From NCBI GenBank assembly GCA_963666285.1, contig OY762711.1: a DNA stretch of 64,000 bases; one strand, 5' to 3'. The notes under the pieces were generated by a model. It had not been told where the DNA came from. It searched no databases and saw only the letters and a program-made list of their open reading frames with translations. The number at the start of each line of letters is the position of its first letter. Positions within the stretch are counted from its first letter, which is position 1. Positions 1-64,000 of this stretch are shown here, piece after piece. This DNA is from Sedimentisphaerales bacterium. GTDB lineage: Bacteria; Planctomycetota; Phycisphaerae; Sedimentisphaerales; SM23-30. Made by a program: the position numbers and the translations under genes.

Positions 1-905
1 CGTTTTTTTACTATTTCTTCAAATAATTGAAATCCTTCTGTTTCATGATTGTCGCTATCATAAATTTGTGTCATTGGTATTATTGGTGGAGCTGTAGCAC
101 CAAAACTTGTAGCTATACTTCTTTCTGATTTTGAATATGCCAAATCTATTGGTATCGTATATAACATATGGCAGTTTAATGACCTTAATTGAGTTTCCCA
201 ATTTTCAAATAGTCTTTCGGCGCATGGCTTTTGTGTAAGATCAATGCTTGTTGTAAGTTTATCTAAGCCATCTACAATTATGACTAAGCCAGAATAGTGA
301 TAGTTTGCAACAATCTCTCGAGCTTTATCAATATATGAATTTGCAGCATCAATCCATTGATTTGCTTTAGGTGACACGCTTTTTCTAAGGTTTTTTCGCA
401 GCTCAGGATTTTTGGACAATGCTCCTGAAAGTTTGGCAAATCCTATGCTAAGATCAATTTCAGTAAAGTCTATTTCACTTACCATGATATTTTTTATATC
501 TTTAAGTAACTCTTTTAAATATGTGTCCTTGATATCATGTTTAAATGCTTTTTTGATTTCCTGCGCTAGGTGAGATATTATTGCTAGTAAAACTTCTGAA
601 AACTCTACATCTTGTGGCTCAATATTTCCTGCATCAACTATATCAAATGAGACAACAAAATATTTTTCGTCACCATTTTTAAGTTCATTCTTTAACCGTA
701 TAAGTTCTGTGCTTTTTCCACTCCCTCGATGGCCGGCAAGTAACTGATAAGTGGGCTTTTCTGAAAGGTATATTTTGTTAGCTAGGTCTTTAATGACATT
801 TTGACTTCCACGTGCCTTATCAAGAGATACATACAGATTATCTTGACATACATCTGGGTCAAAAAGCCTGTATAGTTTTTTTTGGAGCTCTTTGGTATCT
901 TTCAT
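1..905 (-). CDS. P-loop ATPase, C-terminus runs off the window
   Basis: Not in ORF track. Manual translation from ATG at 905: MKDTKELQKKLYRLFDP...LLAGHRGSGKSTEL (Walker A), later LVIIVDGLDK (Walker B-like). AT-rich. Confidence 0.8.
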   Translation of the reverse strand, partial: MKDTKELQKKLYRLFDPDVCQDNLYVSLDKARGSQNVIKDLANKIYLSEKPTYQLLAGHRGSGKSTELIRLKNELKNGDEKYFVVSFDIVDAGNIEPQDVEFSEVLLAIISHLAQEIKKAFKHDIKDTYLKELLKDIKNIMVSEIDFTEIDLSIGFAKLSGALSKNPELRKNLRKSVSPKANQWIDAANSYIDKAREIVANYHYSGLVIIVDGLDKLTTSIDLTQKPCAERLFENWETQLRSLNCHMLYTIPIDLAYSKSERSIATSFGATAPPIIPMTQIYDSDNHETEGFQLFEEIVKK

Positions 906-1082
906 TTGTGTCACCCTATAAGTTATTTATTTGGATTATAGAAGTAATTGTATTCCTATCTAATTTTAGCATTAATACTGTTTGGGGAAAAGTTCAATTT
1001 AATATGAAATGAATACATGGCATTAGAAAATGGTAATATGATTTATGTATTTATAATAGCTAAATGCAATCATGGCCTAAAC

Positions 1083-1112
1083 AAAAAAAGCCGCTTCTTT
1101 CGAAGCGGCTTT
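1083..1112. terminator. Rho-independent terminator downstream of tRNA-Glu
   Basis: AAAAAAAGCCGCTTC-TTTC-GAAGCGGCTTT hairpin, U-tract on the minus strand. Confidence 0.8.
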
Positions 1113-1116
1113 CAAG

Positions 1117-1191
1117 TACCCCCTACGGGATTCGAACCCGTGTCGCAGGCATGAAAAGCCTGTGTCCTAGGCCTGACTAGACGAAGGGGGC
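1117..1191 (-). tRNA. tRNA-Glu (TTC), CCA not encoded
   Basis: GCCCCCT acceptor stem, CAGGC-TTTTCAT-GCCTG anticodon arm, GGTTCGAATCC T-arm. Confidence 0.97.
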
Positions 1192-1211
1192 ATGTCAGGT
1201 TTGAGCCAAGT

Positions 1212-1239
1212 ATTATAGCATTCTTATGGATTATGTCAA
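1212..1239 (-). promoter_or_regulatory. sigma70-type promoter of tRNA-Glu
   Basis: TTGACA-N16-TATAAT, with TGn extension, about 20 nt upstream of the tRNA. Confidence 0.8.
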
Positions 1240-1552
1240 TATGAAATCCATCAAAATAATTAATTTTTAACTGATCTCGGAAATCACCCCAATTCAATAA
1301 TTACGCCCATACTATTAATATCGACTATCTGTCATCCCAACCTTATCTAATAATCTGACCCATCAGAAAAATAATACATCTGGTACTACCAGAGCCAATT
1401 TAGCCGAAAAATCCCAAAAATCATAGTGTTTCCTTACCCCGCCGCGCCCCGTCCGTTCGCCGCCGCTGCTCGTCGCATACCCGCCGTTGCCGTTTTCAGC
1501 TCGCCGTTTGCGTCCGCGCAAATCCGTATATAAATCCAGTATTTACAAGACT

Positions 1553-2590
1553 TTAAATTACATTTTCAAAAACACCCTCAATTTTCGCGCCGCAGCCCAT
1601 ACACGACCCGTTCAGGATATTATACTGGTCCAGCTGATAACCTTTCCGGTCAATTATCACATGCCCGCAGTCATGGCAATACGAGCTTTCCATACCCGAT
1701 CCCGGCAGATTACCGACAAAAGCATACCGCAAGCCAACATCCTTAGCTATCTGATAGGCCTTCTGCAGCGTCTCGATATCGGTCGCACCCCGGTCTGTAC
1801 ACAAATAACAAGGGCGGAACCGGCTTATATGCCAGGGCACATTAATACCCAGCTCCTTTGCTATAAACTCTGCTATTTCAGTTAGTTCTGCGCGACTGTC
1901 GTTCAACCCCGGTATCACCAGCGTCGTCACTTCCAGCCATATATGATCAGCCTGGGCAAAATATTTCAGCGTCTCCAGTACCGGCCCCAGCGTCGCCTTA
2001 CAATACGTCTTATAGAAACTGTTGGAAATGCTTTTAAGATCGATATTTGCGGCATCAAGAAAACCCGCGGCATGCTCTGCCGACTCAGCCGTCATATACC
2101 CGTTACTCACAAATATATTCTTCAATCCGTTCTCATGTGCCAGTTTTCCACAGTCTTCCGCCAGCTCCATAAATATCGTCGGCTCGGTGTAAGTATATGC
2201 TATTGCTGAACATCTGTTAGCATACGCCTGGTCGACAACCTGTTCCGGGCTCAATGTCTGACCTCTGCCGATCGGCAGTATATCCAGGTTTGGTCGGCTT
2301 ATCTGCCAGTTCTGACAGAAGTCACATTGCAAATTACAACCTGGCGTAGCGATACTCATCACCTTACTGCCCGGCAGAAAATGAAACAGCGGCTTTTTCT
2401 CCACCGGATCGACCGCAGCACTGCAAACATCGTAATAGCAAGTGCTTACAAGCTCACCATTGTCGTTGCGGCGCCCCAGGCATATACCTGTTTTGCCCGG
2501 CTTTAGCTCACAGCCGTGCGGGCAAAGCCTGCATCTTACCTTGCCATCTTCTAATTTATCCCACAATATCGCACTATGAGTCTTAGCCAT
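1553..2590 (-). CDS. amrS: AmmeMemoRadiSam system radical SAM enzyme
   Basis: N-terminal CxxCPxxC, DPVEKKPLFHFLPG, radical SAM motif GCNLQCDFCQNW, YTYTEP. Confidence 0.9.
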   Translation of the reverse strand: MAKTHSAILWDKLEDGKVRCRLCPHGCELKPGKTGICLGRRNDNGELVSTCYYDVCSAAVDPVEKKPLFHFLPGSKVMSIATPGCNLQCDFCQNWQISRPNLDILPIGRGQTLSPEQVVDQAYANRCSAIAYTYTEPTIFMELAEDCGKLAHENGLKNIFVSNGYMTAESAEHAAGFLDAANIDLKSISNSFYKTYCKATLGPVLETLKYFAQADHIWLEVTTLVIPGLNDSRAELTEIAEFIAKELGINVPWHISRFRPCYLCTDRGATDIETLQKAYQIAKDVGLRYAFVGNLPGSGMESSYCHDCGHVIIDRKGYQLDQYNILNGSCMGCGAKIEGVFENVI

Positions 2591-2949
2591 TTCGGCTCCT
2601 TCATTAGCTATTATTATATATTCGTTTCTTATGCTATATTTATAAGTTTATAAATTGTAGATGTTTATAGTAAAACTGACTTTCGCGTCAGCTTTAAAAC
2701 AAGGTCACGATGTACATCGGGACACCTTAATTCTTCACTCTTAGTTCTTACTTCTTAACTTGTTATGTAATTATATCTCCAATATTAACACCTTGCAATA
2801 GGCACTCAAAAAGTCCTTGTGAGCTTTCCGGGCAGGTTGTATAATGTTTATTTCAACTTATATACAGTTATTGAATATATCTGTTGTATTGTTCTAAGCC
2901 TAATAAATTTAATATGTTATATTTTTTTGATTGAGAGGATTTTTATCTC

Positions 2950-4257
2950 ATGGGTCAGTTTCAACCAGTTAGTGCGATGGATTATTTACCGGTCGATCAA
3001 TTACGTGAAATTCAATTCGAGCGACTCAAAGCGATGGTCCAGCGGGCATACCATAACGTGAAATTGTTTAGCGAACGCATGGAAGATATCAATATGACAC
3101 CGGCAGACCTCAAATCGCTGGAAGATATCGCTAAACTGCCGTTTACCGTAAAGAATGATCTGAGAGATACTTACCCGTACGGCCTGTTCGCCAGCCCGCT
3201 AAACGAGGTCGTTCGCCTGCACGCTTCGTCAGGCACAACCGGCAAACCGATCGTCGTTGGCTATACCCAGTCCGATGTCGATGTCTGGGCTAGCGTTATG
3301 CACCGAACCTTTGCTTGCTGCGAACTCAACAGCAGCGATATCGTCCAGAACTCCTACGGCTACGGACTATTCACCGGCGGACTCGGTGCCCACTATGGTG
3401 CTGAAACAATGGGTGCAACTGTTATACCAACCTCTGGCGGCAATACCGAACGGCAAATCATGGTATTAAAAGACTTTGGCGTCACCGCTATCTGCAGTAC
3501 CCCTAGCTATTTCCTTCATATCCTCGATAAGGCTTCCAGTATGGGCATCGAGCTCAGCGAACTGCCGCTGCGTGCCGGTATCTTCGGTGCCGAGCCGTGG
3601 ACTGACCAGATGCGTGTCAGAATTGAAGAAGCTGCCAATATCAAAGCCTATGATATATATGGACTTAGCGAAATAATCGGACCCGGCGTTGCCAGTGCCT
3701 GTTCTGAACGCGACGGACTCCACATCTTCGAAGACCATTTCTATCCGGAGATCATCGATCCTCAAACCGGCGAAGTGCTGCCCGACGGCACAGAAGGCGA
3801 GCTAGTACTCACAACATTGAGCAAACAGGCAATGCCTATGATCAGGTACCGTACCCGCGATATTACCATGCTGAAGACAGAAAAATGTGCGTGCGGGCGT
3901 ACCATCCGTCGTATCCGCCGTATCGGCAGACGCAGCGACGACATGTTCATTATCCGCGGCGTTAACGTATTCCCATCACAGATCGAAGAAGCTTTGCTTC
4001 GCGTCGAAGGCACCGCGCCGCACTATCAAATCGTTCTTACCCGTGAAAAAGATCTCGACAAGATGGAAGTTCAGGTCGAGATTACTCCGGAAATGTTCAG
4101 CGATAACTATAGTGAAATGGAAGGGTTAAAGAAAAAAATCGCTCACGAAATTCATAATATTGTCAACATCAACGCCAATGTCAACCTGGTATCGCCAAAT
4201 ACTATCGCTCGCAGCGAAGGTAAGGCCAAACGCCTGATCGACAACCGCGAAATGTAA
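2950..4257 (+). CDS. paaK: Phenylacetate-CoA ligase family protein
   Basis: HASSGTTGKP, YGLFTGGLG, GAEPW, YGLSE, RYRTRD, GRRSDDMFIIRGVNVFPSQIE. Confidence 0.92.
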   Translation: MGQFQPVSAMDYLPVDQLREIQFERLKAMVQRAYHNVKLFSERMEDINMTPADLKSLEDIAKLPFTVKNDLRDTYPYGLFASPLNEVVRLHASSGTTGKPIVVGYTQSDVDVWASVMHRTFACCELNSSDIVQNSYGYGLFTGGLGAHYGAETMGATVIPTSGGNTERQIMVLKDFGVTAICSTPSYFLHILDKASSMGIELSELPLRAGIFGAEPWTDQMRVRIEEAANIKAYDIYGLSEIIGPGVASACSERDGLHIFEDHFYPEIIDPQTGEVLPDGTEGELVLTTLSKQAMPMIRYRTRDITMLKTEKCACGRTIRRIRRIGRRSDDMFIIRGVNVFPSQIEEALLRVEGTAPHYQIVLTREKDLDKMEVQVEITPEMFSDNYSEMEGLKKKIAHEIHNIVNINANVNLVSPNTIARSEGKAKRLIDNREM

Positions 4258-4273
4258 TTATACCCGGCATAAC

Positions 4274-4321
4274 CGAAGCGAATTCCTTCACTTATGCCTT
4301 ATCCCGTATCCCTTATGCCTT
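4274..4321. repeat. 48-bp direct repeat, copy 1 (heptamer-based)
   Basis: CGAAGCGAATTCCTTCACTTATGCCTTATCCCGTATCCCTTATGCCTT, identical to 4839-4886. Confidence 0.95.
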
Positions 4322-4384
4322 GAGTATGATGTCGCTGACTTATTATTTATTGGTGTTTAAAAAATCATAAGAAAGAACAAAAAA

Positions 4385-4765
4385 ATGAGTGAATATAAGA
4401 TTAAGTCATTTAGAGACTTACATGTGTGGCAAAAATCGAAGGTATTAGTTAAAACAATTTATACTATTAGCAATAGTTTTCCGAAAGATGAAATATACGG
4501 TTTAACTAACCAGTTAAGAAGAAGTGCTGTATCTGTACCAAGCAATATTGCTGAGGGCTATGGTAGAGGCTCTCGAACAGATTATCTTAGATTTCTGAAA
4601 ATAGCAAGCGGTTCGTTATTTGAGTTAGAAACTCAAATCGAGATTGCATGTGATCTTGAGTTTATCGATCAGTTAACGCGTCAGCGTGTTATTTCAGATT
4701 CAAATGAGATTGAAAGAATGTTAGCAAGTTTAATAAAAAAATTAACAGATAAATATGATGCATAA
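4385..4765 (+). CDS. Four-helix bundle protein (23S rRNA IVP / S23-like family)
   Basis: SFRDLHVWQKS, FPKDEIYGLTNQLRRSAVSVPSNIAEGYGR, GSLFELETQ. Confidence 0.93.
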   Translation: MSEYKIKSFRDLHVWQKSKVLVKTIYTISNSFPKDEIYGLTNQLRRSAVSVPSNIAEGYGRGSRTDYLRFLKIASGSLFELETQIEIACDLEFIDQLTRQRVISDSNEIERMLASLIKKLTDKYDA

Positions 4766-4838
4766 AATTGAAATATATCTCAAGATTTAGTAGAAGCTTA
4801 CGGTTTGCGAAGCTTTAAATATAATTAATTTGCATGAG

Positions 4839-4886
4839 CGAAGCGAATTCCTTCACTTATGCCTTATCCCGTATCCCTTATGCCTT
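4839..4886. repeat. 48-bp direct repeat, copy 2
   Basis: Identical to 4274-4321. Confidence 0.95.
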
Positions 4887-4905
4887 TATTATTAAGGAGT
4901 TAAAT

Positions 4906-5343
4906 ATGAAATTGAACCAATTATCTGTATTCCTCGAAAACCAGCCGGGCAGACTTAGCGAGCCTTGCGGCATATTAGCAGAAGCCGGCATAAATATCCT
5001 GACTCTGTCTCTGGCAGACACTCAACAGTTTGGCATACTTAGACTTATCGTTCGTGATTGGGAAGGTGCCAAAAAGGCGCTGACCGGTGCCGGATGCCTG
5101 GTCAAGCAGACAGAAGTGGTTGCCGTGGAAGTGCCTGATAGTCCCGGCGGGCTCGAAGAGCTGTTAAAAGTACTGGAAGAAGGAAAGGTTAACGTTGAAT
5201 ATATGTACGCATTTAGCTATCGCAGCGGCAACAAAGCCATTATGGTTTTCTGTTTCGGGAACCCTGACAAAGCGATAGAAGTCCTTCAGGCAAAAGGGAT
5301 TAACATAATGAGCAGTGTAGAACTATTCGACAAGGTCGAATAA
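4906..5343 (+). CDS. Tandem ACT-domain protein (paaK-associated)
   Basis: MKLNQLSVFLENQPGRL, GILRLIV, VPDSPGGL; AAGGAG RBS supports ATG 4906 rather than 4834. Confidence 0.9.
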   Translation: MKLNQLSVFLENQPGRLSEPCGILAEAGINILTLSLADTQQFGILRLIVRDWEGAKKALTGAGCLVKQTEVVAVEVPDSPGGLEELLKVLEEGKVNVEYMYAFSYRSGNKAIMVFCFGNPDKAIEVLQAKGINIMSSVELFDKVE

Positions 5344-5385
5344 TTTTATTTCCTTAAACGATTTCATTGTTGCTGATTAATCTTT

Positions 5386-5853
5386 ATGGTAAATAAAGTT
5401 ATAATTAGAACTTTCACTATTGATGACTTACAGCCTGTTGTCAGTCTGCTGCATAGAACTATTGATACTTGCTACAAACAGGTATATTCTCAGGAATGTA
5501 TTGACCGATACAAGGAATATCATTGCGTTGATAATATTATCAAAGACAGCCTCGAAGGATATACGATAGTTCTGGTAAATAATAATGTTATCGTTGGTGT
5601 TGGCGCTTCAGTAGATAACGATATAAGAAGAGTTTATGTTGATCCGAATTGCCAGAGGTCAGGTTTTGGATGCCTGATTATGGAGAATCTGGAAAACAAC
5701 ATTAAGCAGTCTGGCTTCAATGAAGCAGATTTGGCTTCATCTACTCCTTCGATAGATTTCTATCTTAGGCTGGGCTATGAAGTTCTGGAAGAGACCTATA
5801 TTGAATTGGAAAATGACAGGCTGCATTATTATAAAATGAGAAAACAATTATAA
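5386..5853 (+). CDS. GNAT family N-acetyltransferase
   Basis: VYVDPNCQRSGFG motif A, FYLRLGY. Confidence 0.85.
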   Translation: MVNKVIIRTFTIDDLQPVVSLLHRTIDTCYKQVYSQECIDRYKEYHCVDNIIKDSLEGYTIVLVNNNVIVGVGASVDNDIRRVYVDPNCQRSGFGCLIMENLENNIKQSGFNEADLASSTPSIDFYLRLGYEVLEETYIELENDRLHYYKMRKQL

Positions 5854-5910
5854 GTCAGGTATTTAGCTATATTTATACCTGGTGCAAAGATTTGAAGGCG
5901 GTATTTTGAA

Positions 5911-7239
5911 TTGGATATTAGTAAGATAGAGAATAAGATCTGGGATGATGCCGAGTGTATGAGTCGGGATGAGTTGGAAGCTCTTCAGCTTCAAAGACTT
6001 AAAGATACTATCAGAAGGGCCGGCACTGTTCCTTTCTATAAAAAAGTGTTCGAAGATAACAGGATCAATGCCGATGAGATTAACTCTTTATCTGATCTGG
6101 CTAAAATTCCGTTTACCAATAAAGCTGACCTGCGCGAGCATTATCCGCTTGGGTTCCTGGCCGTAGAAAAAAAAGATATTGCCAGGGTTCACGGCTCCTC
6201 CGGCACAACCGGTAAGCCGACTTTCGTCGCATATACCGAGCAGGATCGAGCTCTTTGGGCCAATCTGTGTGCCCGGTTCCTCACCGCCGGCGGGCTTCGC
6301 CCGGAACATTTGGTGCAGGTATCCTTTGGCTACGGCTTGTTTACTGGCGGGTTCGGGCTTCATTATGGTATCGAACGGGTAGGGGCCTCGGTTGTACCGG
6401 TTTCCGCCGGCAATACCCCTCGACAAGTCATGATACTCAAAGACCTTGGTGCTGATGCACTTATATGCACGCCGAGCTATGCCCTTCAGATTGCTGAAGC
6501 TGCCACCGAGCAGGGTATCGATGTTACTTCGCTCCGACTTAAGATCGGTCACTTTGGGGGCGAGCCTTGGACCGAAGATATGAGAATTCGTATCGAGAAG
6601 GAGCTGGATATAGCCGCTTTCAATAACTATGGTCTCAGCGAGATCATCGGCCCCGGTGTGAGTGGTGAATGTATCTATCGTAAAGGCATGCACATACAGG
6701 AAGATCACTTTATTGTCGAATGTATCGATCCGAGAACCGGCGAGCTGGTGGCCCCCGGCAATCACGGTGAGCTGGTATTTACTTCGCTTACCAAACAGGC
6801 AATGCCGATCATCCGATATCGTACCCGTGATATATCTTTCCTGGACTACGACAAGTGCGATTGCGGACGGACTACCTGCCGTATGGGACGAGTAGTTGGC
6901 CGTAGCGACGATATGCTTATTATACGCGGCGTTAACGTATTTCCGTCACAGATCGAAGAGGCTCTTTTGCAGGTTGAAGGAACCGCACCGCATTATTTAA
7001 TTGAAGTGGATAGGCCAAACAATCTCGATGAAGTTATCGTACATGTAGAGATGCTCGAAGAATATTTTTCTGATAAGATGAGCGATATGCAGGTGTTACG
7101 TGATCGAATATTGCATGAAATTCGTGTTGTTGCTAATATTAGTGTCAAGATCAACCTCGTCGCACCAAAATCTATTGAACGTGGGTTTGGTAAGGCCAAA
7201 CGTGTTATAGATCGTCGTAAAGAAAAAGGGATGATTTAA
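5911..7239 (+). CDS. paaK: Phenylacetate-CoA ligase family protein, second paralog
   Basis: HGSSGTTGKP, YGLFTGGFG, GGEPW, YGLSE, GRSDDMLIIRGVNVFPSQIE; TTG start. Confidence 0.9.
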   Translation: MDISKIENKIWDDAECMSRDELEALQLQRLKDTIRRAGTVPFYKKVFEDNRINADEINSLSDLAKIPFTNKADLREHYPLGFLAVEKKDIARVHGSSGTTGKPTFVAYTEQDRALWANLCARFLTAGGLRPEHLVQVSFGYGLFTGGFGLHYGIERVGASVVPVSAGNTPRQVMILKDLGADALICTPSYALQIAEAATEQGIDVTSLRLKIGHFGGEPWTEDMRIRIEKELDIAAFNNYGLSEIIGPGVSGECIYRKGMHIQEDHFIVECIDPRTGELVAPGNHGELVFTSLTKQAMPIIRYRTRDISFLDYDKCDCGRTTCRMGRVVGRSDDMLIIRGVNVFPSQIEEALLQVEGTAPHYLIEVDRPNNLDEVIVHVEMLEEYFSDKMSDMQVLRDRILHEIRVVANISVKINLVAPKSIERGFGKAKRVIDRRKEKGMI

Positions 7240-7286
7240 TAAGTCCTTTATAATAACGTAGATATGTTGAGAGAGAGTAGATATTT

Positions 7287-8123
7287 GTGACTGAAGATTT
7301 AGGATTGTTTCAATTAACCTGGCTGTTCTTCACATTAATTGTGATGGGCAAATGGCTATTGCGTAATAATTGGGGTAAAACCGCTCTCGATGGTTGTGAG
7401 TTGCCGGAGAATGAGTTCAATCCGGCTGATGCAGCTATTGCTTTTGCTATGTTTTTTGGTTTTTTACTGTTTTCAAATTTGTTAATAAGTGAAGACAGTG
7501 CATTTGAAAATAAAATGATCGTTACTTCATCTATCAGTTTTGCTGCGTCATTAGTGATGTTAGCTTTTCTGAACAAACGACTTAAAGATGGAGTGGGGCC
7601 GCTGTTCAAAAAAAATCCGGTTATGGTTATTGGCCAGGCAATTATATATAGTATTCCCGCTATTTGTTTGTCTGCGATTGTATTTTTTATAACGATATTG
7701 ATTTGCAGGGTATTTGGTTACGATCAGGTAGAGAAGCATCAATATCTCGAAGAAGTTTTTGGTGCCGGCAATCCTGAAACAAACAAGGTTATTCTTCTTT
7801 ATGTCTCGGCTGGAATTGTAACTCCTTTAATAGAAGAGACTTTGTTTCGAGGACTTCTACAGAATATTCTTTCTAAAGCTATCGGCATGAAATGGCCGGC
7901 TATTTTTATTGCCGCTTCCTTTTTTGCTCTTATGCATGGAAATGTTCAACACTGGCCGGCACTGTTTGTTCTGGGGTCATTTTTCGGATACACTATGATA
8001 AAGACCAGGTCGCTGGCTGTACCAATGGTTATGCATGCGATTTTTAACTGCTATTCAATTACTAATTCACTTTTATCCGAGATGTCAAAGCAAACCGAGA
8101 CTATTCAGGCACTTATCAAATAA
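7287..8123 (+). CDS. CPBP (Abi/CAAX) intramembrane metalloprotease
   Basis: Multiple TM segments, EETLFRG, FALMH, HAIFN. Confidence 0.88.
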   Translation: MTEDLGLFQLTWLFFTLIVMGKWLLRNNWGKTALDGCELPENEFNPADAAIAFAMFFGFLLFSNLLISEDSAFENKMIVTSSISFAASLVMLAFLNKRLKDGVGPLFKKNPVMVIGQAIIYSIPAICLSAIVFFITILICRVFGYDQVEKHQYLEEVFGAGNPETNKVILLYVSAGIVTPLIEETLFRGLLQNILSKAIGMKWPAIFIAASFFALMHGNVQHWPALFVLGSFFGYTMIKTRSLAVPMVMHAIFNCYSITNSLLSEMSKQTETIQALIK

Positions 8124-8862
8124 CTTTACTTTGCTTGACCTTACCGTCTACTGATATGATGTCCTCGGTTACCGGCAATCCGCTGCCGCTGTTGTCTCGT
8201 GCCTGACTTACCATTGCGGTCAGTCCGGAGCAGCATGGCACTTCCATTCGTAAAATCGTTACACTGTTTGGTTTACTTTCTGCAAAGATACGAGTTAGTT
8301 TTTCGAGGTAACCATCCTGAACATCTAATTTGGGACATGCTATAACCAGTCCGCGACCGGCTAGATAGTCCTGGTGAAAGCTGCCGAATGAGAATGCGCT
8401 GCATGAAGCGGCTATAAGGATATCTGCTCCCTGGAATTGCGGTGCTTCAGGGCGTACCAGGTGAAGCTGAATAGGCCAGGCTGTAAGTTCTGATTCTACC
8501 TTTGCTTCTGGATGCATAGTACATGTGGAGCCGCCCCTGTCAAAGCTCTTATTCTGTGTCGAAGGACAGCCGCCGACAGGCTGACGGTTAAGCTGGACAT
8601 TCTGAGCTGATGGACAACCACTGCTGTATTGGTGACTGTGAACCGGCTGAGGAACAGAATCGTTCGTTTCGATTTCTATAAATTCAATTGCATCAACCGG
8701 GCATTTGCCGATGCATTTGCCGATACCGTCGCACATATTCTCTCGTACCATTTTGGCCTTGCCGTCAACCATTTCCAGGGCACCGCCTGGGCATGCGTTA
8801 ACACATTTGCCGCAACCGACGCATTTTTCATCATCAATTTTAATTATAGTTCTTTTTGCCAT
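8116..8862 (-). CDS. 4Fe-4S ferredoxin-domain protein
   Basis: CVGCGKCVNACP and CDGIGKCIGKCP; C-terminal WPIQL..ACPKLD..MEVPCC domain. Confidence 0.88.
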   Translation of the reverse strand: MAKRTIIKIDDEKCVGCGKCVNACPGGALEMVDGKAKMVRENMCDGIGKCIGKCPVDAIEFIEIETNDSVPQPVHSHQYSSGCPSAQNVQLNRQPVGGCPSTQNKSFDRGGSTCTMHPEAKVESELTAWPIQLHLVRPEAPQFQGADILIAASCSAFSFGSFHQDYLAGRGLVIACPKLDVQDGYLEKLTRIFAESKPNSVTILRMEVPCCSGLTAMVSQARDNSGSGLPVTEDIISVDGKVKQSKVI

Positions 8863-9088
8863 GTCTTATCCTCACTGCTGGTTATTTTGTGAGTAATTAT
8901 AGCGATGTAAATTCTCATAAGGCAAGGAGTTCCAAAAAACTATATGGGTATTTTCCGACCTATTTGGCTCGAAAGGTCTTATGCCGGCATAAATCGTTTA
9001 ATGGTCAATATTTGAAAATAAATAACCGTAAAACACATTTTTTGAGTAGGTCTCCCAAGCGTAATAAACCAGTTCACATTAACAAATA

Positions 9089-9117
9089 AAAAAGGGCGGA
9101 TATTACTCCGCCCTGTT
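9089..9117. terminator. Terminator hairpin after the 9149-10159 gene
   Basis: AAAAAGGGCGGA-TATTAC-TCCGCCCT. Confidence 0.65.
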
Positions 9118-9148
9118 AATATTGTGGATAAGTTGTGCAAAACCTGTT

Positions 9149-10159
9149 TTATGCGTGTGCCATACCGCCTTTTTTATGTTCGGCCAATTCGCATAATGTT
9201 TTCATCTTTTCACGTACTTCCTCAGCCATTCTGCTGTTTGGATATTCCTTAACTATTGCCTGGCCAAGCTTTAATGCTTTTGCCCATTCTTTGCTGGTCA
9301 CAGCAATTGAGAACTGGACACCCATATTATGCAGCCTGGTTTTTAGGACATCCCGGGCGGTTTCCTGCAGGGCGGCAGCTTCTGTTGGTGTCAGGTGGTT
9401 ATCAAGCATCTTAAGTATCTCAACACTGCGATCGTGATCATTTTTCTTGGAGGCATCGTCGAGTTTCTGTAGAAGTTCCTGCTTGTGTTCGAGGCGTTTC
9501 TTTTCGGTCTGCCCATGCAGCTTCTTTACACTATCCTGATCTGGGTATTTATTGATCAAAGCAGCTTCTTCAGCCTGGGCAACTTTATAATCATGGATCA
9601 TCCAGAGCGATTCCAGATGCTTAATATGTTCTAAAGCCTGTTCTTCCACAGACATCTGCATCGTACGAGTCATTTCGTTTTTTAGTTTTTCTGCCAGCTC
9701 TTCCGCACCAAGTTTGGTTCGAATTTGCTCGATCAGCCATTCGGCGGTTTCGTTATCTCCTTTTCTTATACTCTGCATAGCAGTATCTTCGATTGTTTTG
9801 AGATCTTTATCTCTAAAAGCGATAGATTTTAAGGTATCACTGAGCAATACATTTTCACTCAGACTGTTAAGAATCGCCTCTTCATGGGTTTGGCTGGTAC
9901 GCATCCTTCGCAAATCATCTACCATGCTTTCAAGGTTTTCATTTACTCTTTGCAAGTAGCTGAGAGCTGAGAGGAAAAATATGAATGTGCCGGCAGAGAA
10001 CAATACCCAGAACATACCACGCGTGATAGACTGAAATTTTGTTGAATCCTGGGTGATTGGATTGCCTGGACTGCTAACAATTAGTGAGAAAAAGGCCGCT
10101 ATGAAAATAATCAGAAGCAGGAAGAATATTCCGGTATTATTGTTATCGTGCTTAATCAT
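9149..10159 (-). CDS. Hypothetical membrane-anchored helical protein
   Basis: 336-aa ORF, two N-terminal TM helices, coiled/TPR-like C-terminus, GGAGG RBS. Confidence 0.75.
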   Translation of the reverse strand: MIKHDNNNTGIFFLLLIIFIAAFFSLIVSSPGNPITQDSTKFQSITRGMFWVLFSAGTFIFFLSALSYLQRVNENLESMVDDLRRMRTSQTHEEAILNSLSENVLLSDTLKSIAFRDKDLKTIEDTAMQSIRKGDNETAEWLIEQIRTKLGAEELAEKLKNEMTRTMQMSVEEQALEHIKHLESLWMIHDYKVAQAEEAALINKYPDQDSVKKLHGQTEKKRLEHKQELLQKLDDASKKNDHDRSVEILKMLDNHLTPTEAAALQETARDVLKTRLHNMGVQFSIAVTSKEWAKALKLGQAIVKEYPNSRMAEEVREKMKTLCELAEHKKGGMAHA

Positions 10160-10457
10160 GATATGGCCTCCGCAATTATATTTCTATATCGATATGATAT
10201 TTGAGTACCGTCATATAAGACATTTTACATTTAGTAAAACGCTAAAAATTCAGATAGAATTTCATTGATTCTATAAAATTATATCATATCTAAGAAATAA
10301 AGTCAATTTTAGCTATATTTACATTTTTTTGTAAGTTCATATATAGAACAATTTTACAGACTGCTTGTTTAGCAGTTACACATAGGTAATGCTGAAACAA
10401 TTTTAAGTTTGATATCCTACTAATAATGTCGGCAAATGGGGTAGGGAGTTTACTTGT

Positions 10458-11141
10458 TTATTGGAATTTACCATCGATTAAAGATATAACCCGGTGTGCC
10501 TGCTGAGCTATATTCAGGTCATGAGTTACCATTACAATGGTCTGTCCATTTTTGTTGAGGTTGTGCAGGATGTCAAGAATGGCCGCACCAGATTTGCTGT
10601 CAAGGTTTCCAGTAGGTTCATCCGCCAGCAGCAATCTGGGATTATTGGCAAGAGAACGGGCTAAAGCTATACGCTGACGTTCTCCTCCTGACATTGTAGT
10701 TACTTTTTGTTTGGCATGTCCACTTAGTCCGACTAACTCAATAAGTTCGCTAGCTCGTTTGATTGCCTTAGGTTTTTCAATAGTCCATCGCCAGGCCGGG
10801 CATTTTATCATTATCGGAAGCATAATATTTTCCAAAGCATTCAGCTCCGGCAGTAAATGATAGAACTGAAAGACAAATCCTGTTTCCTGGTTCCGAATTT
10901 TATCTTTTGCCCGGTTATTTATCCTGGCGGTATCTTTGCCATTTATGATTACCTGCCCGCTGTCGGGAGAGTCCAGAAGTCCCAGGATGTGGAGTAAAGT
11001 ACTTTTTCCTGAGCCACTAGCACCCATAATAGCAACAAATTCACCCGGTTCAGCATTTAGATCCAAGTCTATCAGAACAGGGTGCTTAGTAGTTCCTTCT
11101 TTGAAACTTTTGTTAATTTTTGTTGCTTTCAGCATTATCAA
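10458..11141 (-). CDS. ABC transporter ATP-binding protein (LolD/MacB-like), no adjacent permease
   Basis: GASGSGKST, GFVFQFYHLL, MSGGERQR, LLADEPTGNLD, VTHD. Confidence 0.92.
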   Translation of the reverse strand: MIMLKATKINKSFKEGTTKHPVLIDLDLNAEPGEFVAIMGASGSGKSTLLHILGLLDSPDSGQVIINGKDTARINNRAKDKIRNQETGFVFQFYHLLPELNALENIMLPIMIKCPAWRWTIEKPKAIKRASELIELVGLSGHAKQKVTTMSGGERQRIALARSLANNPRLLLADEPTGNLDSKSGAAILDILHNLNKNGQTIVMVTHDLNIAQQAHRVISLIDGKFQ

Positions 11142-11165
11142 TATTTGGGAGAATAAATAAGACTA

Positions 11166-13367
11166 TTAGAGCCATACATCCAGAGCAATTAGCCTGAGCA
11201 GCGAATCTTTACTCCACTTAAACAGGGTTGATTTGCCACAGTCAATATTAACTTTACCGGACATATATGCAATCGCAGATTCATTAAGCTGGCCTGGCTC
11301 GATATCTATGGTAACCTCATATACTACTTCCATTGGTTTAATTTGCCCAATTGAAGAGTCATATTCTGAAAGTACTTCACCACCGACTTTGTTACTTAGG
11401 GCAAGTCTTTCACCATATTGGCCAAAATCCTGTTCGCTATGAACGGAAACAGATTTAACTTTTCCTTTAAATTTATCATCTAAAAAGCCATACAGCATCA
11501 TTTCAGCCTCTGGCTGAAGCCCTTCTTTTAATCCATTTATCCTAGAGAGTGTTTCTTCAGGGACCAGTACCTTGGCTTGCAGGGTCCTGGTATCAGCAAC
11601 CATCATGATGGGAGTGCCCTGGGGCACATAAGCGCCGCGAATTTTATCAATATCCTGATCCAGGGATAAAATTTGACCTTCGAAAGGAGTTTGAATTTTG
11701 AACTTTTCTATTAGCTCATTCTGACTGGCAAGTTGTTTATTTAAAGATACAAGTCTTCTATCCAGCTGGTTAACCAATTCAGCAGCGTTTTTCAGCTTTG
11801 CAATTTCTCTTTCGATTCTGGTTTTCTCAATATTTGCTTTAATAATTTTAACGTCATTTATAATTTCCGGGTTATTTAGTTCCGCAACCAGCGATTTATT
11901 TTTGAGCCATTTACCCTGGGCAATATTTTGGTCCAGAGCGATTATGCCGGACACTTCAGCTCTTATCATTTTGATATTGGTTGGTTCCAGGATAAAATTC
12001 AAAGTAACCTGCTGTTGGAAGGGAATAAACATAACCATTCCTGTCACAGCAAATACGATAGCCAGTAAAGTCAACAGCCTGGTGTTTGTAATACCCAAAG
12101 CTTCTCTTCTTCTAATAACCATATTTCCACCTTTAAAAACCGGCAATAAAACCATGCTTAAAACAGAGAATATCATCAGTGTTTTACCCAGCAGTTCCAG
12201 TTTGACAGAAGCAAACATTTTATACAGCATAAATGTAATTGAATAAGTAAGGAAAAGCCTGTAGCAAAATGAAAAAACAGCATACATAGGAAATAGCATT
12301 TTATACCTATGTTCTTCGGGAGATTCAGTCGGGTTGCCACCAAAAATATATTTAACCCAAAGATTGGTAATTGCATTGGAAGCTCTCTGCCGTAAGTTAG
12401 GAATTTCCATTATATCCATAACAATATAGTAACCGTCAAATTTCATAAGCGGGTTTGCATTCATCATGACAGTTGTAATTGAGCATGTCAGGATAATATT
12501 GAAACACAACGCATGCAGAAACTGAGGTCGGTCGGTTATATACCAGATAATAGTCGCAACAGCGGCGATGAATAATTCTACAAGGATGCCGGCAGCAGTA
12601 GCCATAACTCTGTGCAGTTTATTACGGAAAATCCATGAATCTGTGATATTGCAATAAAGCATTGGCATAAAGACAAGAATCAGAAATCCGATCTCATGAA
12701 CTTCACCGCCATAATGTTTACATGTGAAGCCGTGCCCAAATTCGTGTATAACTTTGGTAATCCAGAAAGCAGCAAATAACAAAGATGCATTCCAAATAGT
12801 AAAGAAATCATCATTAAACATGTTGGCAAAGTCATTCCACCTGTCAACAATAAGAGTTCCCGCTAAAATGAGAATTAAAAGGTAAAATATTAAGAAGGCA
12901 GGAGTCCATATAAAGCTTAATTTGTCAACTATTTTACCTATATGTTTGTCAGGGTCGTAAATCGGTATTTTCAGGTACAGAAAACTTGCGAATTTACCAA
13001 TAAGTTTCTTTTTGCGAATTTTTTTAGCTGAGTTATACAGCAATTCATCTCTGTCCGGATGATTTATGACCAAAATATTCTTAGCCAAGAGAGATCTGAT
13101 AAATTCGGCTATTTCTCTTCCGTCTAAATTCTGGCTGTTAAACTGTTTCTGATGCTTTTCGATCAGCTCACCAAGAGTTATATTATTGGAAAGCTGCTCG
13201 ATAAGAAAATGCTCTTCCCTGTTAAACCTGTAATATCTAAGGCTCATAGGGTCTTTATAAACCCAATAAGGCTGTCCATCATAAATTTGCTGATAGACTT
13301 TCATTTCAGGCCTGATGCGAGGCAGCATTTGAGCATCAGACAGCACTTTTTCATTTAATTCTGACAT
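11166..13367 (-). CDS. PqqD-like N-domain / M50 (site-2) metalloprotease / HlyD adaptor fusion
   Basis: YWVYKDPMSLRYYRF N-domain, TM region with HEFGH and NANPLMKFDGYY, C-terminal coiled coil and barrel-sandwich. Confidence 0.85.
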   Translation of the reverse strand: MSELNEKVLSDAQMLPRIRPEMKVYQQIYDGQPYWVYKDPMSLRYYRFNREEHFLIEQLSNNITLGELIEKHQKQFNSQNLDGREIAEFIRSLLAKNILVINHPDRDELLYNSAKKIRKKKLIGKFASFLYLKIPIYDPDKHIGKIVDKLSFIWTPAFLIFYLLILILAGTLIVDRWNDFANMFNDDFFTIWNASLLFAAFWITKVIHEFGHGFTCKHYGGEVHEIGFLILVFMPMLYCNITDSWIFRNKLHRVMATAAGILVELFIAAVATIIWYITDRPQFLHALCFNIILTCSITTVMMNANPLMKFDGYYIVMDIMEIPNLRQRASNAITNLWVKYIFGGNPTESPEEHRYKMLFPMYAVFSFCYRLFLTYSITFMLYKMFASVKLELLGKTLMIFSVLSMVLLPVFKGGNMVIRRREALGITNTRLLTLLAIVFAVTGMVMFIPFQQQVTLNFILEPTNIKMIRAEVSGIIALDQNIAQGKWLKNKSLVAELNNPEIINDVKIIKANIEKTRIEREIAKLKNAAELVNQLDRRLVSLNKQLASQNELIEKFKIQTPFEGQILSLDQDIDKIRGAYVPQGTPIMMVADTRTLQAKVLVPEETLSRINGLKEGLQPEAEMMLYGFLDDKFKGKVKSVSVHSEQDFGQYGERLALSNKVGGEVLSEYDSSIGQIKPMEVVYEVTIDIEPGQLNESAIAYMSGKVNIDCGKSTLFKWSKDSLLRLIALDVWL

Positions 13368-13434
13368 ATTTATTACTTATTTTCTGTGCCTGTAAATTCA
13401 ATGTATAGGCATTTTGAAAATTAAAAAACAAAAT

Positions 13435-14394
13435 TTAGAGAAGTTCTACTCTTACTCTCATACCTGGTCTATAGGTGAAAGGATATTTGTTATCCTGGTC
13501 ATCTTTAATTGTCGGATTGTCCATCTGAACTTCAATATAAAATTCGTCAATCGCTTCGATAATAGTAGGTTCAATATAAACAACAGTTGCGCGTTCTGAT
13601 TTGGTAAACCCTTGAACGTAAACAAGTGCCTTCTGACCAAGTTTAATATTTTCAAGAGACGATCTTGGCTGTTTAAATCTTACCCTGAGTTTATCAACTT
13701 CCATCATTGCTATTGCAGGGCTGGTAGCCTGAACAACCTCTCCCTTTCGAATTTGTTTAAGTGTATAGTTTTCCATACTTTTAACACTGGAGAATGGAAC
13801 GATTACACCATCAACCGGGGCAAAAATAGTATAGAATTCCAATGTTTTCTGTAGATTGGCCAACTGATTTTTAAGCAGTCTCATTTCAAGCTCGGCTTTT
13901 TTGACAGCTTCCCTGGCAAGGTCTCTTTGCTGGATAGCTTCTTTTTTTTCCTTGGCAGATCCAACTTTTGAACCACCGATGGTCTGATTAAACAAATCTT
14001 CAACGATTTTCAGGTTATCTTCGGAAAACTCAAGCTTGATCTTTGCTTCATTCATGGTAGTGCTGAGTTCAATTTTGTCTTTGAGCGATTGAATCTCTAG
14101 TTTCACCAGGTCACTATCTAGTTTAATAAGAGGCTGGTTTTTACTGACATAATCTTGCGGCAGGGCAGAAATTTCAGCTACAAGTCCGTTAACCATCGTG
14201 CTAAGAATAATTATCTGTTCTGCCTGGAAGAAATATGGATAACTTTCTTCGTAACTGGTATCAGAGTTTTCCATACCCAGATCGGCAAAAACTATGTCGC
14301 TGGAAGAAGAGTTTTGCGCAAAGCAGCAATTTCCAACTAATAGAGAAAATATTACAATCAAACTGCATAGAGTTTTTAAATATCTTAGAGACAT
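13435..14394 (-). CDS. HlyD-family periplasmic adaptor subunit
   Basis: Signal peptide, lipoyl halves (VNGLVAEI; IFAPVDGVI) around a coiled coil, RPGMRVRVEL end; start at ATG 14394 by RBS. Confidence 0.85.
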   Translation of the reverse strand: MSLRYLKTLCSLIVIFSLLVGNCCFAQNSSSSDIVFADLGMENSDTSYEESYPYFFQAEQIIILSTMVNGLVAEISALPQDYVSKNQPLIKLDSDLVKLEIQSLKDKIELSTTMNEAKIKLEFSEDNLKIVEDLFNQTIGGSKVGSAKEKKEAIQQRDLAREAVKKAELEMRLLKNQLANLQKTLEFYTIFAPVDGVIVPFSSVKSMENYTLKQIRKGEVVQATSPAIAMMEVDKLRVRFKQPRSSLENIKLGQKALVYVQGFTKSERATVVYIEPTIIEAIDEFYIEVQMDNPTIKDDQDNKYPFTYRPGMRVRVELL

Positions 14395-14509
14395 TGTAAA
14401 AAAATTCCTTTCGATAATGTTTATATCCAAATTTGTCAGAAGAATAGCCTGGTAATATAACTATTCTATTGACTAGTTAATGTTTATGGTCAATAAAAAA
14501 TAAAATTTG

Positions 14510-16495
14510 TTAGAAGGTGTTGACTCTAATGAAGTCAGTAAATTCGTGAGTTAGCAGGTAAAAGATACTCTTTTTACCGCATTCTATAGCAACTTTACCT
14601 TCCATTCCCTGTCGAAGCTCCATTTGGCTGAGCTCTTCGGGCATGGCGACAGTAACACTGATAACATTTCGATATTTCTGCTGGCCGGTAGTTTCAACAT
14701 GTGCTCGTGAAGATAGATTGACCACTTCAGTATCGAAAATTTTATCCGGATAAGCATCCATGATTACTTTAGCCTTCAGGGTTTCACCTTCTTTAAGTTC
14801 ATGCCAGGAATCCAGTAGGCTGCCGGCTTCATCTTCTGGCACATTAACCTGAAATTGCCATATTGGCGTTGTAGGTATAACTTCCAGGACCAGGTCACCA
14901 GCTTTTAGAGGTTTATTAGTAAGTTCCCTGATTTCAGTCTCTCGAGTGGTAATTATTCCACTAAATGGAGCTTTTATTTCATGGTTTTCTAGTATGAACT
15001 CATATTTAGCCTTTTCAGCTTTCATGCCTGCAATCGATAATTCAAGCCTTTTTGCATCTTCACCAAGACCTTTGCTTAGCGCCTGTCTGCGGGCAATGTT
15101 GCTTTCATCAATAGAATTCGCGATTCTTGTTAGTTCTGTTTCTGTGATACGGGTATCAAATCGAGCTAATACTTCTCCGGCTTTGACCATGCGGTCTTCC
15201 GGAATATTTACGGAATCGATAATGCCATCTGTCAAAGCGTAAATATTACGAGCACCTTTGGCTATAAGTTCTGAATTTCCAGTAACTTTTACATTTTTTT
15301 GTATAACATGCGGAAGGGTTACTATAGCTAGTAGTACTATAGCCCATGTGAGTTTTTTATATTTACTTGATCTAAAAGTTTTGTCTCTGAGTGAGGCAAG
15401 CAGTTTCATACAAGCCAGAAGAGGCAACTCATTGTATTTCTGGCAGTTTTTTATAGCGATACCGGCTTCAGCCATAAGCCCTTCAATTTGTTGAAGCTGG
15501 TTATTGCTAAAATCTTCTTCCAGAGCTTTTTCTACAATTAGAGCTCCAACGATATGTCCTTCTGGTGCTTTTATTGGAAAGATGCCTAGCATTACAGAAT
15601 CTACCTGGAGCATATAGAGCCTGGTAGCGGTAATAAGTTCATTATCATCGGTTGTCTCAGCTTTTTTAGCGGCATGGGGATTATCGACAATGAGAGGTTT
15701 ACCATTTTTGCATACTTCTTTGCTTATAGTTTCAAGATCTTTAAGCATAGCGCTTTTAACGGCAACCGATTCCAGGCCGCTGACAGCCTGTACGCGAAAC
15801 TTGCCATTAGAACTGTAAGTTCCTGCAGTACAACGATATACCTCTAGCAGCTCCTGCGAATAGTTTGCAATCGCATAGCCGCATCGCTTAGGATCAAGAC
15901 TGCTGTGCAGAGCACTGACATAATGCCTGAGTCTGTCGGTTTTACTGGTATATTTCTTTTGCGAACGAAGTTCTTCAGCGAGTATAAATTGTCCGGCTTT
16001 TTGACAAAGTCCGGCCACAAAACCAGCGTAACCTCTTACTGCACGAGGATCCACGCCTTCAGGAGAAATCAAAACCAAAATAGCGGCTACATCGCCGGAA
16101 ACCTTAACCGGGACAAATAACAGGGTATGCGGCGAGTTGTTTATTGCCTGCTGGCCGAGTCCTCCGTCATAGAGGTCAGAAGCGCCATGTGCCGGGAGAA
16201 CAATGGTACCACCAGATTCCTTAACTTTTTTTATCGCCATTTCAGCAAGTTTGAATTGGTTTCCGTTTGGTTCTAAACCTGCAATGGACTGGTTAATATG
16301 GCAAACACAAATTAACTGGTCAGTGTTTACTTTCCATACAGAACCGCCGCTGCCAAGAACAGAGACAATCTGTTCCAAAAATGTCCTGAAATATTCAACA
16401 AAGCTGAGTTCGGATTCGCTTATTAGAGCTATTTCCTGGTCTAAAATGGCCAGCCTGTCTTGAAAAGAATTGACCTGCTGCTGTGCTGTGTTCAT
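14510..16495 (-). CDS. GAF-like domains plus HlyD adaptor fusion
   Basis: N-terminal GAF-like region (VQAVSGLESV), single TM helix, IKAPFSGII, LRQGMEGKVAIECGK. Confidence 0.82.
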   Translation of the reverse strand: MNTAQQQVNSFQDRLAILDQEIALISESELSFVEYFRTFLEQIVSVLGSGGSVWKVNTDQLICVCHINQSIAGLEPNGNQFKLAEMAIKKVKESGGTIVLPAHGASDLYDGGLGQQAINNSPHTLLFVPVKVSGDVAAILVLISPEGVDPRAVRGYAGFVAGLCQKAGQFILAEELRSQKKYTSKTDRLRHYVSALHSSLDPKRCGYAIANYSQELLEVYRCTAGTYSSNGKFRVQAVSGLESVAVKSAMLKDLETISKEVCKNGKPLIVDNPHAAKKAETTDDNELITATRLYMLQVDSVMLGIFPIKAPEGHIVGALIVEKALEEDFSNNQLQQIEGLMAEAGIAIKNCQKYNELPLLACMKLLASLRDKTFRSSKYKKLTWAIVLLAIVTLPHVIQKNVKVTGNSELIAKGARNIYALTDGIIDSVNIPEDRMVKAGEVLARFDTRITETELTRIANSIDESNIARRQALSKGLGEDAKRLELSIAGMKAEKAKYEFILENHEIKAPFSGIITTRETEIRELTNKPLKAGDLVLEVIPTTPIWQFQVNVPEDEAGSLLDSWHELKEGETLKAKVIMDAYPDKIFDTEVVNLSSRAHVETTGQQKYRNVISVTVAMPEELSQMELRQGMEGKVAIECGKKSIFYLLTHEFTDFIRVNTF

Positions 16496-16853
16496 CTGGT
16501 TCTCCGTAAAAAGCGTTATAAGTGATTTTGTATAAATTACTTATATAGGCCAATCCCTGGCATTATAAGCAAGCGGCGGTCATTTGACTATAAAACAGTC
16601 CAATGACAGATTGACATCATACTCGATTGACATGGTAATGCCAAATCAAAAGCAAAATAGAGCACCACTCAAATCATCATAACTAATAATATTGGTACGA
16701 ACAGTATTTTAATGAAAAATCAATCATGGACAACCAAAAATCCAAATTAAAAGGTATCATGTGAAATATAATTTGTGACACAGCGATAAATTAAAAAGAT
16801 TTTAATGTTTGGACTATTTTGTAAGAATAGGTAACTTTTTTTGAAAATTATGG

Positions 16854-16881
16854 TTGACGTATCAGTACAATTTAGTATAAA
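16854..16881 (+). promoter_or_regulatory. sigma70-type promoter about 1.18 kb upstream of the giant protein gene
   Basis: TTGACG-N16-TATAAA with AT-rich upstream tract. Confidence 0.65.
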
Positions 16882-16887
16882 TAATAC

Positions 16888-18000
16888 CGAGGAAGAGAGT
16901 TTGAGAGTTTAGTGGAAGAGTTTGTCATCATGGCGTTTAGGGTTTTTTGCTATGGAAAAGTAAAACCCTGATGCTGAAAAACCGGTAATTGGCAACGACA
17001 TTCCGTTTTAGTCGGAGATTGCCTTTTGTGACAGACTATCCAAAAGTTGGAAAGTGTATATTGTGATCGCAGCACAGGAAGCGAGCGGCGAATATTATTA
17101 ACAGTATTATTAGCTGGAATTTAATACATGTTCCTGTTAATAATCAGGAGTGACATTACGAGTGTAACTTTGTCCAGAGTGATCAAAGTTACGAAAGGCG
17201 CAATATGGGCAGAGAAAATTTTTCTACTGGCGGTGAAAACTGTTTCATTGTCTTCCAGATGGGATAGCTGTTCTGAGCAAAAAAGCTGATATCAGTATTG
17301 AAAATCACTGTTGATGCATAACGCCAATCAAGTGTTTAATCGCTATTGGTTTATGCGTTTTTTGTCATATATAAGTTTTTTAAAAAAATAATGACAAAAA
17401 ACTGAAGTTGTTATGCCTAATGTAGTGATAATACTGAACAAGAAACTGTGTATAGTGCGCATGGACTATGCATAATGTTCTTTTAAAATTGAATATGAGA
17501 AAAAAGATTTAATTTTGGTTTGGGCTTACGTGTTAGATGTCGGCATGAATTTCGATTAAAGAAATGCAGATAAAAACCGCATTATTGAATATGTTATCGA
17601 GCACGTAGTACCAAAATCAAAATAATATGATACTCTTTCTACAAGCTGCAAATAGGCGAGTATGCTGATTTAGGTCTGGTTATCGAATTAAGTTTTATTT
17701 AATAAGATAAAACAGAAGTTATTGGAGCATCAGACTAAATTGTAATGTATACCGGCAGGAGTGCAGGCCTTGGCCTGTAATGGATGGAACCTGAAATTCA
17801 GGGCAAGTATAATGCGAGAAATTCGCAGAGCTGGTATAAGCGGTTAGACGGGCTAACGCCCGGGCTCCTGTTATTATGAGCCAATTGCAGATGAAATATA
17901 TACGTTATTATTCAGAAATTATGGAATCTAGAGAAACAAATTTATTCGAATGAGCCTTAGTGCGTTGCTGAGGTACAAAATTACGAAACACTCTCTTAAA
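16888..18000 (+). ncRNA. Candidate large structured RNA or very long 5' leader
   Basis: No ORF of 60 aa or more; at least 10 nested inverted repeats with G-U-compatible mismatches; 5' AAGAGAGT (16893-16900) complements ACTCTCTT (17990-17997). Confidence 0.6.
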
Positions 18001-18058
18001 ATTAAATGCACAAAAACGATTATAAAAGTTTGTCGCTTTTTATAAAGGAGATTAAATT

Positions 18059-21000
18059 ATGGCTAATGGGCTAAGTAAACTTATTAAAAGAGCAAGGAAA
18101 GCCAACGAGAGCAATATTCTCGCAAAGCTTGCTCGCAACAGATTTAGAGTTGAAGAACTCGAAGATCGTATCGCTCCCGCGGCTGGTGCAATTACAAATA
18201 CTGGCGCAGCACTTTCAAATGGTAATTTAACTTATACGCTTGGAAGTGGAGACGATGTGACCCTTGATCTTGGTACAGATCAATATACTATCACTACGTC
18301 AGGCGGTTACACCGGCGAAGGCGTCTCAATTACTTTTGATGCTGTTAGTGGTAGTGCAACAAAAATTACAGAAATTGATTTTGGTAGTTCTGTAGCTCTT
18401 GATGCTGCTACTACTCTGACAATTACAAGTAACAATGGTGCCGTCACAAATACTCTGACCGTTGACTCAGTTGTTGATACAAATGATAATACTGGAACAG
18501 CTAGTATTGTATTTACCAACAACGCTATTATGTCAGCGTTGTCAGTTGGTACTGTGACATTGAGCAATACAGGAATTGCAAACTGGGAATCTGGAGCAGT
18601 AACAGGAATTACAACTGAGACAGTTTCGGGTTCTATGACTGTTGGTGCAGTAGGTGCAACCGGTATAACAGCTAGTTCATCTTTTGCTGGTTCACTGACA
18701 GTTACCGGTTCTCTGGCCGGCCCTGTAACTTCAGCTAATGGCATAGGAGCGGTTACATTAGAGGCAGGAAGTACAGCTGCTGGTGCCATCACTGCAACAT
18801 CTGGTGCTATCACATCTATTACTATTGGTAACGGCGCAGGTGCGAATGATATTACTGTTGCCGGCGATATCGAAGCTGCAGGTTCTATTGGTGCTATAAA
18901 TGGTACAACAGGTGAAGGTACTATTGCAATTTCTGGTGCTATAACAGCAGGTACAAACCTTGCTGCAATTGGTGACTCAAATGATTATATCGATGGTATT
19001 ACAGGTGCTATTACAGCTCAGACTATTGCGGGAATCAATATGTCCGGTAATCTGACTGGCGGTGTAACAGCCAGCGGTGGTGCCGGTACTATTGGTAGCA
19101 TCGATATTGGTTCTGGTACTCTTGGTACTGTCAGTGCTACAGGTACAACAGGTAGTATTGGTGATATCACAGCGGCTGCTATCACTGGTGGTATTACAGC
19201 TACAGATTCAGATACTGGTGGAACTGATAATGCAATTGGTGCAATCATAACTTCAGGTGCAGTTTCTGGAAATATCAGTGGTTACTCAATCGATGATCTG
19301 GCTATTACAGGCGCACTTTCCGGTACAATTACAGTAGTAAATGGTTTTGACGATAATAACGGCCTGGCGATTGGCAGTGTTTCATCTACAGGTGGAATAG
19401 TTGTTACTACAGGTGACCTTGATGGTAGTGATGATATTGCGGTCAGTGGTGACATGGCAGGATCAATAACAGCTACTGCAGGTGCGATTGCTGCTGATGT
19501 TACTATCACAGGTGCTCTAACAGGTAAGATCGAAGCTACCGCGGGCAGTATTAGCGGAGCAATTACAGCCAAGAGCATTTCCGGTGGTACAGAAACAACA
19601 CCTAATATCAAAGCTAATACTTCTGTTGGCAATATCATAGTTACTGATGGCGATTTCGGCGGTTATGCTGTTTCCAGTACTACTATGGGTAACATTGATG
19701 TACGTGATGGTAACCTGTCAGCTACAGTTGTCTCAGGCAGTACAATTGGCACCATTGATGTTACAGATGATGTCGAAAACAATGGCACAACAGAAACTAC
19801 TGATGATGGTAACATCTCTGGTACTATTACCGCAACCGGAACAATTGGCGAGATTGTTATAGAAGATACACTTAGTGGTACAATTACTGCTTCAGGTTAT
19901 TCAGGAGCCATTTCTACAGGTGCTGATGAAGCTGTAGACGATCCATCGGCACTGCCGTCCGGCGGTATTTCAAGTACTGGTAGTATCACAGCAACAACAG
20001 GTAACTTTGCAGAATTGATCAGAATTTATGATGGTGGTATGGCTGGTACTATTACAGCTACTGACGGTGATATTCTTGGCGGTATTCAGATATTAGACAC
20101 AGTTACATCAAGTACAACTAATGGTGTAGATAATGACGCTGTTCTTTCTGGTACTGTTTCAGCCGGTGATGAAATTAAAACAGGTGCAATTACAATATCT
20201 GATGGTATTTCTTCAACCGGTCAGATTTCAGCTACAACAGACTTGGCATCTGATATTACTGTAACAGAAGGCGGCATGGCCGGTACAATTACTTCTGCTA
20301 CACTGGTTTCTGGTGATATTACTATCTCAGACGGCGGAATGTCAGGTACTATTTCAGCTACCGGAACTTCAGCTGACATCTCAGGTCAGATTCAGATACT
20401 GGATAGCGACGCTGATGATGACGGAACCTTCTCTGGAACCATTTCTGCCCTTGGTACGATCAGTGGTGCCGGTATTAGCGTATCAGATGGTATTACCTCA
20501 ACCGGTGCTGTATCTGCAGTTGATGATATTTCAGCTACAGTTACAGTAACTGACGGCGGTATGGCCGGTACTATTTCAGCTACTACCCTGATTTCTGGTG
20601 AATTGATTGTGACAGACGGCGGTATGAGCGGTACCCTAACATCAGCATCACTTGCCGGTTGTGATATAACAATTGGTGATGGCGCGACAGCTGCTGACGA
20701 TACAGATGATACTCTTAGCGGTACAATTCAGGCTACCAGCAGCAATGGTGTTAATGTTATAGATTCTCCTATCAAGATTGATGGCGGTATTACCGCAGAT
20801 GGTAAGATTATTTCTGGTGATAACATCTCAAGTGCAATCACAATTGGTACAGGCAGCACAACAGCTGATATGGCCGGTAAGATTGAAGCCAGCGGTGATG
20901 TTACCAGTGCTATAGTAATTGATGACGATTTGTCTGGTACAATCCAGGCTCTTACCGGTGCTTTTGGTACTGGCGATAATGCATTCTTAACAGTTGGCGG

Positions 21001-24000
21001 TGATATTACTTCTACAGCTACTCTGTCAGCGAAAACAGATCTTGCAGGTAGAATCGCTGTTACCGGCACTGTAAATATCCCTCTGACATTTGAAGGTGAT
21101 GTAACATCTACAATCACTGCTCAGTCATTTACAGGTGCTATCACAGTTGGTGGTGACCTGGGTGCTAATGTAAGTGCTATCTCTGGCACTACTGGTGTAA
21201 TTGGTAACATTTCTGCAGAAACAATAGGTAAAAACGGCAATGTTACTATCCAGGCTGATGACGGCATTGGTGCTATCACAACTACTGGTGCAATAGGTAC
21301 AACAGGTGCTAATACAGTAACAATTACTGCAGATCAGGACGGAGATAATACTGGTGATTTGACATCAGTAACTTCAGGCGGCTTAATGAGAGTTGCTATT
21401 ACTGGTGAAAACATTGGTGCTATCACATCAGGCGGAACTGCTGCCGATGATATTGAAGGTACAATTAGAGCTGCTAGTGATATCGACGGCGTTGATGCCG
21501 GTTTTGGTACAGTTATGGCTACAGTATCTGCCGGTGCCGCAACATCAGGTTCTCCATTAGCATGGGTTGTAGCTGAAGGTGTTACATACGCAGTATGGGC
21601 ATTGGATCCGACAACCGGCGCTGAAATGGCCGGAGTAACTGCAAATGTAGAATTTGCTCTTGATACAGCCGGCGACGGTGTTGACAATGCTGGTGATCAG
21701 CCAACAATTACAATTACCGGTATAACCGGCACAACAAGTGCTGCTCCAATTGATCTGAAAGTTGTTACAACAGCAGACAATGGTACAGCTACTCCAACAC
21801 TGACAGATGCAGATCTTGATATCGATGCGATTGGCAGTGATGTAATAGTTGCCTTATCTTCTGCTACACCTATATATATCAATGACCTTGATATTGAAGG
21901 CCAATATACAACATCTGGTTCAGACCCAGACATAATTGTTGCCGGTGCAACAACTGTTGAAGGTGGTATTGGTGGTACATTTACTCTGAATTTAGCTAAT
22001 CAGACCAGCTATACATTCAAGAGTATTGCTGCAAACACTACATTGACATTTACTGGTACTGGTACAGTTGATCCTACAATTACAATACTGGAAGGTATTG
22101 ACGATACAGGCGGAAATGTAACACTGACAATTGCGGGCAGTAATGTTGCCGCGTTAAATGTTGGTGATGCATCTCAGAACAAGACTGCTGATGTTGGTGC
22201 TGCAGGTGGTAACCTGACAACTATCAATGCCGGAACCAATACTATTGGTGAAATCGTCGTTGCAGGTAACCTGTATGGTACAGTTTCTGCTGCTTCTATC
22301 GGTAACGTTATCGTTGACGGTAACCTTGGCGATACAGTAGCTTCACAACTGCACGCAACTGCCGGAAGCATTGGTAATGTAAATGTCAAGGGCAGTATTG
22401 ACCTTACCTTGATCAAAGCAGAAAATGCTGCTGATCAGTCAACTGCAACTATAGGCTACATCGCAGCCGGTGCAAACCTTGCTGATGGTGCTAGCATGAC
22501 AATCAGTGCCGGTGGTGCTATCAGCGGTATCCATGCCGGCGGTTATATCGGTGATAATGGTGCCGGACATCTGGTTACAATTACTACTCTAAATGGTGGT
22601 ATAGCTGAGATTATTGCTGACGGTAATGATGGTGTCGACGATGCGATGAACTTAGACGTTGATGTTGCTGGCGATATTGATCTGATCAGTGCTAACAGTG
22701 ACGGCAATGCACCTATCGAAGGTGTTAAGATTCAGTCTCGTACAGGTAATATTGGTACTATCCAGACTGTTGACTCTGCTATTGATATCGATATCAAGGC
22801 TCTTGCCGGAGATATTGATAATATCCTGGTTAACGATGGTCCGACCGATGCCGACCTGGTTGCATCTGCTGGTATTGCCAATAACCTGACAATTCTGGCT
22901 GGTGGCGATATCGATTCTATCGTTGCCAATGCTATTGGAGCATTGACAACAATCACAGCCGAAGCAGCAACAGCTAATTCTCCTGTAACAACATGGCTGA
23001 TCGGTACAACACTTTATAGCCTGGAAGCCGAAGGTGGTACAGATAATACTACATACGGTTATAACTGGGTTAACGGTGTTCTTGATCTGACAATCAATAA
23101 TGCAGCTGATGCAGATGCAACTGATGACACATTGATTGAAATCAGTTTGACAACTGAGTATTCAGTAGGTGTTACAGACGCTGATAACGAAATGTTGGAT
23201 GATACTCAGTTTGATCTTGCAACTCTGAACTTTACTGCTGGCAGTATAGCAGATGACCTGGCTTCTCTGACTGTTGAAGGTGAGATTACCGGTCTGGTTC
23301 AGATTGGTTCTGTAGCAACTCTGCTTGTTGAAGGTAACGTTGCCCAGCCAATCCAGATAGTTGACAATGCTGCTAATCCGATTGAAGCTGTAGCTATGGC
23401 AACTGCTATGGGTGTTGATGACCCGGATGCAACAGCATTGGCCCAGATGTTCTCTGGTACTGCTGTTGCCTTTGAAGCTCCTGCTGTTGGCACAACATAC
23501 CAGGTACCAGTTACAGGTGCAAATGGTGATGTCAGCTTTGCAATCTATGATGCAGAATCAAGTGCATTTATAACTCCTGTTGTTCTGAGCCTGGGTAACG
23601 ATGGTGCAGGTAATGACGCAGTAGGTTTCTTTGATGTAACTGTTCTTGAAGGTGATGCATTGGATATTGATGCCGCTCGTTGGGCAGCAGGTGCTATCAC
23701 AATCGAAGGTGACCTTGATTATATTATCTTTGGTACTAATGTTGACGCAGTAACTATTACTGGTTCTATCCTTGAAGGTGCCGGTATTAACGCTTATAAC
23801 ATTGACGCTATCAATATTGGTGTAAATAACTCATTTACTGGTGGCGATCTGAATGGTTTCATTAGAGTTGTTATGCCTGATGATGAACAGTTTGACTTGG
23901 AACTTGATGGTGACTTCGATGCGGCTGACACAGCTCTTATGGGAATGTGCGGCGCTATCACAGTATTTGGTTCTGTTGGAGCAACCGGTGAAATCTACGT

Positions 24001-26845
24001 TGAAGGCGACCTGACCAGCTTAACAGTTGGTGATGCTGACTTCGATTATGGTGAGCTCGATGCTATAGGAACCGATGAAACCAATGAAGATAACTTCAGT
24101 GACGATGGTTCTCTGGTAGGAACATTTGCCGGTAACCTTGCAGTATTAGGTGACAGTGGTAATATTACCAGCATGTCAACTCTTGGCGGTACCATCATGG
24201 TTGGTGGCGACTGTGGAGACCTGCTATCAACTTATGACGATGTTACTGCTAACATTTTCATCGGTGGTACAAACGGTGCTGACGATGTAGCAATTACCGG
24301 TGATGCAATCTCCGGCAACATCGTTGTTGGTGCTATCGGTGGTATCGATACTTTGACTCTGACTGTAAGAGAAGGAGTTGAAAACAACGATCAGGAAACT
24401 TACACAGTATCTTCTTCAGCCGGTCATGCCATAATGGTTAATATAGCTGCTGGAAACGTAACTGGTTCAGCTCTGACTGTTGATTCAATTACATCGTTCG
24501 GTCCTGCTACAGCTCTGAACGCTACATCAGCTAACTTTATGGATAACGTAACTGTTGATAATATCTTCTTCCTGGCTAATTCAGGTGCTGACTGTGAAAT
24601 AGACGTTGAAGGTACTATCGGCGATATCGTTGGTGCGGACGGACTACCTCAGTTCCAGTCATCAGCAACTATTATGGCAGGTATTTCAGCTAATTATGAT
24701 CTGTTGAAATATGATGCTGTAACTGCTTTGGATGCCGCTAACGATGATAATACCGATACTAATCTTGATCTTGAATTTACTACTAACCTGCTGGGTATTG
24801 ACAATATTGTCGCTACAGGTGACATCACAGTTACAAGCACAGCAGATGGTCAGTTGATTCTTGACAATACTGATTTCGGTAATGTTGTTTCACTTGACGG
24901 TGCAGTTACTATAGACCTGGATGCAGAAAATATCGGTCATGTATTTGCTTACGGCAATGTAGAAAATGGTAACCTGCTTGCTCAGGGTACTGTTGCTGTT
25001 GGTGATGCTACCGCTTTGACAGCATCTCTAACCACTTACGGCCTGACACTGCCAGCTAACTTTACTGGTGGTATCATGAGTGCTTCCGGTTATGTAGGTA
25101 ACGGTGCTCTGGTTATTACAGGCATGGACCTTAGTGCTCCAGAATATGCAACTGAAGGTTACGTAGTTGGTGCAGTAACGGCTCTTGTTGGTGATGTTGA
25201 TGCAGATATCAATGCGACCGGCGGTGACTTCGGCGGACTGATTATTCCTCTTGGTGACTATGAAGGTGCGTTAGCTGCTTCTGAAAACATTGACCTGATT
25301 CTAATACCGGGTTATGATGCAGCAGATGGTACCTACACTAACGGTGAGACAACAGCTGTAGCTGTTTCTCTGACAGTTGCTGAGGCTGCCGGTGACCTGG
25401 ATGCAGAGACCACATTGATTGCTGGTGAAACAGTAATTTCTAACGGTCAGAGCTATGATGATGGTAACCTGGAAGTTTCAACAGATGACTCAGGTGTTCT
25501 TGCTTATGTAAATAATGCTGGAAATGCTTTGACTGTTATTAACGGTCTGGCTGCAAATAACACAATTAGTGTTGTTGGTAACCTGACAACTCTTACAGTT
25601 GACGGTACCTGGGCTGGAACAGTTGATATGATGAGTGATTCTGCTGGTGCATTGGGTCAGACATCTGAAGCCACTGGTTATACAGTTGGTACAGTAAATG
25701 CTCTTGGTGATATTGATGCATCAACAGCTCAGTTGTTGGCGGTAGATTTCACTACCTTCAATCAGCCTGCTATGTACTCACTGATCAATGATAGTGCAAC
25801 TGACAATTTCGTAATTGGCGGTCAGCTAAATTCAGATAATAATTCAGTACAGTTTACTAACACAGCTGGTGAAACTCAGACTGTTGTATTGATTGCCGGT
25901 AAGGCAGTTGCAATGGACTATGAAATGTACTTTGGTAAGATCACTGAAGCTACTTTGACTGGTCGCGGTGGTGTTTCAATTGTAAGTACAACTGAAAATG
26001 TCGTTGGTGCTACAGCTAATGAAACTGTTAAGAATGCTAAGGCTGTTCTTAAGAATGCAGCTCGCTACGGTGTAAGTGCTGACGATGGTACAGCTAACCT
26101 TGGTGACATTTCAGTTCATGGCACAGATAAGGTTAATATCAATGGCATGGTTGTTGATGGTAATCTGACATCATTGAACAGCGGTCTTGCTGATGTTAAA
26201 GACCTGTATGTAAATGGTTCAGTTAGTGCATTGACTATTGGTGATGATATCAATAATGCCTTCATTAGTGGTCAGGTAACTGATTTGGTTGTTAAAGACT
26301 CTCTGAAGGATCTAACCATGCTTGGTACTGGTACAGCAAGCATTACAGCCAATAAGATTAACAATCTGTATGTAGATGGTGCTATCAATGATCTACAGGC
26401 TTCTGTTGCAAGTAAGGTCGTAATTGATGGTAATGTTAACCTTGACTTTACAGCTGTAAAAGCTTCAGATGTAGTTATTGACGGTAATATTACTGACTTC
26501 TCAGTTGCTAATATTAACGGACTTATTATCGATGGCAATGCTACTAATTTCCATGCTGCTAACATCAAGAATGCTTCAGTTAGTGAAGTTGGTACTCTCA
26601 CAATGCAGAGTAATGGTTCTATCATTAACTCTACATTTGCGGAAGGTGCTGCTGGTAACGTTGATACTACTAAGAGGATCACTTACATGGCTGCTGCTAA
26701 TGGTACAGGAGCTGGTGGTGCAGTTGGTGATTTGGTACTTAAGAAGGTTGGAGTCAGAAACAATCCTGATTATATCAAGGTTCGTAATTCTGCTCTTGAT
26801 CCTGCCCTGTTTGCTAACAGTGCTCCAGTTGTATACATGGACTAA
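18059..26845 (+). CDS. Giant acidic Gly/Thr/Ala-rich surface protein (S-layer or adhesin-like) with LEPR-XLL-like N-terminal motif
   Basis: 2928 aa; basic N-terminus ending RFRVEELEDRIAPA; repeated GxIxA beta-strand motifs; AAGGAG RBS; strong GGT/GCT/ACT codon preference. Confidence 0.85.
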   Translation: MANGLSKLIKRARKANESNILAKLARNRFRVEELEDRIAPAAGAITNTGAALSNGNLTYTLGSGDDVTLDLGTDQYTITTSGGYTGEGVSITFDAVSGSATKITEIDFGSSVALDAATTLTITSNNGAVTNTLTVDSVVDTNDNTGTASIVFTNNAIMSALSVGTVTLSNTGIANWESGAVTGITTETVSGSMTVGAVGATGITASSSFAGSLTVTGSLAGPVTSANGIGAVTLEAGSTAAGAITATSGAITSITIGNGAGANDITVAGDIEAAGSIGAINGTTGEGTIAISGAITAGTNLAAIGDSNDYIDGITGAITAQTIAGINMSGNLTGGVTASGGAGTIGSIDIGSGTLGTVSATGTTGSIGDITAAAITGGITATDSDTGGTDNAIGAIITSGAVSGNISGYSIDDLAITGALSGTITVVNGFDDNNGLAIGSVSSTGGIVVTTGDLDGSDDIAVSGDMAGSITATAGAIAADVTITGALTGKIEATAGSISGAITAKSISGGTETTPNIKANTSVGNIIVTDGDFGGYAVSSTTMGNIDVRDGNLSATVVSGSTIGTIDVTDDVENNGTTETTDDGNISGTITATGTIGEIVIEDTLSGTITASGYSGAISTGADEAVDDPSALPSGGISSTGSITATTGNFAELIRIYDGGMAGTITATDGDILGGIQILDTVTSSTTNGVDNDAVLSGTVSAGDEIKTGAITISDGISSTGQISATTDLASDITVTEGGMAGTITSATLVSGDITISDGGMSGTISATGTSADISGQIQILDSDADDDGTFSGTISALGTISGAGISVSDGITSTGAVSAVDDISATVTVTDGGMAGTISATTLISGELIVTDGGMSGTLTSASLAGCDITIGDGATAADDTDDTLSGTIQATSSNGVNVIDSPIKIDGGITADGKIISGDNISSAITIGTGSTTADMAGKIEASGDVTSAIVIDDDLSGTIQALTGAFGTGDNAFLTVGGDITSTATLSAKTDLAGRIAVTGTVNIPLTFEGDVTSTITAQSFTGAITVGGDLGANVSAISGTTGVIGNISAETIGKNGNVTIQADDGIGAITTTGAIGTTGANTVTITADQDGDNTGDLTSVTSGGLMRVAITGENIGAITSGGTAADDIEGTIRAASDIDGVDAGFGTVMATVSAGAATSGSPLAWVVAEGVTYAVWALDPTTGAEMAGVTANVEFALDTAGDGVDNAGDQPTITITGITGTTSAAPIDLKVVTTADNGTATPTLTDADLDIDAIGSDVIVALSSATPIYINDLDIEGQYTTSGSDPDIIVAGATTVEGGIGGTFTLNLANQTSYTFKSIAANTTLTFTGTGTVDPTITILEGIDDTGGNVTLTIAGSNVAALNVGDASQNKTADVGAAGGNLTTINAGTNTIGEIVVAGNLYGTVSAASIGNVIVDGNLGDTVASQLHATAGSIGNVNVKGSIDLTLIKAENAADQSTATIGYIAAGANLADGASMTISAGGAISGIHAGGYIGDNGAGHLVTITTLNGGIAEIIADGNDGVDDAMNLDVDVAGDIDLISANSDGNAPIEGVKIQSRTGNIGTIQTVDSAIDIDIKALAGDIDNILVNDGPTDADLVASAGIANNLTILAGGDIDSIVANAIGALTTITAEAATANSPVTTWLIGTTLYSLEAEGGTDNTTYGYNWVNGVLDLTINNAADADATDDTLIEISLTTEYSVGVTDADNEMLDDTQFDLATLNFTAGSIADDLASLTVEGEITGLVQIGSVATLLVEGNVAQPIQIVDNAANPIEAVAMATAMGVDDPDATALAQMFSGTAVAFEAPAVGTTYQVPVTGANGDVSFAIYDAESSAFITPVVLSLGNDGAGNDAVGFFDVTVLEGDALDIDAARWAAGAITIEGDLDYIIFGTNVDAVTITGSILEGAGINAYNIDAINIGVNNSFTGGDLNGFIRVVMPDDEQFDLELDGDFDAADTALMGMCGAITVFGSVGATGEIYVEGDLTSLTVGDADFDYGELDAIGTDETNEDNFSDDGSLVGTFAGNLAVLGDSGNITSMSTLGGTIMVGGDCGDLLSTYDDVTANIFIGGTNGADDVAITGDAISGNIVVGAIGGIDTLTLTVREGVENNDQETYTVSSSAGHAIMVNIAAGNVTGSALTVDSITSFGPATALNATSANFMDNVTVDNIFFLANSGADCEIDVEGTIGDIVGADGLPQFQSSATIMAGISANYDLLKYDAVTALDAANDDNTDTNLDLEFTTNLLGIDNIVATGDITVTSTADGQLILDNTDFGNVVSLDGAVTIDLDAENIGHVFAYGNVENGNLLAQGTVAVGDATALTASLTTYGLTLPANFTGGIMSASGYVGNGALVITGMDLSAPEYATEGYVVGAVTALVGDVDADINATGGDFGGLIIPLGDYEGALAASENIDLILIPGYDAADGTYTNGETTAVAVSLTVAEAAGDLDAETTLIAGETVISNGQSYDDGNLEVSTDDSGVLAYVNNAGNALTVINGLAANNTISVVGNLTTLTVDGTWAGTVDMMSDSAGALGQTSEATGYTVGTVNALGDIDASTAQLLAVDFTTFNQPAMYSLINDSATDNFVIGGQLNSDNNSVQFTNTAGETQTVVLIAGKAVAMDYEMYFGKITEATLTGRGGVSIVSTTENVVGATANETVKNAKAVLKNAARYGVSADDGTANLGDISVHGTDKVNINGMVVDGNLTSLNSGLADVKDLYVNGSVSALTIGDDINNAFISGQVTDLVVKDSLKDLTMLGTGTASITANKINNLYVDGAINDLQASVASKVVIDGNVNLDFTAVKASDVVIDGNITDFSVANINGLIIDGNATNFHAANIKNASVSEVGTLTMQSNGSIINSTFAEGAAGNVDTTKRITYMAAANGTGAGGAVGDLVLKKVGVRNNPDYIKVRNSALDPALFANSAPVVYMD

Positions 26846-26888
26846 TAATCTGACCAAGGTTAGACGTAATAGTCTATATTGTAAAATT

Positions 26889-26922
26889 AAAAGGTCTCCG
26901 GCTTTGCCGGGGGCCTTTTTTT
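26889..26922 (+). terminator. Rho-independent terminator
   Basis: AAGGTCTCCGGC-TTT-GCCGGGGGCCTTTTTTT. Confidence 0.88.
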
Positions 26923-27245
26923 GTGTCCAAAGCTTAGATGTTGAGTAGTTTTCTCACTTGTACTAATGCAAACAATTATCTGGTGCTACCATATTTGTAA
27001 CAGGATGTTTGTTTAATTATTTAATTGAGTTCGATTTGAAATATCTATAAAGCATATATTTGCATATGGGCCTACCTGAAAATATTCAATTTCTCTAGAA
27101 TTTATAAGTATTTGCTATCAAAAGTGTAATCTTATGTTTGCATTATTTCGTTATCATAAAATATCTGTTATTGGCCATTTTCTTGTAACTTTCCAGGCAC
27201 ATCTGTCGTAATAAAGGTAAATCGTTACTCCCGGTAACAAATGTC

Positions 27246-27273
27246 TTGACATTTTGGGATTTTGGAGTATAAT
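27246..27273 (+). promoter_or_regulatory. sigma70-type promoter of folC
   Basis: TTGACA-N16-TATAAT. Confidence 0.75.
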
Positions 27274-27493
27274 TTGCTAATCTGCCAGTCTATTCTGGCT
27301 TTGACAAGACGGTTACTACAGTACCGGTTGAAGTTATAATGTTAGCAGATAAAAAATTTGTGTGGCGTGAGAGTAAAACACCACAGATGGGGCGTTGGTT
27401 ATTGATGGAATTTATGGTGAAAAATGGAATAAGTAATGTTAAACAAAACCTAAGTTCCTGTTAATAATCAACTTGAAGAAAAAGTAAGGAAAA

Positions 27494-28975
27494 ATGGCTA
27501 CTACCAGAAAAATCACACGGAAGAAGAGCTCAAAAACTGAACTACTAAAACCTGCCGAGAAAGCCAACCCAAACAGAACTAAAACTACCCGTAGATCATC
27601 TGCAATAAAAAGTTATGATGATGCATTGGAGTTTCTGTTTAGCAATACAAATTACGAAAATGCCAAGCGTTTCAGGTATAACGCTGACACTTTCAACCTT
27701 GACAGGATGTATCGCTTGTTGGAGCCTCTAAAGGATCCGCACACCAAACTGGCTGCGATTCACGTTGCCGGTACCAAGGGTAAGGGTTCTACTTGTATGA
27801 TGCTCTCAAACATGCTTTCTGCCAATGGCTATAAAGTTGGACTTTATACCTCTCCACATGTAATTGATATTCGTGAGCGAATCAAGATAAATGATGTGAT
27901 GATCAGTGAAGAAGATATGACAAAGCTGATCAAAAAGGTCTCAACTGTTGTTAAGAGCATGCAGGATGATCCGCCTACCTTTTTCGAGATATTAACTGCT
28001 ATGGCATTGTTCTACTTTGCGAAGGAAAAGGTAGATTTTGCTATAATGGAGACAGGTCTTGGCGGCAGGCTTGACAGTACCAATGTTGTCAATCCGATAG
28101 CCGTTGGGCTGACAAGTATTAGTATGGACCATCATCGTCAGCTTGGCAATACAGTGCGTGAGATTGCTGCTGAAAAAGCAGGAATTATCAAAAAGGGCGT
28201 ACCAACTGTATCTGTTCTGCAGGATCCTGATGTGATGGATATCATCAAAAAACAGGCAAATTCCCTTAAGGCACCTCTGGTATTTACCGGCAAAGAGATC
28301 GATTTTTCTTGCAGGTTCGAATCTTCCAGGGAGCTTGGCCCGCATAATAGAATATGCTTGTCAACCCCAACCAGCCAGTATGACCATTTGCCGGTACCTT
28401 TGTATGGTGAGCATCAGGCCGAAAACTGTGGCCTTGCCTTGGCAATTCTGGATATTTTGAAGACTAGTGGCTACAAAATCGATGATAAGTTGGTGGTCTC
28501 TGGTCTTGCAGAGACCAAACTACCCGGCAGGATGGAAATAGTATGTGAGAATCCGCGTGTTTTAATCGACGCGGCTCATAATTCATCCAGTATGAGAGCT
28601 TTAGTGCATGCTATCGGACAGCACATACCATATGATTCAATGGTAGTTATTTTTGGCTGCTGTGAGGATAAAGATGTTGATGGTATGCTGCGTGAGCTAA
28701 GATATGGCGCAGATAAAGTTATTTTTACCAGGATTAAGTCTCCACGATCGATGGATCCGGAGATTTTAGCTGCAAAATACACCGAACTTAGTGGTAAAAT
28801 GTGCCAGACAGCTCTTACGTTCCGTAAGGCAATGGAAATTGCTGAGCCGGCGGTAACCCAGGGTGACATTATATGTGTTACCGGCAGCTTCTACCTTATT
28901 GGTGAGGCTAAGAAAATTATGGAAGCTCGGGTAGCAGCTGAGAAAGAAGCAGAAGCAGCGGCTGCGTCGGCGTAG
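27494..28975 (+). CDS. folC: Folylpolyglutamate synthase / dihydrofolate synthase
   Basis: HVAGTKGKGS, GLYTSPH, ETGLGGRLDSTN, EKAGIIK, LPGRME, DAAHN, TGSFYLIG; basic N-terminal extension. Confidence 0.95.
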   Translation: MATTRKITRKKSSKTELLKPAEKANPNRTKTTRRSSAIKSYDDALEFLFSNTNYENAKRFRYNADTFNLDRMYRLLEPLKDPHTKLAAIHVAGTKGKGSTCMMLSNMLSANGYKVGLYTSPHVIDIRERIKINDVMISEEDMTKLIKKVSTVVKSMQDDPPTFFEILTAMALFYFAKEKVDFAIMETGLGGRLDSTNVVNPIAVGLTSISMDHHRQLGNTVREIAAEKAGIIKKGVPTVSVLQDPDVMDIIKKQANSLKAPLVFTGKEIDFSCRFESSRELGPHNRICLSTPTSQYDHLPVPLYGEHQAENCGLALAILDILKTSGYKIDDKLVVSGLAETKLPGRMEIVCENPRVLIDAAHNSSSMRALVHAIGQHIPYDSMVVIFGCCEDKDVDGMLRELRYGADKVIFTRIKSPRSMDPEILAAKYTELSGKMCQTALTFRKAMEIAEPAVTQGDIICVTGSFYLIGEAKKIMEARVAAEKEAEAAAASA

Positions 28976-29006
28976 TGTTGTGCTGCTTAGTAATTATCGA
29001 ATTATT

Positions 29007-29043
29007 AAAGGCAACAGTTTGTTATAACTAGTTGCCTTTTTTA
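29007..29043 (+). terminator. Rho-independent terminator after folC
   Basis: AAAGGCAAC...GTTGCCTTTTTT. Confidence 0.7.
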
Positions 29044-29179
29044 TATTTAAATTGAATTGTTATAGTATTTTGACCAGATATTATCATAGATCTTATTATG
29101 ATCATCTATAGTTTTTTCTTTATAAACGTGTCATATTAGCTAAAATTTGTAATTTAAGCTCTATTGAAACAAGCAGCGA

Positions 29180-30184
29180 ATGTCTTATGCTGCAAGCTAT
29201 GTAGATAATGAGGTAATAGTGAGCGACGAAATCGAAAAAATCGAGTCAGAAGGTTTGTCAGAAGACGATAAAGCAGATATCGAAGCAGAGTCTAAGGGTA
29301 ATAATTCATCAGTGGATGAATTAGATGAAACTGCTGCTGAAAGTGTCGACGATCTTTCAGAAGCTTATTCAAATGTAGTCACAGAATCCGGTAATGGGAA
29401 GGAAGAGGATTCTGATCAGAATAATCCTGATGCAACTGATGACGAATCTTTAGACAGTGAACCTGGTACTGAGCAGGATGAAAAGTTGGCAGAAGAGAAC
29501 TCTGTTGATAAAGAAGATATTGAAGAAGAGCAGGAGCAATCTGTTGAAAGTGAATCTATATCAGGTTCAACTATGGAAACTGAGGTACAGCCGGAAGATG
29601 TTGACGATAGTGAAGATGAAGATTCAGAAGATTCTGGTAATGAGGAAGGCATTTCAGAGTCAGAATCGGTTGAGATATCAACATGTTCAGTGATTGAGGC
29701 AATATTATTTGCTGCTGATGAGCCGGTAAATGCTCGTAAACTGGTCGAAATTCTAAATGCCGGTGGTGTTAAGGAAGTCAAAAAGCATATAAAGGATCTT
29801 AATAAGAAATATAAGAAAATGGATTGTGCTTTCAGGATAGAAGAATTGGCGGGAGGGTATCAGCTATTGACACTTTCGGCATATAAGCCATGGTTGAGCA
29901 AGTTGATAAAAGTTCGCAGTGAAAGTAAGCTTACCTCTGCTGCTATGGAAACACTTTCTATTATAGCGTATAAACAGCCGATAATGCGGGTTGAAATTGA
30001 AAATATTCGCGGTGTGGCTGCTGGTGAAATGATTCGCCAGCTTATTGAAAAAGGCATGGTTAAGATAGTTGGCAGGGCAGAAGAACTAGGTCGTCCATTG
30101 CTGTATGGAACAACCCAGAAATTCCTCGATATTTTCGGGCTGGGCAGTCTGAAAGATTTACCGCAGCCGGAAGAGCAGAAATAA
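29180..30184 (+). CDS. scpB: SMC-Scp subunit ScpB with long acidic N-terminal extension
   Basis: IEAILFAADEP, AGGYQL, ETLSIIAYKQP, IENIRGV, GRPLLYGTT; start may be GTG 29219. Confidence 0.92.
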   Translation: MSYAASYVDNEVIVSDEIEKIESEGLSEDDKADIEAESKGNNSSVDELDETAAESVDDLSEAYSNVVTESGNGKEEDSDQNNPDATDDESLDSEPGTEQDEKLAEENSVDKEDIEEEQEQSVESESISGSTMETEVQPEDVDDSEDEDSEDSGNEEGISESESVEISTCSVIEAILFAADEPVNARKLVEILNAGGVKEVKKHIKDLNKKYKKMDCAFRIEELAGGYQLLTLSAYKPWLSKLIKVRSESKLTSAAMETLSIIAYKQPIMRVEIENIRGVAAGEMIRQLIEKGMVKIVGRAEELGRPLLYGTTQKFLDIFGLGSLKDLPQPEEQK

Positions 30185-30226
30185 CTATTCGGGTTGATAT
30201 AATTATTTATGCAAATTGGTTTTACA

Positions 30227-30457
30227 TCAACTCTCCCGGATAACATGGATGCCATAAGCAGTAAGTAATCCGCCGGATATTGCTTTCGCGCCAAGGTATG
30301 TCCAATAAAGGTCAGCTTTTTGGCTTCTTTCTACAGTGACAACTCCTCTGTCAGGTCCTCGACGTTTATAGTATATGGCTTTTCCAGAAATAAGCTCCCA
30401 GCCGCAAATCAGTAAAAACAATATTCCAATTATCAATGATGTATATTTGCCTCTCAT
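30227..30457 (-). CDS. Small two-TM hypothetical protein
   Basis: 76-aa ORF with two hydrophobic helices. Confidence 0.6.
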   Translation of the reverse strand: MRGKYTSLIIGILFLLICGWELISGKAIYYKRRGPDRGVVTVERSQKADLYWTYLGAKAISGGLLTAYGIHVIRES

Positions 30458-30740
30458 TTGCTTTATCTTTCATGTAAGCATGATAGTTTCAGTTTAAACA
30501 ATTAGGTACTGATATCCTTTTAATTAATCGGTAAAAACACAACAAAACCCAGCCATATATATTAATAAAACATATCAGTGCTTATCGTAGCAAAAGAACT
30601 AATAAAAACCAAGTAATATATGTTAAATAAAGCATATATGAATTGGTTTAATATTTTTGTCAATTGTGGTATAATTCAGAGTTTGTAATACAGACAAGGG
30701 AATATGTTATTTAATTTAACTTTAGTGGAAGCAAATATTT

Positions 30741-31496
30741 ATGACAATAGAAGACTATGTTTTTATAGGTTTGTTGGTACTGTCAGCCTACCTGGTTGGT
30801 GCTATTCCTTTTGGCCTGATTATCAGTAAAATGAAAGGTGTAGATATTCGCCGGCATGGCAGTGGTAACATTGGTGCTACAAATGTTACTCGTGTTCTTG
30901 GCAAACGCTATGGTTATACCTGTTTTGGTTTTGACGTTTTAAAAGGGTTTGTTCCAACCCTAATTGCAGGTATGCAGATAGCAGCTCGCTTAGGCATCAA
31001 GGCTGAGGGTATAGATGGAGAGCATATAACTGGAGTAGAGACTACTGAAGGCCAGATTGCCTGGCTTGCAATTGGCACGGCTACAATTATCGGACATGTT
31101 TTTCCTGTTTATCTGAAGTTTAAAGGCGGCAAGGGGGTGGCAACCTCACTTGGTGTTGTACTTGGCATATGGCCGTATTATACACTGACTGGCCTGGTAG
31201 TATTTCTAATATGGATTGCAATATGGGGTTGGACCAGAACTGTTTCAATTGCGTCTATTATGGCCGCTGCCGCATTTCCGATATTTCTTGCTATTTTGAC
31301 GTCGAAAAATTCAGACTGGCATTTTAAAGATATGTATCCATTGTTTATTTTTAGTATTATATTGGCATTGCTTGTTATTATCCGGCATAAAAGTAATATC
31401 TCCCGATTGCTGGCAGGTACGGAACATAGCGGCAGGTCAAATACTGGGCTGACCGAATCTGAGGATATGTCAAAGGATAAGCCTTCGGCTGAGTAA
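30741..31496 (+). CDS. plsY: Glycerol-3-phosphate acyltransferase PlsY
   Basis: DIRRHGSGNIGATNVTR, GHVFPVYLKFKGGKGVAT, RHKSNISRL. Confidence 0.95.
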   Translation: MTIEDYVFIGLLVLSAYLVGAIPFGLIISKMKGVDIRRHGSGNIGATNVTRVLGKRYGYTCFGFDVLKGFVPTLIAGMQIAARLGIKAEGIDGEHITGVETTEGQIAWLAIGTATIIGHVFPVYLKFKGGKGVATSLGVVLGIWPYYTLTGLVVFLIWIAIWGWTRTVSIASIMAAAAFPIFLAILTSKNSDWHFKDMYPLFIFSIILALLVIIRHKSNISRLLAGTEHSGRSNTGLTESEDMSKDKPSAE

Positions 31497-31584
31497 TGAC
31501 AGTTTTCTGTATCAAAGAGGGGTACAGAAATAACCGATAAGAATTGTAACAATAAAGAGAGACACCATATAGGAAGCATGCAAA

Positions 31585-33363
31585 ATGACGAAGAAACAGA
31601 TCCAATATAATCCTTTGGAAATGAGTGACTGGCAAATCGCACAGGCTGCTGAAGCAGGTATGAAAACCTTCGAACAGCTGGGCAAAGAGATGGGGCTAAA
31701 GCCAAAAGAGTTAATTCCTTATGGACATTATATGGGTAAGGTTGATGCCGCACATGTTATTGACCGTTTGAATGGTGCTCCGCTTGGAAAATATATTGAT
31801 GTTACTGCTATTACTCCCACTCCTTTGGGTGAGGGAAAGACAACAACGGTTCTCGGCCTGGTTCAGGGGCTTGGCGCCTTGGGGCAGAAAGTATGCGGAA
31901 CAATACGCCAACCAAGTGGCGGCCCGACATTTAACATTAAAGGATCAGCAGCCGGCGGCGGATTAAGTCAATGCTTACCAATGACACCGTTTTCGCTTGG
32001 GTTAACAGGGGACATAGATAAGCTTAATAATGCACATAATCTGGCTATGGTGGCTTTAACGGCTCGAATGCAGCATGAGACTAACTATGATGATGAAAAA
32101 CTCGCTCAACGTAAGTTAAAGCGTCTTGATATAGATCCGGAACGTATTCAAATACGCTGGGTAATTGATTTTTGTGCACAGGCATTGCGTAATATTGTTA
32201 TTGGCCGTGGCGGCAAGATGGACGGTCTGGAAATGGAATCCGGTTTTCAGATTTCTGTTGCCAGTGAACTAATGGCTATACTTGCAGTTGCAAGAAACTT
32301 AGAAGATATGCGTAATCGTATTGGCAAGATGGTCGTTGCCTATGATCGAAATGGCAATGAGGTAACTACCAGTCATCTGGAAGTGGCTGGTGCGATGACA
32401 GCCTGGCTGATAGAAGCTATCAAGCCGAACCTGGTTCAGACCTTGGAAGGTCAGCCTATATTTGTTCATGCCGGTCCCTTTGCCAATATAGCCATTGGTC
32501 AGAGTTCTGTTATTGCAGATCAGCTTGGTCTGCGTTTGTGTGATTACCTTGTAACCGAAAGTGGTTTTGGCGCTGATATTGGTTTTGAAAAATTCTGGAA
32601 TCTAAAATGTAGATTTTCTCATTTGCAGCCAGATGCTGTAGTGATAGTTGCTACTATTAGAGCTTTGAAAATGCATGGAGGTGGCCCATCTGTTAAGCCA
32701 GGTAAAAAACTTGACCATGCTTATGTAGAAGAAAATCTGCCTTTGCTGGAAAAAGGTTGTGAAAACCTGGTTCAGCATATTAAGACAGTATTAAAGAGTG
32801 GTGTGACTCCGGTTGTTTGTATTAATAGTTTCCATACAGATACTAAAGCAGAGCACAAGCTGGTAAAAAGGATTTCTGAGGCAAATGGTGCAATGTTTGC
32901 TGTCAGCCAGCACTGGCTTAAGGGCGGTGAAGGTGCAGTTGAACTTGCTGAAGCGGTGATGGCAGCTTGTGAGAAAAAGAGTGAATTTAAATATCTTTAT
33001 GACTTGGATATGCCTCATACCAAGCGTGTCGAATTAATTGCAAAAGAAATTTATGGTGCTGCCGGTGTCGAATTTAGCGAAAAAGCATTAAAGAAACTTA
33101 ACAGCTACGATAAAGATCCGGAAACTGCAAAGCTTGGTACTTGCATGGTCAAAACACATCTAAGTTTAAGCCATGACCCCAATTTTAAAGGTTTGCCATT
33201 GGGGTGGACACTGCCAGTCGAGGATGCAATGATTTTCCGTGGAGCGGGCCTGGTGGTTCCAATTGCCGGAGACATTAAGCTTATGCCTGGAACTGGTTCA
33301 GATCCCGCATTTAGGCGGATAGATGTCGATACTGAAACCGGCAAAGTCCAAGGTATGTTCTAA
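31585..33363 (+). CDS. fhs: Formate-tetrahydrofolate ligase
   Basis: [50 protein letters not shown]. Confidence 0.95.
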
Positions 33364-33805
33364 TTACTATTTTGTTGGTATTAGGTTTTAATTTTAAAAT
33401 CGCCATCTTTAGCTTTCTAATTTCACAATGGTCCCATAACTAGGCATTGCAGGCATATGGTTCGGATTCTGCTATAGCTTTCGTTCATTAAACGATATTT
33501 TTTAATTCTTAGTTACAATTATTTGTGTATTTATAGAAGTTTCATTCACGAATAAAATAATAGTATAGATTAAGTTTAAAATATAAAAGTTATTTGCTTA
33601 AATTATAGCCCTATAATATCGCCAATTAGGGCATTGTTTTAGCTTTTAGATTAAAGTTAGTTAAATCCTGTTACACGTGAGACATTTTTGTAAGATATAA
33701 AATACGAGAAAGCTTAAAGATTTTTGAATTAAAATGTCGAAAAAATAAGTGCTAATCGTGCATTTGTTTATCAAAGTTGTTTAGTTTTATGAAAGGAACT
33801 GAAAT

Positions 33806-35041
33806 ATGTTAAAAAGAATTTTGGTTGTTGTAATTGCTGCAGCTTTTGCGACAAGTGTTTTAGCTCAGGAAGCTTCTGATAAAACACGAATTGCAGAATT
33901 GGAAAAAGCAGTTAAAGAGTTGCAGGACTGCCAGGGAGAAGGCAAATCAATGTTCGGATGCAATCTGGTTATTTATGGTTATGCCCGTATGGATGCAGTT
34001 TATACGGATAGTGTTACGACAAGTGCGGGAGGAGGAGCTATTAATTTTTGGAGTAATTCTGAATCGTCTTCAAATGACAATGATGATACCTTTAGAATGA
34101 CTGCTCGTTGCTCTCGTATCGGATTGTTGCTGAAAGGTGACGAAAATGCAGACCTTAGATCATCAGCTAAGATCGAATTTGATTTTGCAAACGGAGGTAC
34201 AGAAACCAATAATACTCCTCGTATCCGTCATGCATACTTACAACTAGATATTCCGGATGCAGATATGAGTATTCTTGCCGGTCAGACCTGGGATGTAATT
34301 GCCCCTGTACTTCCACCTACAGTTGATAATAGTGTATTGTGGTTTCAGGGTGATACTGGTATGAGACGTACTCAGTTGCGTTTGACTAAAAATATGAATG
34401 TCGATGAAAATTCATCTATTAAGCTTGAAGGTGCTATTGCTCGTCAGATAGGAAGCTCAGCAACAAATGCCAGCGGTTTAGATACGGGTGATGATTCAGG
34501 CGCGCCGTCAGTTCAGGGACGTGTAAGTTTTACCACTCCGGTATTTAATGGTTTGAAGTCAACATTTGGTTTTTCAGGTCTTGTTGGTAGAGAAGAAAAT
34601 GATATTGCAGGAGCTGATGCTGAAAAATATGATTCAAATCTGTTAGCTTTTGATATGACACTGCCAATTTCAGATTCTACAAAGTTTATGGGCGAGTTTT
34701 ATGCGGGCGAAAATACCGGAAGAGTTGGTGGAGCGATCGGTCAGACTGTCGATTCTTCAACAGGCAATGAAGTTCGTTCAAAAGGTGGTTGGGTTGCTGT
34801 TACTCAAAAATTAACTGACAAGGTATCTATATCAGGTGGCTATGCTCATGACAGTGTTAATGACAATGATATTGACCTTGGAGATAAACAGAGTAATCAG
34901 ACAGCATTTGCTAATATAATAGTGTATCCTCTAAAAAATGTTAAAACCGGTTTTGAAATAGCTCACAATAAAACAGAGTATCAGAGTTCTGATAATGGTG
35001 ATAGCATAAGAGGAACATTCTTTATGCAGTATAATTTCTAA
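33806..35041 (+). CDS. Outer-membrane porin, DcaP-like
   Basis: Signal peptide, short coiled coil, YGYARMD, PRIRHAY, LAGQTW, C-terminal QYNF. Confidence 0.8.
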   Translation: MLKRILVVVIAAAFATSVLAQEASDKTRIAELEKAVKELQDCQGEGKSMFGCNLVIYGYARMDAVYTDSVTTSAGGGAINFWSNSESSSNDNDDTFRMTARCSRIGLLLKGDENADLRSSAKIEFDFANGGTETNNTPRIRHAYLQLDIPDADMSILAGQTWDVIAPVLPPTVDNSVLWFQGDTGMRRTQLRLTKNMNVDENSSIKLEGAIARQIGSSATNASGLDTGDDSGAPSVQGRVSFTTPVFNGLKSTFGFSGLVGREENDIAGADAEKYDSNLLAFDMTLPISDSTKFMGEFYAGENTGRVGGAIGQTVDSSTGNEVRSKGGWVAVTQKLTDKVSISGGYAHDSVNDNDIDLGDKQSNQTAFANIIVYPLKNVKTGFEIAHNKTEYQSSDNGDSIRGTFFMQYNF

Positions 35042-35117
35042 TTATTAGAAAATGATTTTGCTTAGTATTTGCTAAACAACGTAAATATAAATAAGTGAAG
35101 CTGGTTTAAAAAGACAA

Positions 35118-35150
35118 AGGCTGTGTAGAACTATCTACACAGCCTGATTT
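35118..35150. terminator. Hairpin between convergent porin and cheX genes
   Basis: AGGCTGTGTAGA-ACTA-TCTACACAGCCT. Confidence 0.75.
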
Positions 35151-35186
35151 TATTGTTATGGGTCTACCTTGTGAAATTTGAGATCG

Positions 35187-35660
35187 TTAAACTCCTGCTG
35201 CAACTGGAATTTTTTCCAGGCAGACATCAACAATCATTCTTCCAGCGTTGGTTTCACATGGAATAGATATAATAGGTTTTTTGGAAGGGTAAACCGTCTG
35301 GTGCTTGCCAATTACTACACTTGGAACAGAAATGCTGACATTTCCTTCCGGGAAATCTTTTTTTGCGTTACCTGAAATCATATTGGCAACCTCACCAATA
35401 GCATCAGTACAGTCTGCATCCAGCTCTGTGATTTCTTCATATAACAAAGCGGAAGCAAGTTGTAATGCTACTTCTTTTGACAGGTTGATCACAACGCATC
35501 CGGTAACATCACCAGACAAGCCAATTATTCCACTAACATCATATAGCGGAGTATTGTCTTCTTTTAATCTTGGTTTTCCGACATTGAATGGTACATTAAT
35601 CATTGTGTCAAAAACGTTCTTGATTGAACCTAAAAATGGATTTATATATCTGACGTCCAT
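35187..35660 (-). CDS. cheX: Chemotaxis phosphatase CheX
   Basis: YINPF, DVSGIIGLSG, DAIGEVANMISGNAK, ISVPSVVIG. Confidence 0.93.
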   Translation of the reverse strand: MDVRYINPFLGSIKNVFDTMINVPFNVGKPRLKEDNTPLYDVSGIIGLSGDVTGCVVINLSKEVALQLASALLYEEITELDADCTDAIGEVANMISGNAKKDFPEGNVSISVPSVVIGKHQTVYPSKKPIISIPCETNAGRMIVDVCLEKIPVAAGV

Positions 35661-35706
35661 GGTAAACCCCTATTGATTTTATATATTATTTACTTTTTCG
35701 CATTAA

Positions 35707-36090
35707 TTAACAAGAAGCGCCAAGTACTTCTTCCAGGACATTCCTGATTGATTCAGGAGTGAAAGGTTTGTGTATATAACCTTTTATTCCTTTTTCCTTG
35801 AGTAGCTGTATTCTGGCTGTGCTGGCTTCTGTTGAGACAACAATTATAGGTGTTTCAGCTGTCTTTGGATTTTCAAATACTTTTTCAACCATTTCGATAC
35901 CATTCATCTGAGGCATATTCAAATCTGCAAGTATCAGGTCGACTTCATTGTCATTCAATTTTTGTAGAGCTTCATTACCATTAGAAGCCTCATAAACAGT
36001 AGATACATCTACTCCTGTCATCTGGATAGTTTTCTTAAGTACTGCTCGGGTAACCGATGAATCATCAACGATTAATATCTTGTACCCCAT
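35707..36090 (-). CDS. cheY: CheY-like response regulator
   Basis: ILIVDDS, DLNMPQMNG, KPFT. Confidence 0.88.
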   Translation of the reverse strand: MGYKILIVDDSSVTRAVLKKTIQMTGVDVSTVYEASNGNEALQKLNDNEVDLILADLNMPQMNGIEMVEKVFENPKTAETPIIVVSTEASTARIQLLKEKGIKGYIHKPFTPESIRNVLEEVLGASC

Positions 36091-36112
36091 TATGTCACCT
36101 CAAAACAAAAAA

Positions 36113-36964
36113 TTATGGTTTAGCATAAGTAGCCGGTTGTAAATATCTGTATTTGTGATTTATTCCAGTCAAAGATTCTGAATGTCCTATACAAAGGAGA
36201 CCTTCGGATCTAAGACAGTCAAAGTATCTTCCAACAAGCTTCTCTTGAGTTTGTTTATCGAAATATATCATTACGTTTCGGCAAAAAATCACATCAAATG
36301 GGCCTTTGAACGGCCATTTTTCCATTAAATTCAAATATCTAAATGAAATCATTTTTTTGAGTTCATCTTTTACACGATACGATGTTTGTCCATTTTCGTT
36401 TATTTTTGTAAAATAAGCACTTTGCTGCTGTGTTGTCAGCTGTTTAACACGATCAACTTCATATATACCAGAGTTTGCTTTATTAATTACTCTGGTGGAT
36501 ACATCGCTGGCCAGTATTTTTATATCCCAGCCTGGCTTATCTTTAAAAGCTTCAGTTAATGTCATTGCCATAGTATATGGTTCTTCGCCTGTAGAACAAC
36601 CGGCAGACCATATCCTGAATCTTTTAGGGCCGCCATGCTTGGCTTGCCTGGCAACCATGTTTGGTATAAATTTTTCTTTGAGCAGGTCGAAATGTACTTT
36701 TTCTCTGAAGAAACTTGTCAAATTTGTACTTATGGAATCAACCAGGTCATAGAATTCTTTTTGGTCCTTTGTTGATAGAGCGTAATCGAGATATTCTTTG
36801 ACATCTCTTATTTTTGTTGCTCGCATACGTTTTGCCAGTCTGGCGCGAACAAGTGTTTTTTTTCCTTCATGCAGATTAATTCCGCAATGCTGGTATATAA
36901 TATCACTGACTCGTTTAAAATCAGAGTCAGAAATGTCTACGCAATCTAGTAATGCACCGGTCAT
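36113..36964 (-). CDS. cheR: Chemotaxis methyltransferase CheR
   Basis: TNLTSFFRE, IWSAGCSTGEEPY, FDVIFCRNVMIYF, GHSESL; ATG 36964 with GGGG RBS. Confidence 0.95.
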   Translation of the reverse strand: MTGALLDCVDISDSDFKRVSDIIYQHCGINLHEGKKTLVRARLAKRMRATKIRDVKEYLDYALSTKDQKEFYDLVDSISTNLTSFFREKVHFDLLKEKFIPNMVARQAKHGGPKRFRIWSAGCSTGEEPYTMAMTLTEAFKDKPGWDIKILASDVSTRVINKANSGIYEVDRVKQLTTQQQSAYFTKINENGQTSYRVKDELKKMISFRYLNLMEKWPFKGPFDVIFCRNVMIYFDKQTQEKLVGRYFDCLRSEGLLCIGHSESLTGINHKYRYLQPATYAKP

Positions 36965-36977
36965 ATATATTCCCCTA

Positions 36978-39900
36978 TTATTGTTCGTTTGCAAGAGTAA
37001 GTAAGCCCGGCACGTCCAGGATCAGGCTTACATTTCCGTCGCCCATAATAGCTCCGCCTGAAATTCCTTTTATACTTCCGAGGTATTGCCCCAGACTTTT
37101 AATTACAACCTGCTGTTGGCCGAGGAGGTCGTCTACCTGTATGCAACATTTCTGGACACCATCAGTTACGATAACAACGAGCGATTCACATGGATTAGTG
37201 AATTTTGGTTTCAAATTATATAGTTTATATAATCTTACTAATGGGATAAGTTCACCCCTTACCATCATCATTTCACCTTTTCCACCTTGTACTGTTGAAA
37301 TCTGTTTTGGTACAGGTCTAAGGTTTTGTTCAATTGAAGCTGTTGGTATTATGTAGTTTTCATCACCTACAGTTACTTCCTGTCCTTCAATTACTGCTAG
37401 AGTTAACGGAAGTTGAATACGGAAAATTGTTCCTTTGCCGAGAGTGGAATCAATATCGATTCGACCGCGAAGAGACTCGATATTTTTTCTTACAACATCC
37501 ATTCCAACTCCTCGACCAGAAATATCTGTTATTTTCTCTGCGGTTGAAAATCCGGCATGGAATATAAGTCTGTATACTTCCTGATCGCTCATTTCAGCAT
37601 CTTCTTTTACGATGCCGTTTTCTACCGCCTTTTTAAGGAGTTTTTCACGGTTCAAACCTTTACCATCATCAGATATTTCGATAACGATATTTCCACCTTT
37701 GTGGTATGCTTTTAATTCAATTTTACCGGATGGACTTTTACCGGCAGCCTCTCTTTCCGCTGGAGACTCAACTCCATGATCAACAGAGTTCCTGACCATG
37801 TGGACCAATGGATCTGCGATTTCCTCTACAACGTTTCTATCTAATTCAGTTTCTGCTCCGGCCATTTCAAATTCTATTTGTTTGCCGGATTTGCGAGACA
37901 GATCTCTGACCAGCCGAGCCATTTTCTGAAATACTCCCTGTACAGGTACCATACGGGTAGACATACTCAGTTCCTGCAGATCTCTTGTGATCTTTTCCAG
38001 ATGACGGGTATTTCTTTCCAATCGCTGATTTGTTTTTCGATGCTCACCGAGATCTCTGCTTACCATTGCCTGGGCAATTACCAGTTCTCCAACCATGTTG
38101 ATTAAGGCATCAAGCCTTTCGGTGGTTACTTTTACGGTACTTTCTGTTGTTGCTTTTTTAGCAGTGGTTTTAGCTTTCTGTGCTGATTGGGCAGTATCTA
38201 TTTGCGTTGACATTGCAAGTTCGATCTTTTCCCTGGAAATAATCCCTTTTTCCAAAAGTATCTCGCCAATTTTTTTCCCTTTGCCTTCTGGTGTGTGCTG
38301 ATATTTCACAGCTTCATCAATTTCGGCTGGTTTAACGAAACCTCCATCGATAAGTATTTCGCCTAATTTTCTTGGTTCTATTTTTCCCTGAGCTTCCAAC
38401 TGCAATTTTCTGTTTTTTTGCTCCTGGATTGCTTTTTCAACTTTTACGCCGGTTGTCTTCTTATTTTCAACCAGGATCTCGCCGATTTTCTTTTTCTCAT
38501 CATTTGGCTCGTCTCTCTGTTCTTTTAGTGCTGCGTTTAGATCATTTCTTTTTATTTCACCTTTTTCTCTTAGAATTTCTCCAACTTTTGGAACAAATTC
38601 CTTGCCTTCTATGCACATTTGTATCCTGTTAATCAGGGCGGTCAAACCTTCAACAGGATGAACTGCTTCATTAGCTGCCACTGCATCGCTTAGATCAGAG
38701 AGCATTCTTTTCATTATGTCAATAGCTTCAAAGATGACATCTACTTTTGCATTTTCTAAAATGGTTTCACCTTTGCGACCCATGTCCAGTAATGTTTCCG
38801 AAACGTGTGCAAGAGATCCTATATGTTTCAGGTCGAGAAAACCGGCAACTCCTTTTATTGTGTGGAAAGCTCGGAATATTGAATTGATTGCTTCCTGGTC
38901 TTCAGGATTGTCTTCAACAGCGAGCATGTCATTTTCAGCGTTTTCCAGATGTTCTCTGGATTCATTGACAAAGTCTATTACAAGTGGAATATCTGTTTCT
39001 GCGATAATAAGAGATTCAAACTGTTCCTGGTGTTCTTGTGCTGGTTTTGGCTCTGGTTCGGTCTGTGCTTCTATTTTTGTTTCGCTTTGGTTTTCGGGTT
39101 CAGGCTCTGGTTCTTGAATCGGCTCTTGAGTGGCCTGGGTTTCTTCTGCCTGTTCTGCTGAATTAAGCAGCTCTGAATCAAGATCAATATCTTCAAATGC
39201 ATTTTCTATTTCTGCTTGAACTTGAGAATCTGTTCTTTCATCATATATTGTTTCTTCGCTTTCTCCTCTAAGAGCTGCGGCAATTTTTCTAAGCTGGTCG
39301 CAGGTCTCTAGCAGTTTCTGGCCGGGAAACTCATTAGAAGGATCTTCCAGTAAACTTTCAGCATCATGGCATATATTAGCCATTTGCTGCAACGTCATTA
39401 ATGACGATTCGCCTTTTAGATTATGAAGTATCCCTTTGATACTGTTTCTGTTATCATCTGAAGTGTCCTGTTCGCCTTCCAGGATTGCTGTTTCAAGGTT
39501 GTCGAGTGTATGTGGTAATGAAGATACGAATTCGGCAAAAATATCTTCATCTACATTTTCTGGTAATTCAATTGTAATAGGTGTGACTGATTCTGATTCG
39601 ATTGTGCCGGATGATTCAGTTCCTGTTTTAACAGACTTTGCTGAAGGAGCAGCAGATTCTAAACTTGAATTGTTTATGCTTTCTCCTTTTTCAACTCTGT
39701 TGATCATTTCCTGTAAGCTTTTGACTGTCATACTAACAGATTCGATAGCCTTACGAGGATCTTCAACATCCTGCAAAACAATGTCTTGAACCAGGTCAGC
39801 AGCCTTTTGGGAAGTATCTGATATTATCTGCTGTTCGCTATCGATAAGTTCCAATTCTTCGACAGCTTTGATCATATCTTCAAAACTGGTGTGTAGTTCA

Positions 39901-39980
39901 GCCAGAATCGCCAGATCATCAGGCTCAACTGTTAGCAGTTTTACTGACGAATCTTCAAGTAACTTTATTAATTTTTCCAT
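36978..39980 (-). CDS. cheA: Chemotaxis kinase CheA with two Hpt domains and MshEN-like repeats
   Basis: LHNLKG and FHTIKG Hpt motifs, LINMVGEL, HMVRNSVDHG, DDGKG, SGRGVGMDVV, C-terminal CheW domain. Confidence 0.95.
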   Translation of the reverse strand: MEKLIKLLEDSSVKLLTVEPDDLAILAELHTSFEDMIKAVEELELIDSEQQIISDTSQKAADLVQDIVLQDVEDPRKAIESVSMTVKSLQEMINRVEKGESINNSSLESAAPSAKSVKTGTESSGTIESESVTPITIELPENVDEDIFAEFVSSLPHTLDNLETAILEGEQDTSDDNRNSIKGILHNLKGESSLMTLQQMANICHDAESLLEDPSNEFPGQKLLETCDQLRKIAAALRGESEETIYDERTDSQVQAEIENAFEDIDLDSELLNSAEQAEETQATQEPIQEPEPEPENQSETKIEAQTEPEPKPAQEHQEQFESLIIAETDIPLVIDFVNESREHLENAENDMLAVEDNPEDQEAINSIFRAFHTIKGVAGFLDLKHIGSLAHVSETLLDMGRKGETILENAKVDVIFEAIDIMKRMLSDLSDAVAANEAVHPVEGLTALINRIQMCIEGKEFVPKVGEILREKGEIKRNDLNAALKEQRDEPNDEKKKIGEILVENKKTTGVKVEKAIQEQKNRKLQLEAQGKIEPRKLGEILIDGGFVKPAEIDEAVKYQHTPEGKGKKIGEILLEKGIISREKIELAMSTQIDTAQSAQKAKTTAKKATTESTVKVTTERLDALINMVGELVIAQAMVSRDLGEHRKTNQRLERNTRHLEKITRDLQELSMSTRMVPVQGVFQKMARLVRDLSRKSGKQIEFEMAGAETELDRNVVEEIADPLVHMVRNSVDHGVESPAEREAAGKSPSGKIELKAYHKGGNIVIEISDDGKGLNREKLLKKAVENGIVKEDAEMSDQEVYRLIFHAGFSTAEKITDISGRGVGMDVVRKNIESLRGRIDIDSTLGKGTIFRIQLPLTLAVIEGQEVTVGDENYIIPTASIEQNLRPVPKQISTVQGGKGEMMMVRGELIPLVRLYKLYNLKPKFTNPCESLVVIVTDGVQKCCIQVDDLLGQQQVVIKSLGQYLGSIKGISGGAIMGDGNVSLILDVPGLLTLANEQ

Positions 39981-40611
39981 TTCTATTTCTCTTTCACATC
40001 TGTGAACTTATGAAAATATTGTAGCCTACGTCAAATTACTTTTACTTTACTTACCTTATACAAAAATGGTCACCTGCTTCATCGGAACTATATATACCCT
40101 TCTTTAGAACAATTATAATATGAATGAAACAGGAATTTATTCTTCCTGTCTGGTGCTACCAGTTGTAGGTTCTATAATAAAATATCAGAAATATTTAATG
40201 AAGCATTACTTATTTTGTCAATAGATTTCATTCTATTAATAGTTGCATAATCTGTTTATTATCAATGGTTTAAGTTTCGTTTCTGATGAGTGTGGGAAAT
40301 TGTTAAAGTTAAAACGGTGCTTCGTTTAGCGATTTGTTTATATGTGTACTTATTTATGCTGAACTTTAATTTATAAGTATTTCAGCTTTGTTATAGGTCG
40401 TTATTGTCTGGTTATTGTGTAATTGGTTATATTGATACAATTGAATAAAAATTATTGAAATCAATTATCATTTTTATTAAATCTGGGCTTACCTGCTTGA
40501 CATATATGATATCTCTTATAATATAGAGTTGCTTGAATTGGAGATTTGAAAATAGACTTATAGGGGAGAAGTTAACCGCTGCCGCCGGGCAGCCTTATTT
40601 GGGCAGATTAG

Positions 40612-41511
40612 ATGGTAGGAAAAAGTAATATTGAAAACAATATAATAGGGCTGTTTGTTAAATTAGGTATTGCAATTTGTGTGTTTATTTTCGCTTGTAT
40701 AGCCGGTTGTCAGGAGGATCCTCTTATTGAGCAGCTGCGCAGAGAAAATCCTTTTAGAAAGCCGGAGGTAGAAAAACAACCAACCCAGAAATGGCTTGAA
40801 GTCTCTTGTGATACTTTAACGTTTGAGTTGCCCGATACTTATGACATTAACCAGCTTAGGATATTTCAAAATTATCGAATTACTGGAAGAGATGAGAAAC
40901 ACATAAATCTTGCCATTATGGAGGGTTTCAAATCAAAAACGTTATGGCACGCAAACGGATTTATTGTGTCTGTAGCTCCTAGAGTGTTATGGAATAAGAC
41001 TTTAGAGAAATTTGATGTTTTTTTTACTGATCAGGTCCCTCAGTCAAAATTGCGAATATTCAAGACTAGCGGGCAGTATGCTGATCTGTATCTTCGGTCG
41101 ATTATAGACACTGAATCTATTTTTATTTTTGATCCCGGCATGATTCCGCATGGGTATGATTTATCTGATGGTGAAAGTTTATTTCGGATCCAATGTCAGC
41201 CGCCAGTATTTTCATCTTCTGAACCTTCAAGTGTTTATGTATCTCTTGCAATGATGTTCAAAGAACAGTTACCTTACACTTCAAATTCTGTGGCTGGTTT
41301 ATATCAGAGGTCTCAGCCTGAGCAGATAATTAGTTTTGATTATCTGGCTCTTTCCGGTATGCTGTTAAATGATAATGTGATTGTAATTACTTGTGATGAT
41401 GAAAGCATTAAAAGCTCTAACGCGGCAGGGCGGCTTTTATATAACCAGGCAACAAACACCAGAATTATTGCTGTTTTAGCTCCAAATGCGAAAATGATAG
41501 AAAGTAACTAA
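40612..41511 (+). CDS. Hypothetical exported protein, possible lipoprotein
   Basis: Hydrophobic N-region ending IAGC. Confidence 0.65.
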   Translation: MVGKSNIENNIIGLFVKLGIAICVFIFACIAGCQEDPLIEQLRRENPFRKPEVEKQPTQKWLEVSCDTLTFELPDTYDINQLRIFQNYRITGRDEKHINLAIMEGFKSKTLWHANGFIVSVAPRVLWNKTLEKFDVFFTDQVPQSKLRIFKTSGQYADLYLRSIIDTESIFIFDPGMIPHGYDLSDGESLFRIQCQPPVFSSSEPSSVYVSLAMMFKEQLPYTSNSVAGLYQRSQPEQIISFDYLALSGMLLNDNVIVITCDDESIKSSNAAGRLLYNQATNTRIIAVLAPNAKMIESN

Positions 41512-41551
41512 TTACAATACTTGTTAAGTATTTAAAGATTTATAAAATAAA

Positions 41552-42652
41552 ATGAAACTGAATATGTTTGAAAATATGTGCAGAAGTGCCTGTTATGGGA
41601 TAATGATGCTTGATAAGCAGGGCAGGATAGTTTTTGTGAATGACTTTTGTACAAAACTTTTAGCTTTGCCTTCTGATGCCGGTTCGGGAGCCAGCTTTTT
41701 ACATGAATTTATTCCTTCTGAAGAGCATAGCACTTATAATAAAATATTTAATATTTATCCAGATATTATTTATCTCGATCAGCCGTCAGTTGATATGTTA
41801 AACCCGGTGCATATTGAGTTTGAGAAACCACACCCAGGTGGTTTAATGGCTACCTTGCTAAAATTTTCAATTTGTCCGTTATATGAGGAAAGTATGCTGG
41901 TTGGGTACAGTGTGTGGATAAATGATATCTCTCGACGCAAGAAGTTGCTGACTCAGCTGGATCAGGCTGAAAAACTCGCTTCACTTGCTACGCTGGCATC
42001 GGGCATAGCTCATCATTTTAATAATATCATTGGCGGAGTTGCTACTTTTGCTGATTTTGCTCTGGCTGGAAATAATCCTCAGGCTTATCAAAAAGCATTG
42101 AAAATGACAATTGAAGCGGCTGAACGTATTAGCCAGATAACTTCTTCTTTACTTACTTTTGCCGAACAGGATTCCCGTGAAATAGAGACTTCTGATCTTA
42201 GTGAGGTTGTGTTGACCTTTTGTCACCTTGTTGAAAAAGATCTATGTGAGAAGAATATTATTTTGGAATTAAATGTTGGCTCGGTTCCGGAATATGAAGT
42301 CCCTGGTGCAAAAATAAACCAGATTTTGAATAATATAGTTAGTAATGCTGAAGAAGCCATGCCTGAAGGTGGAACTCTTTCAATCAATCTTATTCGGGAT
42401 GAAGGGAATCTTGTGCTTACTTTTGCTGATACAGGTTGTGGAATTGAGCAGGATCATTTGCCGCATATTTTTAATCCGTTTTTTACTACTCGTGGAGTTG
42501 CTAGTAACGGCCAGTCGACACATAAAAGCGGATTGGGGCTTTCTGTTGTTTACGGCATAGTTAAAGAGATGAGAGGTTCTATTTCAGCTTTTAGTAAACT
42601 TGAATGTGGTTCTGAGTTTATCATTAAGCTGCCGCTGCAAGAATCTAAGTAA
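41552..42652 (+). CDS. PAS-domain sensor histidine kinase
   Basis: GRIVFVN PAS, SGIAHHFNN H-box, NAEEAM, DTGCGI, FNPFFTT, GLGLS. Confidence 0.9.
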   Translation: MKLNMFENMCRSACYGIMMLDKQGRIVFVNDFCTKLLALPSDAGSGASFLHEFIPSEEHSTYNKIFNIYPDIIYLDQPSVDMLNPVHIEFEKPHPGGLMATLLKFSICPLYEESMLVGYSVWINDISRRKKLLTQLDQAEKLASLATLASGIAHHFNNIIGGVATFADFALAGNNPQAYQKALKMTIEAAERISQITSSLLTFAEQDSREIETSDLSEVVLTFCHLVEKDLCEKNIILELNVGSVPEYEVPGAKINQILNNIVSNAEEAMPEGGTLSINLIRDEGNLVLTFADTGCGIEQDHLPHIFNPFFTTRGVASNGQSTHKSGLGLSVVYGIVKEMRGSISAFSKLECGSEFIIKLPLQESK

Positions 42653-42704
42653 GCTCATTTATGGGGTATGATAATAGATGCCTGAATGTAATGAATTGTG
42701 CAGT

Positions 42705-43241
42705 TTAATCTTCACCACGCAGCTTTTTATCTAATGCACTCATCATATGTGCATAACCGCGATTGAGATGACGATGATCTTTTAGGCCAATCATTTCTCG
42801 GACTTTTGTTATAATTTCTTCGTTTGGCCCTTCAATCTCAATGAACATACCCAAACGATTAACCTTGTCAAGACAAACCAGACAATTTTCAATTTCGTAG
42901 GTTTTACGTAATTTATCTATTGTTAGATTTGGTGTAAAAGTTAACTGTTCCAGCAGAGCTATAGCCTTATCACAATCATCTACCTCAAGTTCTATTTCGG
43001 TTCTGCTTTTATACTCGCCGCGCTGCCGGGGACCTTTGAAGGTGATCATTGTTATTTCCTGGTCGACAGTTTTTTCTTTGCGGATACGCATACCCGTACC
43101 TTTTCTCAGTACCTTGCGACTGCCGAGATATATGTCGGTTTGGCGAACTATGCTGATAAAATCAGCTTCCAGCTCTTCGAGCTTGGCTTCGAAAGAATCC
43201 AGCTCTTTTACCTTAAATTTTGCTTCAACTTCCAAGTTCAT
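42705..43241 (-). CDS. cyaB: CYTH domain protein (class IV adenylate cyclase-like)
   Basis: EVEAKF (ExExK), QTDIY, TFKGP, CLDKV..LGMFIEIE. Confidence 0.85.
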   Translation of the reverse strand: MNLEVEAKFKVKELDSFEAKLEELEADFISIVRQTDIYLGSRKVLRKGTGMRIRKEKTVDQEITMITFKGPRQRGEYKSRTEIELEVDDCDKAIALLEQLTFTPNLTIDKLRKTYEIENCLVCLDKVNRLGMFIEIEGPNEEIITKVREMIGLKDHRHLNRGYAHMMSALDKKLRGED

Positions 43242-43341
43242 TATCTACCTTTATTATAGAAAGCGACTTTTAAAAATGCCGCAATAATTTTTAATTATTT
43301 ATCATTGCAGACAAATATACTTGCAAGGTTGCCTAAATATA

Positions 43342-44829
43342 TTAGCCTGCAGGAACGCACCTGTCGGCAGCCCAGGCTCTTAAATTGGCTACCTGTTCCG
43401 CCATTGTAACAGACAACGGCGGCGATCCGGTTATTCTCTCTGACATTATTTTATCATTGAGTTCTGTTGTTTTTGAAAAGGCTTCATGTAAGCCTGAAAT
43501 AACCGCTTGCTCTATCTCAGCTCCGCTAAATCCGTTAGCTTTGTCTGCTAGCATATCCAGATCAAATTTCTCAGGATCCTGGTTTCGCTTTCGCAGATGT
43601 ATTTCTAAAATTGTTTTTCTTGTTTCAAAGTCCGGCAGATCGACAAAAAATATCTCATCGAACCTTCCTTTTCGCAATAGTTCTGCCGGAAGCGACTCTA
43701 TGTCGTTTGCAGTTGCCACCAGGAATACCGGGTCAACATGTTCCTGCATCCAGGTGAGCAGTGAACCAAACATTCTGCGTGACAAGCCGCCGTCACTATT
43801 ATGCGATGCGGCAGAAGCAAATGCTTTTTCTATTTCATCTATCCACAATACTATTGGCGACATGCTTTCAGCCTGCTTTAAGGCCTGACGAAGATGTTTT
43901 TCTGATTCGCCAATATAGCTGTCGTACAATTTCCCAGGATCCATCCTCAGGAGCGGTAGTTGCCAGGCGGTTGCAATTGCTTTGGCACAAAGGCTTTTTC
44001 CTGCTCCCTGTACGCCAAGCATTAATACGCCTTTAGGGGCAGCCAGCCCATATTCCTCGCCTTCACCTGTAATAGCTCTATATCGCTGTTTCAGCCATTT
44101 TTTCAAATTGGCAAGCCCGCCAATATTGTTAAGGTCGGTCGGGGCCTCGATATAGTCCAGCAAACCATCGCTATGGAGCACTTGTCTTTTACGTGCAAGT
44201 ATGCTGTTAATGTCTTCCTGGTTAAATTTTCTATCTCTGGCTACAGAGTCGGCAATAACTTCTTTGGCCTGCCTGCGGGTCAAACCTCGCAAGTTTCGGA
44301 TAATTGTATTTAACCCTTTTCTGGTAATATCTATCTCTATAGGTTTTACCTGGTGCATTTCACGCAGTGTGCTTTTTACCAGTGATTCCAGTTCCTGTTC
44401 GTCTGGTAGCGATATTTCGAATTTTGTAACCAGCGGCTTTATTGCCTGATCGATTTCATTTTTGAAATCGATTAGAACAAGCTTGTTTCCGGTTTGTTCA
44501 AACTGGAAAATTGTATCTCTTAACAGTCTAACTGTTTTTGGTTCGTTAAGATGTTCCAGTATGTCCAGCATGACAAACACCGTTTTTTCCTGGCAACGCA
44601 TCATGGTGTATAATGCGGCTGCCGGGTGTTCTGTGCCGGAAACAGGTTTCGTGTTTGCGAGCAATCCTTGACGCAAACCTTCTACAATTGACCATTTCTG
44701 AATCTCGTAACCTGCGTTTGCAGATACAGTTGTAACCATTTCACGAGCGTACGGCTCTTCATCTGTGATAATAGCTATACAGGAACGGCCCCCTGTGAGT
44801 AATTCTTCAAATCGCTTGTAATCTTCCAT
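43342..44829 (-). CDS. AAA+ ATPase, Ycf46-like
   Basis: IGGLANLKKWL, GVQGAGKS, LWIDEIEKAF, ATAN, LLRKGRFDEIFFVDLP. Confidence 0.9.
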   Translation of the reverse strand: MEDYKRFEELLTGGRSCIAIITDEEPYAREMVTTVSANAGYEIQKWSIVEGLRQGLLANTKPVSGTEHPAAALYTMMRCQEKTVFVMLDILEHLNEPKTVRLLRDTIFQFEQTGNKLVLIDFKNEIDQAIKPLVTKFEISLPDEQELESLVKSTLREMHQVKPIEIDITRKGLNTIIRNLRGLTRRQAKEVIADSVARDRKFNQEDINSILARKRQVLHSDGLLDYIEAPTDLNNIGGLANLKKWLKQRYRAITGEGEEYGLAAPKGVLMLGVQGAGKSLCAKAIATAWQLPLLRMDPGKLYDSYIGESEKHLRQALKQAESMSPIVLWIDEIEKAFASAASHNSDGGLSRRMFGSLLTWMQEHVDPVFLVATANDIESLPAELLRKGRFDEIFFVDLPDFETRKTILEIHLRKRNQDPEKFDLDMLADKANGFSGAEIEQAVISGLHEAFSKTTELNDKIMSERITGSPPLSVTMAEQVANLRAWAADRCVPAG

Positions 44830-45002
44830 AATCCCAAGGTTCTTAAAAGTGTAGGCAAATACTTCAAATCTGCCAATTTGGCGCAATTATAAGCGATTAA
44901 TTGTTTTTTGTCAAATCTGCAATACCGTATATTTCAGTATTATGGGGGATAATGTTGATATAAAGAGATTTTTATAAATTTTGATGCCAATCGCATTTTT
45001 TC

Positions 45003-45030
45003 TTGTCGTTTGGAATTAAAGTGATATAAT
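45003..45030 (+). promoter_or_regulatory. sigma70-type promoter upstream of the CTGA-rich leader
   Basis: TTGTCG-N16-TATAAT. Confidence 0.55.
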
Positions 45031-45283
45031 TTAATTGTCTGATAAAAATATTCATTCGAATTTTAGTGAATCTAAATATTTCATATTTCTGAAATTTAAC
45101 ATTAGTCTACGAAATCTGATAAAAATTTGATAATACCGGCGAATTGCTGGGAATTTCTGATATTAATTCTGATATCTGAGTATTAGTTCTGATATTAATA
45201 ATGCCAGTGCGGGTATTTAAGTGCAGTTTTTACTGAAAGCTTATTGATAATCTTAAGAACTGATATGTTATCAGTAAAAAGTA

Positions 45284-45346
45284 TTCTCACTGAGTATCTT
45301 TGCTGAGTATCTTTGCTGAGTATTTTCTGAGTATCCTCACTGAGTC
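45284..45346 (+). repeat. Short tandem repeats of about 13 bp (CTGAGTATCTTTG-like, 5 CTGAGT cores)
   Basis: CACTGAGTATCTTTGCTGAGTATCTTTGCTGAGTATTTTCTGAGTATCCTCACTGAGT. Confidence 0.85.
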
Positions 45347-45426
45347 AGTTGGAACTGTGTGGAAGTTTTCTTTGTTGGAGGGCTGGCTGATGTGTATTGA
45401 TATTAATGTAAGGAGTGTAAGTAGTT

Positions 45427-45942
45427 ATGATATATTTTAAATGCAGTCAATGTAATGAACACCTGGAAGCGCCGACATCTATGTCCGGTGAAAAGCTGCA
45501 GTGTCCGGTATGCAAGTTCCCCGAGATCGTACCTAATGAGGATGAGAAGATCAATTTAGATCTAGGAAGTGCTATGGCAGCAAGTGAATCGTCGATGAGC
45601 GATAGTGCCGGAGGTGAAAGTATAGCAGTAGCAGAGCTTTCTGGTGATACCAAAGTAGGAGTTGGTATTACCGGCACGTCACAAATAAAGGCATTTGGTA
45701 AGGATCATTTACGTAAAGAGCACAAATGGCACAGGCAAACGCACAAAACCGGTGTAGGTGCATGTAGAGTGAAGCTGTTTCACTCTCGTTTGAGTCCAAA
45801 TGCGATGGAATATATGGAAGATAGCATAAACGAATGGCTGGATGAGAATCCTGATATCGAGGTAAAGTTTTCAGAATCAACAGTTGGTGTAGTTGAAGGT
45901 AAGAAGTCAGAGGCTCATATCCTAATAACTGTCTGGTATTAA
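45427..45942 (+). CDS. Zinc-ribbon hypothetical protein
   Basis: CSQC...CPVC N-terminus, AAGGAG RBS. Confidence 0.75.
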   Translation: MIYFKCSQCNEHLEAPTSMSGEKLQCPVCKFPEIVPNEDEKINLDLGSAMAASESSMSDSAGGESIAVAELSGDTKVGVGITGTSQIKAFGKDHLRKEHKWHRQTHKTGVGACRVKLFHSRLSPNAMEYMEDSINEWLDENPDIEVKFSESTVGVVEGKKSEAHILITVWY

Positions 45943-46288
45943 TTCCGGGTTATATTGTTGTAACTGTCTGTATATAAATGTATTTATGAGATTAGGGGCC
46001 AGGCGAAAATTAGGATTAGCAATAGGTTTTGCCAATGGGGTAGAGCCAATGGGTATTAAAAGTGGTTCTAAAGGAGTGGATTGTATGGGTACTTTCAGGA
46101 GGAAGGTAAACGAAATACAGCTTGCGGAGAGCCGATAGCAATAATGAATATAAGTTATTGTTTTACAATTTCTTATATAATGAAAAAAAGTAATCTGCGG
46201 GCAAAAAAGATCACTAAATACTCTAAATTTGTGCGGGTTAGTTCGCAACTCGAAACACTAAAGAATTGCGAAAGGAGCCGAAACCCGG

Positions 46289-46326
46289 TAAAGGTTGGCA
46301 GTTTGAAATTGCCAACCTTTTTATTT
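46289..46326. terminator. Terminator hairpin between convergent genes
   Basis: AAAGGTTGGCAGTTT-G-AAATTGCCAACCTTTTT. Confidence 0.8.
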
Positions 46327-46350
46327 ACAGCGGTTTACGATAGTTTGGTT

Positions 46351-47232
46351 TTAGTTTTGGGGTTGTTCAAGAGGTGTTCGGTCAAGGTTTGGTCGCAGTA
46401 TTTCAGATGATATGACGTTTTTGCAGCGGTCCAGAATTCGCTGGATCATTATCTTGAAGTTTTCAGGTGACTTTTCAGCGTAAGTCTTTGATTTTCCAGT
46501 AACTTGTGTGGTTGATAGTACCTGGCCGGTGTCGGTGTTGACGATCATAATAACAACAGCGAGGTTGGTGCCTGACGGGTCGTCATTGTCGGGCTGCGGA
46601 GTGGTGGAGACTTCCTGGCCGTTGACCATGAAAGCAGGCTGGGGGTCGGACGGCAGGGTCATGACGCTGTATTCCTTGACTGCGGGGGTGGTATGGAAGG
46701 AGTCTTCCAATATTGCGGAATTATCTCGTGATGAAGCGGCTGATTGCGCTATTGCGGCGGTTTGAGGTGTGCTGACGGCGGAGTCCGGCGTGCTGCGGAG
46801 AGTCTGCGACGGCTCACGGGCAGGCTCTTGCGCGATCATGGAATTTTCGATGTTAAATGTTCCGTAGCTTCGTTTTCCTTCGCGATTATTGGCATAAACC
46901 CTTATTTTTTGGCCCGGTTCAGCCTTGATTTCTACGGTGAAACTCATGTCTTCAGCGAGAGTTACGTTGGCTCGGGTACCGGTTTCAGCGTTTTTAGCAT
47001 ATACGGTTGCAATGGATGTAGAGGTGATAGCCTCGGGCCTACCAGATATAGTGACTGTGCCGGGTGTTGTGCCGGGTGAAATTGTGATCAGGTTTTTATT
47101 TACCTTGCAGTATGGAGTTTTGTCCGGGTTGAGATCGTCGGTGGTTAGTCCGGCGAAGGTAAAGGTGCAACAGGTGTATAAGATTGCCAGAATAAATAAT
47201 ACGCGGTTCGACCAGAAACTACAGCTGTTCAT
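46351..47232 (-). CDS. Hypothetical secreted protein (Ig-like N-domain, P/S/T-rich linker)
   Basis: Signal peptide, beta-rich region, AGGAG RBS. Confidence 0.7.
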   Translation of the reverse strand: MNSCSFWSNRVLFILAILYTCCTFTFAGLTTDDLNPDKTPYCKVNKNLITISPGTTPGTVTISGRPEAITSTSIATVYAKNAETGTRANVTLAEDMSFTVEIKAEPGQKIRVYANNREGKRSYGTFNIENSMIAQEPAREPSQTLRSTPDSAVSTPQTAAIAQSAASSRDNSAILEDSFHTTPAVKEYSVMTLPSDPQPAFMVNGQEVSTTPQPDNDDPSGTNLAVVIMIVNTDTGQVLSTTQVTGKSKTYAEKSPENFKIMIQRILDRCKNVISSEILRPNLDRTPLEQPQN

Positions 47233-47278
47233 GTTACACTCCTATCGTAATTTGCCCGCTTTGAACTGTGTTTATTAA

Positions 47279-47452
47279 GAACCCATCCCAAAATCTTTTT
47301 TTGCATTGATTGGCTGCATTCACCCTGCCCTTCGTTGATCGGCAAAAAACAATCTCGACGTATAATAATACGCCTGCGATAGTTTTTGGCCTCCGCCTCG
47401 GCCATGAATAAATTCGCTCAATCCTGCATTAAAACATATTTTGGACGAGTTC
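47279..47452. repeat. Imperfect palindromic element (REP/MITE-like)
   Basis: GAACCCATCCCAAAAT...ATTTTGGACGAGTTC ends; inner arms GCAAAAAACAATC/GATAGTTTTTGGC; central GACGTAT-AATA-ATACGCC. Confidence 0.65.
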
Positions 47453-47831
47453 AAATAACTTACATCAGTCCCAATCGGGCAGCCTCAATTATTAACCCTT
47501 CCTGAAACTCCTATATGCCGGATCTCCTTACCCGGTGACAATTAATACCCAGATTCCGAATTTGTTAAAAAGTTCAAACTGACTCGTGGCCAGTTGAAAG
47601 TTATTTTTAAGTATTTGGTATCAGGCAAGGATAGCCGTAAAGCGGCAGGCCTGTTTAATATAAAAGATTGTCTTAAAATATATTACAACAATATAAAGAG
47701 ACTAATCAATCATACTAAATTAAGCAAATACCTTTCAAGCTGTGAAACTCAAGTTGCCTTAAACATCCACAAATTATCGTATCCGGTCGGGATGTTATTA
47801 TCAAGTAAAAATTGAAATTAGTTGGCAGGTA
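47362..47831. repeat. ~470-bp direct repeat, copy 1 (left of CRISPR-Cas)
   Basis: Matches 54287-54755 with about 3 substitutions and 1 indel seen by eye. Confidence 0.95.
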
Positions 47832-47977
47832 ACAGGAGAATAAAAATATTGACCAAGGTGGTTGTAAATTGGTAGAATACAACAAGTTAAAATTGAACAG
47901 GGATAAAGGATTGCCCGCTTCTTTGAAATCTGAGAAATAATTGTGGTTATAGGTAATTAATTAAATCCAACATTAAT

Positions 47978-48105
47978 AAAAAAAGCACCCTCAAAATGAA
48001 GGTGCAAGAGGTTGTTCCGTGGAACATTGCTCGCACATAACAGCGGAGCGCCTGCGTCTTTTTCAACTTATTGTGAAAAGTATACAGACTAGGATTAATT
48101 ACACT
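47978..48105 (-). ncRNA. tracrRNA
   Basis: 48070-48105 ATTGTGAAAAGTATACAGACTAGGATTAATTACACT aligns with the repeat; the minus-strand RNA gives anti-repeat, UAAG nexus start, hairpins and GCACCUUCAUUUUGAGGGUGC-U7 terminator. Confidence 0.9.
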
Positions 48106-48111
48106 ATAAGT

Positions 48112-48140
48112 AAAATACACCAATAATTTGAACGTGTCAA
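48112..48140 (-). promoter_or_regulatory. tracrRNA promoter
   Basis: TTGACA-N17-TATTTT ending 6 nt before the anti-repeat. Confidence 0.7.
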
Positions 48141-48159
48141 ATAGAAATTGGAGTTTAAT

Positions 48160-51100
48160 ATGGTGAAATATGTTTTAGGACTTGATTTAGGGCCAACATC
48201 TATTGGATGGGCAGCAATTGCTATTGATGAAAATGGCAATTTTTTAGGTTTTCTGAAAATTTCAGATTCTAAAGATGGTTTGCATTGGATTCCAGCTATT
48301 AATTCGAGAATATTTCCGATGCCATATGTAGAAAAAACTTATTGTGCTGGAAATAAAGAAACAACCAGAAATAAAAACAGAAGAGATGCTAGAGGGGCCA
48401 AAAGAAGATATCAAAGACGGTCTCAAAGGTTGAATGAAACTTATTGCTTTTTACATGAAAGAAATATTCTTCCAGAAAGAAATGAATATGAGAAATTACT
48501 TTCTTTGGATCCTTTTGAAATAAGAGCAAAGGCTTTAGAGGAAAGAATAGATTTACATCATGTAGGAAGAGCAATAATGCATATAGCAAAAAGGAGGGGT
48601 TTTAAGTCAAATAGTAAATTAGGTGGATTGATAGACGTTGATACAGACAATAAGAGAAAGAAAAAAGATAAATCCAAGATAACTCTTTTAAATACATACG
48701 AAGGAAAAACAATTGGGCAAATATGTTATGAGAAACATAAGGATGATATCTGTACTGCTGTAAGGAATAAAGGTGAAATGAATATATGGCAAAGGAAAGA
48801 CTATATTGATGAAGTATGTCGTATATGGAAATGTCAACAACAGTATTATCCAACAATTCTTACGGACGATGTATTAGAGGATTTAGTATCAGAAGATGGA
48901 AGTAAATGGTTATTATTCAGTCAGCATAGTTATAAATTGTCAGCAAGAAAGCAAAGGAAGTATATTGGAAAATGTTCACTATGGAAAGAAAAGCTAAGAT
49001 GTGATAAAAGTAAGAGAGTTGCACAAGAATTTGTGCTTCTTCAAACAATTAACTACTTAGAAATATATGATTCTTACGGTTCAAAAATTGAATGCGGCGT
49101 TTCAAAAGAAGATAAGCAAAAAATATTAGAATATATATCTTCCTTTGAGAAAGGCAAAAAGTATTCACAAATTAAAAAACATTTAGGATATCCAGAAGAT
49201 TGGAGATTTAATTTTGAGGATGTAGAAGAAGATAATAGTTTGCCAGGAATTGCAGTAGATGATCTGATAAGAGTTATATTTGGCGAAAGGAAGGGCAATA
49301 AGTATGTGCAGATTGTTGATTATAGTGATAGAGAAGCTGTTTGGGAAATTGTGCTTTTATATATTGATGAAGAGATATCATACAATGAATTACGAAAGCA
49401 AATGGTTAAATTTGATGTTGAGGTTCCAGACGAAGATATATTGAATGCTAAACTAAGTAAAGCAAAAGTACCTGATGGACATGTCAAGTATTGTGAAGAA
49501 ATAGTTAAAATTCTTAATGCCGAAATGCTAAAGGGTATAAACTTGCATGAAGCAAAACAGAGAGTTTGCAAACGTTTAGGGCTAAAAAATAATAGCAGAG
49601 TATTGTCCAAATTACCAATACCTGATAGGGCACATGGTTTTGAAACTACTAATCCAAATGTCAAAGTGGTTTTACATGAAGTTAGAAAGATAGTAAATCA
49701 ATTAATAAAAGAGTTTGGCAAACCAGAGAGGATTATGATTGAGTGCGGAAGGTCGATTAAAGCAAATAAAAAACAAAGAGAGGTAATAAAGAAAAAACAA
49801 AAGGATAATAATACATTGAAAAAAAGTGTTAGGGAGATATTTGATGTAAATGATCAAATACCAGCTTTTATTAAATGTAATAAGCCAGGATGGGCAATTA
49901 AAAGATATATATTATGGCAACAGCAAAAAGGTATGTGTCCGTACTTAGATTCCAGTAAAAAACAAATTCCATTATCAAAACTATTTAGTTCAGAAGTGGA
50001 AATAGACCATATTATTCCTCGTGAAATATCATTTGATAATTCATTAAATAACCAGGTAGTATGTTATACGAATGAAAACAGAAATAAGGGACTTAACACA
50101 CCTATTAGCTGGTTAAAGGAAACAAATCCGGAAAAGTGGGTAAATACACAGAATGCGATAAAGCATTGGAAAGAACTGACTAAGCGGGAAAAAATTACTA
50201 TTGATGGTGAAGAAATTACGTTGGAGCCAAATAGGAATAAATGGGAACGTTTTTTTGTAAATAATAAAGATGTGCACAATAAATACAGCCCTAAAAATCT
50301 CCTGAATGACAATTCATACATTGCAAATGAAGTAAAAAAGTATTTACTGAGATTATATCCTTCTGAAAATCAACAGGGTAGACAAAATGTTGACACAACA
50401 AAAGGTATGATCACCAGTGAGCTAAGAAAAATATGGGGAGTTAATAGTATATTGCGTAAAGATGATATTGATCAAAAGAATAGAGGTGACCATAGGCATC
50501 ATGCAATAGATGCAGCTATTTGTGCTGTTACTACTCATTCTGAAATTCAAAAAATAACGCGAGAGTTGCAACAAGCGTTTCCTGAAACGGATTATGGGAA
50601 AATAAAAATTAGTAAACCTTGGTCTGGTTTTGAAAGAGATTTAAAAGAAGTGATTGATTCTATAAATGTTTCGCATCGGCCAAGACGGCAAGTTCGAGGA
50701 TCATTGCACGGAGATAGCTTTTGGGCAAAAGATTCAAATGGAAAATTTGTGCAAAGAAAAAAAGTGAAAGATGCTAATGTGAGTACTGTTTGTGATGAAA
50801 AGGTTAGAGATCTTATAAAGAAATGGAAGGAATCTAATCAAAGTGAATATCCTATGCTGCCAAATAATAATCATAATGTAAATAATGGAGAACCAATTCC
50901 AGTTAAGAAAGTTAAATGTTATTCTGGGAAAAATGAAAATCAATTTATTGAAATCAGGCCAGGAAAGTATGTTGAAAAGCCTGAAAATCATCATGTCGAG
51001 TTATTTGAACTTGAAGAAAATGGATCAACTCAAATAATTGCAAAAATATGGAATACTTATGAAGTATCAAAAAGAATAGCGAATGCAAACCGCAAGTATA

Positions 51101-51435
51101 ATAAACTTGCTAAGAGTGGGGAAAAGTTAAATATGACTAACTGTATAGTTATCCGTGAGCATCCAGAATATTCAGAAGCAACATTTAAGTTTTCATTTTC
51201 AAAAGGGGATATTATTCAAATGGATAGTAAAAAAGGAGGAAGGGCTTATTATAGAGCCGTTAGTATTGGCGAAAATGATTATTGGTTTTGGGAATTGCAT
51301 ATTGCATCAAATGAAAAACCTAAAGCAGATGATTTAGATGGGCATAGGCTGAGAAGCCCCAATAAATTCTTAGAATTGAATGCTAAAAAGGTTACGGTTG
51401 CCCCATTGGGTCGTGTACGGTGGGCAAATGATTAA
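48160..51435 (+). CDS. cas9: Type II-C Cas9 (about 1091 aa)
   Basis: RuvC-I GLDLG, Arg-rich bridge helix, HIAKRRGF, RuvC-II IMIECGR, HNH EIDHIIP..N..NRNK, RuvC-III HHAIDA. Confidence 0.96.
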   Translation: MVKYVLGLDLGPTSIGWAAIAIDENGNFLGFLKISDSKDGLHWIPAINSRIFPMPYVEKTYCAGNKETTRNKNRRDARGAKRRYQRRSQRLNETYCFLHERNILPERNEYEKLLSLDPFEIRAKALEERIDLHHVGRAIMHIAKRRGFKSNSKLGGLIDVDTDNKRKKKDKSKITLLNTYEGKTIGQICYEKHKDDICTAVRNKGEMNIWQRKDYIDEVCRIWKCQQQYYPTILTDDVLEDLVSEDGSKWLLFSQHSYKLSARKQRKYIGKCSLWKEKLRCDKSKRVAQEFVLLQTINYLEIYDSYGSKIECGVSKEDKQKILEYISSFEKGKKYSQIKKHLGYPEDWRFNFEDVEEDNSLPGIAVDDLIRVIFGERKGNKYVQIVDYSDREAVWEIVLLYIDEEISYNELRKQMVKFDVEVPDEDILNAKLSKAKVPDGHVKYCEEIVKILNAEMLKGINLHEAKQRVCKRLGLKNNSRVLSKLPIPDRAHGFETTNPNVKVVLHEVRKIVNQLIKEFGKPERIMIECGRSIKANKKQREVIKKKQKDNNTLKKSVREIFDVNDQIPAFIKCNKPGWAIKRYILWQQQKGMCPYLDSSKKQIPLSKLFSSEVEIDHIIPREISFDNSLNNQVVCYTNENRNKGLNTPISWLKETNPEKWVNTQNAIKHWKELTKREKITIDGEEITLEPNRNKWERFFVNNKDVHNKYSPKNLLNDNSYIANEVKKYLLRLYPSENQQGRQNVDTTKGMITSELRKIWGVNSILRKDDIDQKNRGDHRHHAIDAAICAVTTHSEIQKITRELQQAFPETDYGKIKISKPWSGFERDLKEVIDSINVSHRPRRQVRGSLHGDSFWAKDSNGKFVQRKKVKDANVSTVCDEKVRDLIKKWKESNQSEYPMLPNNNHNVNNGEPIPVKKVKCYSGKNENQFIEIRPGKYVEKPENHHVELFELEENGSTQIIAKIWNTYEVSKRIANANRKYNKLAKSGEKLNMTNCIVIREHPEYSEATFKFSFSKGDIIQMDSKKGGRAYYRAVSIGENDYWFWELHIASNEKPKADDLDGHRLRSPNKFLELNAKKVTVAPLGRVRWAND

Positions 51436-52330
51436 GCGGATAATCGAGGTTTCTCAGGCGAAGACATATTTATCGGTTAAAAATAGCCAATTGTTAATAC
51501 GCCGAGATGATGAGCAGATAGGTCAGATACCATGCGAAGATATAGGTATGCTGATAGTAGATCATCCTGGTGTGATATATACACACTGCGTGTTTACTGA
51601 ACTGGTTAAAGCAGGTGCTGCGGTTGTGCTGTGCGGAGCAGACCATCATCCGGCGGGAGTGTTTATGCCGGTAGAGTCTAACAGCGTGCAGACCGAGCGT
51701 ATGCGTGGGCAGCTGCTGGCGAAAGAGCCTATAAAGAAGCAGATGTGGAAGCAACTGGTGCAGTCAAAGATCCGGCATCAGGCAGAAGTGCTGGGTAAAG
51801 ATTGTCGTGCGTATGAGGGATTGCAGGAGATGGCAAATGCGGTGAAGAGCGGTGACCCGGAGAATAAGGAAGCGCAGGCGAGTAAACTGTACTGGAAATA
51901 TTTTGGTGATGAAATGGAGTTCAAAAGGCATCGGTACGGTAAGAGTCCTAACAATATGCTGAATTATGGATATGCAATTGTTCGTGCGGCTGTTGCCAGG
52001 GCAATCGTAGCGGCTGGTTTGAACCCATCAATTGGTGTGCATCACTGCAACAAGTATAATGCATTTTGCCTGGCGGATGATTTGCTGGAGGCCTTCAGGG
52101 GATTTGTGGATAGAAGGGTTCTTGAAATATGGTCGGAATTGTCTGGGGGTGAAGGCGAAGTTGAATTGGATCAGGAGATAAAGGCAAAGCTGCTTGAAAT
52201 ATTATATGATGAAGTAGAGCTGGGGCAGTATTCCGGACCGATGATGGTTGGTATGCACAGAATGGCGGCATCAGTAGTGAAGTGTTTTGCCGGGGAAAGT
52301 AAAAATCTGGATTTGCCGAAAATCTGTTAA
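51428..52330 (+). CDS. cas1: CRISPR integrase Cas1 (type II)
   Basis: IPCEDIG, EAQASKLYW, NNMLNYGYAIVR, GVHH, NAFCLADDLLEAFR; ATG overlaps the cas9 end. Confidence 0.96.
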   Translation: MIKRIIEVSQAKTYLSVKNSQLLIRRDDEQIGQIPCEDIGMLIVDHPGVIYTHCVFTELVKAGAAVVLCGADHHPAGVFMPVESNSVQTERMRGQLLAKEPIKKQMWKQLVQSKIRHQAEVLGKDCRAYEGLQEMANAVKSGDPENKEAQASKLYWKYFGDEMEFKRHRYGKSPNNMLNYGYAIVRAAVARAIVAAGLNPSIGVHHCNKYNAFCLADDLLEAFRGFVDRRVLEIWSELSGGEGEVELDQEIKAKLLEILYDEVELGQYSGPMMVGMHRMAASVVKCFAGESKNLDLPKIC

Positions 52331-52398
52331 AGGCAGGTTTGTTAAAAGACGAAAAATAAGAAGATGAGTGAAATTTTTATTTTTTCTGAGTGACAATA

Positions 52399-52728
52399 AT
52401 GGATATCAGCGGGTATAGAGTAGTGTGGATACTGGCAATGTTTGACCTGCCGACCGATACGAAGCAGGCAATAAAAGATTATACGCAATTTCGTAAAAGT
52501 CTTTTAAAAGACGGGTTTTCTATGATACAATATTCTGTATATATCAGACATTGTGCCAGTGAGGAAAACGCAGATGTTCATTTTGAACGAGTTAAAAAAT
52601 TTTTGCCTCCGGATGGCGAAGTGCGGCTGCTTTGTATTACCGATAAGCAGTATGGTCGCATGGAAACCTATTGGGGGCGGCGTAGAAAACCGACGCCTCC
52701 GGCACCAAAACAGCTCGAACTTTTCTGA
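52399..52728 (+). CDS. cas2: Cas2
   Basis: WILAMFDLPT, FRKSLLKDGFSMIQYSVY, ITDKQY, QLELF. Confidence 0.96.
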   Translation: MDISGYRVVWILAMFDLPTDTKQAIKDYTQFRKSLLKDGFSMIQYSVYIRHCASEENADVHFERVKKFLPPDGEVRLLCITDKQYGRMETYWGRRRKPTPPAPKQLELF

Positions 52729-52784
52729 TTTTTTTGCCGAATCTTTTTGTAAGTCTGTGTTTGACAGTAGGTTGGAAAATATGT

Positions 52785-54205
52785 AGTGTAATCAATCCTA
52801 GCCTGTTGTCAATCCACAACTTGACAGATCTTTGCTGCTGGTGATGGGGTAGTGTAATCAATCCTAGCCTGTTGTCAATCCACAACAGGTGTCTGCGTTT
52901 AGCTGGTCGATCTTGTAGTGTAATCAATCCTAGCCTGTTGTCAATCCACAACAGCTCAAGCCTTGTAAGTTTGCTAGTTCTTAGTGTAATCAATCCTAGC
53001 CTGTTGTCAATCCACAACTAATATGAGTGCTTATGCAATTCTGTCAAAGTGTAATCAATCCTAGCCTGTTGTCAATCCACAACAATTTATTTTCACTCCA
53101 CTTATCGTCCCAGAGTGTAATCAATCCTAGCCTGTTGTCAATCCACAACATAAGCAGATAATGGATGAGCGTTGGGAGTAGTGTAATCAATCCTAGCCTG
53201 TTGTCAATCCACAACATCTTATTGTTTCTCCTGGTCCGGCTTTTCAGTGTAATCAATCCTAGCCTGTTGTCAATCCACAACACAACTTTATAATTGTTGT
53301 AAGTGCAGCCCAGTGTAATCAATCCTAGCCTGTTGTCAATCCACAACCTCTTGTCTGAACTATCTCATCAATGGAAAAGTGTAATCAATCCTAGCCTGTT
53401 GTCAATCCACAACACATTCCTTCAGGGGAAGCGATTCAAATAAAGTGTAATCAATCCTAGCCTGTTGTCAATCCACAACCCCGCCCTGGTTAATGTATTT
53501 GCTCGGGCAAGTGTAATCAATCCTAGCCTGTTGTCAATCCACAACCATTTCCCTTATCTACTAAAACAGTACTGAAGTGTAATCAATCCTAGCCTGTTGT
53601 CAATCCACAACTGGATGTCTTCAACTCATGTCGGATTCTGGAGTGTAATCAATCCTAGCCTGTTGTCAATCCACAACGGTGTTTCAGAGTTCTTTAATCG
53701 TTAATCGAGTGTAATCAATCCTAGCCTGTTGTCAATCCACAACTTTATCATGGCAGTATGTTCGTTTTGATTAAGTGTAATCAATCCTAGCCTGTTGTCA
53801 ATCCACAACAAGTTTCGGGTCGGAGTTATTCACTCTTTTAGTGTAATCAATCCTAGCCTGTTGTCAATCCACAACCAAGGGCAAAGTAAGATGTGGCGAG
53901 CGTTCAGTGTAATCAATCCTAGCCTGTTGTCAATCCACAACGTCGGTGTCGGTAAAACTTATGCCCGTTGTAGTGTAATCAATCCTAGCCTGTTGTCAAT
54001 CCACAACATCGCCTTGCCGGGTTATGTCTACCTATCAAGTGTAATCAATCCTAGCCTGTTGTCAATCCACAACCACGCTCACTGCCGCGAACAGCTGTTT
54101 GGAGTGTAATCAATCCTAGCCTGTTGTCAATCCACAACTATCCTTGACTTGAACGGTAATACAGTTGGAGTGTAATCAATCCTAGCCTGTTGTCAATCCA
54201 CTGAC
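52785..54205 (-). CRISPR. CRISPR array: 22 repeats of 36 bp (last one degenerate), 21 spacers of 29-30 bp
   Basis: Repeat GTTGTGGATTGACAACAGGCTAGGATTGATTACACT on the minus strand; orientation set by tracrRNA complementarity; no csn2 or cas4, so type II-C. Confidence 0.98.
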
Positions 54206-54286
54206 TGCAGCGATTGGTTTCGAGTATAGAGCGGCCAGCAATAAGCAGAGAGCTGGAGTAAAATCAGTTTGTGTTTGTAATGAAAA

Positions 54287-54755
54287 ATAATAATACGCCT
54301 GCGATAGTTTTTGGCCTCCGCCTCGGCCATGAATAAATTCGCTCAATCCTGCATTAAAACATATTTTGGACGAGTTCAAATAACTTACATCAGTCCCAAT
54401 CGGGCAGCCTCAATTATTAACCCTTCCTGAAACTCCTATATGCCGGATCTCCTTACCCGGTGACAATTAATACCCAGATTCCGAATTTGTAAAAAGCTCA
54501 AACTGACTCGTGGCCAGTTGAAAGTTATTTTTAAGTATTTGGTATCGGGCAAGGATAGCCGCAAAGCGGCAGGCCTGTTTAATATAAAAGATTGTCTTAA
54601 AATATATTACAACAATATAAAGAGACTAATCAATCATACTAAATTAAGCAAATACCTTTCAAGCTGTGAAACTCAAGTTGCCTTAAACATCCACAAATTA
54701 TCGTATCCGGTCGGGATGTTATTATCAAGTAAAAATTGAAATTAGTTGGCAGGTA
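54287..54755. repeat. ~470-bp direct repeat, copy 2 (right of array)
   Basis: Near-identical to 47362-47831. Confidence 0.95.
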
Positions 54756-54803
54756 GAAAATGGTTCTCCAGAAGACTCTAAAAAGAGGTGAAGGAGAACC
54801 AAA

Positions 54804-55177
54804 ATGAAAGACAGGCAAACCCAAAACCATGTTAAATGGGAATGAAAGTATCATGTGTTAATAGTACCAAAATATCGTAAGAAGATAGGCGAGATAATTC
54901 GAGAATTATGTCGCCAAAAGGATATCGAATTATTAGAAGGCAATGCAGGTGTGGATCATATTCATATGTTGCATAGTATTCCACCTGGGTACAGTATTGC
55001 CATGACAATGGGATCTTTGAAGGGCAAAAGTGCTATTCGCATAAACAGGAAGCTTGTCTGTTTGGTAGAAGCTTTTGATCCCTAGGATATTGTGTAAGAA
55101 CGGTTGGTCTTGATGAGGATATAATACGAAAATATATCCAGGATCAGGAACAGCAAGAACGTGATGAAGATAAATAG
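54804..55177 (+). pseudogene. tnpA: IS200/IS605-family TnpA (Y1 transposase) pseudogene
   Basis: HVKWE*KYHVLIVPKYRKK, DHIHML (HUH motif), KGKSAI, then a frameshifted GYCVRTVGLDEDIIRKYIQDQE. Confidence 0.88.
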
Positions 55178-55190
55178 AGGTATCCAAATT

Positions 55191-55868
55191 CTAGGGTTCT
55201 TCCTCGGACCTCCTGCTATGCAGAAGGCGTGGTTGATTTGTCTTTGAAATAGGCTCTATTATCTCATCAGGAAATTCATGAATCGCTTTATTAAGCAGAT
55301 TATCTAATTTTTCTTCAAGGGCTCTTGGAAGTAAAAAAAATGTTTCACGTTTTTGCTCAAACGTAACAAAAGAGTACCTGTTAAGATATTTATCCATATT
55401 ATCGTTATGTTTGTATTCAACAAATAGCAAAACATTGGTATTTGTTGAATAAATATACACATCTTCAACTACGGGTTTTATGATGATTATTCCCATTTTG
55501 GAATCATATTCTCCATGTATAGTCCGTGCAAGTACTGGAATATTAGGATCGAATTCCTCATCCTTATTTTTATCGAATTCAATTATTTCATTTCCCATAA
55601 AAATGGTACTGCCTTTAGGTGGACAAATATGTTCGAAGTTACTTAAATTAGTATTGTTAGTAGATGTATAAAATACATCCACTATACCTTCATGAAAAAG
55701 TTTCCCTTCAAAACCAAATTGATTTAAGATACTGTCAACTTCTTCTTTGGGTAATCCATTTTTCAGCAGCAAATTATTATCATAAAATAAATGAGATTCA
55801 GTAGTATTTTCAGAAATACAACCTGAAAAGAAAATTAGAAACAATAAATATATTATCAAATTCTTCAT
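55191..55868 (-). CDS. Hypothetical lipoprotein
   Basis: MKNLIIYLLFLIFFSGC lipobox; AT-rich. Confidence 0.8.
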   Translation of the reverse strand: MKNLIIYLLFLIFFSGCISENTTESHLFYDNNLLLKNGLPKEEVDSILNQFGFEGKLFHEGIVDVFYTSTNNTNLSNFEHICPPKGSTIFMGNEIIEFDKNKDEEFDPNIPVLARTIHGEYDSKMGIIIIKPVVEDVYIYSTNTNVLLFVEYKHNDNMDKYLNRYSFVTFEQKRETFFLLPRALEEKLDNLLNKAIHEFPDEIIEPISKTNQPRLLHSRRSEEEP

Positions 55869-55879
55869 AAGTATATATA

Positions 55880-55916
55880 AGTGTAATCAATCCCAGCCTG
55901 TTGTCAATCCACGAAC
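55880..55916 (-). CRISPR. Orphan degenerate CRISPR repeat
   Basis: AGTGTAATCAATCCCAGCCTGTTGTCAATCCACGAAC: one substitution and one insertion versus the consensus; flank resembles the array flank at 54205-54250. Confidence 0.92.
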
Positions 55917-56332
55917 AGCAGTGATCGGCTTTGAGTATTGAGATGCCAGGAATAAATAAGCAAGGAGCAGTGGTGAAATCATATTATAACTATCACAGGG
56001 GTAAATGAGGCATAATTATATAGATTGTGATTAGCTATCGGACCATTATGGTATGAAGTTTATTGCCAGAAAGCATATATAATTGATAATAGCATATAAA
56101 ATATTGATCGTGTGAAATGGAAATATGGATTGTGGAAAAATATTTTTTTGTAAGTTGTTGTTAGTAATAGTCTTACTGGCAAGTTGTGTTGTTTGTCGTA
56201 ATGTTGATGATAAATCGCAAATCTGGCAAAAAAATGAGATTATTAATGAAAAAGTGTATATGTTTTTGGTACGATAATAGTACTTGAATCAAAGCAGTCA
56301 TGAATATACAAAGTAAAGGTGTGAAACTAGAG

Positions 56333-59300
56333 ATGAGTAAAATAGTTGTAAGTATCTTTTTTTTATTAATGTTATGTCAGATATCTCTCTATGGCGGCAT
56401 AATTGTATCAGAGACAGATTCCGGCACGCAGATCCAGGAATATGGTTTATCAGATTCGATTGTAATAACAATTGACAATGCTCCTACAGCGACAGTCTGG
56501 GTTCAGATATCAGCCAATACTGCTGATATAGAGATAGACGGCGGTTTTGGCGGTGATGATGCTTATATATCCTTTACAACAAGTGACTGGTCAGTGCCAA
56601 GGGAAGTTGTGCTGGTGGCAGCTGATGACGGAATCCAGGAGCCGCAGGAGCAGGTGACATTGTCATTTAGTGTTACCAGTGGTGATACTTCGTATAATGG
56701 TGTTGCGCTTGCAGATATAATTGTTACAGTTTTGGATAGAGAAGTTGATATCTGCCCGGAAGGAGATATCGACGGCGATTGTGCCGTGTCAATAGCTGAC
56801 CTCGAATTGCTGGCAGGACAATGGCTTGGTTCGCCAGATTGCAGTGGAGCAGGATGTCCTGACCTGGTTGACTTTGGTGTAGTAGATCTTCTGGATTTTG
56901 AGCTTTTGTCAGCGAAATGGAAAAAGTCAGTTGGTCCGGTGGTTATCAATGAATTTATGGCGGATAATAACAGCGATAACCCGGACATCTCTCCGGAAGC
57001 GTGGGAGGTTTTTGATGAGACCGGTGACCCGGTTGACTGGATCGAGCTGTGGAATATTACATCTGAGCCGGTTAATCTAACCGGTTGGCATCTGACTGAT
57101 GATAAAGACGAGCTTTCGAAATGGGCATTTCCTGATGACACTATAATCTTGGCCGGAGATTACCTGCTGGTGTATGCATCTGGAAATGAACATGTAACCG
57201 GCAGTTATATTCATACAAACTTCAGTCTGGCAGGTGGAGGTGAATACCTGGGCCTGGTAAACAGTGAAGGGATAGTCACCAGTGAATATATAGATTATGA
57301 GTATGATTCAGATAAGTACGGTTATCCACCGCAGGAAAGTAATGTGTCATATGGTTATACAGACTATCTGCAGAGTCATCGCTACTTTTACCCGGCTACT
57401 CCGGGCGAAGAGAATAATAACAGCTCGCTGGGAACATCACCGGACACAAAATTTACTGTGGATCGAGGATTCTATGATACACCATTTGATCTGAATATAT
57501 ATACTGAGAATCCGGAAGCGATAGTAAGGTATACCCTGGACGGTTCGACACCGGATTGGGATAATGGCGAGATATTTGAGCCGGGCAGTACGATAACAAT
57601 AGATAAGACAACGGTGTTAAGAGCAAGATCTTTCCTGGCGGGTTATCTGCCGAGTAATGTCGATACCCAGACATATATTTTTGCCGCGGATGTAGTAACT
57701 CAACAGTCGGACGGCAGCAGCCCGGGATCAGGGTGGCCGGCACCAGGTTATTCTGTGAACGACCAAAGAATGGTTTATGGAATGGATCCTGATATCGTTA
57801 ATAGCTCGGAATATTCTGATTTAATGGATAATGCACTACATGCGGTGTCGACATTGTCGATGGTGATAGATTCTGAATATTTATTTGACGCATCATCCGG
57901 AATATATGTAAATGCGGCAGCCGCCCGCAGTGATAATGATTTCTGGACAGTTGAAAAGGAAAAAGCATGTTCGCTGGAATTAATTAACCCGGATGGAACG
58001 AAGGGCTTTAATATCAATTGCGGAGTACGAATCCGAGGTGGAGCCAGTCGGACAGGTGGAAACCCTAAACATGCGTTCAGGTTTTTCTTCAGGGATAAGT
58101 ATGGTAAGGGTAAGCTGGAATATCCGCTGTTCGGCGATGAGGGAGTGGATGAATACGACAAGGTTGATCTGCGAACAAGCCAGAATTTTTCGTGGTCGTT
58201 CAAGGGCAGTTATGAAAATCAACATAATACGTTTGTGCGTGAGGTGTTTTCCCGAGATATGCAGGGCCGCCTGGGTCATCCTTATACCAAGAGCAGGTAT
58301 TATCATTTGTATATTAATGGTGTATACTGGGGATTGTATCAGACGCAGGAAAGAGCGGAGTCCCGTTTTGCAGCATCGTACATGGGCGGCAAAAAGACTG
58401 ATTATGATGTTGTAAAAGCAGACAGTAACTACGGGCGGGAGATGACAGCGATCGAAGGTAATCGGGACGCATTTGAAAGATTATGGGCGGCAATAGCAGA
58501 TGGAGTGTACACGACGGAAGAATATTATCGTTTGCAGGGTATGAACCCGGATGGTACAATTAACCCAGCCTACGAGCGGCTGCTGGATGTGGAAAACCTG
58601 ATAGACTATCAGCTAATAAATTATTATACTTCTGATACTGATGGTGCAGCGTCCAGGTTTGGAAATTTACCGAATAATATATTCTGTTTGTACAACCGCA
58701 GCAACCCGGACGGCTGGAAGTGGATGGAGCATGATTCGGAACATTCGATGGGTGTATCAGAGCTAGGCTGGCCGAACTATGAAAATCTGGTGACGCCATA
58801 TACGACAGCCGGTGCGCAAATGCGATATTTTAACCCGCACTGGATGCACGAGCAGCTGATCCAGCAAAGTACAGAATATCGTATGGCATTTGCAGACAGG
58901 GTACAGGAATTGTTTTATAATGATGGTTTGTTTATGCCGGACAATGTCTGGGATATTTTAGTGGCGCGTGCGTTGCAGATTAATAATGCCATTATTGCCG
59001 AGTCAGCACGCTGGGGTGATACGAATACAAATCCACCGCGAACGAAAGAGACATGGCAAGAAGCGATCGATTATGTTCAGGATTTTATTTATGGAGCAAG
59101 CGGACATCCATGGGAGGCCAAACCACGTCAGCAGCGTGTCGTAGAGCAGTTTATGGGTGAGAACTGGCTGCCGATACTATCGGCTCCTGAATTTAATCAG
59201 TATGGCGGTTATGTGCCGGATGGGTTTAGCCTTGAGATTAGTAATCCTAACAGTACCGGTGAGATATATTATACCACGGACGGATCAGATCCAAGGATGC

Positions 59301-61972
59301 CCGCTGATGATTCAGCAAATGAAGCTGAGATTGTTTTTATTGCCGAGTCAGGCGCAAAAAAAGTATTAGTGCCTACGGAAGATTTCTCTTCTGTGGCAAC
59401 TGATAATTCTCTGTTGGTAGATATCTGGGAAGGGATAACCGGAGTAACAATTCCGGATCTAACAAATAATAGCCGTTATCCGGATGACCCGGACAGCAGG
59501 TCGATGTGGTCAGATTTTGATATGCCGCAAATTGACTATATGGATTATTATGGCACTCGAGTTAGGGGGTATTTATATCCACCGGCCAGTGGTGGATATA
59601 CATTCTGGGTTTCAGGTGATGATTATTGCTCATTGAAACTTAGTATGGATGGTATAGCCGAAAATGCAGTAGAGATAGCGACAGTGCCGGGCTGGTCGAA
59701 TCAGTATGAATGGTATAAGTATGGAGAGCAGCAGTCTGTGTCGATATACCTGGAGTCCGGCAAGAGGTATTATATAGAGGCACTGCATAAAGAAGACGGC
59801 GGTGGCGACAATTTATCAGTGGCGTGGTCCGGGCCTACGATAATCGGTCCGGTAGTAATAGATTCGCGGTATTTAATGCCTAGCGGTCAACCGTGGACAG
59901 TACAGGAGTATGATGACAGCAGCTGGATAGCAGGTAATAATGCCGTAGGATATGAAATGAGTTCCGGTGGAGATTATGAAGCTATCCTGGCTGGCGGTAT
60001 TGATGTAGGTTCCAATTTATATTCGATCAATACGAGCTGTTATGTCCGTATACCGTTTACGTATGATAACGAGGTTTTGACATTTCTGCAATTAGAGTTG
60101 CGATATGAAGATGGAGTCGCAGTATTTTTAAATGGAGTTGAGATATTGCGTGATAATGTTGATGTATCTGAAGGTCAGTTAAGCTGGAACTCACATGCCG
60201 TCAATGCCAGAGCAGATTCAACGGCATTGGTGCCTGTCAGTTATGATATCCTGGAGTATAAAGACTTACTGGTAACAGGCGAGAATATATTAGCAGTTCA
60301 GGTAATGAACAATATATTAGAAAGTTCAGATATGCTGCTGACGGTTAGCCTGAAAGGAAGCGAGAGGTTATTGTCTGCCGGAGTGCCGTCTGAGAATGCC
60401 CGGATTTATGATAGTGCCTTAGGTCTGGATAAGAGTATGGAGATCAAAGCACGAGTTTATGACGGCGATCAATGGTCAGCTCTGACTAAAGGCACTTTTG
60501 CTTTAAGTGAAATTAATGATAACCTGCGAGTTACTGAAATTATGTATCATTCGGTTGATTCGAATACTGATTATATCGAGCTGAAAAATATTGGTGACGA
60601 ATCTATTAATCTGGATATGGTGAGGTTTACCAAGGGAGTGGATTTTGATTTTGGTGATATGTCAGTTCCGGCGGGCGGCTATATACTGCTGGTAGAAGAT
60701 GCGGCTGCATTTGAAGCCAGATATGGTAGTGGTCTGCCTGTGATAGGTGAATATGAAGGCAGTCTGGATAATGGCAGCGATACCCTGCGGATAAAAGATG
60801 CACTGGGTGAGATTTTGCTGGAATTTGAATATAAAGATGGCTGGTATGAAATAACAGATGGCGAAGGTTTTAGTTTGACGGTCCGTGACGAGGCGTTGGC
60901 GGATACTGCTTTGCTTTCAGAGAAGGAAGGCTGGCGTCCAAGTGCCGAGAACGGCGGTTCGCCCGGTGAGGATGAGAGTTATATTCTTCCGGACGTAGGT
61001 GATGTAGTAATTAATGAAGTGTTATCGCATTCGCATTCATATGCCCCGGACTGGATTGAGCTGCATAATACTACCGATTCAATTATTAATATTGGCGGCT
61101 GGTTCCTGTCGGATGATAATTCTGATGATGAATCGAAGAAGAAATTTGAGATACCTCTTGGAACAACTATCCAGGCTGATGGTTATGCAGTCTTTTATGA
61201 GACACAGCATTTTGGAAATGCAAATGCCGAGGGTTGTCATACCCCGTTTGGTCTGAGCGAGGGTGGCGATGATATATATCTGAATTCCGGTAATAACGGT
61301 GAGCTGACCGGTTATGCGGTGGAAGAAGATTTTGGCGCATCTGCCAGTAATGTAGCGTTCGGCAGATATTATAAAGCCAGTACCGACAGTTGGAATTTTG
61401 TGGCGATGGAAAGTAATACGCCCGGCTATGAAAATTCGTATCCGAAGGTAGGGCCTATTGTGATAAGTGAGATAATGTATCATCCGGACAGCGGCGGCAG
61501 CTATGATGAGGATGAATATGAGTATATTGAGCTGACAAATATTACCGGCTCGACAGTAAATCTATGGATGTATGATGAAGTTAACCTGGAATATGTCGGC
61601 TGGCAGCTGACAAACGGGGTTGAATATAGTTTTGGTGTTGGTGACAGTATTGCGCCTTACGGCAAGGTGGTAGTAGTACGTAATCCGGAAGCCTTTGCGG
61701 ATCGATATTCGTCAGTAGCGTCTAGTATAATTTATGGTCCATATGATGGTGGTTTGAACAATAAGGAAGACAAGATCGACCTTGTTATGCCGGGAGATAA
61801 AGAACAGGATGAACGGTACTGGATTCGTATTGATCGGGTAGGATATGAAGATCGCGGCTTGTGGCCGGAAGAGGCAGATGGTGACGGCGATTCTTTGCAG
61901 AGGATCGATAACGCGGCATATGGAAATGATGCTGCCAACTGGGAGGCGGACGATCCGAGCCCGGGCAATTAA
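56333..61972 (+). CDS. Large secreted CotH-kinase / lamin-tail-domain / PA14 protein
   Basis: Signal peptide, dockerin-like GDIDGDCAV, VVINEFMA, VINEVLS and ISEIMYHP LTD starts, YTLDGSTP, CotH motif HLYINGVYWGLY, PA14-like segment; alternative ATG 56300. Confidence 0.85.
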   Translation: MSKIVVSIFFLLMLCQISLYGGIIVSETDSGTQIQEYGLSDSIVITIDNAPTATVWVQISANTADIEIDGGFGGDDAYISFTTSDWSVPREVVLVAADDGIQEPQEQVTLSFSVTSGDTSYNGVALADIIVTVLDREVDICPEGDIDGDCAVSIADLELLAGQWLGSPDCSGAGCPDLVDFGVVDLLDFELLSAKWKKSVGPVVINEFMADNNSDNPDISPEAWEVFDETGDPVDWIELWNITSEPVNLTGWHLTDDKDELSKWAFPDDTIILAGDYLLVYASGNEHVTGSYIHTNFSLAGGGEYLGLVNSEGIVTSEYIDYEYDSDKYGYPPQESNVSYGYTDYLQSHRYFYPATPGEENNNSSLGTSPDTKFTVDRGFYDTPFDLNIYTENPEAIVRYTLDGSTPDWDNGEIFEPGSTITIDKTTVLRARSFLAGYLPSNVDTQTYIFAADVVTQQSDGSSPGSGWPAPGYSVNDQRMVYGMDPDIVNSSEYSDLMDNALHAVSTLSMVIDSEYLFDASSGIYVNAAAARSDNDFWTVEKEKACSLELINPDGTKGFNINCGVRIRGGASRTGGNPKHAFRFFFRDKYGKGKLEYPLFGDEGVDEYDKVDLRTSQNFSWSFKGSYENQHNTFVREVFSRDMQGRLGHPYTKSRYYHLYINGVYWGLYQTQERAESRFAASYMGGKKTDYDVVKADSNYGREMTAIEGNRDAFERLWAAIADGVYTTEEYYRLQGMNPDGTINPAYERLLDVENLIDYQLINYYTSDTDGAASRFGNLPNNIFCLYNRSNPDGWKWMEHDSEHSMGVSELGWPNYENLVTPYTTAGAQMRYFNPHWMHEQLIQQSTEYRMAFADRVQELFYNDGLFMPDNVWDILVARALQINNAIIAESARWGDTNTNPPRTKETWQEAIDYVQDFIYGASGHPWEAKPRQQRVVEQFMGENWLPILSAPEFNQYGGYVPDGFSLEISNPNSTGEIYYTTDGSDPRMPADDSANEAEIVFIAESGAKKVLVPTEDFSSVATDNSLLVDIWEGITGVTIPDLTNNSRYPDDPDSRSMWSDFDMPQIDYMDYYGTRVRGYLYPPASGGYTFWVSGDDYCSLKLSMDGIAENAVEIATVPGWSNQYEWYKYGEQQSVSIYLESGKRYYIEALHKEDGGGDNLSVAWSGPTIIGPVVIDSRYLMPSGQPWTVQEYDDSSWIAGNNAVGYEMSSGGDYEAILAGGIDVGSNLYSINTSCYVRIPFTYDNEVLTFLQLELRYEDGVAVFLNGVEILRDNVDVSEGQLSWNSHAVNARADSTALVPVSYDILEYKDLLVTGENILAVQVMNNILESSDMLLTVSLKGSERLLSAGVPSENARIYDSALGLDKSMEIKARVYDGDQWSALTKGTFALSEINDNLRVTEIMYHSVDSNTDYIELKNIGDESINLDMVRFTKGVDFDFGDMSVPAGGYILLVEDAAAFEARYGSGLPVIGEYEGSLDNGSDTLRIKDALGEILLEFEYKDGWYEITDGEGFSLTVRDEALADTALLSEKEGWRPSAENGGSPGEDESYILPDVGDVVINEVLSHSHSYAPDWIELHNTTDSIINIGGWFLSDDNSDDESKKKFEIPLGTTIQADGYAVFYETQHFGNANAEGCHTPFGLSEGGDDIYLNSGNNGELTGYAVEEDFGASASNVAFGRYYKASTDSWNFVAMESNTPGYENSYPKVGPIVISEIMYHPDSGGSYDEDEYEYIELTNITGSTVNLWMYDEVNLEYVGWQLTNGVEYSFGVGDSIAPYGKVVVVRNPEAFADRYSSVASSIIYGPYDGGLNNKEDKIDLVMPGDKEQDERYWIRIDRVGYEDRGLWPEEADGDGDSLQRIDNAAYGNDAANWEADDPSPGN

Positions 61973-62065
61973 GGTGTAAATGCTTATAGATTATGCGGTT
62001 ACATTGATTTAGAGCGTGTATGTTGAAATTCATTTCTAATAATATCATATAAATATTACCAGAAG

Positions 62066-62125
62066 TGCTAATTTTTTAGCATTTTTGATTTGCAAACACT
62101 GCGTAAGTGTGCTAAATTTTTAGCA
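62066..62125. promoter_or_regulatory. Two palindromic operators, likely bound by BlaI
   Basis: TGCTA-N6-TAGCA at 62066-62081 and 62110-62125, upstream of the blaI-like gene. Confidence 0.75.
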
Positions 62126-62204
62126 TACAATGGTTGATTATGTATTTCTGCAGGATTCACGAGTGTGATTAACTGCGGGCGGTACTTGATAAGGAGTGTT
62201 TGTG

Positions 62205-62600
62205 ATGGCCAAAAGTGAGTTATCTCTTCTTTCCAAACGTGAACAGCAGATTATGGATTTTATCTATGCACAGGGCAGGGCTACTGCCGGGGAAGTTCAT
62301 AAGGGTATTCCGGAGCCACCGAGTTATTCGGCGGTGCGTGCGCTTTTGCGGGTGCTGGTAGATAAGGGTCAGCTGCGTCATGAGAAGGATGGTCCGCGGT
62401 ATGTGTATTATCCGACAAGCTCTAAGAAGACGGTGGGTGCTCCTGCGCTGAAGCGGGTGGTGAATACATTTTTTGAGGGTTCGTTTGGAAAGGCGGTCGC
62501 GGCCCTTATGGATGTGAACGGTGAATCGCCGACAAGTGAAGAGCTTGATCAGTTGCAGAGCCTGATTGACAAGGCCAGGCAGAACAGGAGTGAAAAATGA
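62205..62600 (+). CDS. BlaI/MecI/CopY family repressor
   Basis: LSKREQQIMDFIY, SYSAVRALLRVLVDKG, VNTFFEGS. Confidence 0.92.
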   Translation: MAKSELSLLSKREQQIMDFIYAQGRATAGEVHKGIPEPPSYSAVRALLRVLVDKGQLRHEKDGPRYVYYPTSSKKTVGAPALKRVVNTFFEGSFGKAVAALMDVNGESPTSEELDQLQSLIDKARQNRSEK

Positions 62601-64000
62601 GTGTATTATATAAATTGACCGATTTGTCGCCGGAAGTATTTGAATTTCTTGTCTCGATGGTTGTTAAAGGGATATTGATATTTGCTATTGCCGGTAGTTT
62701 GAATATTCTGCTGAGGAAAGCGTCTGCCGCGTTGAGGCATATGGTGTGGCTGCTGGCTTTTGGTGCGTTGAGTTTATTGCCGCTGCTGATATTGACAGTG
62801 CCGAGTGTGGGGGTGCCGGTATTGCCGGCTGCAGAAGAAATTAAAAATTCAGAATTAAAAATTCAAAGAGAAGAAATTTTCTCTGCGAGCCAGCTAGAAG
62901 TTTTTGATTCAGGATTTTCATTTGAAGGAGAAGCTTCTAGCGGAGAGATTCCGCAAGCAAATATTGGGCCAACGAATGCTGAAGTTACTGTAATTGAACC
63001 AGAGTTAAGTTTATCAGTGGGGCAGTGGTTGCTGCTGGCATGGGCGGCAGGATTTGTTATATGTCTGTGTCCGATATGCTACAGGTTGATTTTGCTGGCG
63101 ATATTCCAGGGCAGGTGCAGGAAACTGGAAGATAAGAATACTGTTGGCCTGGTGGAAGAGGTCTGCGGTAAGCTGAATATAAGGAAACGGGTTAAGGTTA
63201 TTGGTAACGATGATGCGAGCGGTCGGTTTGCGCCTATGGTTTGGGGTGTGCGTCCGGCGGTATTGTTTTTACCGAAGGCGAATGAAGGCTGGGACTGTCA
63301 GCAGTTGAGAAGTGTGCTGCTGCATGAGCTGGCACATATCAAGCGGCATGACTGGCTGTCGCAGCTGTTTGGCAGCGTGGTTTGTGCGGGGTACTGGTTT
63401 AACCCGCTGGTGTGGTATGGTTTGAGACGGCTGCGGGTCGAACGTGAGCAGGCATGTGATGACCTGGTGATTAATAGCGGGATAGACCATGCTGACTATG
63501 CCGAGCATCTGGTGGGTATTGCCCGCAGGCTGGTGAATCGTCAGCCGGTAAATTCAGCGGCGTTGGCGATGGCACGTACCAGCCAGATTGAGTCCCGGAT
63601 AAAGGCTATTTTAGATATACGCAAAAATCGCAAAGCGGTAACGCGTGTTATGCTGGCTGGTTTTACGATAGTAGTAGCTGCGGTGTCGGTTACGCTGGCA
63701 TCTCTAACACCTGTTGAGAAAGAGACTGAAAAAGCAAGTGAAGAGTTAATGAATCCGCCAAAGGCGGAAGCTGATTTGAAACAGGGGTCAGGTGTCAGGG
63801 ATCAGGTGTCAGGGAATGTGCTCGCTGACGCTCGATTAATTAATATAGAAGAAGCAACCACAGAAGACGCGAAAGAAGATAGTAAGGATGTGGAAAAGGG
63901 GACGGAGATCTTAAATTCTGTTCAGGAAAGCGAAGCCGGTCAGTTGGAAGTTTATGTTACCTACGCTGCAGATGACAGTTCGATAGAAGGTGCCCGGATG
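62597..64000 (+). CDS. BlaR1-like M56 peptidase, C-terminus runs off the window
   Basis: Not in ORF track. ATGA overlap with the repressor; SAALRHMVW, LLHELAHIKRHD, WFNPLVW, EREQACDD. Confidence 0.9.
   Translation, partial: MSVLYKLTDLSPEVFEFLVSMVVKGILIFAIAGSLNILLRKASAALRHMVWLLAFGALSLLPLLILTVPSVGVPVLPAAEEIKNSELKIQREEIFSASQLEVFDSGFSFEGEASSGEIPQANIGPTNAEVTVIEPELSLSVGQWLLLAWAAGFVICLCPICYRLILLAIFQGRCRKLEDKNTVGLVEEVCGKLNIRKRVKVIGNDDASGRFAPMVWGVRPAVLFLPKANEGWDCQQLRSVLLHELAHIKRHDWLSQLFGSVVCAGYWFNPLVWYGLRRLRVEREQACDDLVINSGIDHADYAEHLVGIARRLVNRQPVNSAALAMARTSQIESRIKAILDIRKNRKAVTRVMLAGFTIVVAAVSVTLASLTPVEKETEKASEELMNPPKAEADLKQGSGVRDQVSGNVLADARLINIEEATTEDAKEDSKDVEKGTEILNSVQESEAGQLEVYVTYAADDSSIEGARM

Follow-up and report, generated by a model that had tools for sequence, protein, structure and literature searches.

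In type I secretion systems, peptidase-containing ABC transporters couple the removal of an N-terminal leader to export. A conserved locus described by Kamneva et al. in 2015 combines a short secondary SecA with Peptidase_M50-HlyD, HlyD and GAF-HlyD proteins, and sometimes with an OEP, and is without an ABC transporter; the authors proposed that the SecA acts as ATPase and that the M50 protein forms the pore (PMC4452313). The same authors noted unlinked copies of SecA2 and OEP genes, reported the module from other phyla, described the short SecA proteins as lacking most of the wing/scaffold domain that is used with SecYEG, and treated GAF domains as sensory (PMC4452313). A second point of comparison is the daptide pathway, in which the leader carries the motif ELExMEAP with Pro at position -1, and in which the authors assign leader removal to an RRE-fused site-2 protease. 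In the portions of that report available to us, the mpaABCDMP genes are enough for mature daptide, and cleavage by MpaP alone is not isolated (10.1101/2023.03.08.531785).

We analysed a gene cluster of this kind in a 64,000-nucleotide stretch of DNA from a Sedimentisphaerales bacterium (contig OY762711.1; hereafter the window), which is part of a 6.35-Mb genome. An earlier note made from the sequence alone had held that such clusters lack a mechanistic description. This stands for the substrate and for the mode of recognition, since the accessible portions of the 2015 description name no substrate, RRE, PqqD, leader, adhesin or phage, but not for the module itself, for which a SecA ATPase and an M50 pore were proposed (PMC4452313). 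The SecA2/M50/HlyD module is known from genomes, and therefore the system is not categorically new. No description of an RRE/leader mechanism, of the duplicate or of the phage mimics discussed below was found in the open-licence PMC or bioRxiv literature. What is new here is a family-specific duplicate, a single-copy giant protein with a predicted beta-helical C-terminus and a variant leader, a predicted complex of that leader with the RRE and the HExxH site, and leader-only genes in phage DNA.

Five open reading frames proposed in the earlier note are all present at the positions given there, and their domains (GAF plus HlyD, HlyD, M50 plus HlyD, and a LolD/MacB-class ATPase) were recovered with Pfam and NCBIfam. 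The export cassette lies on the minus strand and begins with a 661-aa GAF-HlyD fusion (14510..16495; Pfam GAF at residues 208-348, HlyD_3 at 507-614), whose short membrane anchor was overlooked by the hydropathy scan. This gene is followed by an HlyD-type periplasmic adaptor (13435..14430; 331 aa as called; Pfam HlyD_3/HlyD_D23) and by a 733-aa RRE-M50-HlyD fusion carrying an intramembrane zinc protease (11166..13367). For the middle gene, the hydropathy scan gives one hydrophobic segment, an N-terminal signal at residues 18-39, and the true start is likely an ATG located 12 codons into the called frame. Divergent from the cassette, on the plus strand, is the gene for a giant acidic Gly/Thr/Ala-rich protein of 2928 aa (18059..26845), with a terminator-like hairpin of 14 pairs downstream (26889..26919, plus strand; consensus match only). 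The 1.56-kb intergenic stretch between them (16496-18058) holds no open reading frame of 60 aa or more, and promoter matches within it are not in excess over shuffled sequence. As the earlier note had observed, none of the 25 window proteins scanned carries an ABC membrane domain of an HlyB-type transporter, and no OEP (PF02321) match that might indicate a TolC falls inside the window. The gene order is not an assembly artefact, since one contig of the probable source run crosses positions 9000-18069 with zero differences (coverage that is not independent support); another contig of the same run covers 18043-27500.

The fusion protein was modelled with AF2 at a mean pLDDT of 83.6. In the model its N-terminus folds into three strands followed by three helices, the winged-helix RRE fold, which bears out the earlier reading of an RRE-like domain. 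This RRE (PqqD-like) domain, at residues 16-102 (13062..13322, minus strand), has structural matches to 5v1u, 6jx3 and 5sxy; VIA-align superimposes it on the lasso-peptide RREs TbiB1 (Z 12.2, rmsd 2.3, 83 aligned) and TfuB1 (Z 11.7). The Pfam PqqD family matches 20 of 66 fusion homologues at E<=0.1. Residues 140-385 form a multi-helix membrane domain that aligns with SpoIVFB (Z 9.9, rmsd 4.7, 164 aligned; VIA-align) and also matches the fold of RseP, and the C-terminal part aligns with MacA (Z 14.4; VIA-align). PF02163 matches all 66 homologues at E<=0.1, with the window protein scoring below the curated cut-off. The claimed M50 motifs are intact: the zinc-binding HEFGH at residues 208-212 (12732..12746, minus strand), an instance of HExxH, is joined by NxxPxxxxDG. 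The protease itself looks intact, because its catalytic positions (H208, E209, G211 and H212 together with N303, P306, D311 and G312) are invariant in 66 of 66 homologues. The best NCBIfam match of the fusion is the daptide protease NF041824, at 165.5 bits and below the cut-off of 300. Judged from sequence and model, the reading of this protein as an RRE-M50-adaptor fusion appears to be right.

The remaining parts of the 2015 module can be located in this genome. Peptidase_M50-HlyD, HlyD and GAF-HlyD genes are clustered in the window, and a second, short SecA of 646 aa is encoded at C1:5774750-5776690, unlinked to the cassette. This SecA is the best match in the genome to the SecA genes that stand beside the fusion in other genomes, and its orthologue is present in 20 of 25 genomes of the family and in nine of the nine high-quality ones. 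Of 20 loci from other genomes, hand-picked and in six cases chosen because a SecA match was known nearby, 14 have a short SecA next to the fusion, seven an OEP and six a leader-bearing protein. Ten OEP genes are found in the genome, and one orphan among them (C1:3443322) is the best match of the linked OEPs in six of seven such loci and tied in the other. In every family locus read, SecA2 and TolC are unlinked to the cassette. These comparisons point to the short SecA encoded elsewhere as the likely motor. The cassette also has no cognate ABC transporter, the adjacent ATPase being LolD-like and not conserved in position.

That adjacent gene (10458..11141, minus strand) encodes a LolD-like ATPase of the MacB/LolD class, which the earlier note had counted as part of the machine and had called permease-less. 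Its closeness to the protease gene gives some reason for this view: it starts about 25 bases behind on the same strand, no terminator-like site intervenes, and it may be co-transcribed, so that it could be thought to energise the cassette through the M50 membrane domain. However, no orthologue stands behind the protease in any of 23 related loci, two of which have unrelated ABC ATPases near the protease (69 and 79 bits). Among five relatives searched, the orthologue directly follows a lolC/E orthologue in two (G001 and G027), is about 0.3-0.4 Mb from the cassette in two others if their contigs are circular (G016 and G022), and is on another contig in the fifth (G062). The term permease-less does not hold either, since this genome has two orphan LolC/E-like permeases, neither with an ATPase beside it, and the orthologues of the ATPase adjoin one of them. 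Its best NCBIfam match is LolD (TIGR02211) at 241.6 bits, below the cut-off of 307.75; the ATPase and the permeases both score under cut-offs that are E. coli-centred. A role for this ATPase as export motor is thus highly improbable, and we ruled it out on its non-conserved position and the lolC/E adjacency of its orthologue. The gene is most likely LolD, brought beside the cassette by rearrangement, and would be an accidental neighbour outside the export cassette. A 336-aa membrane protein that belongs to no family (9149-10159 in the window) accompanies LolD in the same-genus genome G016.

The fusion of the window falls in a clade that 24 of the 25 family genomes possess, at 44-63% identity. 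In the rest of the order, matches occur in 16 of 176 genomes, all at 31% identity or less. A quick tree, built from 17 family loci with a full-length frame plus the window protein, in a group chosen by similarity, gives the clade a support of 100 and places the genome's second M50-HlyD copy outside it. That second copy, a second GAF-HlyD gene, a DUF3467 gene and the short SecA gene are all scattered over the genome. We therefore favour, with some confidence, the view that GAF-HlyD, HlyD and RRE-M50-HlyD are a family-specific duplicate of the SecA2/M50/HlyD module. Across the phylum, the fusion is present in 93 of 301 Planctomycetota genomes (about one third), NF012209 leaders in 55 and both in 51. 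The co-occurrence that the earlier note had named as a check is evident, with LEPR-type leaders in 51 of the 93 genomes with the fusion as against four of the 208 without, kin not being independent in these counts; 42 of the 93 have no NF012209 match. A phylum-wide search for SecA2 did not separate short from canonical SecA.

The linkage between cassette and giant is also conserved. Of 16 informative family loci, 14 have the giant immediately upstream of the cassette, 12 of them on the same strand and two in divergent orientation, both of these from the genus of the window. A fragment (L047) is one more probable case, and in one locus (L034) no giant precedes the cassette. Family members usually carry DUF3467, giant, GAF-HlyD, HlyD and protease in this order on one strand, with the giant inverted in the genus of the window. 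In the loci that reach it, the GAF-HlyD orthologue is directly 5' of HlyD, except in three (L041, L052 and L024) that yielded no intact HlyD or GAF frame. In L052 (G098:C18:1248-3353), the protease-adaptor orthologue is fragmented by frameshifts or assembly errors.

The giant itself matches no Pfam or NCBIfam family. Its C-terminal 450 aa are modelled as a beta-helix (pLDDT 86.5), an assignment that rests on VIA-align (3p4g: Z 15.6, rmsd 3.7, 232 aligned), as Foldseek gave zero matches at E<=0.001. The N-terminal 600 aa match only unnamed Planctomycetota clusters in the ESM Atlas (0.86; a lead only). Orthologues are mostly 25-35% identical in the body, with one at 60%. Indirect signs of an S-layer-like protein are a single copy, a fast-diverging acidic body and a codon bias toward highly expressed use that ranks 59th among 2424 ORFs and first among the 15 leader proteins of the genome. 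A single-copy linked leader, a diverging body and this codon bias together fit a machine dedicated to one surface protein that is abundant and evolves fast. From sequence and modelling, the giant is the likely dedicated substrate of the cassette; that it is also a major surface-layer protein we put at even chances.

The last 610 residues of the giant (25010-26845) are 60% identical to those of a protein from another genus (L035:9773-11530), but only 26% identical to those of a same-genus genome. The C-terminus is thus closer to another genus than to its own, which suggests mosaic exchange of surface-protein segments. In run X1, a second, low-depth contig matches only the leader region (window 18043-18184), with 16 differences, and ceases to fit two codons after Pro40; it is probably from a relative in which the same leader heads a different body.

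The N-terminus of the giant is basic and non-hydrophobic, as the earlier note had described, with a best 19-residue hydropathy of 0.45 and the motif given there at its end. It forms a bipartite leader of 40 residues (18059..18178, plus strand), with a basic N-motif followed by EELExRIAP. The assignment of the giant to the LEPR-XLL class fared less well. The NF012209 model (24 positions, cut-off 17 bits) finds no match in this leader at E<=1, though nine places in the genome match at that level and four places other than this leader pass the cut-off. The Planc_extracel model PF07595 matched nowhere in the genome or in the controls, this leader included. Motif-bearing N-termini are above chance in this genome, with 15 occurrences in the first 100 residues of ORFs (0.30 M residues) as against six in 1.30 M residues further in. 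Canonical LEPR-type leaders are carried by 14 proteins here, and these, together with the second, scattered M50-HlyD and GAF-HlyD set, make cross-talk between systems possible. On contig G000:C1, at least 15 leader-tagged proteins of 570 to 11171 aa occupy 15 loci (for example 2757710-2791225 and 3162210-3193796), scattered and unlinked to the second M50-HlyD or GAF-HlyD genes. The leader type of the giant gives strong matches in 18 of 25 family genomes, one copy each; outside the family, matches occur in six of 176 genomes of the order and are weak (E>=8e-4).

The structure prediction of leader and N-domain that the earlier note had proposed agrees with recognition of the leader by the fusion. 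Modelled together, fusion residues 1-420 and the N-terminal 52 residues of the giant gave a complex score of 0.63, compared with 0.00 for the best control. The mark for this score is reached by 116 of 157 solved complexes and by two of 215 mismatched pairs, a calibration that only roughly holds here because custom alignments were used; contact agreement between runs was at least 76% and partner pLDDT at least 57. In the model, leader residues 31-34 lie on the RRE strand 44-48 and helix 85-96, R37 is near residues 240-245, and the interface (leader 28-42) extends into the HExxH site to include H208, E209, H212, N303 and D311. Part of the score may reflect likeness, because RRE-leader complexes have already been solved (5v1u, 6jx3). 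The contacts reveal no specificity for this leader, because clade-specific residues are not enriched among them: positions that differ between this clade and other members make up four of 49 predicted contact positions, near the background of 36 of 420. We consider it very probable, from these models, that leader, RRE and M50 domain form a complex.

A cut after Pro40 is predicted from the resemblance to daptide leaders, because ELEDRIAP of the giant matches the daptide ELExMEAP in both length and register. Among 37 sequences, leader positions -10 to -1 are nearly invariant, the +1 residue (Ala41) is Ala in 95%, and conservation collapses beyond it. That the protease cuts the leader after Pro40 is accordingly a prediction we regard as probable, if less so than the complex.

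Small proteins with related motifs occur in the data (P0169-P0176), with several EELE-x-RIAP-like repeats, most of them then followed by an NHNE motif. By sequence, these look like multi-core RiPP precursors that share the same leader grammar. No description of NHNET was found in the open-licence PMC or bioRxiv literature.

The explanation we rate best for the locus as a whole, and consider fairly likely, is that a duplicated module exports the giant by way of RRE recognition, an M50 cut, and SecA2 and TolC acting in trans. The RRE would bind the EELExR motif of the leader, and the M50 site would clip the leader after Pro40. The short SecA encoded elsewhere would push the giant, and a TolC encoded elsewhere would provide the outer-membrane exit. 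GAF-based regulation, as put forward in the earlier note, would be a further possibility that the domain name suggests. As to the route of passage, we lean slightly toward one SecA2-driven step through an adaptor-TolC channel.

In the two-step alternative, SecA2 would work through SecYEG, the RRE-M50 protein would be only a dedicated signal peptidase, and adaptors and TolC would collect the giant from the periplasm. All of the evidence for leader recognition applies to it equally. The likely motor is a SecA paralogue, the protease aside no dedicated inner-membrane pore is encoded, and one adaptor bears a signal of the cleavable type, which would leave it soluble in the periplasm. The leader, however, is without a hydrophobic core that could open SecY, and the short SecA has only 646 aa; such proteins are described as missing most of the wing/scaffold domain (PMC4452313, in the portions available). 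These two features make the two-step route unlikely in our estimate, and one-step passage through the adaptor-TolC channel remains the reading we prefer.

Further information comes from phage DNA. A search of 1.84 billion representative proteins with a leader profile gave 57 matches, 12 of which end at the last residue of the leader. At the DNA level, four of these 12 were confirmed to end in a true stop and to follow a purine-rich, ribosome-site-like sequence. Genes that consist of the leader only and stop exactly after its Pro are present on at least seven unrelated phage or phage-like contigs, or eight if L095 is included. A leader-plus-stop scan of metagenomes found three contigs with genes of 40, 45 and 43 codons, each preceded by a ribosome-site-like sequence and closing with a stop after Pro. 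The 40-codon gene precedes a tRNA cluster, the 45-codon gene follows a portal gene, and the 43-codon gene precedes a ParB-like gene; the contigs of the 40- and 43-codon genes are phage-like, with no hallmark gene in the stretch examined. In IMG/VR, a 44-codon leader-only copy adjoins tail sheath and tube genes (L080), and a frame of 18 codons with the C-motif only lies among head genes (L075). Other C-motif-only frames precede the terminase gene in five near-identical contigs (the L096 group) or comprise 13 (L097) and 12 (L095) codons. Late expression is suggested because four of the seven leader-only genes sit among virion-assembly genes.

These genes could instead be relics of captured host DNA or functionless chance matches. 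The loose stop-anchored pattern gave 13 matches and its permuted control three, one of them with a stop, so that some matches are expected by chance. The shortest case, L095, may be one of these because the control matches the same loose pattern; the other cases extend beyond it. Five of the 13 matches are PhoH frames that read on through TGG and were dropped. In addition, eight of the 12 leader-only proteins from the profile search may be contig-end fragments, and contigs do break near the leader. Against this, seven unrelated contigs terminate the frame after the same residue, the copies of 40-45 aa combine both motifs with a ribosome-site-like sequence and a stop, and the 301 cellular genomes searched from the class all lack the leader-stop pattern. 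We therefore hold relics or chance to be quite improbable as an account of the phage genes.

Other searches delimit their distribution. The N-motif pattern gave 18 matches, comprising one full leader-only gene, one N-motif fusion and 16 that are unrelated or too weak. Full two-motif patterns had zero matches in IMG/VR, an alignment-based viral search yielded 98 candidates of which none was confirmed, and the two matches in GenBank phages are both chance. One strict pattern for mimics of the canonical LEPLE-R-LL leader found none in phages. No leader-only gene was found in this genome, including its contigs C2, C3 and C4 (about 65 kb each), which are three related phage-like elements, each encoding a giant protein of 3700-5500 aa. 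Two indirect hints to the host come from protein similarity: a neighbour of the L075 gene shares 68% identity with a protein of this genome over 25 residues, and L078 carries a prepilin-type protein with 28% identity to one encoded here. The window also contains a type II CRISPR-Cas locus (48148-54250) with Cas9 (1095 aa), Cas1 and an array of 36-nt repeats with 20 spacers, and an isolated repeat copy at about 55880. The 20 spacers match neither ten phage loci nor contigs C2-C4.

We propose that the phage peptides mimic the released leader, and we consider this somewhat likelier than not to be their role. Late in infection, such a copy would fill the RRE and the active site, would not be cleaved, and would thereby stop renewal of the surface protein; the block may serve to exclude competitors or to spare progeny. 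A different role follows if the protease releases the leader as a cytoplasmic signal that reflects the supply of surface protein and is sensed by GAF, DUF3467 or a regulator, with the giant exported otherwise and the phage peptides imitating the signal. The basic N-motif is conserved separately from the RRE-binding part, and the 40-45 aa phage copies retain both motifs while the linker diverges. One phage (L097) has a gene that starts with the leader N-motif about 300 bases downstream of its C-motif peptide gene, and GAF domains are described as sensory in the accessible text of PMC4452313. Regulated proteolysis of this sort would leave unexplained the three HlyD-type adaptors, one of them fused to the protease, and the linked SecA and OEP genes elsewhere; moreover, no export signal other than the leader was seen in the giant. 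It is in our judgement improbable, and an export function with phage mimics as its inhibitors is the account we retain.

The cassette thus offers a case of one machine and one substrate, with a predicted cut site, for a published module to which the accessible literature assigns no tested substrate or mechanism. The phage genes supply natural evidence for the cut site and are candidate inhibitors. If inhibition holds, RiPP leader chemistry would be linked to giant-protein export, and leader mimicry would join the means by which phages remodel the host surface. In its broadest form the proposal is of a secretion system separate from both type I and Sec, in which the RRE-M50-adaptor protein would act as receptor, peptidase and inner-membrane gate and a truncated SecA as the source of power. 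The family would have duplicated it for an S-layer-like giant, and unrelated phages would carry leader genes as secretion inhibitors, a new anti-receptor strategy. This full version we offer tentatively, as falling somewhat short of an even chance.

Compared with the module of Kamneva et al., as described in the available portions of that paper, the genome shares three adaptor-bearing genes, the lack of an HlyB-type transporter, and SecA2 and OEP genes; it differs in having a family-specific duplicate tied to one giant with a variant leader (PMC4452313). With the daptide protease MpaP/NF041824, as far as its source was available, the protein shares an N-terminal RRE fused to a site-2 protease and a leader register with Pro at -1 (10.1101/2023.03.08.531785). 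It differs in being fused to a periplasmic adaptor, in having a 2928-aa substrate rather than a short RiPP, and in scoring 165.5 where 300 is required; no daptide tailoring genes were seen in the window. Type I secretion (HlyB-HlyD-TolC) has in common with this locus the HlyD-type membrane fusion proteins and a candidate TolC-like exit. In contrast to type I systems, no HlyB-type ABC membrane domain occurs in the 25 window proteins scanned or next to the fusion in the 23 family loci, the place of the C39 peptidase is taken by an RRE-bearing M50 zinc protease, the motor is likely a SecA, and Pfam finds no RTX repeats. Proteins of the LEPR-XLL/Planc_extracel type resemble the giant in their basic N-terminus, in an acidic-Leu-acidic-x-Arg motif 20-60 residues in, and in their great length, whereas the leader of the giant ends in RIAP instead of RxLL, has an extra conserved N-motif and is missed by NF012209. 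Among phages, the Llp protein of T5 disables the host receptor. The leader mimics would likewise protect progeny or exclude competitors by removal of a surface receptor, but they would do so by striking the export machine through a copy of its substrate's leader, and not by binding the receptor.

What the first reader, a model, noticed from the sequence alone, without database searches (positions are those of the whole stretch)
52785..54205. Every CRISPR repeat contains a complete -35/-10 promoter with the host's spacing
Seen: the repeat parses as GTTGTGGA-TTGACA-N16-TACACT, with the -10 box at its 3' end. Four other predicted promoters in this window (1212-1239, 16854-16881, 27246-27273, 45003-45030) also have 16-nt spacers. 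Established: Neisseria type II-C repeats carry extended -10 promoters that start crRNAs inside each spacer. Inference: here a consensus -35 is also embedded, so each crRNA would be transcribed independently, starting about 6 nt into the spacer (guides of about 24 nt).
Basis: partly seen in the sequence, partly recalled or inferred. Interest (0 to 1): 0.7.

Follow-up and report, generated by a model that had tools for sequence, protein, structure and literature searches.

The report
Two-box promoter inside Cas9 CRISPR repeats

Summary
Observation confirmed. All 22 repeats read (minus strand) 8 nt + TTGACA + 16 nt + TACACT, with no extended -10; 203 of 200,000 shuffles score as well. The locus is an ordinary type II-C system: cas9-cas1-cas2, an antisense array, a tracrRNA, and spacers resembling a resident prophage. 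The layout is a family trait: 87 of 111 distinct 36-nt repeats with a terminal -10 have TTG 16-17 nt upstream; only 10 have the full TTGACA. TTG also sits at position 9 in 42 of 50 long, Bacteroidota-type repeats, mostly without such a -10, and it lies in the crRNA:tracrRNA bulge, so it may be kept for RNA or protein reasons. Best reading (0.62): each repeat is a sigma70 -35/-10 promoter that sets crRNA 5' ends about 6-7 nt into the spacer, with 3' ends from tracrRNA/RNase III. No RNA data were available. Repeat promoters are published, and this scan noted them before on other DNA. An orphan repeat directly upstream of a lipoprotein-like gene may be a co-opted promoter.

The parts
52785..54204 (-). 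CRISPR array, 22 x 36-nt repeats and 21 spacers; predicted to be transcribed toward cas2; each repeat carries TTGACA-16-TACACT
52807..52812 (-). -35-like TTGACA in the leader-side repeat (repeat positions 9-14; same place in every repeat); falls in the predicted crRNA:tracrRNA internal loop
52785..52790 (-). -10-like TACACT in the leader-side repeat (positions 31-36; same place in every repeat); no TGn extension
54169..54204 (-). Outer (oldest, 'extra') repeat: positions 1-3 changed, weakening the tracrRNA lower stem; both promoter boxes intact
52729..52784 (.). Leader between cas2 and the newest repeat (inferred spacer-acquisition end)
   Evidence: II-C polarity as described in PMC12080349
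47977..48105 (-). Predicted tracrRNA: anti-repeat 48105-48070, then AAG/nexus, hairpins and a terminator (stem 48005-47985 plus U-run)
48112..48140 (-). Predicted tracrRNA promoter TTGACA-17-TATTTT; its -10 ends 6 nt before the first base of the anti-repeat
48160..51435 (+). cas9 (1091 aa from the ATG), with RuvC and HNH domains
   Evidence: (TIGR01865, 508 bits, cut-off 100)
51428..52330 (+). cas1, NMENI (type II) family
   Evidence: TIGR03639, 249 bits, cut-off 120
52399..52728 (+). cas2; no csn2 or cas4 ORF between it and the array
55880..55915 (-). Orphan repeat copy, both boxes intact, 1 change in positions 4-36; its -10 ends 11 nt before the ATG of the next gene; about 65 nt of upstream flank is homologous to the flank of the outer repeat
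55191..55868 (-). 225-aa ORF with a lipoprotein-like N-terminus (lipobox recognised by eye), no Pfam, NCBIfam or PHROG hit; candidate client of the orphan repeat promoter
47362..47831 (+). Left copy of a 470-bp direct repeat (99.1% identical) flanking the whole CRISPR-cas cassette
54287..54755 (+). Right copy of the 470-bp direct repeat; holds weak minus-strand promoter-like sites and a terminator-like hairpin (54519-54501) upstream of the array
54760..55240 (+). Broken IS200/IS605-type tnpA remnant (HUH motif visible in translation; about 70% identical to longer copies elsewhere in the genome; family name from recalled motifs)

Best explanation
This is a type II-C CRISPR-Cas9 array in which each 36-nt repeat contains TTGACA-16 nt-TACACT and likely acts as a housekeeping (sigma70) promoter, probably using the -35 box in place of the extended -10 of Neisseria and Campylobacter. 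Shown by sequence: the motif in all 22 repeats, the cas9-cas1-cas2 operon on the opposite strand, and a tracrRNA gene complementary to the minus-strand repeat. Inferred steps: (1) RpoD-RNA polymerase binds each repeat and starts about 6-7 nt into the next spacer, giving 23-25-nt guides without 5' trimming. (2) Transcripts run on toward the leader as nested precursors. (3) tracrRNA pairs with repeat positions 1-8 and 15-36, and RNase III makes the 3' ends. (4) The -35 occupies the internal loop of that duplex, so the same letters serve as a DNA signal and as the guide-RNA bulge. (5) The outer repeat has lost part of its lower stem but keeps both boxes, so it would work as a promoter only. What matters in the family is TTG at 16-17 nt from the -10; the full TTGACA is this lineage's better-than-usual match.
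For: Motif in 22 of 22 repeats, rare by chance. The host has an RpoD above the family cut-off with a canonical-looking region 4.2 helix-turn-helix (motif meaning recalled), uses TTGAC-16/17-TAnnnT promoters and has RNase III. In the host's order, 48 of 48 distinct 36-nt repeats have TTG at 16 nt (45) or 17 nt (3) from the last hexamer, 47 have TAnnnT there, and only 7 have TGn. Across all groups sampled, 87 of 111 distinct 36-nt repeats with a terminal TAnnnT have TTG at 16-17 nt; TGn is in 12 of 87 with TTG and 9 of 24 without (Fisher p=0.016, kin not independent). A separate Cas1 lineage (about 36% identical; L041, L293, L306) has TTGAC[AG] one base further 5', with 17-nt spacing. The repeat keeps TT at 9-10 whether the tracrRNA opposes it with UU (49 of 57), AA (6) or other bases (2), so base pairing does not explain it. 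Degenerate outer repeats keep TTG in 13 of 21 sigma70-type arrays against 7 of 21 long Bacteroidota-type arrays, where decay often runs on to positions 20-24. The orphan repeat keeps both boxes 11 nt before an ATG while its flank has diverged by about 25%. Precedent: repeat promoters in C. jejuni (PMC3656092) and N. meningitidis (PMC5965381; start at the 6th spacer base, PMC12477760).
Against: There is no transcript evidence for this locus. TTG at position 9 is also in 42 of 50 distinct 46/47-nt repeats, only 6 of which have TAnnnT 16-17 nt downstream, so TTG is ancestral and may be kept for Cas9 or Cas1-Cas2 recognition; the tracrRNA side of the loop is conserved too (UU in 49 of 57). A 36-nt repeat with an 8-bp lower stem and a terminal -10 gives 16-nt spacing by geometry alone. 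Positions 12-14 are not generally driven to ACA: TTGACA occurs in 10 of 87, TTGCAC in 16, TTGCTC in 14. The outer-repeat contrast is not significant (p=0.12), and 8 of 21 degenerate outer repeats lose TTG while keeping the -10. 15 of 111 repeats have neither TTG nor TGn. TACACT is a rare -10 in this host, and 16 nt is the minority spacing. 1549 spacers show no purine or YR bias at positions 6-8.
Confidence: 0.62

Rival explanations
1. The repeats fire from the -10 box, but TTG at 9-11 is kept because Cas9 (tandem U.U loop beside the lower stem) or Cas1-Cas2 reads it. The -35 look and the 16-nt spacing are by-products of a 36-nt repeat, and ACA is drift.
For: TTG at position 9 in 42 of 50 long Bacteroidota-type repeats, mostly without a sigma70 -10. 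Conserved UU on the tracrRNA side. [quoted passage not shown] No family-wide pull toward ACA. Repeats with neither TTG nor TGn exist.
Against: A 4-of-6 -10 without TGn usually needs a -35 (general knowledge). TGn tends to be absent where TTG is present. A second lineage has TTGAC at 17 nt. Outer repeats that lose the lower stem more often keep TTG than not.
Confidence: 0.23
2. The array is read as one long precursor from an outside promoter upstream of the outer repeat (for example in the 470-bp element); crRNA 5' ends come from trimming and the repeat motif is silent.
For: Promoter-like sites on the minus strand at 54662-54633 and 54728-54700. TACACT is rare as a host -10. No spacer start bias.
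Against: A terminator-like hairpin at 54519-54501 lies between those sites and the array. The same sites occur in the left copy of the duplication, far from the array. A terminal TAnnnT is kept in 111 of 121 distinct 36-nt repeats. The array polarity (leader at the 3' end) is that of systems with proven repeat promoters (PMC12080349).
Confidence: 0.1

Closest known systems
Neisseria meningitidis type II-C CRISPR-Cas9 (Zhang et al. 2013, seen only as summarised in PMC5965381, PMC7038990 and PMC12477760)
   Same: cas9-cas1-cas2 only; 36-nt repeats and 30-nt spacers; -10 box at the repeat 3' end; crRNA start about 6 nt into the spacer; new spacers at the 3' end of the transcript.
   Different: Neisseria-type repeats have an extended -10 (TGn) and, in the similar repeat sampled here (L367), no TTG at position 9. 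This repeat has no TGn, a weaker -10 (TACACT) and a consensus TTGACA 16 nt upstream.
Campylobacter jejuni 'minimal' type II-C CRISPR (Dugar et al. 2013, PMC3656092; passages read)
   Same: Individual promoters in the upstream repeat, a -10 box in its 3' part, tracrRNA/RNase III processing of 3' ends.
   Different: C. jejuni promoters lack a clear -35 and use an extended -10 genome-wide; this host uses canonical -35/-10 promoters.
Flavobacterium columnare and F. psychrophilum type II-C arrays (PMC8092290, PMC10309648; passages read)
   Same: A TTG inside the repeat was proposed as the upstream promoter element; in the 46-nt F. psychrophilum repeat it is said to lie 35 bp before the spacer, which by my arithmetic is about the same position 9-11.
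   Different: Those proposals concern the Bacteroidota -33 element, were not tested by mutation in the passages read, and have no sigma70 -10 partner. Here TTGACA pairs with a TAnnnT box at 16 nt.
Mutated 'extra' repeat of II-C arrays (Feussner et al. 2025, PMC12080349; first 10,000 characters and passages read)
   Same: The oldest repeat is changed at its 5' end, weakening tracrRNA pairing while it must stay a promoter.
   Different: That paper reports mutations across the first 15 nt and, in the passages read, does not discuss a -35; here the changes stop at position 3.

Membership tests
Type II-C CRISPR-Cas9 | cas9, cas1, cas2 with no csn2 or cas4 | tested here: met
   TIGR01865, TIGR03639 and TIGR01573 over cut-off; cas2 is followed by a 56-nt leader and the array
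Type II-C CRISPR-Cas9 | tracrRNA with an anti-repeat pairing to the repeat, nexus and terminator | tested here: met
   duplex energy -42.3; positions 1-8, 11 and 15-36 paired
Type II-C CRISPR-Cas9 | Host RNase III for 3' processing | tested here: met
   TIGR02191, 210.9 bits, over cut-off
Type II-C CRISPR-Cas9 | Array read toward the leader; oldest, degenerate repeat at the transcript 5' end | tested here: met
   the direction set by tracrRNA pairing puts the degenerate repeat first; inferred from sequence, not from RNA
Type II-D (Cas9d) | Cas9d model over its cut-off | tested here: not met
   NF049971, 127.9 bits, cut-off 375
Neisseria/Campylobacter repeat-embedded promoter | -10 box at the 3' end of each repeat | tested here: met
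   TACACT in 22 of 22 repeats
Neisseria/Campylobacter repeat-embedded promoter | Extended -10 (TGn) | tested here: not met
   (TG_before_second: no)
Neisseria/Campylobacter repeat-embedded promoter | Primary (5'-triphosphate) crRNA ends inside each spacer | not testable with these tools
   no RNA holder listed
sigma70 -35/-10 promoter of this host | TTG(ACA) and TAnnnT at a spacing the host uses | tested here: met
   excess of sites at 16 and 17 nt over other spacings; 17 nt commoner
sigma70 -35/-10 promoter of this host | The -35 is under selection as a promoter element rather than as an RNA or protein contact | tested here: inconclusive
   p=0.12; p=0.016, kin not independent
scaRNA-type regulatory solo repeat (orphan at 55880-55915) | Upstream pseudo-guide with a PAM-flanked seed match at the cas promoter | tested here: not met
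   no exact seed match of 9 nt or more within the locus other than itself

The most novel reading that the evidence does not exclude
A large clade of type II-C repeats (Planctomycetota, some Pseudomonadota and Sumerlaeota) encodes a full sigma70 -35/-10 promoter, with the -35 placed in the Cas9 guide bulge. The tandem U.U mismatch lets the repeat keep TTG while the anti-repeat in the tracrRNA gene drops it (45 of 49 anti-repeats that keep the -10 lack the TTG), which avoids an antisense promoter in the tracrRNA gene. The repeat is thereby a portable promoter, and here a stray copy has been co-opted to drive a lipoprotein-like gene.
Probability: 0.2. Interest if true: 0.55.

Novelty: new variant of a known kind. 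Interest (0 to 1): 0.3.

Why it matters
If the -35 is used, repeat-embedded promoters are not tied to the extended -10 of Neisseria and Campylobacter: II-C repeats would come in at least two promoter designs. Part of the sequence conservation in the Cas9 guide bulge would then be a DNA-level constraint, free to change in engineered guides. It also gives a simple rule for orienting these arrays and predicts that they should express in E. coli. The biology of immunity is unchanged, so the gain is modest.

Tried and rejected
RNA data: no RNA holder listed; three contig-only runs from one study, possibly the source of the genome. A promoter weight matrix trained by EM drifted to a G+C-rich, uninformative motif (sense and antisense scored alike), so all scores were discarded and replaced by consensus counts. 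A first locus scan with Cas9 alone found no relatives. The first ungapped anti-repeat search was noisy and its output was cut; it was replaced by a two-stem search. Spacer start-site bias: none in 1549 spacers from sigma70-type arrays or in 1069 from long-repeat arrays. Phage targets: a 19-nt part of the newest spacer hit one viral contig, but the rest did not match, and a longer pattern hit none; the other 20 spacers were not searched in viral contigs. scaRNA-like targeting by the outer or orphan repeat: no local seed match. The lipoprotein-like ORF was not found with this query in 4 related genomes, with one weak paralog in the host. The Zhang 2013 paper was not held under the id tried. Literature searches for a -35 box in II-C repeats gave no paper that states it for sigma70 hosts; most subscription papers and all supplements were outside what I saw, so this is not proof of absence. 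Rejected: '16 nt is the host spacing'; 'TTGACA is under family-wide selection for all six letters'.

Full report
Observation. The array has 22 repeats from 52785 to 54204, 21 of them identical, and 21 spacers of 29-30 nt. On the minus strand each repeat is 8 nt, TTGACA, 16 nt, TACACT; the promoter scan lists all 22 and a 23rd copy at 55880-55915. There is no TG extension. A site this good arises in 203 of 200,000 shuffles of the repeat and in 219 of 100,000 random genomic 36-mers. 321 of 2958 upstream regions of the host have a site of at least this score, against 101 on the antisense strand.

Context. The array follows cas9 (TIGR01865), cas1 (TIGR03639) and cas2 with no csn2 or cas4, so it is type II-C. 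An anti-repeat at 48105-48070 on the minus strand is followed by AAG, hairpins and a U-tailed terminator, and preceded by TTGACA-17-TATTTT. It pairs with the minus-strand repeat at positions 1-8, 11 and 15-36; positions 9-10 face U (U.U) and 12-14 are unpaired. The -35 hexamer therefore coincides with the internal loop of the guide duplex. This fixes the crRNA direction as toward cas2, with the degenerate repeat first, which is the II-C layout described in PMC12080349. The host encodes RNase III and an RpoD over the family cut-off. The closest named Cas1 relatives are mostly Sedimentisphaerales, so the host is probably of that order (inference). Spacers 1, 4 and 6, counted from the leader, match G000:C1 at 5.28-5.31 Mb with 3, 7 and 6 mismatches; these are 3 of the 5 hits with at most 7 mismatches among 21 spacers. 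That region encodes a major head protein, portal, terminase and transposase, so it is a transposable prophage. Their 3' flanks share C at position 5 (CC at 5-6 in two), a weak hint of an N4CC-like PAM on the expected side.

Host spacing. The four cited promoters have 16-nt spacers, but the window also holds a perfect 17-nt site at 44914 and an 11-of-12 site at 10306. Genome-wide, upstream sites with at least 11 of 12 matches are 28 at 16 nt and 57 at 17 nt; with at least 10 of 12, 92 and 171, over a background of 31-54; perfect sites are 8 and 7 (gene calls by a crude ORF script). Of 56 tRNA/tmRNA genes, 23 have a strong site, 10 at 16 nt and 13 at 17 nt. TACACT follows a TTG-type -35 only 2 times against 54 for TATAAT. 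So the motif fits the host's promoter grammar but is neither its commonest spacing nor its best -10.

Survey of relatives. I collected II-C loci from the host's order and phylum, from Cas1 scans of genomes and metagenomes (the best 80 of about 600 each) and from two other phyla reached through handles. Loci without a detectable array were dropped, as were six II-A-looking arrays and one cut repeat. Of 121 distinct 36-nt repeats, 111 end in TAnnnT; 79 of these have TTG at position 9 (16 nt) and 8 at position 8 (17 nt). In the host's order all 48 distinct repeats have TTG at 16 nt (45) or 17 nt (3). The full TTGACA occurs in 10 of 87, and TTGAC appears at several places on the Cas1 tree, including a lineage of about 36% identity with 17-nt spacing. 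A degenerate pattern of this repeat type matched 17 of 401 genomes of the order. TGn is in 12 of 87 repeats with TTG and 9 of 24 without (p=0.016, not corrected for kinship); 15 have neither.

Is TTG a -35 or a structural handle? Against a -35: 42 of 50 distinct 46/47-nt repeats (Bacteroidota where named) also have TTG at position 9, and only 6 of these have TAnnnT at 16-17 nt; the tracrRNA side of the loop is UU in 49 of 57 cases; and 16 nt follows from repeat geometry. For a -35: the repeat keeps TT whether paired (6 of 57) or not, and degenerate outer repeats behave differently in the two groups. Among arrays whose outer end was visible (69 of 102 sigma70-type loci, 31 of 45 long-repeat loci; Bacteroidota assigned by record title or resemblance), 21 in each group had two or more changes. 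TTG survived in 13 and 7 of them (p=0.12). Decay boundaries were at position 11 or less in 15 and at 20-27 in 6 for the first group, but at 14-28 in 14 of 21 for the second. This leans toward promoter use but does not prove it; 8 of 21 outer repeats lose TTG and keep the -10. Spacer composition shows no start-site bias.

Orphan repeat. A copy of the outer repeat with about 65 nt of its flank lies at 55880-55981, its -10 ending 11 nt before the ATG of a 225-aa lipoprotein-like ORF. The flank is about 75% identical, while repeat positions 4-36 differ at one base (binomial p about 6e-4). Selection as a promoter is one reading. Gene conversion from the 22 array copies is another, since the non-box positions are kept as well. 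No scaRNA-like target was found.

Mechanism. The most likely reading (0.62) is that each repeat is a sigma70 promoter that uses TTG(ACA) instead of TGn and starts RNA about 6-7 nt into the spacer. That distance is inferred from usual -10 to +1 spacing, from the tracrRNA promoter here, and from 'the 6th nt of each spacer' reported for Neisseria (PMC12477760). Only 5' ends would be independent: no terminator-like site was listed within the array, so transcripts would be nested and 3' ends made by tracrRNA/RNase III. The leader-side repeat would fire into the leader, antisense to cas2, where a terminator-like hairpin lies at 52708-52690. Rivals: a -10-only promoter with TTG kept for Cas9 or Cas1-Cas2 (0.23); a single outside promoter (0.10).

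What is known. Repeat promoters are established for C. jejuni (PMC3656092, passages) and N. meningitidis (PMC5965381, passages), and an extended -10 was noted for C. cellulolyticum (PMC7038990, passages). A Defluviimonas array fragment gave crRNAs with 24-25-nt spacer parts in E. coli (PMC7708072, passages). A TTG in the repeat was proposed as a promoter element in Flavobacterium (PMC8092290; PMC10309648; passages). I also saw passages of PMC4911918, PMC10281378 and PMC6546382. My searches found no paper stating a sigma70 -35/-10 pair in II-C repeats; the Zhang 2013 text and all supplements were not seen and could contain it. This scan has noted repeat-embedded -10 boxes in several other genomes.

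Verdict. A real motif in an ordinary II-C locus; a new variant of a known design. Interest 0.3.

Noticed in passing
window 47362-47831 and 54287-54755: The whole tracr-cas9-cas1-cas2-array cassette is flanked by 470-bp direct repeats (99.1%), so it could be gained or lost by recombination. One contig of run X3 joins the two flanks, skipping 6924 bp; this may be an empty allele or an assembly join across the repeat.
   Followed up: partly
window 47563-47721 (inside the 470-bp repeat): A non-coding element of up to about 160 bp has several dozen partial 67-100% matches across the chromosome; nature unknown.
   Followed up: no
G000:C1:5275001-5315000 (L273, L274): Transposable prophage (terminase, portal, head, transposase) imperfectly matched by spacers 1, 4 and 6, suggesting recent immunity to a related phage.
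   Followed up: partly
window 55880-55981 and 55191-55868: Orphan repeat with both promoter boxes directly upstream of an unannotated lipoprotein-like gene, beside a broken IS200-type element.
   Followed up: partly
L353 (G463:C1:13595-13627): The outermost repeat of an array belongs to this window's repeat type (TTGACA/16), while the next repeat is of the other lineage (TTGACA/17): an old promoter repeat left in place after the system was replaced.
   Followed up: no
L344 (G008:C9:13566-13598): Single intact repeat of this type in a genome where no cas9 match was found (85% complete).
   Followed up: no
46/47-nt repeat loci, e.g. L131, L152, L162, L180: Outer repeats of long Bacteroidota-type arrays often decay up to position 22-24, stopping just before a TAnnTTTG-like motif. 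This suggests that motif, not the TTG at position 9 proposed in print, is their repeat promoter.
   Followed up: partly
G000 contigs C2, C3, C4: Three contigs of about 65 kb that are 75-95% alike over long stretches and unlike C1; possibly related plasmids or phages. No spacer matched them.
   Followed up: no
G000:C1:5226832-5229866: Cluster of 9 tRNA genes on one strand, about 45 kb from the prophage genes; may belong to a mobile element.
   Followed up: no
window 53020-53047 and 53267-53294: Two spacer-dependent promoter-like sites: TTGACA at the start of spacer 4 with a weak -10 (minus strand), and an 11-of-12 plus-strand site spanning a repeat and spacer 8 that could give antisense RNA.
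   Followed up: no

What the first reader, a model, noticed from the sequence alone, without database searches (positions are those of the whole stretch)
55191..55965. Orphan CRISPR repeat 11 nt upstream of a lipoprotein start codon: a gene in the position of a spacer
Seen: on the minus strand the sequence reads ...GTGGA-TTGACA-ACAGGCTGGGATTGAT-TACACT-tatatatactt-ATG(KNLIIYLLFLIFFSGC). The promoter boxes are intact, there is no Shine-Dalgarno, and the flank beyond the repeat resembles the flank of the array's terminal repeat. Established: Francisella Cas9 with tracrRNA and a degenerate-repeat scaRNA represses lipoprotein genes. Inference: (a) the repeat is reused as a promoter for a nearly leaderless lipoprotein mRNA; (b) a read-through transcript carrying the repeat is bound by tracrRNA/Cas9 and cut by RNase III; or (c) it yields a scaRNA-like short guide. 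Any of these would tie Cas9 to control of an envelope gene.
Basis: partly seen in the sequence, partly recalled or inferred. Interest (0 to 1): 0.8.

Follow-up and report, generated by a model that had tools for sequence, protein, structure and literature searches.

The report
Stranded CRISPR repeat reused as promoter
A leftover copy of the end of a Cas9 CRISPR array sits right in front of a bacterial surface-protein gene and probably supplies its promoter, with no sign that Cas9 controls the gene; similar lone repeats stand in front of ordinary genes in several related bacteria.

Summary
The orphan (55880-55915, minus strand) is a copy of the array's oldest (trailer) repeat plus about 66 nt of its flank. 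It is therefore not a gene captured as a spacer. Every repeat of this type II-C array carries the same TTGACA-16-TACACT promoter, so intact boxes alone show little.

The lipoprotein gene is real. Its three paralogs in the genome have a Shine-Dalgarno-like motif and no repeat; one follows an RHS-core gene, which suggests an immunity family. An IS200 remnant and a 470-bp duplication around the cas module mark rearrangement.

Cas9-linked readings found no support: the best guide matches beside the inferred PAM were 9-10 nt (chance level), and the tracrRNA lower stem is weakened.

New here: in the host's order, 9 of 18 lone repeats point at a gene start within 100 nt and 0 of 18 on the other side. 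In two genomes a repeat replaces a host gene's native upstream region. Other orders did not replicate this (1 of 7 against 1 of 7).

Best reading: Cas9-independent promoter capture (0.5), against inert remnant (0.35). An earlier scan note (e1-4881644) proposed a similar loan of a promoter on other DNA.

The parts
55880..55915 (-). Orphan repeat R': copy of the trailer (extra) repeat, degenerate at its first 3 nt, with one private A>G change; carries TTGACA (55907-55902) and TACACT (55885-55880)
55916..55981 (-). Flank F', homologous to the flank F of the array's trailer repeat (with the 3 degenerate repeat positions: 48 of 65 aligned positions identical, one 4-nt indel)
55869..55879 (-). 11 nt between repeat and ATG; no SD-like motif; predicted transcription start at A55874 (inferred from N. 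meningitidis), giving a 6-nt leader
55191..55868 (-). 225-aa lipoprotein ORF (29% GC). Residues 1-210 are colinear with the family; about the last 15 codons and the stop are IS-derived. Probable orphan immunity-type protein (inferred)
54756..55238 (+). IS200 (Y1 transposase) remnant: premature stop and deletions, left end missing, right end inside the 3' end of the lipoprotein gene
54287..54755 (.). Right copy of a 470-bp direct repeat (99%); cuts off the left end of the IS; contains a dispersed ~150-bp repeat
47362..47831 (.). Left copy of the 470-bp direct repeat; the two copies bracket tracrRNA, cas9, cas1, cas2 and the array
54205..54266 (-). Flank F of the array's trailer repeat
54169..54204 (-). 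Trailer (oldest, extra) repeat R, degenerate at its first 3 nt
52785..54204 (-). Type II-C CRISPR array: 22 repeats, 21 spacers of 29-30 nt, each repeat with a -35/-10 pair
47978..48105 (-). Predicted tracrRNA: anti-repeat 48070-48105, hairpins, terminator with T run (fold z -3.25); fixes the array's orientation
48148..52728 (+). cas9 (48148/48160-51435), cas1 (51380-52330), cas2 (52390-52728)

Best explanation
R'+F' is the stranded trailer end of a type II-C array. An older or second CRISPR locus at this site lost what lay 3' of its first repeat, and the repeat became joined 11 nt before an AT-rich lipoprotein gene, in place of that gene's own promoter and SD. II-C repeats are sigma-70 promoters whose job is to transcribe the spacer that follows, so R' now fires into the gene. 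It would make an mRNA with a leader of about 6 nt that lacks the repeat and is translated without an SD. Cas9 and tracrRNA play no part. SHOWN: anatomy, trailer origin, a real gene, paralogs without repeat, recurrence of lone repeats before genes in the order. INFERRED: transcription from R', the start site, translation, selection, the order of rearrangements and the immunity function.
For: Promoter boxes identical to the array's; II-C repeats are promoters, start at the 6th nt (PMC12477760; PMC12080349), and that base is A. 3 of 3 in-genome paralogs have an SD-like motif 4-11 nt before ATG and no repeat. The ORF is unbroken to the family's last helix, while paralog C1:4690512 is truncated and the adjacent IS has frame-breaking lesions (chance of no break at that rate 0.056). 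R' differs from the consensus at 1 of 33 positions while F/F' differ at about a quarter (P 0.001-0.003). SD-less starts are common here: 24 of 74 lipoprotein-like starts. In the order, strict tally: 9 of 18 lone repeats have a same-strand gene start within 100 nt 3', 0 of 18 on the 5' side (p 0.004), against 10 of 46 for the 5' side of intact trailers (p 0.036). In genus g42 the glucuronoyl-esterase gene has a repeat 26-27 nt before ATG, SD kept, in 2 of 18 genomes examined; 10 others show a different, shared repeat-free region between the same tRNA-Ser and the gene. Distances like ours occur: 11 nt (L158) and 7 nt without SD (L226).
Against: No close relative holds this locus, so conservation of this junction is untested. 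Intact boxes are expected by chance (0.64). The low divergence of R' is equally explained by recent release from a working array or by gene conversion. The asymmetry did not replicate in other orders (strict 1 of 7 against 1 of 7; by a looser rule counted by eye, 8 against 9 of 17). 3' starts are not significantly more common than 3' gene ends (9 against 5, p 0.42), so deletion geometry may explain part of it. Intact -10 boxes are not significantly enriched (9 of 10 against 8 of 15, p 0.09). The strict cut-offs were chosen after seeing the data, and related genomes are not independent. A 6-nt SD-less leader may translate poorly, and the IS has altered the C-terminus.
Confidence: 0.5

Rival explanations
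1. Inert remnant. R'+F' is a scar of CRISPR loss or duplication that landed next to the gene by chance. It may fire, but the SD-less, IS-tailed gene yields little protein and nothing is selected. At most the scar marks a site where a CRISPR locus was regained.
For: Several rearrangement junctions lie within 2 kb. Detached repeats occur beyond the trailer in 2 of 46 related loci, neither with a gene start close by. 9 of 18 lone repeats in the order have no start within 100 nt. Shmakov et al. judge most type II single repeat units spurious and describe remnants as recapture targets (PMC10120712).
Against: Unbroken ORF beside a decayed IS; start-side asymmetry in the order and the g42 promoter replacement; geometry compatible with a purine start 6 nt before ATG.
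Confidence: 0.35
2. Read-through control. A promoter upstream of F' makes a longer isoform that contains R'; tracrRNA pairs with it and RNase III, with or without Cas9, cuts about 25 nt before the ATG and alters lipoprotein output.
For: The predicted tracr duplex remains strong (-38.7 against -41.4 kcal/mol), and the private A>G keeps a G-U pair. A weak 9/12 promoter site lies at 56005-55978. Host RNAs can pair with tracrRNA in C. jejuni (PMC8224270).
Against: The repeat's own 10/12 promoter starts downstream of the pairing region. The upstream site is at chance level (15 sites expected in shuffles). The lower stem that Cas9 needs is weakened (-5.5 against -7.9). Most lone repeats before genes had no cas gene in the fetched DNA.
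Confidence: 0.08
3. scaRNA-like guide. F'+R' yields a short RNA that guides Cas9 to repress a chromosomal promoter.
For: Position and sense match predicted scaRNAs, upstream of the array in crRNA sense (PMC6199352). A meningococcal II-C scaRNA exists (PMC13431127).
Against: The longest 3'-anchored match beside the inferred N4CC PAM is 9-10 nt in all 4 registers, and shuffled guides have mode 9. Without PAM it is 11-12 nt, with control mode 11. No match with at most 3 mismatches in 12 nt beside a PAM in the cas9, tracr or lipoprotein promoter regions. No fold signal (z +1.15); no minus-strand terminator-like site after R' before 54519. The seed differs between F and F'.
Confidence: 0.05
4. The gene was integrated as a giant spacer by Cas1-Cas2.
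For: The segment lies between two repeats in the same orientation.
Against: About 66 nt of flank are duplicated with the repeat. The site is the trailer, whereas II-C arrays acquire at the other end (PMC12080349). The 1675-bp segment is a mosaic.
Confidence: 0.02

Closest known systems
Extra (trailer) repeat of type II-C arrays (Feussner et al. 2025, PMC12080349; abstract and passages read)
   Same: Oldest repeat, mutated in its 5' part, weaker tracrRNA pairing, keeps its promoter to transcribe what follows.
   Different: Here a second copy is detached 1.7 kb from the array, and what follows is a protein-coding gene, not a spacer.
Single repeat units near CRISPR loci (Shmakov et al. 2023, PMC10120712; passages and section 25 read)
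   Same: Lone near-perfect repeat beside a cas locus; duplication of the terminal unit, or truncation and re-acquisition, as origin.
   Different: The passages read discuss RNA roles, spurious duplication and recapture, not promoter donation to host genes. Their supplementary lists were not checked.
scaRNA of Francisella novicida (II-B) and Neisseria meningitidis (II-C) (PMC13431127, abstract and Introduction; PMC6199352, passages)
   Same: Degenerate repeat in crRNA sense upstream of the array; a lipoprotein gene is involved.
   Different: scaRNA acts in trans on a distant target. Here the gene is in cis, directly downstream of the repeat, and no guide match exceeds chance.
Noncanonical crRNAs from host mRNAs in Campylobacter jejuni (Jiao et al. 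2021, PMC8224270; passages)
   Same: A read-through RNA carrying R' could pair with tracrRNA.
   Different: [quoted passage not shown]
Activation of neighbouring genes by outward-facing IS promoters (recalled, no call)
   Same: A mobile-element relic supplies -35/-10 boxes to an adjacent gene.
   Different: The donor is a CRISPR repeat left behind after locus loss.
Orphan immunity lipoproteins of RHS polymorphic toxin systems (general knowledge, recalled)
   Same: AT-rich, fast-evolving, scattered paralogs; one lies 28 nt after an RHS-core gene; weak BLIP/BamE-like fold matches.
   Different: No toxin gene precedes this copy, no family profile matches, and binding was not tested.

Membership tests
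Type II-C extra (trailer) repeat, detached copy | Mutations in the 5' part of the repeat that weaken tracrRNA pairing | tested here: met
   First 3 nt altered in both R and R'; lower stem -5.5 against -7.9 kcal/mol
Type II-C extra (trailer) repeat, detached copy | Flank is that of the non-leader end | tested here: met
   F' aligns to F at the cas2-distal end; orientation fixed by the tracr anti-repeat
Type II-C extra (trailer) repeat, detached copy | Embedded promoter is active | not testable with these tools
   Boxes present; activity needs RNA data
Single repeat unit (Shmakov et al.) | One near-identical repeat without a partner repeat at spacer distance | tested here: met
   Nearest repeat is 1676 nt away
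scaRNA | Repeat-like segment in crRNA sense next to the array | tested here: met
scaRNA | Own promoter upstream of the repeat and a terminator, giving a small RNA | tested here: inconclusive
   Only a 9/12 site at 56005-55978; no terminator-like site close after R'
scaRNA | Guide with partial (about 11-15 nt) match beside a PAM at a regulated promoter | tested here: not met
   9-10 nt at best with N4CC, chance level; PAM inferred from two imperfect protospacers
scaRNA | Cas9 binding and Cas9/tracrRNA-dependent repression | not testable with these tools
   Needs RIP-seq and mutants
Cas1-Cas2 spacer acquisition | Only the repeat is duplicated, at the leader end | tested here: not met
   Flank duplicated, trailer end
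Noncanonical crRNA | [quoted passage not shown] | tested here: inconclusive
   Upper stem intact, lower stem shortened; existence of such a transcript unknown
RHS polymorphic-toxin immunity protein | Gene directly downstream of an RHS-core toxin gene | tested here: inconclusive
   True for paralog P0002 (TIGR03696, E 2.4e-13); not for the other three copies in the genome
RHS polymorphic-toxin immunity protein | Known immunity fold or family | tested here: inconclusive
   Model pLDDT 50; Z 5.8-6.4 to BLIP-like, OsmE, BamE and a Bacteroides T6SS immunity protein, within background; no significant Pfam or NCBIfam hit
RHS polymorphic-toxin immunity protein | Binds and neutralises a toxin | not tested
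   No complex prediction was run

The most novel reading that the evidence does not exclude
Type II-C repeats act as portable promoters. When Cas9 loci decay, the stranded repeat repeatedly replaces the native promoter of the neighbouring gene and is kept for that job, including near-leaderless fusions such as this one and L226. This would be a DNA-level exaptation of CRISPR repeats that rewires host genes and outlasts the cas genes. A stronger version, in which tracrRNA or Cas9 tunes such genes where it is present, is not excluded but has about 0.1 probability.
Probability: 0.4. Interest if true: 0.7.

Novelty: new variant of a known kind. Interest (0 to 1): 0.45.

Why it matters
Known uses of stray CRISPR repeats are RNA roles (tracrRNA, scaRNA, regulatory mini-arrays, decoys). 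If lone II-C repeats serve as promoters for host genes, many single repeat units now written off as spurious would have a simple, testable DNA-level function, and gain and loss of Cas9 loci would be a route to new gene regulation. The g42 pair (repeat-driven against native upstream region on the same gene) makes this testable with reporter fusions. For this locus the practical message is negative: it is not good evidence for a Francisella-like Cas9 control of a lipoprotein.

Tried and rejected
Exact 18-nt repeat scans of genome, metagenome and viral contigs gave 11, 14 and 2 stretches, none an array (one or two matches each); not followed further.

Protein searches: only the protein itself, P0002 and P0003; Atlas hits under 0.8; Rfam found only a tRNA in the window. 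The single-sequence fold was unusable and Foldseek gave nothing at E 0.001.

No RNA holder listed.

No relative with the F' region among 24 family genomes. The left-hand neighbour gene has another context in three congeners, so there is no syntenic empty site.

F/F' as a structured RNA or flank-repeat hairpin: rejected (z -0.5 to +1.15). F/F' as a coding relic: mismatches fall at every third base by eye, but no homolog was found; left open.

The tracr anti-repeat as a cas9 promoter: rejected, because anti-repeats mostly lose the TTG of the -35 box.

A class-wide search for repeat+SD+ATG returned array spacers and was uninformative. Orthologs of the L226 gene were not found in 4 congeners. Orthologs of the L148 and L159 genes showed no obvious repeat by eye but were too distant to compare.

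A contig in run X3 joins 47638 to 54563; excision and assembly collapse cannot be told apart.

Literature searches for repeats reused as promoters of host genes found no such report in the open library; subscription papers and supplements were not seen.

Full report
1. THE OBSERVATION. The sequence is as described. On the minus strand a 36-nt repeat at 55880-55915 ends 11 nt before the ATG at 55868, with TTGACA, 16 nt and TACACT inside it. It belongs to a type II-C locus: cas9, cas1 and cas2, a 22-repeat array at 52785-54204, and a tracrRNA predicted on the minus strand upstream of cas9 (anti-repeat 48070-48105, fold z -3.25). The anti-repeat pairs with the minus-strand repeat, so the array and the orphan are read on the minus strand. 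A scan of the whole 6.35-Mb assembly at up to 10 mismatches found no other copy. A short-read contig covers 54726-57500 without a difference; it probably comes from the source sample.

2. WHAT THE ORPHAN IS. The orphan plus its 5' flank aligns with the cas2-distal repeat plus its flank over 102 nt at 78%, and both repeats are altered in their first three bases. In II-C systems this distal repeat is the oldest, 'extra' repeat. It is often mutated in its 5' part, must keep its promoter, and is not where spacers are added (PMC12080349, abstract and passages). The orphan is therefore a second trailer end. Cas1-Cas2 integration duplicates only the repeat, at the leader end (established knowledge), so the gene is not a captured spacer. 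The 1675 bp between the two repeats are a mosaic: flank F, a 99% copy of the 470 bp that lie left of the tracrRNA, an IS200 remnant whose left end is cut off by that copy, and the gene. The two 470-bp copies bracket the whole cas module. Two histories fit: loss of an older locus followed by re-entry of a cas module, or an old duplication of the trailer end followed by a recent templated patch. I cannot order them, because no relative holds the site. R' differs from the consensus at 1 of 33 positions outside the degenerate end, while the flanks differ at about a quarter (P 0.001-0.003). Selection, recent release from a working array, or gene conversion would each explain that.

3. THE GENE. It has no significant Pfam or NCBIfam match but is real. 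Two distant full-length homologs were found among 1.84 billion representatives, one of them in this genome, which holds three paralogs in all. One paralog starts 28 nt after an RHS-core gene (TIGR03696, E 2.4e-13); another lies among lipoprotein-like genes beside an apparent transposase and is truncated. A weak model (pLDDT 50) gives background-level matches to BLIP/BamE/OsmE-type folds and a T6SS immunity protein (Z 5.8-6.4). An orphan immunity-type lipoprotein is the likeliest identity (inference). The IS entered at or near the stop codon and adds about 15 residues. The ORF is otherwise unbroken, whereas the IS has a stop and deletions. At the IS's rate an intact ORF has probability 0.056, but a decayed IS could have been moved in later.

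4. TESTS OF THE CAS9 READINGS. Spacers 21 and 16 match a phage-like gene cluster in the chromosome imperfectly, and both sites are followed by NNNNCCA, which gives a provisional N4CC PAM. With it, the best 3'-anchored matches of the sequence before R' or R are 9-10 nt; shuffled guides have mode 9. Without a PAM they are 11-12 nt, with control mode 11. Nothing matches in the cas9, tracrRNA or lipoprotein promoter regions. The tracrRNA duplex is still strong overall (-38.7 against -41.4 kcal/mol), but the lower stem is shortened; pairing there is what Cas9 needs (PMC8224270, passages). A transcript from the repeat's own promoter begins downstream of the repeat, at the 6th nt in N. meningitidis (PMC12477760, passages), here A55874. 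Read-through would need an upstream promoter, and the only candidate scores 9/12 in AT-rich DNA. Options (b) and (c) are not excluded but have no positive support.

5. IS IT A PATTERN? Of 66 cas2 loci examined (this one included), 55 had an array, and 46 others had at least 2.5 kb beyond the trailer. Two of the 46 had a detached repeat, neither with a close start. A degenerate repeat pattern over 301 genomes of the order matched in 95, with one control hit. I fetched 28 genomes with one match per strand at most, and 5 more lone matches seen; singles hidden in other array-bearing genomes were not all retrieved. After dropping contig edges, cas-adjacent copies and mini-arrays, and matches more than 6 changes from a known array repeat, 18 remained. 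Nine have a same-strand ATG ORF of at least 80 codons within 100 nt on the 3' side and none has one on the 5' side; gene ends are even, 5 against 4 (p 0.004). Targets include a glucuronoyl esterase, a subtilase, a PPIase-domain protein, a histidine kinase and a YqaJ recombinase, several with an SD between repeat and ATG. Distances run from 11 to 82 nt; a 7-nt SD-less case (L226) and L142 fell just outside the strict cut.

The clearest case is genus g42. Of 18 genomes whose esterase upstream region I read, 2 have a repeat 26-27 nt before the ATG with the SD kept, and 10 have another shared, repeat-free region between the same tRNA-Ser and the gene. The two repeats differ at 5 positions, none in the boxes (p 0.11).

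Against the pattern: in other orders the strict count is 1 of 7 against 1 of 7; 3' starts do not significantly exceed 3' ends (p 0.42); -10 retention is not significant (p 0.09). The pattern itself resembles a promoter, which is why distant matches were removed. The cut-offs were set after viewing the data, and absence of cas genes was checked only in the fetched DNA.

6. MECHANISM. Most likely the repeat does for the gene what it does for a spacer: it recruits RNA polymerase and starts an RNA about 6 nt downstream. The junction removed the gene's own upstream signals, so any expression must come from R' or from read-through. Lack of an SD is not fatal in this genome: 24 of 74 lipoprotein-like starts and 231 of 496 unambiguous starts lack the motif. 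I put working promoter capture at 0.5, inert remnant at 0.35, read-through control at 0.08, scaRNA at 0.05 and giant spacer at 0.02.

7. RELATION TO KNOWN WORK. Repeat-embedded promoters, degenerate extra repeats and single repeat units are known. Shmakov et al. call most type II single units spurious and describe remnants as recapture targets (PMC10120712, passages and section 25). scaRNAs act in trans (PMC13431127, abstract and Introduction; PMC6199352, passages). A preprint on crRNA-like regulators has nothing on type II single repeats in the passages found (10.1101/2024.12.27.630466). Eight searches of the open library returned no report of lone II-C repeats serving as promoters of host genes. 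Subscription papers and supplementary tables, including Shmakov's locus lists, were not seen.

8. VERDICT. A real feature, a known kind of object in a possibly undescribed role. The Francisella-like Cas9 story is unsupported. The value lies in the wider, still unproven pattern of repeats standing in for promoters. Interest 0.45.

Noticed in passing
window 47362-47831 and 54287-54755: A 99% 470-bp direct repeat brackets the whole tracr-cas9-cas1-cas2-array module; one contig of run X3 joins across it (excision or assembly collapse).
   Followed up: partly
window 54490-54645 (and 47566-47720): A ~150-bp dispersed repeat with inverted ends and a small GC hairpin; 34 BLAST hits in the genome, MITE-like.
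   Followed up: partly
window 52821-52850 (spacer 21) and spacer 16; G000 C1:5309960-5309989 and 5283816-5283845: The newest spacer and spacer 16 match a resident phage-like region with several mismatches; both sites are followed by NNNNCCA, suggesting an N4CC PAM.
   Followed up: partly
L101 (G328:C17), about 990 nt beyond the trailer: A detached repeat, a partial repeat before it, and a small toxin-antitoxin-like pair between it and the array (weak HicB-like antitoxin hit).
   Followed up: partly
L233:6211-6534 (G632:C21): Two back-to-back lone repeats, each pointing at a secreted-protein gene with an SD (19 and 65 nt), beside dnaN-gyrB-like genes; L227 has a lone repeat right after a dnaN-like gene.
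   Followed up: partly
L226 (G456:C2:245801-245836): Lone repeat ending in TATAAT 7 nt before the ATG of a large secreted DUF6259 protein: a candidate leaderless gene.
   Followed up: partly
L230:8371 (G038:C102): Lone repeat 11 nt before a YqaJ recombinase gene in a phage-like gene run.
   Followed up: no
L066 (634 and 1045) and L089 (520-555), cas2-oriented coordinates: Two anti-repeats upstream of cas9 in L066; an extra sense repeat next to the tracrRNA in L089, a better scaRNA candidate than this finding.
   Followed up: no
G000 C1:4449180-4450175 (L131): A 331-codon open frame with a signal-peptide-like start, an RHS core and an unknown C-terminal domain, followed by paralog P0002 and near a resolvase.
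   Followed up: partly
window 54205-54245 and 55916-55955: Differences between F and F' fall largely at every third base and are synonymous in one frame on either strand (read by eye), as if F were a coding relic; no homolog found.
   Followed up: partly
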